From positions 2,947 through 66,946 of the forward strand of contig QPGO01000113.1 in assembly GCA_008632985.1 (NCBI GenBank): a DNA stretch of 64,000 nt. The letters run 5' to 3'. The translations under genes were made by a program, and so were the position numbers. Positions 1-64,000 of this stretch are shown one piece after another. The notes under the pieces were generated by a model that worked only from the letters and a program-made list of their open reading frames with translations, searched no databases and had not been told where the DNA came from. The DNA is from Psammoneis japonica (lineage: Eukaryota). Within the stretch, counting starts at the first letter, position 1, and each line of letters opens with the position of its first letter.

Positions 1-24600: not shown

Positions 24601-26323
24601 GTCACTGGACCATTGGAACTTCAGTTCTTGCACAGTGAAAAGTGGCCCAATCTTGCACTCAAATGTGTCAAGTGCACTGTGCCTCTGTGTTTGTTTGAAG
24701 GCAGGGTCATTGTTTGGCACTGTTTTTTTTTTTAAATGGCTCATGATTTTCCCATTTTCCAGCACTTTGCCTGTGTCATTTTGTGATGCCTCTGAGCACC
24801 CCAAAACACTTGCGAGCATTTCCAGCCCCCATCAGGGCTGGCAGACCTTTGTGTGAGCTGCACTCGTTGACCTTCAAATGCCAATTGTTGGTTTTGGTGC
24901 AGTTGTTGTGTTCAACAAACCACCATTTTTTGCCAAAGTTGGGCCACTTGTGGCAAACAAGCCACAGCTTTCCAGGAAATGCCAATGGCTTGCATTTGAT
25001 TTGCTGTGGACATGTCTGCAGTTGACAAGCCAAGCATCTCACAACAACTGTCACATGTGCATTCTGTGATGTCTTGTCAACAGACAAAGTTGGGCCTGTT
25101 GCTGAAATTTGTGTTTGCTGAATGTGCGCAATTGGCGCAAGGAGTCCAGGTTTTTGATGAAGCAAAAATGTGAGCTCTGCACAAAGTCGACAGCCAAACA
25201 ATGACCCATCCTTGATCTGAATTTTCTTGTGCAATGTGGCAGGAAAATTCAAGTCAAAACCAAGATTTGTTGAACAACATGCAGGAAAATTCAAATCAAA
25301 AGCAAGAAATGTGTGTTGGGCTCAAGTGACAAAAATTTCGTGCGAGCGCGCATGCACTCCCAGGTCATTGTGACACTGGGTGCAGCCCTCCCCATTGCTT
25401 GCTGAGAGCAGCTGTGTCATTGGCACTCCAGAGAGCAGCTCTGCACACCTGCCAGCAGGTGGGGCCATTGACTGTTTGCACCAAGCAGCCAACAACATCA
25501 AATGCCAGCCATGGAAATTCTCAAGGCGTGCAGCGGACGCTTCTTTCAATGCTCCAGACAGCTTGGCTCTCCTTGCCAAGGCTGGCTGGGCAACTTTCTG
25601 TTGTTGATGGCAGCTCCACCCATCCACCCAATGCTGCTCTTTTGTTCCTCTTTGTGCAACAGCCCCCCCCCCCTTCTTTCTCTGCCTGTGCGGCGCCATT
25701 TGCCGCTCTGCCAAACAAGCCACATGACTTGCTTGTGGCTCTTTAAAAAAAGGAGATCAAGAGGGTCAGGCCAAGCCAAGCTGTGGTGCTGCTGAGTCAA
25801 CCAAGACAGCACTGGGCAAGGTCTCTTCTTCGCCCTGTGCCCACAAGCCAAGATTCCTGGGCCAGCTGGCGCTGCTTGAGCTCATCCCCTCGCTCAATCC
25901 AGTGGGTTTTTTCCGTGTGTGAAGCTGCTGCCACATGGAGCTGTTGGTCATGCTGTTTGTGTGTGGGGAGAAAGAGCAACCATTGTTTTTGGATTCTGTT
26001 TTGTGCTGCTTCTGGAGGTTGATTGCGTTTGTTTGCATCCAACAGAAGCGCGTCACCTGCAGAGCTGACGCCCAACGCCAACGCCGGCGGCCGCCGCCAA
26101 CGCACAGCACACGCACTGCATGCACTTCGTACTTCTAGCAACAAGCCGAATCCGACCGACCATCACCCATCACCCATCACTCATGCAGCACAACGCACGC
26201 ACAACTCACGATCTCTCCCAAAGCAACAAACAACCACACGCAGTCGACTCGTTTCCCTTCATATGAACCTTTAACATCAATCAGATCAAACAGAGTGAGT
26301 CATTTAGCCAAACGTACAACAAC

Positions 26324-28091
26324 ATGTCCGGCACGTTGGAAGAACTTCAGCGACGAGCCCAAGCACAACGACAACAGGAATTGCAACAACGGCTTAATGA
26401 TCACATTGCCGAGTATAGCGTCAACCTTTCTTTTCCAGCAGAGGTGACATCGTCATCTACAAGAAAGGACCCCAGAACCAACAAAGATCTGATTCAGCAT
26501 CGACTGCTTGAGGCGGGTGTGCTATTGGATGATGTGCAAAAGTTGGGAGAAGTGACAGAGGCAATATCCAAGTTTGTAGCAAACCTTGATCAGTCGGGAT
26601 GCTTCAACGCCGTTCAAGTAAAGATAGGAACTGACACCACCGACTCAACAGAAAACTTATGTAATGAAACTAACGATGACAAGAGGGATGAAAATGCTCA
26701 AACGATTCATGTTGTTCTGAACGAAAAGCGATGGTACAGCGCTTACATTGGCGGAGGGCTGAAGCACGATTCTCTGTATTCGGGCGATAGTTCCTCGGCG
26801 ATTCCTAAGGTTCAGTTTGAAACGAGAGCAAAACTTTTGAATTTGACAGGTCACCTGGACACAACATCTATCAACTATGCGATTGATCAAACCTCTGTCA
26901 CAACAACATCTGTGGAACATGAACGACCCCTGTACACCATCTTGGATGAATACTCGGCAGCATACAACTACCTCTTGACTGCGGTGGAGAGGGGTAGTCA
27001 AGTCTCACTTTCGTGCCGCGCAGTTCTCGATACCAGTGATCATGAATGGACAAGAAGCTATAAGGAGCATCAACGATTAGTCGCGGTCAAGGTGGCGAAT
27101 GCAGGACACAAGAAAATTCCGGAAATGGTGCGTGTGCGTGTCTCATTGTTCTTCATCACACAATGTACATCCACTAATCATTCTGTATCAATACCTTCTT
27201 ATGCAGACACACTATGGATACAAAGGTTTAGAATGGTCTGTGTTGTTTCGTGATTTGCTGCCTCGACGACACGCGTCCTTGCCGTATGCACTTGATGCCA
27301 GTCCTGAGGTTTTGGCGCAGGCTGGACCCTCCATCAAACATAGTATCACTTATGAAAGTCGTTCGAACGACGATGTGTGGTTAGATGACAAATTCAATCC
27401 TACTGCGGGTATGTCTCATTTTGCAAAGATGGAGTTGGCCGGCCCCCCGGGGGATGTTGGCTTCTGGAAATTTCATGGCGGGTTGTCTTACCACGTGCCG
27501 TTTGCCAGCAATGCCTGGAGTTTACACGGAGCTGTGCAGACTGGCTTTTTGAAAAACATGTTGTATGGTGGTTTGTGTCCACGCAGTTCCATTGCCGATC
27601 GATTTTTTGTTGGAGGACCCATGGATCTACGGGGATTCCTCCCAGCCGGCATTGGACCTCGAGCTTCAACCGTACGCACTCGTGTGTCGCTGCTTATTCC
27701 CATGTGTTCATACCTCGACGGCCGCATTTCTCACCTTATCCTCGGTCGAATGTTGCAGGGCGGCGCGTCTACACCTGGTGGGGATTCAATAGGAGGGAAT
27801 GTGTTTTACACCGGGACTCTTGCAGCCTCCATGCCCTTCCCTGCTGTTCCTTTTTTGAGCCAGAACGGCGTGAGGCTATTCGGGTTTGCCAACTTTGGTA
27901 CCCTCGCAGGGCTAGACTCGTACAAAAGCATTTTGGCATTGGTCCGAAGTACGCGCGCTTGTATAGGTGGCGGAGTAAGTGCGGGGACGCCGTTTGGTCG
28001 TTTGGAGGCTACGTACACATACCCGCTTAGATACGGACCTCGTGATGCAAGAAAGTCGGTTCAAATTGGACTTGGTTTTCACTTTGCTTAG
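26324..28091 (+). CDS. SAM50: Mitochondrial outer-membrane Sam50/Omp85-family protein; introns 27128-27206 and 27672-27758
   Basis: Motifs DRFFVGGPMDLRGF, GIGPR, GGDSIGG, TPFGRLE; C-terminal beta-signal QIGLGFHFA; GT-AG introns join the frames. Confidence 0.9.
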
Positions 28092-28524
28092 TTTTGTGAA
28101 ATCGGCGGACGAGAAAAATATACGGCATCGAAAAGGCCTTTTGCGTGCAAGTTAAAAGCACAGGTTAGTTTGGAGATTATTCGGATGTACAATGGGTAGG
28201 CTACGCTAGAGAGATAACTTATCTTTCAGGATTGTCAATCGCTAGAGTCTACGTACTAGTGCTCGAGAGCTAAAGATAGAAAATGCGGATAAAATGCTAT
28301 GCAGACAGAAGTACGGTATGATGATGCCAATGCGAGCACAGTTTGGGGCTGGGCGAAGCGCGCGTCCCACAGGCGCACGTCAGCGCTTAGCGCGCGGAAT
28401 AAAGAAGATCTTCAGATCGAGTCGTCGTCCGTCCAGAGTGAGTGCTTCGTTTGGTGCGGCGCTCGTTGCATTATTTCAGTTCGACATCTCCCATCTCATT
28501 GCCGTTGTCAACCCGTTAAACAAT

Positions 28525-29547
28525 ATGGCAGAAGTAGCGGTGAGTTCTGTGTCGTTCGATGATTCGTTTTGATGAAGTTTCGATTGGTAATATTGTAGAA
28601 GAGTATCAGTGAACGAAAGCCGTCGCCGTATCGGATGTGTGGAGGTGAATGTTGTTTCGTACTCTGTCCTACGTGCGTTGTGCGTTCGGCGTATTTGAAC
28701 TCGTACCTGAACTTCGTTGCATTTGCTCAAATTTGCTGCTGTATTGTTGAACAAACTAGGGAACACCTCTTCAAACTGGCTACAGCTTCTGGTACATGCG
28801 GCGAGGCAAAGGAGGTTCGGCGAACAAGGAAGACACGGCGAACAAAGATGATTCTGCTGGAGCGACCACGACCCCGTACGAGAGCTCAATCAAAACTATC
28901 GCAAGCTGTAAGACGGTGGAGGGCTTCTGGGAAATCTACGATTTCCTTGTAAGGCCGAACGACTTACCAACGACGACGGACTATCACTTTTTCAGGACGG
29001 GCATTAAACCGACCTGGGAGGTAAGAAGTTGGAAGTACCGCCGTCGGCTGCAGAAATTGGCAAATTTCACAGCTCTCACATGTTGTGTTTCGTTTATTAG
29101 GACCCCGGCAACGCGCGTGGGGGGAAGTGGATCGTGCGTCTTCGGAAGGGGCTGGCAAGCCGCTACTGGGAGGAAATTATGTTGGCTTTGATTGGCGGAC
29201 AGTTCCTTGGTATCCAGGACGGTGAAATATGCGGTGCTGTGGTGTCGATACGTTTTTCGGAGGACATTCTGTCGATCTGGAATCGAACTGCCTCTGACCG
29301 GGAGGTCACCGAGAGACTTCGGGATGCCATCAAGAGAATGCTTCAGCTTCCTCCTCATGTTCATATGGAATATAAGGCGCACCAGGCATCGCTACAAGAC
29401 AGGTCGTCGTTTCGCAATACGCAGGTATGGAAACCCAAGTCTCTTGAGAGGGGTACTAGCGAGCCCCATCGCAGATCCTCATCTTGGGGAGAACGTGAAG
29501 AAAGAGGTAAAGGAAAGAGGGAGTCCGAGCGATCGTGGCGTTCCTAG
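28525..29547 (+). CDS. eIF4E family protein, class II (4EHP/nCBP-like); introns 28540-28759 and 29021-29100
   Basis: PLQTGYSFWY, TVEGFW, DYHFFRTGIKPTWE|DPGNARGGKW, ICGAVVSIR. Tyr at the W43/W56-equivalent positions marks class II. Confidence 0.9.
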
Positions 29548-29921
29548 GTTGCGCCTCCACATTTTGATTCCTCTGAGATAACGAAAGAAGTTGGCGTTGT
29601 TCAAACACGCATTGTTCAAAGTTGGAAGTCGAGATCATAATATGGACGAAGTTCTAAACTAGAAACATGGTCGGAGAAAAAAGAGAGCCATCATGATGTA
29701 TCTCCAAACACCATGTCGGCTGTGAATCAATACCTAGAGAAACCACCGTCAACGGCAACATATTTTCCCATTGCGTACGGGTATGAATCCGTACCTAAAG
29801 TAGCTACTGTAGAATAGAGAAACCTCACCATCGAAGGAAAGCTACACAGAGAACTATCTCCACTCCAGACTATCATGTGAATCCATACCTACCGGTAGAA
29901 CCCCCAGAGTCGAAGGAACAC

Positions 29922-32900
29922 CTACTGCCTCGAAACGTTGCCTGCGCTGTCACGCTTCCTCGATCCAACGCTACTGCTGCTGCTCCTCGCGCGTTTCTTT
30001 CCTCGCCCAGAGGAGACACTCTCGCGACCTTCAGCACCATCGTATTTGGTCAAGTCCAAGGTTAGCGTCCTACTTGAGTTCGTGCCAACATCACGACAAA
30101 TCCCCACTAGACTCTGGCTGTTTTCGTAAAACATGTCTTTCAGACTGATCACAATGCATTGAAAATCCGTTTCGCTCCGCTGACGAATGTAGTTGCAAAC
30201 TTTTCGAAGATTGACTACGCAGAGACAAATGCAGCTTAGAGAGAAAGAAAGGGATACATGACAAATAATATATTCACGGATACGATACGCTTACCGTTGT
30301 CCAATGCCGCGTCGACTTCATCCATGACGAAGAATGGAGCCGGTCGGTATGAATGAAGTGCAAAGAGTAAAGCGAGCGCCGCCACAGTCTTCTCGCCGCC
30401 ACTCAACTGCTCCATGTCACGGAAGCGTTTCATCGGAGGCATGGCGTTGAACTTCATTCCACCTCTGTAGGGTTCCTCGGAATCGTCCAACGAAAGGTAC
30501 GCATTTCCGCCCAACGGATGCTTGCTACTCTTGGTCATATCCGTGTAGATCGTCTTGAGGGCTTCATCGATATGCTGGAAAGCGTCATTGAACCGCTTAG
30601 CTCTCTGGCTCTTGATCTTTTGAAAGGCGACAACCGCCTTCCGGGCTTCAGACTTGGCCTTCTCGAAATCAGCGCCACTCTCCTTCAATCGTTCGGTGGC
30701 GCTTTCAAAGGCTTCGTTCGCCTTCATGTTTGGGGCCATGCCTTCAATATCAGCAACAAGACGAGAACGCTGATCCTCAAAATCCTTTCTCATCTTCTTC
30801 TCTTCCCTATCGCTGACGCGCTTTCGCAATTGAGGACGCAAGGATGAAAAGTCAATTTTGGATGATTCTTTGCGATCACGAACCACACGCGCATCGTCGG
30901 GTTGAGACAAATGCATCGACGCAGATGTTTCTTGAGTGATTGTCTCGGTAAACGGTTGGCTGAGAAGATGGCCCTCTTCTTCATCGTCCTCCTCTTCATC
31001 AAGTTCTTCCACCCCTTGTGACGTCCGCATCGTCCTCGTACTGCGCGTCCGGCCACTTTCTTCACCAGCTCGGAGAATGGGCAGGTCCACCTCCTCGACG
31101 CGAGCCTTCTGGAGGGTTTCGTGGAGCTTTCCTCGAAGCCGTTCAAGAGCCCCTTCCTCGGCATTGATCGCTTTGGTAGCCTTGAGACGTTCCTCCTGGG
31201 CTTCAGTAAACGTTTTTTGAGCTGTTCGTACAGCCTCGTCATGAGCTTTCTCGTTCGCAGACGCTTCTTTCAAGGTAGACTCGGAATCTGCAAGCTGAGC
31301 CTTTGCCTCGGCAATCTTCTCCATGAGACCCTTCTCCTTTTCTTTTGCCTCTTCAAGCTTTGCTTTACGGTCGTTGATACGTTTTTCGTGACGTTCTCGC
31401 GGCTTCACAAAGTCCCTACCTAGTTCGTAGTTCTTCTGCTGTTCGAGCTTTGCAATATGTTCCATAATGGAACGCTTCTTCTGATGGAAATCCTCGCGAC
31501 TCTTGCCAACGGCTTCCTCGTATGCCTGCAAGTCGCGCAAACCAGTAGCCTCGCGAAAATGACCAAGGTGCTCATCTTCAGCGGCCTTGACAGCCTCAAC
31601 GGCCTCCTTGACCGCGGCGCTGTTCTTCTCGACATCCTTTTCAGCCGCTGCAAGCTGTTTCTGAACCTTTGCGATTTGCTTCTCGGTCGAGGCAAGGAGA
31701 GTCTCTTTCTCCTTGAGCTGCTTCTGAGTGTACTCCAAATCACTCTTTGTGAATTGATCCCTATTTCGCAGCCCCCCCAGATGGTTGCGAAGCTCCTCAA
31801 TCTTGTTGGAGTGACTGAGCGATCCACCGCGCCTACGACCGCCACGACCCCCACTGCCGGCAACGTCCAAGTCCGCCCTTTCTGCTTCAATTTGCTCTTT
31901 CTTTTCTCGCAGCTTGTCAATTTCTCGTTCGTCCCAACGCCCCGCTCGCGAGTTGTCCTCCTTGGTGACTCCTCCCGTCATGGTACCAGCTTTGCTAATG
32001 ACAGCGCCACCCACAGTGACAGCCTTGATTCGAGCTTGCTCGCCATCACCACGACGGTTTCCCCGACCGCCAAAGCATAGCTCTCGTGCAGAATCCAAGT
32101 CATCGCACACAACGGAGTTGCCAACAGCGTACAAGACAGCCTTCTTGACACTTTCGTCACAGGCAATGACATCAGCAGCCAACCGGAAACGATCGTCTTG
32201 TTCGGTTTGTGCTCGAATGCGTTCCGCACTCTCGGGAGACGGCACTTGAAGACTATCCAAGGGCAAAAACGTCAAGGTACCAACGCGCTGCTCTCGGAGA
32301 TACTGAATACACTCAAAGCCGGTCTGCTTTGTATCGACAACGACGGCATCCATGTCCTTGCCTGCGGCAACCGTGACGGCTAGATTGAACCGCCGTTGAG
32401 TCGGACGGCACAAATCGACAAGACGTCCCTGAACGCCTTGAAAGTGTTGTTTGAGGGTGCCAATGGCCTGATTGAGCCGCTGTTCGTCCTTGCTCTTGCG
32501 GCGGTCGTTGGTGGCATCACGCAACGTGGCGTTGATTCTCTCCAGCTCCGTGTCGAGGGCTTCTCGGCGTGCCTGGGCGTCCTGAGCCGACTTTTGCACA
32601 GCTTGGAGCTCCTTTTCTGCTTCCTTGAGATCTGTACTGGTCTTTTTCAAACTCTGTGGTAAGAGACAAATAATGTAAAGAAATGTGAGCGAAGTGCGTG
32701 CAATACAACAGATGGTAAGTCAATACAGTAGTCAATGCTTACGCTGGAGAGCTTTTCGCGTCGCTCTGTAAATTCCTTTACATCCTTGGTTGCGTCGTTT
32801 CGTCGCTCCGTAACCTCTTTTAGTTCTTGACTGAGATTAGCAGCCTTGGATCGTGCCTTTTCCAGCTTTCGATTGAGGCTCGTCAATTTCCGGCGGGGCG

Positions 32901-34071
32901 CATCGCTTGCGGCCGCCGCAGCCTCTCGCACCTTGTCGTATTCCTCCTCCTGCTCTTGCGTAAGAGTCACCTGGTCCGGTCCCGTCGCACTGCGCTTGAC
33001 TTTTTCATACTCCTCTTCCAAATCATCTTGCGTTTTCTTGTACTCGTCGATTTCTTCTTCCAGCTTGGCAAGAGTCGCGTCATGCGAATCCGCTTCCTTT
33101 TGTGTCTTGCGTAGTTGCTTCTCATCGTTCTGAAGCTTCTTGGTAAGGTTCTTGATCTCTTCAGTCGTTTGAATAATGGAGGGTTCCAACTTGTCCACGG
33201 CCGCCGCAAGCTGTACACGCTTCTTATCGGCCTTGGCGGTTTCCCGGCGAGCGGCGCTTGCCAGTTTCTTGGCCTCCCGCAATTCAGACTGCCCCTGTTG
33301 CTCGACTTCTTGCGTTTCCTGTAATTCCTCCTTCAATTCCTTGACGGCGGCATCACGTTCCTTCATGGAGAAATCAATGTGAAACAGAAGCCACAAGTAC
33401 ATTTCAGTCTGTAGCTCTGCCTTTTTCTCTAACATGGTATGAAATCGTTCCGATTCTTCCTTTTGATCCTTCAAGAGTCGCCGTTCCGACTTGTATCCCT
33501 TTTGCTTGTTATAGCAAAATATGGTGGCAGCCTCGGCTTCTTCCTTGGCCTTGAGTGCTTCCTCGTATGCTTCTCGCAGTTCCGCCGACGTGGAAATCTG
33601 TTCCAGCATGTCCACCAATTCCTTGGGAGATTTGCGAGCAATGCTCTCCACGTCTCCCTGAAACACCAAAAAGTTTCGAGCCTTGAGCAACACTCCAATC
33701 TCTCCCAAGTGCTCTTCATACTCCTTGAACGTCACAGTCTTCCCGTCCACCTTGTATGTGGCTACGCCCTGAGGAGAGATGGTTCGCGCAAAGCGAGTCT
33801 CCTCTTGCGTGTCGGGGTCTTGATAAAGGAGAGCCGCACTCGCTCGGAGATTGGCGGGCCGCTTTCCCGGGGGCCGAAAAATCAAATCCTTGAGCTGAGA
33901 CGATCGAAGATCGCGGGACTGAACGCCCAGCACAAAGGATATAGCATCCATGAGGTTGCTCTTGCCGCTGCCATTGGGGCCAATGACGGAGGTAAAGTCG
34001 TGAAAGGGGCCAATGCGCTGCAAGCCCGAATAGGACTTGAAATTCTCAAGCTCGATAAACGTGACGGGCAT
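29922..34071 (-). CDS. SMC1: Cohesin subunit SMC1 (2 introns, ~32655-32742 and ~30215-30295)
   Basis: Walker [20 protein letters not shown], hinge domain, [18 protein letters not shown], Walker [12 protein letters not shown], final exon IVISLK. Confidence 0.97.
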
Positions 34072-34629
34072 TGTGCTGTAATATCAAATGTGGATTGATT
34101 CAATCAATCGATTCAACTGATACAATGAACTTATCGTCGTGAGAAGAAGAGGGTTGGGTGAGCACGGGAGCTAAGGAACTAGGGTAAGCGGAGGCAAGTT
34201 CTGATTTCTGGGTGATCATTGAGGACGCCGCAAAACAGCAGGTCGTGTGTTGTGCGAAAAAGCGGGTGCGCGGTGATGTGAAGCCGCGCCATCAGAAATG
34301 GGTGCGGGATGAGATTTTTGCGTAGAATCTAATACAATTTTTACATACTAAGCTTGTGGTATCTTTGTACACGATCTTTGTCGGAGGGAGGTCGAACCGA
34401 TTCGACTCAATCGACTGAACGTTGTCGGAGGGATGTGGAGCGACGTGCAGACATTCAACTGAATGACGATTTGCATTCCGTCCGTCCGTCCATCATTCCC
34501 GCATCATGCACCGCGAACCAAACCGAGGCCCGAGACCCGAGACGGCAGTCATCACTGCTCATCCACAACAAGAACAGCGAAACTGCCAAGACCACTCAAT
34601 CTCGACGAGCATCATACAAAAACAAAAAG

Positions 34630-34924
34630 ATGGCTGGAGAACTAGAACCCGAATCGGTTGTTGACTATGTCATTATTGCTGCAAAGGTGAGAGAACATGC
34701 TGCCGCTTTGAGGCGTCTTTTTGGACGACTACTCGTGTTTTCATCATGTTGTACGCTCACGTTTGAGCTTCACTACTTGTTGTTGCTCCCTACAGTTGGT
34801 TTTTGCCATATCACCATTGTTGGCATTAGGATACATTCTATTCCAAGCGTTTGAATCGGAAGAATCTGAGAATTTGAAACGAAAAAAGAAGACCGACTTT
34901 CAATTGGAAGGACACGCCGAGTAA
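34630..34924 (+). CDS. Small (61 aa) single-pass membrane protein of unknown function; intron 34687-34795
   Basis: MAGELEPESVVDYVIIAAK|LVFAISPLLALGYILFQAFESEES...; canonical GTGAGA...TACAG intron joins the exons in frame. Confidence 0.6.
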
Positions 34925-35734
34925 AACTGCACGGGAAACGTCGGGATGCAAACATGTTTTTGAGTTTTCGGGCTTTTGTTGCGTGGTGTTGGACAGTTTC
35001 TTTTACTCTTGAACTATTATGTGTGTGCTTGCAAAGATTAACGTCAGTTTCGAACGACAGGATTGTTTGGATAACTAGATAATAGTACGAATGTGAAATG
35101 TTGAATGCGTGTGTGAGACCCGCGAGCATAATATCAGGAGTCTACCAGTGAATCGATGCTTGCGTGTTTCTCCTCAACTCAATATCACGTGTCCTTGATT
35201 CCTTGGGTTGGTTTGTGCGTTTGTTTCCTGTGAAAAGTATGCTCTCCGATGTACTTTTTTGTTTCGCCAGACTGTTGTGACCCTCTCCCTCTCGTTCAAA
35301 GGTTTGGCAAGTTCCACCGGTATTGAGTGGGGCAAGATGCCAAAGCTTAAACAATCCATACCCTAGATGGCTTTCCTTTGCGCTGTCAAAAAGTGAAATT
35401 CAAAATCGAGGAGTGTTCCTCTGCTCTTCTGCTCTTCTCCTCACGCTTTGACGAACGTTATACGAGCGTTATGCAACCGAACCATCTACATAAATGACCC
35501 GTACGTAGAATCAATACCACATGACACGTACTGCAATCATTTTGGGCGTGCCCCGCCCAACGCAACACAGCAAAAATTCTGACAAAGTGCATTGCATTGG
35601 TTGCATCGCATGTGTTGCATGTTTGCGGTGTTTGTTGGCGTATCAGGCACTATTGCTACCTTAAACAGCATTGTAAAGGCTAATTCTTATCTATAAGTTG
35701 TAAAAAACGGATAAGCGTTGAAACAGAGAGCAGC

Positions 35735-38700
35735 ATGATTGGCATACGCCGCGGCAGCACAAGCGGGTCTCAGAATGCCGTCCGAGCGGCTCGACACATT
35801 TGCCAAGAAGCTCGTGTTGTGCTTACATCCCTAAGAGGCGGACCTCCCGCGGTTTCCAGAGGAGAGCTTGCGCAAGACTTGATGGAGCTACGACTGTTGG
35901 CAAAGGCCCACCTTGACGCCCCGACGGACGGGCCACCGCCCATTGCAATCAAGCAAACTGCTTCGCCTCCACCAAAAGAAGCCGAGAGTAGTCAATCCAA
36001 TGATGTTACTTCTTCTCCTGTACAACAGCCACAACAACATCCCGAAGAAGATGATGGATTAGAGGGTGCTGTCTTGGTTCAACGCGGCGACGCACAAGCA
36101 GCATTTGCACCACCCGAATCGCCCATTCCCACCTCCAAGGTGTGCAACATTTCAGTTTCCGGAGCTTCTGCCAGGATCAAACAAGTCCATCCCGACGGAC
36201 AAACTGGACTGAATCTTAGTCCTGAGAATGTGGGTCCCTTTGTGCATCCCTTTCTGGCGGTTGTCATGGATCCACGAGCGGCGGGACCGCACACTCTTGT
36301 GGCACTCCGCGCGCTCTTTCGATTGCTGGAAATGGGCTCGCTTGTTCAGCCATCCGAAAACAGCCATGGTTTTCATGTTGCCTTTGAACCGTTAATGAGA
36401 GGCGTATTGGCGTGTAAATTCGAGCAGACGGATGCGGGTGCTGACGAGGCTGTGGAAATGGCTATCGCCGATCTCGTGGCTCTTCTTGTGAATCTGGATC
36501 ATTGCTCGATTCCTCCAGAGACTCTTATGGACGCCTTTAATACAGTCTTTGTGACGAGAAATACCTTTGTTCATAGCCCTGCGCTATGTTATCATTTTGA
36601 AGATGTCTTGTCGTCCATTGTGGTTGCGATATTTCAGGATTTGAACAACAGTGCTGCAGAGCCACCCAGACTGATTCTTGAGTTTCTCGTGAACCAGTTG
36701 CTTCACACTCCGCTCGTTGGAGGAGACGTTGTCGACGCATCTGCTCTTGAGGCACAGATTGCGCATGATGCGACTCGCGTCTTGTGCCTTCATCTTGTGC
36801 AGTGCTGTCTCCGAACAGGATGGGGCGATACCTCTGCTTCGATGGACGTACCAGCCTTGCCGCTCGCTCCTGTGCAAGAATCGGATGATACCCAAGACGA
36901 TGATACTGACAAGGGTCATCATTGGGAAGAACGAAGTCTGCTGCGTATCATTCAAGATGATTTGTGTCTGTCGCTCTTAATGACGGGACAAGCCATTTGG
37001 GCTTATCACGACGCACAGAGTAACATTTCACCAGGTGTAATCTCTCTCGAAGTGTTGTCAGAGATTTGTGCTACATTATCGACCTTGTGGAACACCATGA
37101 CGTTACGGAAACATCTCGTGTCTCAGTTTGAAACCATGTTTACGGGCTTTTATCAACGAGCACTTGTTTTGTTGAGGAGACGACGCAATCCGGCAGACTC
37201 GGATTCATTCAACGCTAACCTTGTGTTTGATGCCGAAGTCGAGATCATTTTAGAGTCGCTTGTTGATTTATTGTGCCTTCGCAACAACAGCGATGTGGAT
37301 GATGAGCATGGCGCATTGGAGATTTTGTTTTCCTTGTACGATTGTCACATGAATCGATCGGATGTCGCGGTTGGTCTCGTGCTGGAACTCTGTCGATGCT
37401 GCGGTGGAAGTGTCGACGAAGAAGGTGAATTGTTGATTGATACAGCCAGCTCGCATTCTGCAAGTGTACCAGGCACGGGCACGAATACACCCATTTCAGA
37501 AGGTTCTACTGCTCCAATGCCGTCTTTGGCGTGGCGGCCCGTTCCGGCGCATTTAAAGGAACTGTGTGTTGAGGCTTTGTTGGGGGCGATGAAATGCGTG
37601 TATCGAGATTCAAAGCCACAAATGACAGCCTTGGCGAGGCGGCTTCAGGCGTCATCTACGAACAAAGAGGCGGATCTCGAGGACGGTTTGAACGGAATGA
37701 GTTCTGACACGGGCGCTAGTCGTGAGGGTACTTCTCTTCGTACTGAAAAGTCAAAGAAGCGTCTCATGCGTAAGGCGGCCGAATTGTTTAACAAGAAATC
37801 CACGGACGGTATTCAGTTTCTCGTTTCATCTGGCCTGGTACCCGATCCGGTGACACCTGTCAGTGTTGCGTCCTTTCTACGGAACGCACTTGTGGTTGGC
37901 CTTGACAAGAGGGCTGTCGGTGCGTATTTAGGAGAGATTGGCAAGTCGCCAGTGGCGGGCAAGTCACCTCCAAGTTGGGAGCGTGATTGGTTTCACAAGG
38001 ACGTATTGCACGAGTACTGTTCTCTGTTTCGGTTTGAACGTCAGTCTCTGCTGGAAGGGCTTCGCATGTTTCTAGCGTCGTTCCGTCTTCCAGGTGAGGC
38101 CCAGCAGATTGACCGTATCCTGCAAGCCTTTGCGGATAGCTGTGGACGGACATGTGACGAATCGTCGCAGGGGCGGCTGAAGCTGTTTTCGCCCGACCCA
38201 AAGAAAGCCAGCGATGCCGCCTATCTGTTGTCTTTCAGTATCATTATGCTCAACACGGATCAGCACAATGACAACATTCGAGAAGACCGAAAGATGAAAA
38301 TGGAGGATTTCGTAAAGAACAATACTGACTATGGTAAGGATATTACTGATCCCGGCCACGAACTTCCTCGAGAATTCTTGGAAGGCATCTACGAAAGTAT
38401 TCGCGAGGAAGAAATCCGAACGGAAGGCGAGGGAGCAGACGGTCACATGACAGTTGAGAGATGGAAAGACGTCTTGCGTGGTCCTGTTTGCGAGTCAGAC
38501 GAGAGCAAGGAAGAAGAGGGATTGATTTCTGCCTTAGCTACTAATTCGGAGGATGTGAAGGAGCTTCTGATTGAAAATATTTGGATGCCTACTCTATCCA
38601 CCATTGGAGCCCTTTGGGGGATCACACAAATCGAGGATCTAGGTGTGGAAGGTGACCACAACCAGCGCGGTACCGAGGGCAGTCACAGTGGAATGCTCGG

Positions 38701-41354
38701 TGCTCAAGGTGCTCGCCTCGGCATGGACTTGGCACTAGAAATGCTCGGTGGCCTTCAAAAATTTGGGCGAATGGACCTATTCAGGGTGAGCTAGGCGCCC
38801 ATTCTTTGTAATTGTTTTGTATTGATATCTCCAATTTCGTTAATTGGTTCCTAATGGCTAACCTGCATTCTGTAACAGAAATTCTTTGTCTCTATCTGCG
38901 AGTTTAGTGGGCTTCTTAACAACTACTCAAACGATGCGGTCGTTCGGACGTGGTCTTTCGTAAACTCCGTAGAAGCACAGTCTGCCGTTATTGTAGCAAT
39001 CCAGATTGCAAAGACGGCTGGTGCTGACATTGGTCTTGAAGGTTGGAAATGTGTCTGGGGTATGATGTTCGAGCTTCGCGACTTGAAACTGCTTGCCGGT
39101 AGATCTGTAAACGCGAAGCATGGTATTCTCGTTGAGAGTGAGCCAGATCTACTCAACAGCAATGCGCGGCGAGATTGGACCCTGCGGGTTGTCAAAGGTG
39201 GGTGGGACGACGGTGATACGAAAAGGTCCAAAGGACAAAAGAAAGGCCTTCTTGCTTCGCTTTTCGGGTCTCAGGAGGACACAAGTGAAAACGATGGCAC
39301 CAGCAAAACACGCTCTTCACGCGGGGCCAACGCCATGGTCCACACGTTGCACGGAAAAGAGGAACTCGTTATCTGGGACGATCTCGCTCTCAGTGACAAT
39401 GAAGACGATGTCGATGCTCCTCGAAGTGGTCAAGACGAGAATGAAGATTCATATTTAGATACTGATATCGATCAGTATGCAGCCGCGCCATACGGGAGTG
39501 CTGGAGCTGCCTTTGAAAGCCAGCTAATTCACGAAGATTTCTTGGTTTACCACCAAGAGATCACCCCCGTAACAGGGCTCGAAAGGGTTGAAGATACTCA
39601 ACAGTACCAGATTTCTCCTCGTGCCAGAGTGAGAAAACGCCTGGCTCGTACATGCGACTTCTCTGGACTTGTCTCGGAGAGTCGATTCATGGATTTGGAA
39701 GGGATTCGATGTTTGTTGGCTGCTCTCGTTGAAATGGTTGAATCACAGGATCGTCAGAGCATGTCCGGCGAGACTACGGGCGATGCTTGTGCCGTGGCGG
39801 AAGGAGCGGAGACGGAGGGCGCGGAGACCGGTGTCTCGAACTCAGCAAAGACGAGCACAATTGCATCCTTGAATGCAATACCAATTAGCCCAGCGTCAGA
39901 GGCACTTGCAGAAATTTTGATATGCGAAATAGCTTTGAAGAATCGAGACCGTCTTGGAATGCTGTGGCGGGCGATGCTGCATGATCATTATGTTCGAAGG
40001 CTTAGCAGCAAAGACCCCGACAGCAGTCTTGCAATTGAGAAAGTATCGGTAGTGCCGAGTCCTGGACTTGAGAAATGCGTCACTGGAATGCTAAGGATCT
40101 GCGCGTGTGCCGTGCTTCGAGAAGAGGTCGCCAACGATGTGATCTCGTCCTTGAAGATTTTCGCGCGCACAGAAGAAAAGCATATTCTCGTGCTCCAGCA
40201 TCTCCACAAACATGTTGGAGAGGGTTTATGGCGGATTTGCCGGAATGCGGAAGGGTTAAAGTACCTGGACTCGGATGGATGGGAAGGAATACTCGTTATC
40301 GCCGAATGGTGCGCTTGGAGAGATGGTGATACCATGCATACTCCACCTGGTCTTGCGGAAGACGACCCGGCGCTGCAAGCCTTCCGATCCCTGCATCTGA
40401 TGCTTCATTCACCTGATCTACAAGACGTTATCCCCTTCACTGTTAGAGTGGCTGGCACAATTCGTGCATTGCTCGTTGCGGGCGAAAAAAGGCAGTGTCC
40501 GAAGCTTAGCATTGCTGGACTTGATCTGCTTCAGTTGGTTCACTTACGGATTGAGGCTCTAATTGCTCAGGCCTCTGCGAATAAAACGGACGAGGGTGAT
40601 GCCGGCGAAGTGGGTCACTGGATAGCATGCTGGATACCTGTGCTAGAGGGAATGGCTGAGGCCGCAGAGTATAGCAGATACTTGGTGAGTTCTAACGAGT
40701 TTTCTTCGTGTGGTTTGTATCCCTACGCCAAGCCTGCGTCTAACATCCTGTTGCCGATGGCTTCATCAGACTGTGCGCGAGCATGCTCTATCATTATTGA
40801 CAGATGCTTTCATCGACAAGCATGGGAGGACCGTTCCGGCAGAGCAGCTTTGTGACATTCTTCAGCGCATCTGTATTCCGCTTGCTGGGAAGCGGCTAGT
40901 CCATGTGTTTGAAGGAGATTCACCGAAAGGCGGACCTGAGGAAATGCTCACGGAGTTTGAACTTTGCATCGGCCTTTTATTCAAACCATTGCTTCACCAT
41001 TTGAAGAGCATTATTATAGCAGAAGCGGATATTGCGTCAGTCTGGAGGCCGATTCTCGTCATTATGGAGCAATTATTTGATGAGGATGATGACGGAGAAG
41101 ACAATTCTTCAGAACGCGACAAAGAAGCGATAGCGAAAGTGACTCTGTCGGCGAGGGAACTTGCGTGCGAACATCTTCGGAATGCTGTCATGGTCCTTAT
41201 CGCGTCCGGTGTGCTTGACAGCGAGAGCGATAAAAGCGACGACATAAGCGGCATCACTTGGACTTCCCTGGAAAAGATGAAACTTGGAACTGAAGTGATA
41301 AGTGAGTGGAAGCGTCCGACGTTGGAGACGCATTCGGCTGAACCCGAAGCGTAG
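35735..41354 (+). CDS. Large Sec7-domain ARF guanine-nucleotide exchange factor (GBF1/GNOM-like); introns 38786-38878 and 40685-40769
   Basis: Sec7 motifs FRLPGEAQQIDRI and SFSIIMLNTDQHN; N-terminal CKFEQTD; LYDC; ALKNRDRL; introns join three ORFs in frame. Confidence 0.92.
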
Positions 41355-41483
41355 TCAACAGGAAAAGAATAACCATAAAATAGGCGTAAACATTGCTCTA
41401 GTAATGTCATTATGTATCTAAGCCATGAAGTCTGTCGTCCATGACCGGTGGATCGTTAGATCCTAATTTGGACGGTCGCCTAC

Positions 41484-42671
41484 TTATCGCGAGCTCTTGC
41501 TTCCCAAAACTTGGAAGAATGATCCGAAACGCTCTCCGGACGCTTTGGTTACCAACCCACCAATTTTGCTCATTATGTCCCCAGGTGATCTTCCCACACG
41601 GCCTGCATCTCTGGCTGCAGCCTCCTGTTTGTCAAATTGCGGATAAACAACAGGGAAGAATGGCGACTTGAGCGGTTCACCATCTTGCAAACCATGTTTT
41701 CCCAGGTCAGACAACACGCCACCGCTTCCTCGCTTGTCATGATACTTGGAACCTGCTTTCGCCACTGTTCCTCCAAGAACTCTTCGGTAGGTGGTCCAGA
41801 TCCCATCAGAAGGGCCGTCGACCTTGTGGATAGTACGAGGATGCCACACGAGCATGTCGCCGGGCATAGTTCTAAACTCTAGCAGCCTGTCTTTGTACTC
41901 TTCCAAGCCTTCTTGTTCGATATCCACAAATACGGCTTGATCATCAACGACATCATTTCTGTGCGAGCCCTTAAGATACACGGGAGCGCCGTAGTCTTTC
42001 GGGGTTTCATCCATTGTAATCCAGAAACGAATTCCCTCGTCCCATGAAATTGGTCCGTTCTGGTTGTCTTGGTGCCACTTGAAGCCCTTGTTGGGATTCA
42101 CCATGAGAAGATCCGTGGATACTCGGATCTCATCCGTTTTCCCCAGCTGCGAGAGAACACTTCCCATTGCCGAGTGGTAGTAAAAACTGGCAAAGGCACG
42201 GTTAGTCTGCCAAACATTTCGCTGAATGTAGTCATAGAGCTTTGACGCAGTGCCAGCAAACGCCCAGAAATGCGGTTCGTCAACCTGGCGGCCGGTAGCT
42301 TTCCGAAGGTAGTCAACCCATTCATCGTCGAAAACATTCTTGATATGAACGACTCCGTCCTCCTCGAGCGTCCGAATCTGTTCCTCCGTAATTTCAAAGG
42401 TTTCGGGGAGTGTCTCGTCTCTGACAATGCCGTGCGGGAGCTTGAGACCAGGATCCTGAAGACCAAAGTTGTATTCCCACAATGCGGGCTCTTTTAAAAT
42501 CTTTTCACGCTTCAAGGGCTGAGAAGAAGCAACGCCAGTACCTGCATCGGCTTCTGTTGTCCTCGACGACAACCTCATTGCAGTTCTAGGTGTTGTAATC
42601 GGTGCAAGCGGCGAGAACGCTTCTGTTCCCGCAACAAGTGCGAGGGTCGCAACAGCAGAAAGATGCACCAT
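41484..42671 (-). CDS. Phytanoyl-CoA dioxygenase (PhyH)-like Fe(II)/2OG oxygenase, probably plastid-targeted
   Basis: WHQD, LKGSH, PGDMLVWHPRTIH motifs; signal peptide ending TEA-F. Confidence 0.85.
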   Translation of the reverse strand: MVHLSAVATLALVAGTEAFSPLAPITTPRTAMRLSSRTTEADAGTGVASSQPLKREKILKEPALWEYNFGLQDPGLKLPHGIVRDETLPETFEITEEQIRTLEEDGVVHIKNVFDDEWVDYLRKATGRQVDEPHFWAFAGTASKLYDYIQRNVWQTNRAFASFYYHSAMGSVLSQLGKTDEIRVSTDLLMVNPNKGFKWHQDNQNGPISWDEGIRFWITMDETPKDYGAPVYLKGSHRNDVVDDQAVFVDIEQEGLEEYKDRLLEFRTMPGDMLVWHPRTIHKVDGPSDGIWTTYRRVLGGTVAKAGSKYHDKRGSGGVLSDLGKHGLQDGEPLKSPFFPVVYPQFDKQEAAARDAGRVGRSPGDIMSKIGGLVTKASGERFGSFFQVLGSKSSR

Positions 42672-43347
42672 TGTAGCAATATCTAAAAATTAAAAGCGGA
42701 GACTTTCGCAAAGATTACAGTAATCAGAGAAAAGAAATGGGCTGGGAGTTGAATGTTCGCATTTGTTGCACCACTGCAGTGGTGGCAGAACGATAGATGC
42801 CGACGCCAGCAAACCAAATCGTCGAAGTTGACAGCTTGGTCGGGAGATGACGTAATTTTTGTACGCGAAACACCGTGGAAGCAGGACCAAAGTGGTTGAA
42901 TTTCGAAATTTGAAGATCGCTCAAAATCAAAACCCGGAAGTTGAAGTGCACTCCGTATCCTCTCGATGACATTGAGCTCGTGCACGCACAAGTAACAATC
43001 TTGTGGATCAGACACGCTTACACGGACGGACTACCGTAATTCTGGTCGAGTGAGTCAATCGAAAACCAGTTCCTTGGCGGCATGCATGGCGCCAAATTCA
43101 AAATGGGTTGGCGCGCCCAAAGGCCCTATTTGTTTGGCATCGTTTGGCTTGGACGGCAGGTTCGGCTATATTGGCTGTCGCAGATACTCTCTTCACCATA
43201 CAGTAGAGAAATAGCGCGTGCTCCCTCGTTTCTGTCTAACTGTTATTGCTTATCATCCACATCTAATTGACTCTAGATGCTGAAACGGATAGAAGTCGTT
43301 GGCATCACACCGGAGCTTCTCAACAGACGCGCGTTTAGGAGTTAGGC

Positions 43348-45067
43348 CTAGTTGACTTTTTCTTTACCCAAACTAATTGGCTTCTCCTCCTTGTTCTCAT
43401 CATACGAATACCCATATTCATTTGTTCGGGACTTGTCCACGCGGTATACCCATGCTTGCGCAAGAAACATAAAGAAGACCACGTCGTCTCGCAAGGTCAT
43501 GATTCGATGCTTCCATGGCATGTCAATCAAGAAAGCAAAGACATCATCAACAAAAGTGTTGAAAATTTTGTACACAAACACTTTCCAGGGTAAGTGGGCG
43601 ACCGACTTGAGCCGATAGTTGACGTAAAGCTGCGGACACAAGCCAATGAAACCAAAGGTGTACACTCCGTTGGCAAGATTCGAAATCAGCCATGAGTACC
43701 ATGATGTATATGTGTAATGCTGCAGCGCATAGAGGGCCCAGCCAATCAACAGAGGAGATAGAAACAATAGCATATGCGAAGTTGCTATTCGATCGAACAG
43801 AGCAGTTTCGTCGTCGGCAGGATTGCTGTGTCTCCCGTGTATCCTGATAAAGGGAAACGTTGAAGTCCAGGTTGGTGAAAGAACATTCCAAACTTTCCAC
43901 GCTTCAACGGAAACATTGCTAAAAATACTGAGCAGCACAATCCAGCTTGTACCCCCACCATCAAGGAGGTAAAGAAAAATGATGAAACTTGAAATGAGGC
44001 GCGATACAATGCTTGAAACCGAAACACCGATTCGATCTTTCTTTCGTCGATAGAACCGAACCTCGTCACGAAACGCAAGGTAGTCTAGCCACACGTGAAC
44101 GAACGATATCACTTGAGTGAGTAGGAAACGATACAAGCGTTCATCTCGAAGCCAGTATCGGAACTCATCCAGTTCGCTGCCCTCCAGCAAAGACTCTGCC
44201 GCTGATAATGCCATTGTCACTTGTTGGTTGATAACATCTCGAATAGGCGTCACTGTGCTGAATTGAATTCTCAAAACTACGGGTGGCTTGTCCATCATTT
44301 CGGACGGTGGAGCAATCTCTCGAAACGCTGAACGCTCTAGAGCATTGTCGTCAACATACACGGTCGGATAGTATGCGGAAGCATTCCACGGCACCGCACG
44401 GATCGGAATGCCGTCTCCACGAAAAAATGGAGGCCCACCATAGGCAGCCGTGTCTGCGACGAACCGTAAGAGCAGTGGCTGTGATCCATAATATCTCAGA
44501 TAAGGGACGTATTTTGCGTTTTTTTCAGTCTGCTCGAGTTCTCTCGCTTCTGTAGTAGATGATTCCAAAAGCCTTCTTGGTGAGGATGGCTCTGAGTTCC
44601 ACCGTGACTCGGTCTTTGTCACTATTTTTGTAAGTGACACTGGAACATCCGCAATAACTGGGCCGATAATTTCGTTTTGTATCAGTCGAAATAGAACTTT
44701 GCCTGTAAAGACCCGCCTTTTTCCAGACTCCCATCATCAGACCATCTTCGCCGTGCTGCTTCTGTATGTTAAACGTACAATTCTGACTGATGGTGACTTC
44801 GGTTGGTAACAGGCTTGAAGCTGGTAGAGAAAAGTTCAAATGACACGTCTGGATAGGAGTCCATGCTGTTTCGTAAAGATAAAGCAGCATTGACACATTG
44901 TCGCCGACAGACACCAATGGGTGGACGCATTGATGCTGATGTCGTCGCCCCGATCCATTATTATGACACGGTCGCAATGGTAGGGCCGACTGTCGCAACG
45001 AGTACCAAGTCACCACGATATATGTAAAGAGAAGTATGAGAGGCAACGGTGGTCGTTGCAATCGCAT
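43348..45067 (-). CDS. CLPTM1-family membrane protein (at least one intron near 44700-44800; start tentative)
   Basis: DYLAFRDEVRFY, YTFGFIGLCPQLYVNYRLKSVAHLPWK, YKIFNTFVDDVFAF, YRVDKSRTNEYG. Confidence 0.88.
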
Positions 45068-45418
45068 TCTTTTATTTCTTCTTGTCGAAAAACAGCTGTG
45101 ATGTGTTATTATTTTGAGACGATCGGAATTGGCTTTATAGCGGCTGCGCTGATGTGCGAGCTGCGGGCGCTGCGGGCGGGTTTTGATGTCTTGCCGACTT
45201 CCAGCCAGATTCCACACTTCTGTATCTCAAACCACACATCAGTTCATCAGCCGTCGGGATGACAAAACATTTGTTTGCATTTGCTCTACCGTTGGCTATC
45301 CATTCTTTGTTATGCAGTACCACAACTTATAAACACGATCAAAAGAATAGCAGTGACAACTGACAACCCTCTTTCATCGCAACCACCAGTTCACCGTTCT
45401 TTAACGTCGTCGAAAAAA

Positions 45419-48178
45419 ATGGATTTTATTGCTAGGCATGGCCGCTTCATTTCCTTTACGGTATTCTTGCTACTATGGCTGCCGTTTCACCAATCAGATG
45501 TTCCGTTTGCAGCAGCCTGGGTCGGAAACTACAAGCTAAACAGCATTATACGCCGACAGCAACCGCGAGAGCACCGCAAAGACATGTCGCGGGCGTTGCC
45601 TGTTCCATCATCTCATGGTGGACTTGGCGCATCTGTGTCTAAAATTAGTGACCAATTAGGAGACAAGAGCTACTTGACAACATTGTTGAATAGCAATGGG
45701 TACAGTGGTCGAATCCAAAGATTATCCCTAGACGCTTTGCCAGTTCTGGCTGAAACTTACCAACACGGGCAGTGGGAGCTATGTCTGGTGACTGGTTTTC
45801 AGCCATCAAGTAAGAACGATGAATGGACGACGCCGCGGATAAAAGTACAGCTAGCATCAAATACTACTACTCAGGATGAAAGAGTAGTAGATGTGGGACA
45901 GCTCACGACGATATGGGACAACATGTCTCCAATAACGCAGCAGCATCAGCTGTCACTACTGAATTCTTGGCAAAACCGAGTGGAACGTGAAGTCAACAAG
46001 TTCCCAGTCCAACATGGGGAGAGGGCTATGCAGCGCTTGTATCAAAGTCGCGTCGGATTACCACGCAAGTCATCGTCCAAAACGGGTCTCACAAAGAAAC
46101 AAATAAATAAACTTGTGGATGGGACGCCTAATTGCGAGAGTCGTCGTCAACTCACAGAGAGCGTCTTGCGCAAGGTCGTCAAGGCCGGAGTAGGCTTTTC
46201 CCGGCTTGCTGATTCTGGTAGCTCTATGGATTATCTATACAACGATTACCCGACAAACGAGAAGGATTTGCTTCTAAGGCGGATGGTGGGAGCCTATGTG
46301 TTGTCTCGTGATGCTGAGCTTGGTGGCCGATTCAAGCGAATGCCCTGCACCTTTGTGTCAGCACAATTGTGTGACCAAAATAACACAGTCGAGAGCATAA
46401 CGTTGGTGAATGGAGGTTGGCTAGCTGTTGACCGGAGCGTTCGTGCAGGAACAGAAGCACGCAAGTTTGTTCATCGTTCAGAGTCAAACAACGTCTCTCG
46501 TGTTGACGCGAACGACACTCGTGTGCAGCTCATTACCGTAGCAGACGAAAGAATCGCACAGAGACTTGAATGCCTTGCCATGGGGCAGCTCTTTTCCTGG
46601 AATAGCAATGCTGGTGGAAAAGGAGACGACTGGGAACAAAACTTGGAAATTGACGTTAGAGAAACTCTAAAGGCGATGAAGTTGCCCACAACACCCGAAG
46701 GAGCACAGCAAGCTCTACTGAAAATTGGTCGGTGGTCGCAAAAGCCTGATGCCGTTCGACTCGAACCGTGGTCGCAGTCAACTCTTGATGCAGCTCGTTG
46801 GTTTGCTGATATGGACAAAAAGAGAAGACGCTTCCTTTGCGATAGCATCGAAACTGCACGGAGCACCGAAAGCAAATGCGGAAACGCGGAGAATCGAACA
46901 GATCTGACCTTCCTACCGTGTGTCTGTGTTGACGCCAAGCGCACATCCTTCCGAGACGATGCCATTGGTGTGAGACCTCGAAGCATCACTGGGAGGAAAG
47001 TAATCCCCGACGCGTCCAAATACGAAATCTTGGTTCACATTGCAGATGTGTCAGATATATACGCCCCCAGTCCGCAGCAGACCGACAACGGCAAAGCATT
47101 TCGTCTTTTGAGGGAGGCTGCAGAAAAGAGGGGCACTAGTCGATATGACCTTCCACTTGGACCATTGCATCTCATGCCACCCATCGCATTAAACGCTTTG
47201 TCATTGGATACTATTAACATTGATATGACGGGGGCAGAAGTAGGCGACGGGGAAAATGTTGGTGCCAATCGTTGCGTGACTATGTGGGCATATATCGACG
47301 AAAGATCGGGAAAAATTATCGATGCTGGTTTCGAGAGATCGCTTGTTTCAAATCCCTTGGCGCTGTCTTTTGCTGATGCATCAGAACTATTAGAAGGTAA
47401 TGTGTCGAACCGCAGAAGGTTGCTTGATCAGGATGGCACCCTGAGAAAAGTGAAGGCAATATTGGCCGTCGTAGAACGAAATCTTCTTCTGTGGTCTGCA
47501 GACCGTCGCAGGAATGACGAAGCAGCTCGAAAGCGAGAAGCACGGTTTGCTGTCAAAGAACTTGTGGCGAAGGAAATGAAGGGTGGTCGAAACATTCGAG
47601 ACGATGGTCGTGACGGCTTCCAGCGAACTCGAGGACATAAGATAGTAGATGCTGCTTTGGAGCTCTACGGGCACGGTGTAATAAGCCTGCTTCGTCGTGC
47701 CGGAGCCCCCCTTCCTAGCAGCGGCGCGTCCCGCGGAGCGAGGGTGGCAACTGCACCCCTCCGTCGCTACATTGATGGTGTAGCTCAAAGGCAAACGCTC
47801 TCTGTGCTATGTCGCTACGGTGGTCGTCCACTGACAAGAAACGAATGTAAACAAGCCAGAAGTATTGCAGATCGGGCAGACAAGGCGGTGTCAAACATTC
47901 GCGCTATAAAACAAGGAAGCAGCATTGTTGGAATCAATCAAGGTCGCCAACAACAAGCCCTAAGATTGCTACAGGCAGAATTGGCAGGCAGGAATCGACC
48001 GATTCCTGCAATAAGCACAGGAAGAGAAAATGAAGTTGCTATTGTTGGTGTCGGGGCTGTCGCAAAATGTAGGGGTGTGAAAGGGTCGTTATCACCTGGA
48101 AAACAGATACTAGTTAATGTGCGGAAGCTCGATGCCCAGAAAGGAATATTGTCGGTCACATTGGCAAGAGATAGCTAG
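45419..48178 (+). CDS. RNB-domain (RNase II/R-like) exoribonuclease, probably organelle-targeted
   Basis: CVDAKRTSFRDDAIGV, ILVHIADV, RGTSRYDLP, ATAPLRRYID; hydrophobic N-terminus followed by AAW. Confidence 0.82.
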   Translation: MDFIARHGRFISFTVFLLLWLPFHQSDVPFAAAWVGNYKLNSIIRRQQPREHRKDMSRALPVPSSHGGLGASVSKISDQLGDKSYLTTLLNSNGYSGRIQRLSLDALPVLAETYQHGQWELCLVTGFQPSSKNDEWTTPRIKVQLASNTTTQDERVVDVGQLTTIWDNMSPITQQHQLSLLNSWQNRVEREVNKFPVQHGERAMQRLYQSRVGLPRKSSSKTGLTKKQINKLVDGTPNCESRRQLTESVLRKVVKAGVGFSRLADSGSSMDYLYNDYPTNEKDLLLRRMVGAYVLSRDAELGGRFKRMPCTFVSAQLCDQNNTVESITLVNGGWLAVDRSVRAGTEARKFVHRSESNNVSRVDANDTRVQLITVADERIAQRLECLAMGQLFSWNSNAGGKGDDWEQNLEIDVRETLKAMKLPTTPEGAQQALLKIGRWSQKPDAVRLEPWSQSTLDAARWFADMDKKRRRFLCDSIETARSTESKCGNAENRTDLTFLPCVCVDAKRTSFRDDAIGVRPRSITGRKVIPDASKYEILVHIADVSDIYAPSPQQTDNGKAFRLLREAAEKRGTSRYDLPLGPLHLMPPIALNALSLDTINIDMTGAEVGDGENVGANRCVTMWAYIDERSGKIIDAGFERSLVSNPLALSFADASELLEGNVSNRRRLLDQDGTLRKVKAILAVVERNLLLWSADRRRNDEAARKREARFAVKELVAKEMKGGRNIRDDGRDGFQRTRGHKIVDAALELYGHGVISLLRRAGAPLPSSGASRGARVATAPLRRYIDGVAQRQTLSVLCRYGGRPLTRNECKQARSIADRADKAVSNIRAIKQGSSIVGINQGRQQQALRLLQAELAGRNRPIPAISTGRENEVAIVGVGAVAKCRGVKGSLSPGKQILVNVRKLDAQKGILSVTLARDS

Positions 48179-48477
48179 ACGAGGCATGCTGAATACATAT
48201 TCGCTGGACATGTCGAGTACAAGAAGTCGTTCTCATGTCCTGGTATGGAATGGACACTGTGTGCATGATAGAGGGTTTGTTAAACATTGTTCGGTTGCAC
48301 CAGTAATAGCCATTCGCGTTCACGCTAAGGTTACTAGCGTGGCAAGATACATTTTTGCTGTCATGCATAGGACTATCATTCTAAGTGCTCAAAAACTTTC
48401 GCAATGCTTCTATTTCTACGCATCGTCTAAGTTCTCCCTGTATTCGTGTACGCCTGTATTCAAATCACTGGGAATCA

Positions 48478-48680
48478 TCTACTCTCTCTCTACTCTCTAC
48501 GGTAGCTACTAGCTAGAGAGTACTCTAGTAGTAGAGTACTGTAGTAGTAGCTACTCTCACTACTAGAGCTAGAGCTCTACTCTAGTAGTAGTAGAGACTA
48601 GAGTAGCTCTACTCTACTCTCTAGCAGGGGCTACTAGCTAGAGTAGCTCTACAGTAGAGAGGAGTAGATAGAGAGACTAT
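48478..48680. repeat. Low-complexity TAG/CTA/GAG tract
   Basis: ctactagctagagagtactctagtagtagagtactgtagtagtagctac...; very TA-dense, essentially no AA/TT. Confidence 0.85.
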
Positions 48681-48849
48681 AATCTAAAATCGAAATCGCA
48701 CATTTCTAATGCTGAGCACGAGCTACGAGTTCCATTTTTTCCTGATGAGCAGACACACGCGCCACCAGCCATCACGATGATGATTATTCGCGGTGCGACC
48801 TGTCTGCAATGGATAGCTAACTCTACCTGTACACCGATGAACGTTGCAC

Positions 48850-49314
48850 ATGACAAACAGAATGGACGAAGTTGACCGAGTTGCAAACCGAGTGTCTTTG
48901 GCGGCCATAGCAGGACTCATTTCTGGAGCTTCATACGCAACTTATCGGGGTGCGCCGGTTTTGCGCACCGCCATGTCCGTGGCTGGTTCTTGCGCTCTGC
49001 TTGGAACTGCTTGTTTTGGGACGGAGAGGCTTGCAAACGTTGCACTGAAACAAGTGATACCTCATGATGATAAGAAGAAACGTGATAGATTATTTTTTAC
49101 TTCGCATGCAATTGGCGGTCTCGCTGGGGGAGGCATTGCGGGCGGACTATTTCACAGACACCCGGTCCCCGGCATGTTGTTGTTTGCACCAGTTATGCTG
49201 ACAGTGGCATGGGCTGAACTTCAATTTGAAGAAGAGAGAGTAAAGCGTATTCAAAGAGCCATAGAGGAACGGGAAGCTGCACTCGAAGACTATGGAGTGG
49301 ATAGCAATGATTGA
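48850..49314 (+). CDS. Small multi-pass membrane protein, possibly Tim17/Tim22/Tim23-like
   Basis: Gly/Ala-rich hydrophobic helices with GxxxG motifs (AIGGLAGGGIAGG) and a charged C-terminal tail. Confidence 0.6.
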   Translation: MTNRMDEVDRVANRVSLAAIAGLISGASYATYRGAPVLRTAMSVAGSCALLGTACFGTERLANVALKQVIPHDDKKKRDRLFFTSHAIGGLAGGGIAGGLFHRHPVPGMLLFAPVMLTVAWAELQFEEERVKRIQRAIEEREAALEDYGVDSND

Positions 49315-50690
49315 CGGAAGTACAAGTCGACATACCGGTAGAACGGGTCTCCTAGTTGAAACGAAGTTTTGGGTCTCTTTTTGCAGGACTCACATAGTGG
49401 TATTAGTTTGAACATAACAGGAGCCTAGCGATCTCTTCCTGTTATTTCATTGTTGATGACGATTGTATGGGACGAATCCGAGAATCGCAATGACTTCTAG
49501 ATTTCTCAATAAACCAAAGAATGATGAGTGAAACTATCGGCCCGAGAGCGCACAGGTTCACCGCAATACGAAGGTCTGGATAGCCCTACCGTATTGCTCT
49601 ATTCGTTTTTCGAGTTATGTTTCTTTTCTCTCACCGTATGAACCGAAGCAAAATTCGTCCATAGGCGTTTGTGGTAGCTGTCCATATTCTCTGTTCATCA
49701 CAATCACTACTGCAAAGTGTCTACAGCCCGAGGAATCATGCGCTTTGATCTCCATAGATGACAAAGCTATTGACTCCAACAAAAGTCGTGGTCTTGCGTT
49801 TTACAATTCCAGAATCATTAAATTTTCATGAGTATTTAAGATACAGATTGTGCTCACTAGAGGGCCTGCCGGTACAGGCCTTACTGCGGCATTCGGGAAA
49901 ATGCCACCAATGGATTACGACGTTACTCTCAAGGTCTACAGAGTATGACAGATTCCGAGATGACAGAACTTTAATGTTGATCCTGCTTTTGCAACACCTG
50001 GCAACCACAGTCCTAAATGGCCATAAAACCCTCAAGCAACAGTCACAACCCACGTGTTATCAGCCGCAGCCCATGCAATACTAGCCAAAACCCGTTCTGG
50101 GTCAGGATATTTTTTTCTCTGTTTGCGTAGTCCATGCGCGAGATCCCCGTAATCCGATGAGTGGAAGCTTGCCGCGGTATTCAGTGCAACTGCCATCACT
50201 CTTCATCGTCACATCAAGGGCATTCGTCTCTTTTTCCATGAAGAAATTGTTGTATCCCTGCAGGATGCTCAAACTGTCATGATCTTTAAGAAATTTTTAG
50301 TGTTTGGAGAAAGGATAAAAATTGTGTTGTTCACAGATTGTTCCTTTCGGTGTGTCAACCATTGGCGCCTTTTCCGCTGATTTTGCCACGAGCGAAAAGT
50401 GAAAGTGGCGCGACCTTGCTAATATTCATATTTAGCTCTGCATATAAAATACATTTTTTTGAATGTTCATGCCGTATACCGGGTACCGGTACATACAGTA
50501 CGAACGATCGACAGACTTGATGATGAGAGCCACTAAAAAAAAAGGCGGGAAATCAACATCAAAAACAGCAATTTCGTTAGTTGTAAGTCTGAAGTCCGAA
50601 GCCACTCTCATCAGTTACGCTGCTACTGGGCAACCAGCTTCTAGCTAGAGATTTGTTTGGTCAAAGGACTTGAGCCGCTTCGTCTAAACC

Positions 50691-53064
50691 ATGGAAGATC
50701 GAGAATCATCACTGACGGACTTTCGAGAAATTCTGTCTCAACCCGAAGACACCTTGTTGTCGCTTCTTCGTCCTGAGCAAAATGTTTCTGCCAAGGAAAT
50801 TAAAAATCAGTTGCGTGAAACCTGTCGACATCTCTTTCTGGAAGTGGAACAACTTTCCAAGGCACATCATGCATTGAGAAATAATACTGCGAAAGGCGAT
50901 GAACCACCAGAGTCGTCCCTCTCTGGCTTGGACCAGTTGTACACTGGGACGGAAGAGCAGCCCGTGGACGCAGAGACACTGTGGGGTCAGATCGAGATAC
51001 AGAATACAGCGTTACAACCGCTTTTAAAAAAGTCGCTGAAACGTGTAATCAAAGCCATGGATGGAGAAAGAGGTGACGAGGTGCGCCTGTTGGACCTTGG
51101 CGGCGTCTTGAGCGACGACGAGGAGTCAGAAAAAGAAGGAGAAGAAGAAGACGTGGGCGCGAATGGAACTGAGCCGTCGTCCGAAGAACAAGATGACAAC
51201 GACGACGACGCGGACGAAGAAACATTGCGTATGCGCAAAAGGATGGAACGAGCAATGGCTGACATGGCTGACAGCGATGCTTCCGATATTGACCAGGCAC
51301 AAAAGAAAGATGAGGAGGAAAACGAAACCGAGGAGGAATCGTTGGTTGACCCCGCCGCCGAAGAATTGAACAATGGGTTCTTTGATATAAATGAAATGGA
51401 GGCCTTTGCAGATGAAGAGGAGGATTATTTGCCCGAGGAAGCGTTTGGAACTCCCCGGCCTGAAGATACCCGCAAGAAGGAAAAGAAGTCGTTTCATCAA
51501 CGACAACGTGAAGGTGATATTGGATCATCAAGCGATGAGTCTGACGAAGAGGAAGAAGTAATCTTTGGTGAAGCCGAGGGACAGCCTCATATTCGCAGGC
51601 GAAAGTATCGAGATGACGACGAAATCAAACAATTGTATAAAATGTATGAGACTCCCGACGGTGAGGGGGAGGAGGACGAGGGTGACGACGCGATCAATAT
51701 GACTGCGGCAGACTTTTTTGGCATGCCCAATAAGAAGTACTTTCACAAATGGAAAACAGGAAATAGCGAGTCTCTGAATCAAAACCCGGAACATTATGGA
51801 GATGAAGATGACAATGATTCTTGGGATGACCACGATTTTGGACAAAGTGACGACAAATCTGGCGGATGGCGCAATACAAGTAAAATTCAAGACGACCACG
51901 ACGAAGGGGATGAAAGTGACAAACCTGATGAAACCCTGGATGGTGACGAGGGCGAACTTTCAAAGCGAAAACAAACCAAAAGGCTAGATAAGCTACTTCA
52001 GCAAACAGAACAACTGGAAAAGGATATGCTTGCCGAAAAACCGTGGCAGATGACTGGTGAAACAAAATCCACATCGCGACCAGTCAACTCTTTGCTTGAA
52101 GCAACACCGGAATTTGAAGTTGCCACTAAAATGGCCCCCATTATCACAGTTGAACACACGACCAATCTGGAAGAAGTGATTAAGCGCCGCATTCTTAACG
52201 AAGACTGGGACGACGTTATCCCTCGAGAACTACCCGACATTGGGTGGCACAAGAATCGGTCCGAAGCACCTGAAGTGAGTCAAGAAAAATCAAAGCTAGG
52301 TCTAGGTGAACTGTACGAACGGGAGTATTTGAAGAAAGCAGTTGGGTATGATGTAGAGGCTGTTGAGAAACAAACAGAAGAAGAAAAGGCTAAGAATGAG
52401 ATGAAGGCGCTGTTTGCCAATTTGTGCAGCAAATTGGATGCTTTGTCGAATTACCACTTTGCTCCGCGACCAATCTCCAGCGAGACTGAGGTTAGACCGG
52501 TTTCTACGCCAGCCATCGCAATGGAAGAGGTCCTGCCGTTGCACGTCAGTGATGCAAGGGGTGTAGCCCCGGAAGAGGTGTACGGGAAAAAGAGAGGTCG
52601 CGACGGAGTCCTTCGCGGGGAAACAGAGCTGGACCAGGTATGCTTTGATATTGTGGTTCGCATTCATTGTAATTACTCCGTATTCTTATTCTATCTCTGC
52701 ATCCTGTCTTTGCTTGTGTCACCAGGCGGAACGCAAGAGACTCCGCGGCGCTAAGAAGACAGCCCGAAGAAAGAAACGAAAGGAGAAGCTTGCGGACGAG
52801 AAGCTCATTTCACGGTTGGAACCCGGCCTTGGCCTCAACAATCCTTACGAAAAGAGAAAGCATCGAGAAGAAATGGCTATTGCACGGGCTCAGGACAAGG
52901 TCACCACTGGCAAGATGGATGCCAATGCCGACTATGGCGCAAGTGGCAAATTCTTCAAACGGATGCAGGAGCAAGTGGAGCAAACAGTGAAAGGGGAAGG
53001 CCCTTCCGATAAGATAACGAAGCCGCAAAAACATGGCAAAAAATCCAGTTCATTTAAGCTCTAG
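50691..53064 (+). CDS. MPP10: U3 snoRNP protein Mpp10; intron 52638-52725
   Basis: Acidic middle region; KPWQMTGE, RPVNSLLE, SQEKSKLGLGELYEREY, KLDALSNYHFAP, PAIAMEEVLP; ends SSSFKL. Confidence 0.95.
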
Positions 53065-53114
53065 CCTCCTTAGTACTAGTTAAAGTTTCTTCCCTTACGC
53101 CTTCGCCGAGCACT

Positions 53115-53999
53115 TCAATAAAGCTTCTTTCTGCGCAACAGAAAATTCTCTTGTTTCTGAATTTCAAGTAGCAAATCGATTTCATCGAGGACAATCTCGC
53201 GAATGAAGAAGTCGAGTATTTTGGGTGTTGGTGATGGATCACGAGGAACATAATAGGAAAAGCCAGCAAAAGATCGTTTCTCTAGGTCACCAGCGCGGGC
53301 CTTTATGAACTTTCGGTAATCACGATCGCTTTCTGTTGATTTCGATCCTTGATTCTCGTGTTGCGTTACATCCAGTACATATTGACGATGAAAAGCATAG
53401 ACTTTTTCCTCTTCAACTTGAGTGATACCCACAGGCCTGGCAGCATTTAGCGTTTTTGCTTTTCCTTTCAGCTTTTCCTTTGGCGAGCTAGAATTTACAG
53501 CAAGCACGCCATTTTTCAACGTTCGGTCCAGATACAGATCAAACGGCGAATAGAGGTGGCGCTTTGACCACCAGAGAATCAAATGATCACGAAACGTCCC
53601 GCCACAAAACATGCATCTATCTGGACTATGCGCACTGGGTGGATACAACAGCTTCAGGATAGACCCAGGTTCAATTCTAACAAACCTGCGCCCCCCTCGT
53701 CCTTCGTATATCTTATCTCTCATCAGATAATGACATAAGTGGTATTTCGCAGCCGACAACGCATCCCACACAAATACACCGCAAGCTCGTCGATTGGAAG
53801 CGATACTTGAAATCGCTGTGACAGTTTTCTGATCTTGCTTTGACACTGTTTGAGTAATCTTTTCAGCAAGCTTGAGAGGTTCCCATCGAGGCCTTCTCGG
53901 CCATGATTGGCTTGGTTTTTCTAGGGTTGCACCCCGCACTCCTTCGATTGAGAAGAAAATGACTTTTGCTAGTATGAACAACGCCGCAAACCCTTTCAT
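53115..53999 (-). CDS. Hypothetical protein with signal peptide (294 aa)
   Basis: Intact ORF of normal composition (Tyr present) with a hydrophobic N-terminus; no family recognised. Confidence 0.65.
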   Translation of the reverse strand: MKGFAALFILAKVIFFSIEGVRGATLEKPSQSWPRRPRWEPLKLAEKITQTVSKQDQKTVTAISSIASNRRACGVFVWDALSAAKYHLCHYLMRDKIYEGRGGRRFVRIEPGSILKLLYPPSAHSPDRCMFCGGTFRDHLILWWSKRHLYSPFDLYLDRTLKNGVLAVNSSSPKEKLKGKAKTLNAARPVGITQVEEEKVYAFHRQYVLDVTQHENQGSKSTESDRDYRKFIKARAGDLEKRSFAGFSYYVPRDPSPTPKILDFFIREIVLDEIDLLLEIQKQENFLLRRKKLY

Positions 54000-54120
54000 T
54001 GTCTAAAAATCAAGTGCGCGGTAGTGAGCACCATCGTCATCGCTGCCGCAAGGTGCGAGGTGCGCGCCAAGCTAAATTCCGCGCCATACTGTAGGAAGTC
54101 ATGGGATCCACGGTGACATG

Positions 54121-54294
54121 TGCAGTAACTCACTCGCACGCTTCTGACATAGTATATTAATTTTGGATATTAGATTAACGTAGCCGTTTGAGAGGGCTCG
54201 CCAGCACTCGCCAGCGCTCGCTGACGCTTAGGCTCTCCCTCTCTTCGGTCTACTCACTTCTTTGTTTTGACATCAACCTCAGCTTGAGCTTGCA
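54121..54294 (+). repeat. 5' LTR (174 bp, TA mostly retained)
   Basis: TGCAGTAACT...GAGCTTGCA; collinear with 59409-59592. Confidence 0.95.
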
Positions 54295-54505
54295 CTGTAA
54301 TTACAGTCGATTGTAAAGAGCTGAATGAGAAATAACGACACAATTAACAGGCTTGCGAAACAAGAGAAAAGAACTTTGAGAGCGAAGGCAGCGAGTTGGG
54401 CTTTGGAACAAAAACGAGAAAAGGAGACACGAAAACAACGCGAACAGGATTTGGTGATTCGGGTGGCAAAACTCAAATCGAAGGTAGAGCACTTGAAACA
54501 GTTTC

Positions 54506-55741
54506 TTGGTGGACCAACTTGGCCTGATGAGCAATCGCGAGAGCCTTGGGGAACCGTGCATTTTGCATGCTGCGAAATTTGCTCACTCGGGTTTGGAGCT
54601 CGCAAAATTGACTCAATCGCATGACGATGGAAGCACGCGTACGAAAAAGTGCCCTTGTTTTGACGGAAGCAATGGAATTGAAGTGTTGTTGTTTGTGGAA
54701 GATCGTTTTCGTAAACTGGCTGCAAAACTCGAGTTCACTGCAGGAGAAGAATCATTTGACAATTTTGAAGAAGCACTGACGGACACAGCTGAAGACAAAT
54801 GGTCCAATCTCACCATGGCGATTCCAGATGCGCAGAAAACGGCAGCTCGTTTCGACCAAGAGTTGGCTCGTTTTTATTTGTCACATTGTGAAACTGAAGC
54901 TCATGACACGATGATTGAATGCTTGCTTGCTCTTAAAAAGCCGCGCGACGTTGAAGCACAGGCACACGCAGATCGAATGGAAACTTTGGCACGACACACA
55001 AACAAGTTGCCGGGAAATAATCCAGTTGTCACTCAGAACCAAAAGAAGAAGATGATTTTTGACAGCTTCCCTCTGTCGTGGCGCAAGATGCACACAAGAG
55101 CAGGACGCACGATTGGAAATGACACGCTGGCGGAAATGGTCACGCACATGAGCACGGAGAAATCGTTTGCGGACAGGAACAAGAAGACGTCGAAAAAGTG
55201 CAAAGATGGACAGAACAAAGGCAGCTCGAACAAGAAGAAAGGCAATCGCATTGACCCAGAGCCCCAATGTCCATTGCACACTCACAATCACAAGTGGAAA
55301 GATTGCGCCATGAATCCCGACTCCAACAACTGCCGTCCAAGAACTGATCGCGGCGGTCATGGATGCAGTGGCCGTGGTGGTCGAGGTGGCGGTCGCGGTG
55401 GAGGTCGTGGTTGTGGCGGAAATCAAGGTCGTGGTTGGCAAGGCCGTGGATGTCAAGGTCGTGGTGGTGGCCGAGGAAATTGTGGCGGTCGAGGAAACCA
55501 CAACTCTGGCGGCAACAGCGGCGAGCATCATGAAGATGGTGGCTCCCACACGCAATGTCAAAACAACACCCGAGCCAGTGCAGATGGTGGCGGTTGCCGC
55601 AATCCGGCCAGAATGGCTCCTCCCAATGATTGGTCTGCTGAAAGCCATCATCTTGATTCCACAGGAGGGCCTCGTGAGTGTCGAGGTGGAGCGGGAAGTT
55701 TTCGACCTGGTGGTCGCTTCTCGGGACGCGGTCGACACTGA
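54506..55741 (+). pseudogene. Gypsy gag with CxxH-H-W-C knuckle and RGG-rich tail
   Basis: Long open frame; CPLHTHNHKWKDC; GRGGRGG repeats; true start uncertain. Confidence 0.8.
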
Positions 55742-55792
55742 CCCAATGAGCTTGAAGAGCTGTCGTCCGAGTGTGTCGCTCCTGATTCCCAC

Positions 55793-58700
55793 ATGTTTGA
55801 TGATTGCACTGATTGCATTGATGATTGTCGTGCACATGCTGCTGATTTGTTTGATGATGACGATTTCGAAAATCACACCATGAATGACGAAGACGATGTG
55901 GGACTTGAGTGCGCTGTGCCAACCCCAAAAACAAAACCAACCAAACCTTTGAATGTGGTCCCTGCAACCTCATTCACGGCGTGATTCATTCAAGACAAGG
56001 AAAGCAAGCGCGTGATGCGGGTGTTGCTCGACTCTGGTGGAACCCATTCAATGATTCATGCTCGGGTGTTGCCAGTTGGAGCGGCGCCAGCATTGGAGGA
56101 CACAGGACCAATTGTTGCGAAGTTTCAGACGTTGGTGGGAGAACTCAAATCTGCTCGTTACGTTCGACTGCGGGATGTGGTGCTCCCTGAATTTGACAAG
56201 ACCAAACATGTTGATGGCATGCATGTGCATGTGTTTGACTCACCTTGCCTGCACGATGTGATCCTTGGACAGGACTTCTTGGCGAGAGCAGGCATCACGT
56301 CAGATTTCGAACACGGAATTGTCAAGTGGCTCGATTCAAGCACATTGCAATGAAACCAAGAAACCATCGGATTGGCATCCAGCAGTGGCTTGACGACTTG
56401 ACTGATGAGCCAGCTGACGATGATGATGCATGGGACAGCTGCATCCTCGATGCAAAGCATGAGGAGACGTCCCCTTCTGAAGTGGCATTGGCTCAGAAGC
56501 ATCTCACTGCCGAACAACAAGAAAAATTGTGCCTCGCATTGGAAAAACACACTGCTCTTTTTGGTGGCACTCTCGGCAAGCATGCTGGCGAAAAATTTCA
56601 CCTTGATGTTGATCCCAACGCTGTTCCTTGCCATTCTCGAGCGTGTGCAGCACCGCACAATGATCTCGAGACTTTCAAACAAGAACTGGATCATTTGGTG
56701 GCTCTTGGCGTTCTTGAAGAAGCCGGAACAATGGAGTGGGCTGCTGGTGCTTTCATTCGGCCAAAGAAGGATGGTCGAGTGCGGTGGCTCAGCGATTTTC
56801 GGGAACTCAACAAAGCACTCAAGCGCAAGGTTTGTCCTTTGCCGATCATTCAAGATGTGCTGCAGAAGAGAGCCGGGTGCAAGTTTTTGACCAAATTGGA
56901 CCTCTCAATGATGTGCCGTGCACTCGAATTGGATGACGATTCCAAGGACTTGACGACAATCGTGACGCCCTTTGGAAAGTGCCGATGCTGCCATTCAGCA
57001 ATGGGTCTGAAGCCGGCTCCAGACATTGCACAATGTTTGATTGAGAAAACTGTGCACGACTTGGATGTTGACGCGTGTGTTGATGATCTCGCTCAATTTG
57101 ATGATGACTTTGACATTCACCTTGACCGCCTTGATGAACTCTCACAACGCTTGGAAGAAGCTGGGTTCAAAGTAAATCCCTTGAAATGCGAATGGTGGGT
57201 GCAGGAAACGGATTTCCTTGGGCACCGGCTAACTCCGACTGGAATTCATCCGTGGAAGAAAAAGGTGGAGGCTGTCCTGTGAATGCAACCTCCGGAAAAC
57301 ATCAAGCAGCTTCGTTCGTTCCTTGGCGCTGCAACGCATTGTCGCAAAATGTGGCCTTGGCGTTCTCACCCATTGAAACCCTTGACAGATCTTACAGGCA
57401 AAGGCTCATGGACATGGACAATGGAATGTCAGGCGGCGTTCGATGAGATGAAAGCAGTCCTGGCGGCTGAAACATCAACGGCACATCCGAATCACAACAA
57501 ACCCTTCCATGTCTGCACCGATGCAAGTGATCACCAGATCGGTGCAGTGATTGTGCAGGATGGAAAGCCCATTGCATGCTGGTCTCAAAAGCTCAATGCG
57601 GCACAACAAAACCATTTGACGATCGAAAAAGAACTGTTGGCCATTGTCATGTGCTTCCGAGAATGCCGATCGATGCTCCTTGGCGGCGACTTGCATGCAT
57701 TCACTGACCACAAGAACCTCACCTTTCGCACCTTGAATTCACAGCGCGCACTTCGTTGGCGACTCCTTCTGGAAGACTTTTCTCCTCAGTTTCATTGCAT
57801 TGAAGGCCGATTGAATGTCTTGGCTGATTGTTTTTCTTGTTTACCTCGCATGGATCCTCCCTCTGAAGGGAAGAGCTTGGCTCCGGGCAAAGGAACTGTT
57901 GTTGATTTTGCTCCGCTCGATTCGAAGTTGGTGCCGAGTGAGGAACCATCCGAAGTCGAGGATTTCCGCAATGAGGACTTGGAGCTCGGCGCATGCCGAT
58001 TTAAGTGTTGTCGCAACATTGAAAATGAAGGCCACTCACACTTCTTCTCTTTCTTTGTGGATGAGCCGGAGCTGTTCGATTCTTTCTTGAATTGCCCTGT
58101 GATGCAAGAGATGCAGAATCCGATGACGTTGCAATGCATTCAGGAGCACCAGTTCGAGGACCGACAGTTGAACCAGATGCGCGCTGCTCACCCTGATCGT
58201 TCCCTCGTGGAACATGTGAACAATTGACCACTTGTGTGTTGTTGCATGCGACCGAATGATCCTCCAGGACAGTGGAAAATCTGTTTGCCGACTGCGCTCA
58301 TGCCCGACATCTTGCGGTGGTGTCATCTCGTCCTTGGCCATGCCGGAAGCCAGCGCATGCGTGAAACGATCCAGGCTCATTGTTGTCATCCTGGGTTGCA
58401 TTGCATGTGTGATGAATGCTCTTGTGCTGGTTGCCAATGCAACAAAACTTTGGGTCCTGGCTGTGGAGAGTTGCCCGAGCGAGAAGCTCCATTGACTCCC
58501 TGGTCGGAAGTGGCGGTTGACCTCATTGGCCCATGGAAAATCAAAGCACCGAATGGAGAGATTGAGTTTCGGGCATTGACCTGCATTGATCCTGTCTCCA
58601 ATCTTGTTGAACTTGTGAGAATTGAAAATGAAACTACCCGACATGTTGCCAACCAATTTGAAAACTGCTGGCTTGCATGCTGTCCCAGACCGAATCGATG

Positions 58701-59286
58701 CATCCACGACAATGGCGGCGAGTTCACCGGGTGCGATTTTCAGATGCTGTTGCAACAAGCCAGAATTGATGATGTGCCGACTGCTTCATGCAACCCTCAA
58801 GCCAGCGCCATTTGCAAATGAATGCACCAGACCGTCGGCAATGTGTTGCGCATGCTCATTGCTTCTAACCCACCTCAAAATCTTCAAGATGCAGCTGGCC
58901 TCGTGGACGATGCTTTGGCAACTGCAATGCATGCAACTCGCTGTGCTGTTTCCCGTTCTTTACAGACTTCGCCAGGTGCTGTGGTGTTCGGATGTGACAT
59001 GATCCTAGATGTCCCTGTGCTGGCAGACTTGTTGACGATCCAAGGCCATCGCCAGACGCTGATCAACAACAGTTTGTGAAGAGCCAATGCCAAGAGAAGA
59101 TCCTGCGATTGTCAAGTGGGTGATCAAGTTCTGATCAAGTCGGTTGACCCGTCCAGACTCGAGCCTCATGCTCATGGCCCTCATCCCATTGTTCAAGTGC
59201 ATGTGAGTGGCGCGCTTTCGCTTCGTCGAGCTCCTCATGTGGTTGAGCGCCTCAACATTTGGCACCTGATTCCTTTTCGTGGTTGA
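55793..59286 (+). pseudogene. Gypsy pol (PR-RT-RH-IN) with frameshifts, TGA stops and Tyr->Cys/His substitutions
   Basis: VLLDSGGT; FLTKLDLSMMC; PFGKCRCC; ACVDDL; VCTDASDHQIG; NHLTIEKELLA; EVAVDLIGPW; HDNGGEF. Confidence 0.92.
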
Positions 59287-59408
59287 TCAGGGGGTTTTCT
59301 TCCCAACACCTGGGTTTCCTCCTGCCATTGTGATTTCTTTGGGTTTTTGTCCCTGGTTTTGGCCCTTTGCATGATCCTCTGGTTCTTTCGGATCATGGAA
59401 GGGAAGAG

Positions 59409-59592
59409 TGCAGCAACTCACTCGCACGCTTCTGATGTGTGGTGTCAATTTTCGACATTGGATTAACACAGCCGTTTGAGAGGGCTCGCCAGCACTCGCC
59501 AGCACTCGCCAGCGCTCGCTGACGCTTGGGCTCTCCCTCTCTTCGGCCCACTCACTTCTTTGTTTTGACATCAACCTCAACTTGAGCTTGCA
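59409..59592 (+). repeat. 3' LTR (184 bp, TA-erased, one extra AGCACTCGCC unit)
   Basis: Follows the PPT; followed by the TSD. Confidence 0.95.
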
Positions 59593-60778
59593 ACATGGCG
59601 AGGAGCGAGAAGTGCTGGGCTTTGTGCCATGTCACCTTTTGATCAAGCTCTGATGGTGGAGAACATTGACATGAAAGGGAACAACATCCACACAGCTGCG
59701 ACACACATGGCTTGGGGGTGACACCATCAGAGCGCAGAGGGCCCACCACTGAAAAGCCAGGGAGGGGGCCAGATCACGGGGCCTGCTGCTGGCGACGATG
59801 CAGCACGGTGATCTGCTGAGCTGCTGTCATCCTCAGCCACAGGATTGGCCTGCAGCTGGGGATGCACATTTTTGTGAGATTTTGTCAGGAACTCGGAGCC
59901 CACCAAATCATGAACATGTGAGGGCAGCTCCCAACAAGCCGGAGCTTGCTGCCAGCATTGTGCTGTTCTTTTGCTGTCTTCTCTTGCACTGAGTGGGCCA
60001 GCTGGTGGTGCAAACAATTGCTTGTGTCCACTCAAGAAAACAGCAGCTCTCTCCGCCTGTTGTCACATCTCCAACATCTTGCTGGTCCCAAGACCACTCA
60101 TTCTTTGACTTGCCGCCACATGTGAAAGCTTCCTTGACATGGTTGCAGGCAACAAGTGCAGTTGAAGATTGTCACATTGTGGTTGTGCACAATCTGTGGT
60201 GCAACAAGCATGAGAGAGGGGTGGCACAAAGTGCGGGGGATGATGGCTTGCCTCAGCAAGGTCTGTGCTCCTGGCGCTGACATCAAGCACAACTTGGTCT
60301 GAGCCATCAGGCAACATCTCTTCTGTCAGAAGCCATGGTGCTGTTTTGGCAACCCAACATGCTCTCCAATGTGACTGATGCATTTCCAAGCAGCCCCTGC
60401 ACCAACACGACACACACACAGCCCCCTTTTTCGCAGCAGACAGTTGCAACATCAACAAAGGTGATGTGCCACAACATTGTTGAAGCTGTCTCGAGGAAAT
60501 GTGTTGTTCATCTCAAAATGCTGATTTCAGATGTGTGGTGGGTTGGGGGATGCTGGCCTCATTGCCTGTTGTGGCTTGCACGTGAAAGAGCAGCGTCTCG
60601 TTGTTTGCAGCCGATGGGGGCTTGTTTCTGACAAGCTCGCACCAGTGTGCTTGTCAAGTGGAACCTGCCAATCCAAAACAGTGGAAAAATGAGACTGCTT
60701 GCTGACAGACCTGGCCAACAGCTCCACCCACATTCCCGCCACCATCTCAGATGCCGAGTTTCTCAAGAGGTCCCCTTG

Positions 60779-63700
60779 TGCACTGTGCTCGAAGAACGAG
60801 TGTAAACGAAAGTAGAGCAGTGTACGAAAAGTGGAAATTATAAGATTGGATTTTACTCTGTGATTTTTGGTTTCTCCGAATGAGTTCTCAATGGCCTGAA
60901 GCTTCTGCACTGCTTCCACAGACAAAAGGCCTTTCGGAGAACATGATCGTGACAACAGACAGTCCGAATGCGATTGCTTTTGACACATGAGATGTCAGCA
61001 TCGTCCATCGATCGCATTTGCGATTTTCGACTTCCGATCAACTCTGTGTGATTGTTCTGTCCTTCGCACGCATCCACGACTGTGGCACAATTGACGTGCA
61101 AACAACATGCAATCACACACATGTGTGCAACAGTCGCGTGCTGCACTCGCCTCCCTAATTGCACATTAGAGTCATTTGTTGAGTGGATTGTTTGACGGAC
61201 ATTGACAGTGTCAATGATGTCTCCACGTTCACTGCATTGTGCCATTGGCAATGACTGTTGTCGTTTTGTGTGGGCCATGTGGGGCCGTTCCAATTTCCGA
61301 ATGTCTTGTGAGAGTGACATCGTTTGTTTCTCACTTTGTGCACATGCATGTGCAGCATTGCGTCGAGCATTCTCGTTGACGTTCTTTGTTGACATGAACA
61401 CAAGGACCAATTGTCCTGCAGTGTTTTTCATGACATCGATTGCACCTGGCATTGTGCCCAGCACTCAATGTGCGCTCTTTTAATTGTTGTGGCGTTCACT
61501 TCACTTGTGGAGTTCATGCAGTTCTGGCTGGCTAACTTTGCATGTGCCACATTGCTCTGCTGCACTTCCATGTGTCGTAAGTGGTTGACGATGGTCAAGG
61601 ACATTTTCCAACCATTTTTTCTTGACAATCCTGGGATGGTTGTGGACTCCTTTATGGATTTCTTTGTCACTTCAACCATCTTTCCTTTGGATTTTGATTG
61701 TCATTTGGACGTTTCTTTTTGACATGCCGGTGACATTTTGTCATTCCGAAGGCACTGCTTTTGTGCACTGTTCGGACAAATGTCCATTTTTGTGTTTTGT
61801 TTCTGAATCTTTGGCACATCTCGTGTGACGTTGTTTATGTCTTGCCTCGTACATCGTACACTGCAATCGTGCGGGTGCTGCGAGATTGTCTTTTGCCAAT
61901 GTGAAGTGGGTGCGTGCAATGCACACCAATCTGTCACTGATTTTTTCTTCAACCGTCCCCAAGCAAGGCGATTTTTTCCTTGTGACATGAGCATTTTTGA
62001 TCTCGCTCGAAAAGTGTTCGCATGACATGTCGCGTCCGACAATTTGGAGGAAATGTCTTTGTCCCGTTTTGTTCAGTGTCGAGAACTTTGCAATTTAATG
62101 GAAAGACATTGTCGCAGGATTTTGGTGGGACCTTTTCAGCTGACTCTTCTGTGCTGAGGTTTTCCACAGGTTCTATTTTTTTTCACAGCAAGTCGGCTGA
62201 TCGCTCTTGCGACGCGTTCGCCTTGCCCTCGATGCATTTTATTTCGGGACTGGAATTCTGCATTCTAAGTCGTCAACGCATGACTCTGTCCGTTGTGTGT
62301 CATGAACCGCACACATGACAATCTGTTGGCCAAACAGCACATTCCGGGAATTGTCAAGTGTTTCCACTGTGGACAGAAGTTCTTTTTCCGTTGTGACTTG
62401 AACATCACAATGCCATGTTTGACAGTGACACAGTTTTTGATGTGATGCGCTCCATGTTTTCGGAGACTTTTCGTTCTGCACTTGTCCTTTTGCCGTTTGA
62501 CCTTTGTTGAGGTGGATTTGGCTAGAAATGCACAGGAGATCATTGAGACTACATGTCTTTACAGTGGCAACATGTGTCGACAAGCTGTCGTAATTTTCTT
62601 TGCGTTTTGCTCAATGTTGCGATTGCCGGAATCGCCTCCATTTTCTTTGCAATCGGATGCATGCCATTGCGCATGGAAGTCTTGATAATTTTTTTCAAGT
62701 CAAGCAGTGAAGGACTTTTGTTTGTCAACCTTCAAAGCGACTGCTCCAGTTGCATGAATGCCATTTCAAGTTTTTCTTGTGCAGGTGACATTTTGAAGTT
62801 GTTTTCTGTCAGGTGCAAATGTTCATTCTCAGTCGTTCTGACAACTCCAAACCTGCCATGAGTTCGCTCATGCGTTGCACGAAAATGTGTGGGGCTCCAC
62901 AGATTCTTGTCGGAAGTCCACAGCACTCATTTTCCCCCACGGCATCACTCTGATGTGAGCACGACGTGTGCTTTTTGATTTTACATTGTGGTGTTCCATG
63001 ATTGAATCGCAACTTCATTTTTAAAACTTCAATCTTTCACAATTGGTTGAATTCCTTTCAAATGAATGCCTCCAAAGACCATGACAGGAGAAGGTTCTCA
63101 CACGTCGTGGAATCGCGTCAGATTTTTTCACGGCGAGATCCATTGATTCTTTTAATTCATTTGTCCAAGGAACTTTTCAAAAGGATTTCAAACCTCTTAA
63201 GAAGGAGACTGAGTGGTTTATCTTCTTTTGGTCAAGATGCATTGCTGCAGCTGTCACTTGATTAGAATCGACGGCGTGACAATGTGAGTCGAGAACCATC
63301 GGTCTCGTCATTGACTCTGTTCACCGCGCAATGTTTTTCAATGTGATCGGCATTCAGCTGGAACATTTCTGCATCGAAGAGTGCATCAACATTCTTCATG
63401 GGGCAATTGCTTCATTCCCATTTGATTTCTTCAATTGCGCAGTCTAGTGTGATTGCAAAACTGGACATTGAGTCGCGTCCCATGATCATGTCATTCGACC
63501 TTGAAGGGCATTTGGTGTCATTGACACACACTGTTTGAACATCAGCAAGTCTTAAATTCGCGCACTGAGAACTGAATTCGGTGTTTGCCATCAGTCGTAA
63601 AGAGCTCACCCTTGGTTTCCCAAGTTTTTTGGTGGCGGATGTCTTGGTTCTCAACTTTGCACGATTTTGCACAAAATCATGGGCTGACGATGTTCTTCAT

Positions 63701-63800
63701 CGAGAGAACACGCAGAAGCTCATTTTTTGCTTTTCTCAGAGAAGTGGTCATGTGGACAGCGAGAATGGGACTCGCACAACACACTGTGATGCTTTTTCTG
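60779..63800 (-). mobile_element. Degraded Ty3/gypsy element (pol + 3' LTR), related to the relics at 4.9-6.9 kb and 22.3-24.6 kb
   Basis: Minus strand TTEKELLSTVETL, CGLPTRICGAP, LLCISS, VPPKSCDNVFPL (compare VTPESRDNVFPL near 24.07 kb); LTR homologous to 4920-5261. Confidence 0.85.
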
Positions 63801-64000
63801 GGTTTCCAGACGTCCTGTGGTGCGCTGTGCTCCTTGAGCGGCATAAATTTTTGATCGGACTCGATCGGGTCAATTTTTCTAAATTGACAGTTTCACTTGT
63901 CAAGCGTTTTAGAGTCTTAATTTTCGCTCTTGTTTTTACGTTCCTTTGTCGAGGAACTCGCTTTGATTGTTTTTGTGAACTGCCTGGTTCACAGTTCAGT

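Follow-up and report, generated by a model that had tools for sequence, protein, structure and literature searches.

Transposon-derived DNA in a pennate diatom has very probably been subjected, after integration, to a transition process that acts specifically at TpA dinucleotides in silenced domains. The window analysed here is a 64-kb stretch of the Psammoneis japonica genome, whose host genes group with those of raphid pennate diatoms, as expected from the original prediction that the host is a diatom. In the proposed course of events, an insertion would land in a silenced transposon domain, after which transitions from A:T to G:C would accumulate in the resident DNA on both strands, with 5'-TpA-3' as almost the sole target. 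With the process near saturation, each Tyr codon would become a Cys, His or Arg codon, and the transposon enzymes would die. For the chemistry, the leading though tentative candidate is that a TadA/ADAT2-like enzyme deaminates DNA adenine to hypoxanthine, which would be read as G; as predicted, no deaminase is encoded within the 64-kb window. The process was originally thought to match no described system. This stands for diatoms, for which the literature search found no report of TpA>TpG/CpA hypermutation; the same hypermutation is, however, described in an unrelated alga, Bigelowiella natans, in a 2026 preprint (Mettrop et al., bioRxiv 10.64898/2026.01.13.699255); no further report of a TpA-erasing mutation emerged from the literature search.

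The depletion of TA is confirmed by counting. The observed/expected ratio (o/e) of TA is 0.05 at positions 54,800-59,592, where 14 TA were counted against about 286 expected from base composition. The original count by eye, about 15 TA in the interior of the element, was about right, since 21 are present in 54,295-59,407, 11 of them within the first 725 bp. Neighbouring genes are TA-rich by comparison, as had been claimed, with o/e values of 0.87 (13-20 kb) and 0.57 (26.5-54 kb). Dinucleotide counts also bear out the erasure proposed for four further blocks (o/e 0.02-0.13; Table 1), of which the one at 59,600-64,000 retains 38 TA (o/e 0.13). Within the 64-kb window, TA o/e falls below 0.2 in 25 of 64 one-kb segments, every one inside repeat blocks; besides the transposon blocks, tandem repeats also lie within erased DNA. 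The depletion is restricted to TpA, since AA, TT and AT have o/e values of 0.7-1.5 where that of TA is 0.02-0.05. TG and CA rise to o/e values of 1.4-1.9 in erased blocks, and the values of 1.62 for TG and 1.38 for CA in the element at 54,121-59,592 correspond to the products of both strands.

Table 1. Coordinates of erased blocks and element features within the 64-kb window (TA, CG and CpG values are o/e).
Feature	Position	Strand	Basis or remark
TA- and CpG-erased repeat block	1..7500	.	TA 0.04 (19 TA), CG 0.09
TA- and CpG-erased block	8000..11500	.	TA 0.02 (4 TA), CG 0.14; gradual fade to 13 kb
Older gypsy-like element	20600..26100	+	TA 0.04 (15 TA), CpG 0.21; both edges sharp
Target-site duplication ACATG, 5' copy	54116..54120	+	direct reading; same 5 bases after 3' LTR
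5' LTR (TG...CA), not hypermutated, 11 TA	54121..54294	+	direct repeat with 59,409-59,592
Boundary zone of mutated domain	54295..55018	+	TA positions and 200-bp profile; first 51 bp 5 TA, next 673 bp 6 TA
Gag-like ORF, 411 aa	54506..55741	+	ORF
Aspartyl protease (LLDSGG)	56012..56353	+	Pfam Asp_protease_2, E 8.7e-6
Reverse transcriptase, catalytic motif CVDD	56761..57231	+	Pfam RVT_1, P0001 residues 123-279; translation
RNase H: CTDASDH, ACWS, NHLTIEKE	57415..57780	+	Pfam RT_RNaseH and RT_RNaseH_2, residues 341-462
Integrase core	58537..58797	+	Pfam rve, residues 715-801, E 1e-4, below curated cut-off
Polypurine tract GGAAGGGAAGAG	59397..59408	+	direct reading
3' LTR, hypermutated, 1 TA remaining (TTAA context)	59409..59592	+	LTR comparison
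Target-site duplication ACATG, 3' copy	59593..59597	+	direct reading
Flank, 0 TA, single-copy by depth	59598..60800	.	TA count and X1 depth
Older gypsy-like repeat, partial erasure	60801..64000	-	TA 0.13-0.17

The element at 54,121-59,592 is a complete Ty3/gypsy LTR retrotransposon, as predicted: the LTRs, a 5-bp target duplication, a polypurine tract and the order protease, reverse transcriptase (RT), RNase H and integrase are all present, and identity to gypsy polyproteins is 45-61% in the 120 among the matches listed. The Gag-like ORF has no Pfam match, while the integrase region is supported by tblastn coverage with gypsy polyproteins that extends to 59,280. The protease lies in a different reading frame from the RT, and two bases at 56,341 are missing from about half of the other copies, as judged by depth in one public run (X1, about 62x, assembled into k-mer contigs), which may be the assembly's own data. 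Copy number and single-copy status refer throughout to depth in this run at a likeness of at least 90%. The block at 20.6-26.1 kb has a tblastn gypsy match (22,538-24,590) and an Integrase_H2C2 domain (24,216-24,635), and retains Tyr at 0 of 212 positions, a count pooled over eight queries that are not independent. It is resembled in reverse orientation by the repeat at 60,801-64,000, whose summed depth is 2,000-35,000. For block 1-7,500, the only family clues are a zf-CCHC domain at 7,401-7,943 and similarity to 22.3-22.7 kb.

The polarity of the mutation, with TpA lost and CpA or TpG gained, is fixed by positions where homologs conserve Tyr. The pol translation contains no Tyr in 965 residues, against 2.6-4.5% Tyr in all 120 homologs among the matches listed. 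Among 40 homologs, 22 columns have Tyr in 70% or more; at these columns this copy has the codons TGY (14), CAY (6) and CGT (2) and so reads Cys, His and Arg, respectively, and Tyr is never kept. Other conserved columns are retained at 71-100% overall (His 14/14, Ala 24/24, Cys 13/14, Trp 13/14, Pro 37/39), and conserved Arg is changed to His, Cys, Trp, Gln or stop in 11 of 38. The codons agree with the claim of an A:T>G:C change specific to TpA and acting on both strands, and every motif on which it had been based is found in the translation (ACVDD, FGKCRCCH, VCTDASDH, IACWS and NHLTIEKE). The claim that transposon enzymes are destroyed is likewise borne out, the RT active-site Tyr being among the 22 lost. 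At the level of the translation, protease, RT, RNase H and integrase are inactivated through their Tyr codons and without frameshifts.

The two LTRs of this single insertion provide the evidence on timing. The 5' LTR has 11 TA, of which 10 correspond to TG or CA in its 3' counterpart; the one TA left there, common to both LTRs, lies in a TTAA. Of the 18 differences between the LTRs, 10 are TA>TG/CA. The mutation therefore took place after integration, although the TA of the 5' LTR might be owed to gene conversion instead of protection. The element is present at about 30-50 copy-equivalents (summed depth 2,000-3,000 versus 62). Other copies show the opposite state at 55,366/7 and 57,461/2, CA standing for the TG of this copy or TG for its CA, and about one copy-equivalent retains TA at 57,461/2. 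Within 14 kb, the positions at which 10% or more of the depth differs number only 233, fewer than expected if 30-50 copies had mutated fully independently. Much of the erasure is therefore probably inherited from a common, already mutated copy that was duplicated or trans-mobilised; the shared states could also be determined by context.

The preferred target is TA followed by a pyrimidine (T-A-Y), as seen from the ratios of trinucleotide frequencies between blocks and genes: 0.01 for TAT, 0.04 for TAC, 0.05 for TAG and 0.12 for TAA, with TGC up 1.9-fold. The TA that survives longest is Y-TA-R, TTAA above all. Residual TA is flanked as YTAR in 31 of 50 cases in blocks versus 298 of 1,447 in genes (odds ratio 6.3, p 6e-10), and as RTAY in one of 50 versus 29%. 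Since only 25% of CA and TG in blocks have Y..R flanks, TA formed de novo would not account for this bias. We propose that each TA changes to TG or CA, and that the occasional CG results from two hits.

The signature recurs in metagenome assemblies. Contig L025 has TA-free domains adjoining normal genes, and L024 is a 98.8% identical copy that differs at 55 positions, of which eight are TA versus TG/CA and two are TG versus CA doubles; the two contigs form one family and count as one replicate. Like those among copies of the gypsy element, the TA versus TG/CA differences between such near-identical sequences hint at an elevated rate of de novo mutation. A third locus, L007, is partly mutated, with lower ratios for TAT (0.20) and TAC (0.26) versus TAA (0.50) and TAG (0.80). 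Tyr is kept at 7-9% of positions in these three loci versus 65-68% in three TA-normal relatives (pooled over eight queries, not independent). Five of 150 representative RT homologs lack any Tyr, and whole-locus TA o/e is 0.52-0.95 in 46 of 50 related elements.

CpG decay (CpG loss with TpG/CpA gain, a footprint of 5-methylcytosine) also acts in this DNA, as seen from CG o/e of 0.09-0.21 in the three older blocks and from the 11 lost Arg columns of the pol translation. The domains of TA loss have sharp edges, which match those of CpG decay in the older blocks. Across 200 bp at 20,600, o/e drops for both dinucleotides (TA, 0.97 to 0.0; CG, 1.25 to 0.08); the two edges also coincide at 7,550, 8,000 and 26,000, and erasure stops no more than a few hundred bp from gene starts. 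CpG decay was rejected as the cause of TA loss because it removes CG, not TA, and proceeds with its own kinetics. In the gypsy element TA is at 0.05 but CG at 0.81, and a control locus (L034) has CG at 0-0.2 with TA at 0.45-1.0 over most of its length (0.20-0.39 in a GC-rich stretch). As a rough estimate, TA loss is about ten times faster per site. The prediction that the process is repeat-targeted gained no support in that form. At about 54,350, the edge falls within the gypsy element, and the neighbouring gene has its start codon about 350 bp away; the roughly 175-bp 5' LTR and about 50 bp of leader are spared though repeated. The flank at 59,598-60,800 is fully erased, while its depth (63.5 versus 61.9 on genes) marks it as single-copy; it may be an old, diverged transposon. 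The spared repeat, the erased flank and the edges shared with CpG decay beside gene 5' ends therefore suggest that the process is guided not by sequence homology but by chromatin that is silent or methylated, or by transcription of the element in cis. The signature may reflect genome defence, as first proposed, or could instead be a by-product of a chromatin mark.

The same footprint, targeting and consequences would follow from thymine chemistry, an unlikely alternative to adenine deamination. The T at TpA, preferably in R-T-A, would be modified, for example to 5-hydroxymethyluracil (5hmU) by a TET/JBP-type enzyme, and G mispairing or misrepair would then yield T>C. In a strand-symmetric footprint T>C and A>G are indistinguishable, T-A-Y is R-T-A on the opposite strand, and in dinoflagellates 5hmU is found preferentially at TpA and TpC. 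However, 5hmU pairs well with A, so that near-saturating T>C is not expected from 5hmU alone, and no such base is reported for diatoms in the literature searched. Regarding targeting, a homology trigger as in fungal RIP, where pairing recognises duplicates and the whole stretch is mutated with leakage into the flanks, is rather improbable. It would fit the transposon-like character of all erased blocks and the copy number of the element, and erasure of unique flank could be leakage. Against it, the 5' LTR and the adjoining 50 bp of interior belong to the repeat yet escape, at least 1.2 kb of DNA that is single-copy by depth is fully erased, the edges follow those of CpG decay and gene starts, and the main target in B. 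natans is single-copy according to the preprint.

Editing before integration, by an ADAR-like enzyme on retrotransposon RNA or by a restriction factor deaminating cDNA, is very improbable. ADARs prefer a 5' U, and many TG/CA states appear common to the copies. Nevertheless, a single insertion carries two LTRs that disagree at 10 of 11 TA sites, and reverse transcription makes the 3' LTR double-stranded at an early step. Editing of sense RNA would give only TG, whereas both TG and CA are present, six His and two Arg of the 22 Tyr columns reflecting sense-strand T>C; on these grounds ADAR-type RNA hyperediting was rejected. Erasure also continues unbroken into flanking DNA and extends to tandem repeats and to the remaining repeat blocks. 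In L007, TAG belongs to the contexts that suffer least, whereas ADARs favour a G on the 3' side; in B. natans, the preprint places the mutation in resident DNA. Two further explanations have hardly any probability left. Modified bases do cause motif-specific consensus errors in nanopore assemblies, and a modified TpA base in heterochromatin might have produced base-calling or polishing errors; but the X1 k-mer contigs reproduce both element junctions, at 50,000-54,184 with two differences, where the TA-rich 5' LTR adjoins the unique gene flank, and at 59,550-60,806, in the TA-free flank, with one difference in 1,257 nt. Public ORFs and metagenome assemblies of unrelated origin bear the signature as well, and the changes are fixed differently between copies. 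If these families had always avoided TA, for instance to escape a TA-directed nuclease or TA-targeting transposons, the depletion itself would be explained, and nothing more: all 22 conserved Tyr are lost, that of the RT active site included, and TA is at normal levels in the insertion's own 5' LTR as well as in most related elements.

Among known systems, ADAR hyperediting and APOBEC3 cDNA deamination in animals share with the diatom process enzymatic deamination directed against retroelements and, for ADAR, the 5' U preference. They act on RNA or nascent cDNA before integration and on one strand, whereas here the mutation is post-integration, on both strands and into flanks, and 3' G is not favoured. 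Ascomycete RIP is similar in permanently inactivating transposons through dinucleotide-specific transitions on both strands, near saturation, with leakage into flanks and with stop and missense changes without indels. In contrast, RIP converts C:G to T:A, mostly at CpA, and creates TpA, while here TpA is destroyed and CpA/TpG created; it also requires duplication and a RID-type cytosine methyltransferase homolog in the sexual cycle, while here a repeated LTR is spared and DNA that is single-copy by depth in one run is mutated. Identity with RIP was rejected, as TpA is lost and not enriched and the mutation does not follow duplication. Deamination of 5mC in methylated diatom transposons affects the same domains, with a symmetric dinucleotide target, TpG/CpA products and coincident edges, but removes CG instead of TA with separate kinetics. 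In the natural substrate of TadA/ADAT2, A34 invariably comes after U33, and for bacterial TadA the sequence read is U-A-C, which is similar to the T-A-Y preference seen in the diatom. TadA variants made in the laboratory as base editors deaminate DNA adenine; to our knowledge, no natural chromatin-targeted DNA adenine deaminase has been described.

By its footprint, the diatom process appears to be of the same kind as the TpA hypermutation of B. natans, which was measured directly in mutation-accumulation lines: according to the preprint, two viral regions acquired 231 de novo mutations, of which 230 were A>G or T>C, all of those at TpA, and an ADAT2-like deaminase is likewise proposed, with amphioxus ADAT2 cited as deaminating DNA adenine (bioRxiv 10.64898/2026.01.13.699255). 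The two cases have in common changes that are nearly all A>G/T>C, at TpA only and on both strands, and confinement to foreign-derived domains in an otherwise ordinary genome, here within the 64-kb window. The preprint further describes low-TpA coding sequences enriched in RT and DDE transposase domains, and a main target that is single-copy and silent. The hosts differ, a chlorarachniophyte (Rhizaria) versus a diatom (Stramenopiles), and so does the stage: B. natans was caught in progress (TpA o/e 0.45 in an NCLDV insert, no depletion in a virophage insert), whereas LTR retrotransposons here are at saturation (0.02-0.05). The words 'trinucleotide', 'flanking', 'diatom' and 'stramenopile' are absent from the main text of the preprint, and relative to that text, what the diatom adds to the B. 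natans account is the T-A-Y preference, the overlap with CpG decay and the way the edges behave.

TA dinucleotides are strongly depleted over much of the window. Counts along its whole length bore out the original prediction that the repeat blocks lack TA: the observed/expected ratio (o/e) of TA is below 0.2 in 25 of the 64 one-kb windows, and these are grouped in five blocks. Within the blocks, the o/e of TG and CA is raised to 1.4-1.9, and that of the GC dinucleotide to 1.1-1.3.

TA-poor blocks, gene regions and parts of the retrotransposon, in window coordinates
Feature	Position	TA count	TA o/e	Remark
Block	1-7,500	19	0.04	older block
Block	8,000-11,500	4	0.02	older block
Genes	13-20 kb	401	0.87	
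Block	20,600-26,100	15	0.04	older block
Genes	26.5-54 kb	1,024	0.57	
Ty3/gypsy element	54,121-59,592			
LTRs	54,121-54,294 and 59,409-59,592			
Block	54,800-59,592	14	0.05	about 286 TA predicted by base composition
Polypurine tract	59,397-59,408			
Target duplication				ACATG, 5 bp, flanks both element ends
Block	59,600-64,000	38	0.13	

Contigs from X1, a public sequencing run with a depth of ~62x on unique DNA that may be the source data of the assembly, match the window from the gene flank into the TA-rich 5' LTR of the element (50,000-54,184) with 2 differences, and across the junction of the 3' LTR with the TA-free flank (59,550-60,806) with 1 difference in 1,257 nt. The k-mer depth of X1 rules out an artefact of consensus polishing, even if these are the assembly data. 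In a Pfam scan of 65 stop-to-stop ORFs from the old blocks, only Integrase_H2C2 was above the cut-off; zf-CCHC was borderline, and a few weak matches fell below it. The 7.5 kb at 13,000-20,500 have normal TA and CG, no ORF longer than 136 aa and no Pfam match; if this is a repeat, it is an unmutated one. A 350-bp island between two erased blocks (7,600-7,943; TA 0.7-0.9, CG normal) abuts a single N at 7,944, and the adjacency may be a scaffold join. Among the genes, an SMC-family member (30,236-34,071, minus strand) occupies two long ORFs, one with SMC_N at the N terminus and one with the hinge and C-terminal SMC_N, and is presumably split by an intron. The eIF4E gene at 28,760-29,544 is also in two ORFs.

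The element is a complete Ty3/gypsy retrotransposon, with protease, RT, RNase H and integrase in canonical order, and its translation contains all the altered motifs that had been quoted for it (CVDD, GKCRC, CTDASDH, ACWS, NHLTIEKE). The pol frame is otherwise intact, with only point changes and TGA stops, bar a 2-bp difference at 56,341. By X1 depth, roughly half of the element's other copies lack these two bases; since the protease and RT frames are joined when they are removed, this copy has a 2-bp insertion. When the window is compared with itself, the family turns up just once; the matches found are LTRs, tandem repeats and relatives of 67-74% similarity. Because TAA and TAG have been erased (that is, TpA has become TpG or CpA), TGA is the only stop left, and false long ORFs arise in all six frames. 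Spurious ORFs of 100-330 aa lie on both strands of the element (six frames of 53,500-60,500) and are a trap for gene callers. Contigs of two other runs, X2 and X3, do not cover the element and are uninformative about its expression. Within 50,722-54,031, X2 contigs lie only on the Mpp10 gene and on an ORF at 53,115-53,999; one of 966 nt (53,066-54,031) looks transcript-sized, the run type being a guess, and stops ~90 bp from the 5' LTR.

The direction of change is recorded in the codons of pol. Translated through its five TGA stops (written as X), pol has no Tyr among 965 residues, 5.5% Cys and 4.6% His, compared with 2.6-4.5% Tyr and 1.1-2.8% Cys in all 120 listed homologs. Tyr is kept at none of the 22 columns where at least 70% of the 40 best aligned homologs have it: 14 read TGY (Cys), six CAY (His) and two CGT (Arg), so TAY codons have been changed by A>G on the sense strand, the antisense strand or both. 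The columns of other residues are kept at 14/14 (His), 24/24 (Ala), 13/14 (Cys), 13/14 (Trp), 37/39 (Pro) and 59/65 (Leu). Arg is the second notable loss, with 27 of 38 columns kept and the rest reading His (3), Cys (3), Trp (2), stop (2) and Gln (1); this is ordinary CpG decay.

The two LTRs of one insertion are identical at integration. In this insertion, 11 TA are counted in the 5' LTR but only one in the 3' LTR; ten of the 11 sites read TG or CA in the 3' LTR, and the survivor common to both sits in TTAA. Given that the LTRs started identical and now differ at TA sites, erasure of the 3' LTR took place once the element had integrated into the genome. At one further site the 5' LTR has CA and the 3' LTR TG, a pattern that separate hits on an ancestral TA in the two LTRs would produce, and the remaining differences amount to about 6 in 174 columns. 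Copies elsewhere in the genome agree with this. Where this copy has CA at 55,366/7, the others show TG; at 57,461/2 it has TG against CA in most others, with TA still present in about one copy-equivalent of depth; at 54,333 it still has TA, and the others have CA. Only 233 positions over 14 kb vary in 10% or more of the X1 contig depth. This is below the expectation for independent erasure of about 30-50 copies and argues against full independence. Much of the erasure was probably inherited from an already mutated copy, or else the outcome at a site is largely set by its context.

Sequence context matters beyond the TpA itself. Of the fifty TA still present in the most erased four blocks and the single-copy flank of the element, 31 have the form Y-TA-R; the figure for gene regions is 298 of 1,447 (odds ratio 6.3, p 6e-10). 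R-TA-Y accounts for 1/50 against 29% in genes. TTAA is enriched 5.4-fold among the survivors, and ATAC and ATAT do not occur. The block/gene ratio of trinucleotide frequencies is 0.01 for TAT, 0.04 for TAC, 0.05 for TAG and 0.12 for TAA, and the largest gains are those of TGC (1.9-fold) and GCA (1.8-fold). Since only 25% of CA and TG dinucleotides have Y..R flanks, TA arising from them de novo would not give the Y-TA-R excess. The adenine is hit preferentially when a pyrimidine follows, T-A-Y over T-A-R. This preference predicts more Cys than His at Tyr codons, and TG exceeds CA on the sense strand in three oriented elements. The idea of an additional transcription-strand bias was dropped, since a T-A-Y preference is enough to yield TG over CA at TAY codons.

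The left edge of the mutated domain falls inside the element: TA is normal in the 5' LTR and in the 51 bp with which the interior begins, the next 673 bp retain 6 TA, and only 10 are found in the 4.4 kb thereafter. Opposite the spared end lies an ORF in divergent orientation, with its start codon at 53,999. On the right side, erasure is unbroken through the 3' LTR into 1.2 kb with zero TA, which is single-copy by X1 depth (63.5 vs 61.9 on genes), and it goes on into an older gypsy-like repeat. Adjoining this flank, the segment 60,741-61,207 is a repeat of very high copy number, with a summed X1 depth of about 35,500, compared with 62 for unique DNA, or roughly 570 copy-equivalents. At 20,600, a span of 200 bp takes TA o/e from 0.97 down to 0.0 and CG from 1.25 down to 0.08; the edges of TA and CG also match at about 7,550, 8,000 and 26,000, the last being about 300 bp upstream of the start of the next gene. 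The edge at 11,400-13,000 is gradual rather than sharp (TA o/e 0.15-0.37, CG 0.45-0.7) and contains a 68% identical direct repeat (12,012-12,493 and 12,580-13,021). A TA-free domain also holds, at 20,671-21,949, tandem repeats with units of 182 and 201 bp (95-98% matches). Most differences between the units are of CpG type, and the expansion therefore probably postdates the loss of TA.

The three older blocks are depleted in both TA and CG (CG o/e 0.09-0.21). The gypsy element has a TA o/e of 0.05 but has lost little CG (0.81), and the block at 60.8-64 kb is the least advanced in TA (0.13-0.17, with CG at 0.8-0.9). TpA is lost faster than CpG, and the two are decay clocks running on the same domains. 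As a rough estimate, with both treated as first-order decay, the TpA rate in these domains is ~10x the CpG rate.

The Mpp10 protein places the host among the raphid pennate diatoms: its named relatives, 47-60% identical in local alignments, are from Fistulifera, Cylindrotheca, Nitzschia, Entomoneis, Mayamaea, Amphora, Seminavis and Bacillariaceae MAGs, and its best unnamed near-full-length match is at 58%. Similar signatures can be found outside the window. In the RT segment's 150 best representatives, drawn from 1.84 billion proteins, the median Tyr content is 3.5%; five lack Tyr and in two it is about 1% or less. One of the Tyr-less public ORFs, P0254 (699 aa), covers 20 of the conserved-Tyr columns and has His at 9, Cys at 7, Phe at 2 and other residues at 2. 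Fifty related gypsy loci from metagenomes were compared by TA o/e, and 46 of them have whole-locus values of 0.52-0.95; L024 has 0.16. In L025, which represents 22 kb of a 31.5-kb contig, TA-free domains occupy about 7.5-13.5 kb and the part past 20 kb, adjoining normal DNA with PMSR and RUS genes; a search of L025 for an LTR pair found none, and the single named match of the RUS gene in L025 is a model from Cyclotella cryptica (37% identity). The L024 and L025 elements are 98.8% identical and count as one replicate; their 55 differences include 8 of TA against TG/CA, 2 pairs of TG against CA and 15 of CpG type.

Tyr retention was scored where eight normal homologs have Tyr, as pooled counts that are not independent. 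It is 65-68% in three TA-normal loci (L001, L002, L004), 9% in L007, 7% in L024 and L025, and 0/300 and 0/212 for the window elements at 54-59.6 kb and 22-25 kb. L007, a 3.25-kb gypsy element, is partly erased (TA o/e 0.39, CG about 1.0) with ~90% of its Tyr codons gone, and TAT (0.20) and TAC (0.26) are lower than TAA (0.50) and TAG (0.80). This is an early-stage snapshot in which T-A-Y sites are lost first, and it supports the T-A-Y preference independently. The related metagenome locus L034, an 11.9-kb retroelement region presumably from a different kind of eukaryote, serves as a control: it has a CpG o/e of 0-0.2 and yet a TA o/e of 0.45-1.0 over most of its length (0.20-0.39 in a GC-rich stretch at 5.5-8 kb); methylation decay alone thus does not remove TA.

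Taken as a whole, these data show TpA-specific A:T>G:C transitions that act on both strands after integration, are confined to domains and depend on context. The original prediction had proposed such a process, aimed at repeats and without precedent; its core stands, while the mode of targeting and the absence of precedent do not. Homology-triggered targeting fits the domains poorly. The pattern fits a silent cytosine-methylated chromatin domain, or a cis-transcribed element region, with protection near an active promoter, and targeting probably proceeds via silent chromatin or transcription in cis. A base-calling artefact, an intrinsic avoidance of TA, and editing of RNA or cDNA before integration each conflict with several results.

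As for chemistry, adenine in DNA would be deaminated to hypoxanthine, and a TadA/ADAT2-type enzyme is the favoured, if still tentative, candidate. In the natural substrates of TadA and ADAT2, U always precedes the target A, and bacterial TadA reads U-A-C, a context that resembles the T-A-Y preference seen here. ADAR favours a 3' G, so that an ADAR-like specificity fits poorly. A thymine-directed route, through modification of R-T-A such as 5hmU, seems unlikely. As had been noted before, no deaminase was found encoded within the 64-kb window. A broader proposal, which we regard as rather doubtful, is that diatoms and chlorarachniophytes, perhaps much of SAR, have in common an undescribed chromatin-coupled DNA editing system. 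A dedicated writer, derived from TadA/ADAT2 or otherwise, would be recruited to silent 5mC-marked domains and act on the symmetric TpA with T-A-Y preference, possibly via a heritable TpA mark akin to CpG methylation whose decay leaves the footprint. If true, eukaryotes would possess a second 'mark and mutate' axis of genome defence, independent of the first, and with it a natural editor of adenine in double-stranded DNA.

Saturation in a diatom and echoes in metagenome contigs show that this is not a one-strain curiosity. The process spans at least two SAR lineages, among them major ocean primary producers. The enzyme thereby becomes findable by phylogenetic profiling, as deaminase, methyltransferase or dioxygenase paralogs common to lineages with the signature, and any candidate must account for the T-A-Y preference, action on both strands, edges in common with 5mC decay and sparing near active promoters. 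In such genomes, annotation and dating of transposable elements are distorted, as copies diverge by ~5-10% through the TpA process alone, and transgenes may suffer irreversible mutation once silenced. Base editing could also take an interest in a natural DNA adenine deaminase as a scaffold.

Mutational genome defence is known essentially from fungi (RIP, C>T). Its A>G counterpart has one report so far, a 2026 preprint on mutation-accumulation lines of the chlorarachniophyte Bigelowiella natans (bioRxiv 10.64898/2026.01.13.699255), which precedes the present case and makes the claim that no such system had been described out of date. According to that preprint, 231 of 302 nuclear point mutations fell in integrated giant-virus and virophage regions, and 230 of these 231 were A>G or T>C, all on TpA, at a rate of about 6e-7 per site per generation. 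It also reports 124 clusters of TpA-poor, CpA+TpG-rich windows and an enrichment of RT and DDE domains in low-TpA coding sequences, and proposes an ADAT2-like enzyme as a candidate. The words 'diatom', 'stramenopile', 'trinucleotide' and 'flanking' occur nowhere in its main text, and a full-text literature search returned no account of diatom transposons losing TpA specifically; Hoguin et al. 2023 (PMC9998398) discuss a RID-like DNMT4 in diatoms, and that discussion has nothing on TpA. The hypermutation in B. natans and that described here are the same kind of process, and the diatom case joins a genome-defence-like kind of hypermutation with this single recent report. New in comparison with B. 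natans are the lineage and the mutation of LTR retrotransposons to saturation, where polarity and post-integration timing are both directly proved, as well as the T-A-Y preference, the coincidence with CpG-decay domains and the behaviour of the domain edges.

Follow-up and report, generated by a model that had tools for sequence, protein, structure and literature searches.

An LTR pair in a diatom genome records post-integration conversion of TpA to CpA or TpG

Within a single Ty3/gypsy-type insertion in the diatom Psammoneis japonica, TpA dinucleotides present in the 5' long terminal repeat (LTR) read CpA or TpG in the 3' LTR. We attribute this to a process that acts on chromosomal DNA after integration, converting TpA to CpA or TpG throughout a bounded territory that includes the 3' LTR and runs on into old repeats (probability about 0.8). 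The sequence documents the dinucleotide context and the direction of the change, its post-integration timing in the LTRs, its two outcomes and the structure of the territory, and the case rests on one element and one LTR pair. The window, meaning the whole 64,000-nucleotide stretch of contig DNA that was analysed, is eukaryotic and intron-poor, with long open frames encoding Sec7, RNB, SMC, Mpp10 and CLPTM1 domains. Its Mpp10 frame (50688-52754) has best matches of ~58% identity, and all of the named ones are raphid pennate diatoms (Fistulifera, Cylindrotheca, Nitzschia, Entomoneis, Mayamaea, Seminavis and Amphora).

The element occupies 5,472 bp at 54121-59592, with 59409-59592 as its 3' LTR. 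Its parts, and the open frame nearest to it, are as follows:

53115..54002, - strand: 295-codon open frame in TA-normal DNA, starting 120 bp from the 5' LTR
54116..54120, + strand: left copy of the target-site duplication (TSD), ACATG, the same letters as 59593-59597
54121..54294, + strand: 5' LTR, 174 bp, TG...CA, 11 TA; rho_TA ~0.9 together with the leader
54295..54306, + strand: perfect 12-nt palindrome at the expected primer-binding site, read off the sequence
54497..55741, + strand: gag-like open frame with an RGG-rich tail of 18-bp periodicity, 0 Pfam matches
55985..56353, + strand: aspartic protease (Pfam Asp_protease_2, E=3.9e-6)
56239..59289, + strand: pol (RT, RNase H, integrase), a single frame with 5 in-frame TGA stops
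59397..59408, + strand: polypurine tract directly 5' of the 3' LTR, read off the sequence
59409..59592, + strand: 3' LTR, 184 bp, TG...CA, 1 TA, with one extra 10-bp unit relative to the 5' LTR
59593..59597, + strand: right copy of the TSD, ACATG, inside a single-copy contig (record 6 of run X1)

The order of Pfam domains (protease, RT, RNase H, integrase) is that of Ty3/gypsy elements. Pol matches RVT_1 (5.7e-12) and RT_RNaseH_2 (4e-27), while its matches to rve and Integrase_H2C2 fall below the curated cut-offs, and homologs 45-61% identical carry both of these domains; the 120 pol homologs listed are 42-69% identical by best local alignment. No TGG-type primer-binding site was seen on reading the sequence directly after the 5' LTR, where the palindrome stands instead, and no second copy of the element occurs within the 64-kb window. 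The periodic repeat in the gag tail lies at 55356-55492 and encodes RGG-type units. The frame to the left of the element (53115-53999, - strand) was assigned to no family, its best protein-atlas score of 0.80 being below the counting level.

In a global alignment the two LTRs differ by 18 substitutions, of which 15 are transitions and 3 are transversions, and by a single 10-bp indel. Realignment returned the same TA counts as the original prediction, made from the sequence alone, namely 11 in the 5' LTR and 1 in the 3' LTR, with CG at 10 versus 11 and CA+TG at 21 versus 33; all of the paired examples it quoted are present in the two LTRs, and the site at which it had noticed CA in one LTR opposite TG in the other was located at 54148-9 (CA) and 59436-7 (TG). 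Of the eleven TA in the 5' LTR, ten read otherwise in the 3' LTR, five as CA (5'-LTR positions 54126, 54158, 54168, 54181 and 54251) and five as TG (54151, 54154, 54156, 54172 and 54230), interleaved over 130 bp, the change at 54153-54154 lying within a messy GTA/TGG cluster with two transversions adjoining. The sole TA of the 3' LTR (59464) is TA in the 5' LTR too (54176), and is part of a TTAA. Differing bases make up 11 of the 22 within TA and 7 of the 152 elsewhere (Fisher p=1.8e-7, for one LTR pair), a pattern far beyond chance. The contrary case, in which differences at TA are no commoner than other transitions, had been put forward along with the prediction, and this pair gives the opposite: 10 of the 15 transitions fall at TA, affecting 10/22 TA bases against 5/152 others (p=2.5e-7).

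Reverse transcription makes both LTRs of an insertion from a single template. Here the TSD, described beforehand as intact, does match at 5 of 5 letters on the two sides, which identifies the LTRs as those of one insertion, and it follows that the differences between them arose after integration. Editing of single-stranded RNA or of minus-strand cDNA yields one polarity only; because CA and TG both occur, and are interleaved, both strands must have been hit, and editing of RNA or cDNA is insufficient. The prediction that the changes arose after integration, in DNA and on both strands, is thereby upheld by the asymmetry of the LTRs, the 5/5 TSD and the five CA plus five TG outcomes. Its accompanying argument against RNA or cDNA editing holds for the LTR differences, but less completely for the interior, where some sense-strand change at the RNA level may have preceded integration, given that TG outnumbers CA on that strand of pol. 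Action in place, on chromosomal DNA, is indicated indirectly, by LTR asymmetry, by the presence of both polarities and by a graded edge to the affected territory.

Whether TA was lost from the 3' LTR or gained in the 5' LTR is undecidable from the LTR pair alone, and the pol coding region was therefore used. Pol has no tyrosine in 1,017 codons, compared with 3.5% in homologs, and its YxDD motif reads CVDD. In an alignment of 40 homologs (P0121-P0160, 49-61% identical), with a conserved column defined as at least 70% Tyr, all 23 conserved Tyr columns are changed in the window, 15 to TGY, 6 to CAY and 2 to CGT; they read CHHCCCCRCCHCHCHCHCCRCCC, with CA and TG outcomes interleaved. Conserved residues other than Tyr are retained at 70-100%, the lowest being T (19/27). 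Nucleotide counts give a matching balance: pol of the window holds 2.9 TA/kb against 55.7 ± 13.7 in relatives (the 31 of 75 metagenome relatives with matches of at least 2.5 kb), and the TA deficit of 52.8/kb stands beside a CA+TG gain of 50.0/kb, with CG unchanged. No 1-kb stretch in any of the 75 metagenome relative loci falls below a rho_TA of 0.32; because intact copies are favoured by the search patterns and the ranking, these loci serve as a baseline and do not speak for absence elsewhere in diatoms. Given that the conserved Tyr columns are changed in 23 of 23 cases, TA was lost, by conversion to CA or TG, and not gained. The double-changed outcome, CGT, is rare (2/23), in keeping with a process whose hit abolishes the site it acts on.

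On the sense strand of pol TG outnumbers CA, by 15 to 6 at Tyr codons and by an excess of 43/kb to 7/kb, the latter figures being measured against relatives whose G+C is lower. A related but older copy of pol has no sense-strand bias (233 vs 233), and such a bias was set aside as a general rule, having been seen in this pol only and not in the older copy or other territories. All five in-frame stops of pol are TGA, four of which fit a change of CGA to TGA; at stop positions Arg is found in 24, 39 and 30 of the aligned homologs, and other copies of the element have C at 57280. Conversion of TA to CA or TG makes no stop from any sense codon and removes TAA and TAG, so that mutated elements retain long frames whose predicted proteins are Tyr-free and rich in Cys and His. 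Separately, one Logan-derived relative (P0211, 60% identical) has 1.5% Tyr compared with ~3.5% in other homologs, and in four consecutive columns among 11 conserved for Tyr it has H, C, C, C; by its sequence this patch looks like the same signature in another data set, and may be worth pursuing as a lead.

TA depletion in the window is organised into territories, which, with the stretches that adjoin or serve to compare them, are:

1-7566, unstranded: TA-free stretch, rho_TA 0.04
7945-11250, unstranded: TA-free stretch, rho_TA 0.01
20530-26129, unstranded: TA-free stretch, rho_TA 0.04
26130-54120, unstranded: genic comparison stretch, rho_TA 0.57
54346..55018, + strand: graded edge, 5 TA in 673 bp (7.4/kb), kept and converted sites interleaved
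55019..60802, unstranded: TA-free core, 11 TA in 5,784 bp
59593..60802, unstranded: right flank, 0 TA in 1,210 bp, single-copy by depth, rho_CG 0.31
60803..64000, - strand: very high-copy degenerate repeat, 11.9 TA/kb, rho 0.16, partly TA-depleted

The four TA-free territories have rho_TA of 0.00-0.04 and rho_CA and rho_TG of 1.4-1.9; within the core, rho_TA is 0.04 in 55019-59592 and 0.00 in 59593-60802. TA is dense up to 54345, that is through the 5' LTR and leader, and the TA-free territory begins ~230 bp inside the element. In the graded edge TA is kept at 54712, 54875, 54934 and 55018, and at 54753-4 and 54774-5 within it, as also at 55366-7, the window has CA where other copies, in contigs of run X1, have TG. 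Since kept TA interleave with converted sites in 54346-55018, the evidence points to a graded edge and not to a recombination breakpoint. The left flank is TA-normal and holds the neighbouring open frame, whose start lies 120 bp away from the 5' LTR. The right flank is CpG-poorer than the element (rho_CG 0.31 vs 0.79) and on that account older, so it was probably free of TA before the element inserted at its edge; it follows that the flank does not prove that one event struck element and flank together. The old territories have rho_CG of 0.09-0.24 and contain degenerate retroelement remains. Among 77 open frames in the TA-free territories, the only meaningful Pfam matches were Integrase_H2C2 (24216-24635) and a zinc knuckle (7401-7942). 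The repeat at 60803-64000 is related to parts of the window at 22.3-24.2 kb and 5-7 kb.

Several other features of this landscape deserve mention. A 377-bp island at 7567-7943, with 63.7 TA/kb and 61 CpG/kb, sits inside TA-free, CpG-poor territory and directly precedes the window's only N (7944); the frame that ends at the island carries a gag-type zinc knuckle (Pfam zf-CCHC, E=2e-4). The island could be a young insertion cut by the gap, or an assembly patch. The 7.5 kb between two TA-free territories at 13000-20500 have a TA rho of 0.86 and normal CpG, with no open frame above 136 codons, no Pfam match and no long repeats, and the 32 open frames of 11.8-20.5 kb likewise returned 0 Pfam families. 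Tandem repeats of 150-200 bp, with G+C of 0.55 and strong strand skew, occupy 20700-21949 at the start of the 20.5-26.1 kb territory. Summed contig depth over 60424-64000 is 4,000-21,000, compared with 62 in unique DNA.

Confidence in the assembly derives from the contigs of a public run, X1, which were compared with 46000-64000; X1 contains 0.61 of the sampled words, and it represents one sample from one study that may be the window assembly's own. Record 1 of X1 (9,421 bp, depth 61.9) covers 46000-54184 with 2 letters differing, so that the unique left flank continues into the TA-rich 5' LTR for its first 64 bp, and record 6 (1,257 bp, depth 63.5) covers 59550-60806 with 1 letter differing, spanning the 3' LTR end, the TSD and the TA-free right flank. 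The only three contig-versus-window differences (50633, 51391 and 59902) are A in the window and G in X1, none of them at TA. The element interior appears in X1 as short, diverged contigs at depths of 1,000-3,000, and by depth the family has ~20-50 copies. As the family is multi-copy the interior join is unbridged, none of the X1 contigs listed running from the 5' LTR to the TA-free interior, and linkage of the two rests on the assembly and the TSD. The worry, voiced with the original prediction, that the 5' LTR might be a polishing or collapse consensus is accordingly met in part: both outer junctions are reproduced at single-copy depth, while the interior join is not spanned. With single-copy contigs confirming both junctions and a TSD of 5/5, a polishing, collapse or base-calling artefact is unlikely. 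An empty-site joint was not among 15 of 42 joints; of two further runs, X2 covers parts of the left region only and X3 matches nothing, and no RNA run carrying the window sequence was found among the runs listed. Differences among copies of the element are mostly transitions (590 of 677 places: A>G 129, T>C 127, C>T 171 and G>A 163, compared with 4-15 in each of the eight transversion classes), and among them are adjoining C>T and A>G changes, the mark of a single ancestral TA that became CA in one copy and TG in another.

By context, the TA left within the TA-free territories are not a random sample. TTAA accounts for 15 of 48 (31%) against a baseline of 3.4% (p=3.5e-11), and 38 of 48 have T before or A after (p=1.8e-9); the partly depleted repeat at 60803-64000 follows the same trend, with TTAA at 7/37. 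The TA common to both LTRs is a TTAA, and another TTAA in the LTR was converted. With one kept by both LTRs and another converted, TTAA appears to be a poor substrate and not an immune one, and TA with a preceding T or a following A also appears to be poor.

The LTR pair permits rough estimates of rate. About 11 of 12 ancestral TA were lost from the 3' LTR and about 1 of 12 from the 5' LTR, so that loss in the 3' LTR was at least 25 times faster than in a sister sequence 5.3 kb away. Hits in the 3' LTR amount to ~2.5 per TA against a background of 0.033 per dinucleotide, or ~75-fold, a rough figure from one LTR pair and a lower bound near saturation. LTR divergence is 10.3% over all sites (18/174) and 3.3% over sites not derived from TA (5/150); for this element, then, the expectation that LTR dating would overestimate age proved right, all-site divergence being inflated ~3-fold. 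Only 1 of 10 CpG was lost in the 3' LTR, compared with 10 of 11 TpA. Because that one CpG changed and four of the five pol stops fit CGA>TGA, CpG decay is also at work, as a separate process much slower than TpA loss.

As to mechanism, the change is an A:T to G:C transition that can fall on either of the two base pairs of TpA, and hence on either strand. The simplest reading, as in the proposal made for the rhizarian alga Bigelowiella natans in a recent preprint, is that an enzyme deaminates adenine in DNA; a route that modifies thymine would give the same outcomes, and since TA is palindromic the adenine and thymine routes are indistinguishable here. We infer that the process is both enzymatic and targeted. 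Silent chromatin may have extended from the old repeats across the insertion, thereby setting the territory; the spread would have halted near the neighbouring gene, whose promoter region might have shielded the 5' LTR.

Two alternatives concern the position of the border, and both keep the main conclusion. Transcription of the element itself might set where TpA is lost, in the manner of antibody somatic hypermutation, sparing the untranscribed U3 and a few hundred bases past the start site. The 3' LTR lies inside the transcription unit, TA loss begins ~160 bp past a putative TATA-like block (54153-54160) and saturates ~800 bp further on, and pol has more TG than CA outcomes on its sense strand, all of which would suit this arrangement; yet the TA-free state runs past the 3' LTR into oppositely oriented DNA, the older pol copy has no sense bias, and the leader is not generally spared, for the TA kept by the window at 54333 reads C in 12 of 12 other-copy contigs. 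We consider it unlikely. Alternatively, the whole element may have been stripped of TA in place, with its 5' LTR and leader later regained through ectopic gene conversion by an unmutated copy. Donors exist, with depth of 1,000-3,000 compared with 62, and the TSD would remain intact through such an event, but a graded edge in which kept TA interleave with converted sites is not a clean switch, the left flank beside the LTR is TA-normal, and the non-TA divergence of the two LTRs is only 5/150, making this a still less probable account than transcriptional placement.

The remaining alternatives would remove the conclusion itself. An artefact, whether two insertions joined as an assembly chimera, a consensus produced by collapse or polishing, or miscalled modified TA in long reads, has in its favour that the interior is a multi-copy repeat which short contigs do not bridge. 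Single-copy contigs nevertheless reproduce both junctions with 2 and 1 letters differing, a 5/5 TSD would arise by chance in ~1 of 1,024 cases were the ends unrelated, and the outcomes are CA or TG and rarely CG (2/23); we put the chance of an artefact as very low. Editing before integration, whether ADAR-like A-to-I editing of RNA or deamination of cDNA, accords with the preference of ADAR-type enzymes for U before the edited A (stated in bioRxiv 10.64898/2026.01.13.699255) and with the TG excess on the sense strand of pol, and the interior changes could in part have been inherited in this way. It cannot, however, make two LTRs differ, for which differences it is refuted; it gives one polarity only, against five CA and five TG in the LTR and interleaved outcomes in pol; and the single-copy flank is TA-free as well, leaving it lower still in our estimation. 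Finally, a fungal-type repeat-induced point mutation (RIP; C>T at CpA/TpG) would make the 5'-LTR TAs the derived state and the 3' LTR the unmutated one. Diatoms carry DNMT4 enzymes that group with fungal RID (PMC9998398), which lends this some background. The direction is nonetheless opposite, pol having no Tyr codons and CVDD in place of YxDD, so that the Tyr-codon test refutes it, and TA is ordinary in the 5' LTR (rho ~0.9) and at 0.04 in the 3' LTR and interior; we give this explanation practically no credence. Mutagenesis of the Pol-eta type at WA was set aside, AA not being depleted (rho 1.1-1.5). Conversion of TpA in place, after integration, is the reading we retain.

The closest precedent is in B. 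natans. According to the preprint, 230 of 231 mutations in two integrated viral regions of mutation-accumulation lines were A>G or T>C, all at TpA, with a rate of ~6e-7 per site per generation (Mettrop et al., bioRxiv 10.64898/2026.01.13.699255); TpA-poor clusters rich in CpA+TpG occur elsewhere in the B. natans genome, and an ADAT2-like deaminase is hypothesised as the agent (bioRxiv 10.64898/2026.01.13.699255). The cases agree in several respects: A>G and T>C are confined to TpA and give TpG or CpA by strand, nuclear DNA is changed in place over kilobase-scale regions of foreign origin, and the footprint is TpA depletion with gain of CpA+TpG, there enriched among reverse-transcriptase and transposase sequences. 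They differ in host (a diatom, hence a stramenopile, here; a rhizarian there), in depth of depletion (rho_TA 0.00-0.04 here vs 0.45 in the B. natans giant-virus region) and in the kind of evidence (an LTR pair here vs mutation-accumulation lines); here, moreover, borders lie inside the element and beside open frames, and TTAA is apparently spared. The present case thus fits the Bigelowiella kind by context, polarity, in-place action and footprint, and adds to it a second lineage, timing based on LTRs, depletion close to saturation, borders that fall within an element and a preference as to flanking bases. A term search of the preprint text (bioRxiv 10.64898/2026.01.13.699255) found no diatom, stramenopile, LTR or retrotransposon, and in literature searches TpA loss was found reported neither for diatoms nor for LTR pairs, the Bigelowiella preprint alone describing the signature.

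More familiar systems resemble the process in part. RIP of ascomycete fungi is likewise a DNA-level, post-integration source of dinucleotide-specific transitions on both strands that disables transposons and inflates divergence ages, but it turns CpA/TpG into TpA and creates stops, where here the exact reverse occurs and TAA and TAG are removed. APOBEC3 and ADAR editing shares the character of deaminase-type, context-specific hypermutation recorded in integrated LTR elements; those enzymes act on cDNA or RNA before integration, with one polarity and with LTRs left alike, whereas in this element the LTRs are unlike and changes of both polarities are present. CpG decay in 5mC-methylated transposons similarly erodes a palindromic dinucleotide to TG/CA, regionally and in a chromatin-linked way, and is itself visible within this window (rho_CG 0.09-0.31 in old territories, CGA>TGA stops in pol). 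It differs from TpA loss in dinucleotide and base, and is slower in the same LTR, at 1/10 CpG vs 10/11 TpA.

The LTR pair is in effect a natural experiment, which times mutation of TpA to CpA/TpG after integration and places it on chromosomal DNA. Taken together with the Bigelowiella preprint, it suggests that a second algal lineage, and an ecologically dominant one, has a RIP-like defence whose chemistry runs in reverse. A wider proposal, to which we give somewhat less than even weight, is that diatoms have a territory-bound genome-defence mutator at TpA, the same as that of Bigelowiella, old and SAR-wide, and the counterpart of RIP in reverse chemistry. If this is true, the mutator would act by adenine deamination or its equivalent on both strands of silent DNA, far faster than CpG decay and with a preference for TA that has neither T before nor A after it, and would erase Tyr codons, TATA-like boxes and TAA/TAG stops while creating no stop codons. 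For work on these genomes, LTR ages are inflated (~3-fold here) unless TA-derived sites are masked, and gene callers will accept the Tyr-free, Cys- and His-rich "proteins" of mutated elements. A difference in TA loss of at least 25-fold between LTRs 5.3 kb apart offers a sharp mark for mapping the bounds of the process, and as some diatoms are transformable the mutator could be sought genetically. More broadly, the G+C content and dinucleotide statistics of diatom repeats would be shaped by TpA loss.
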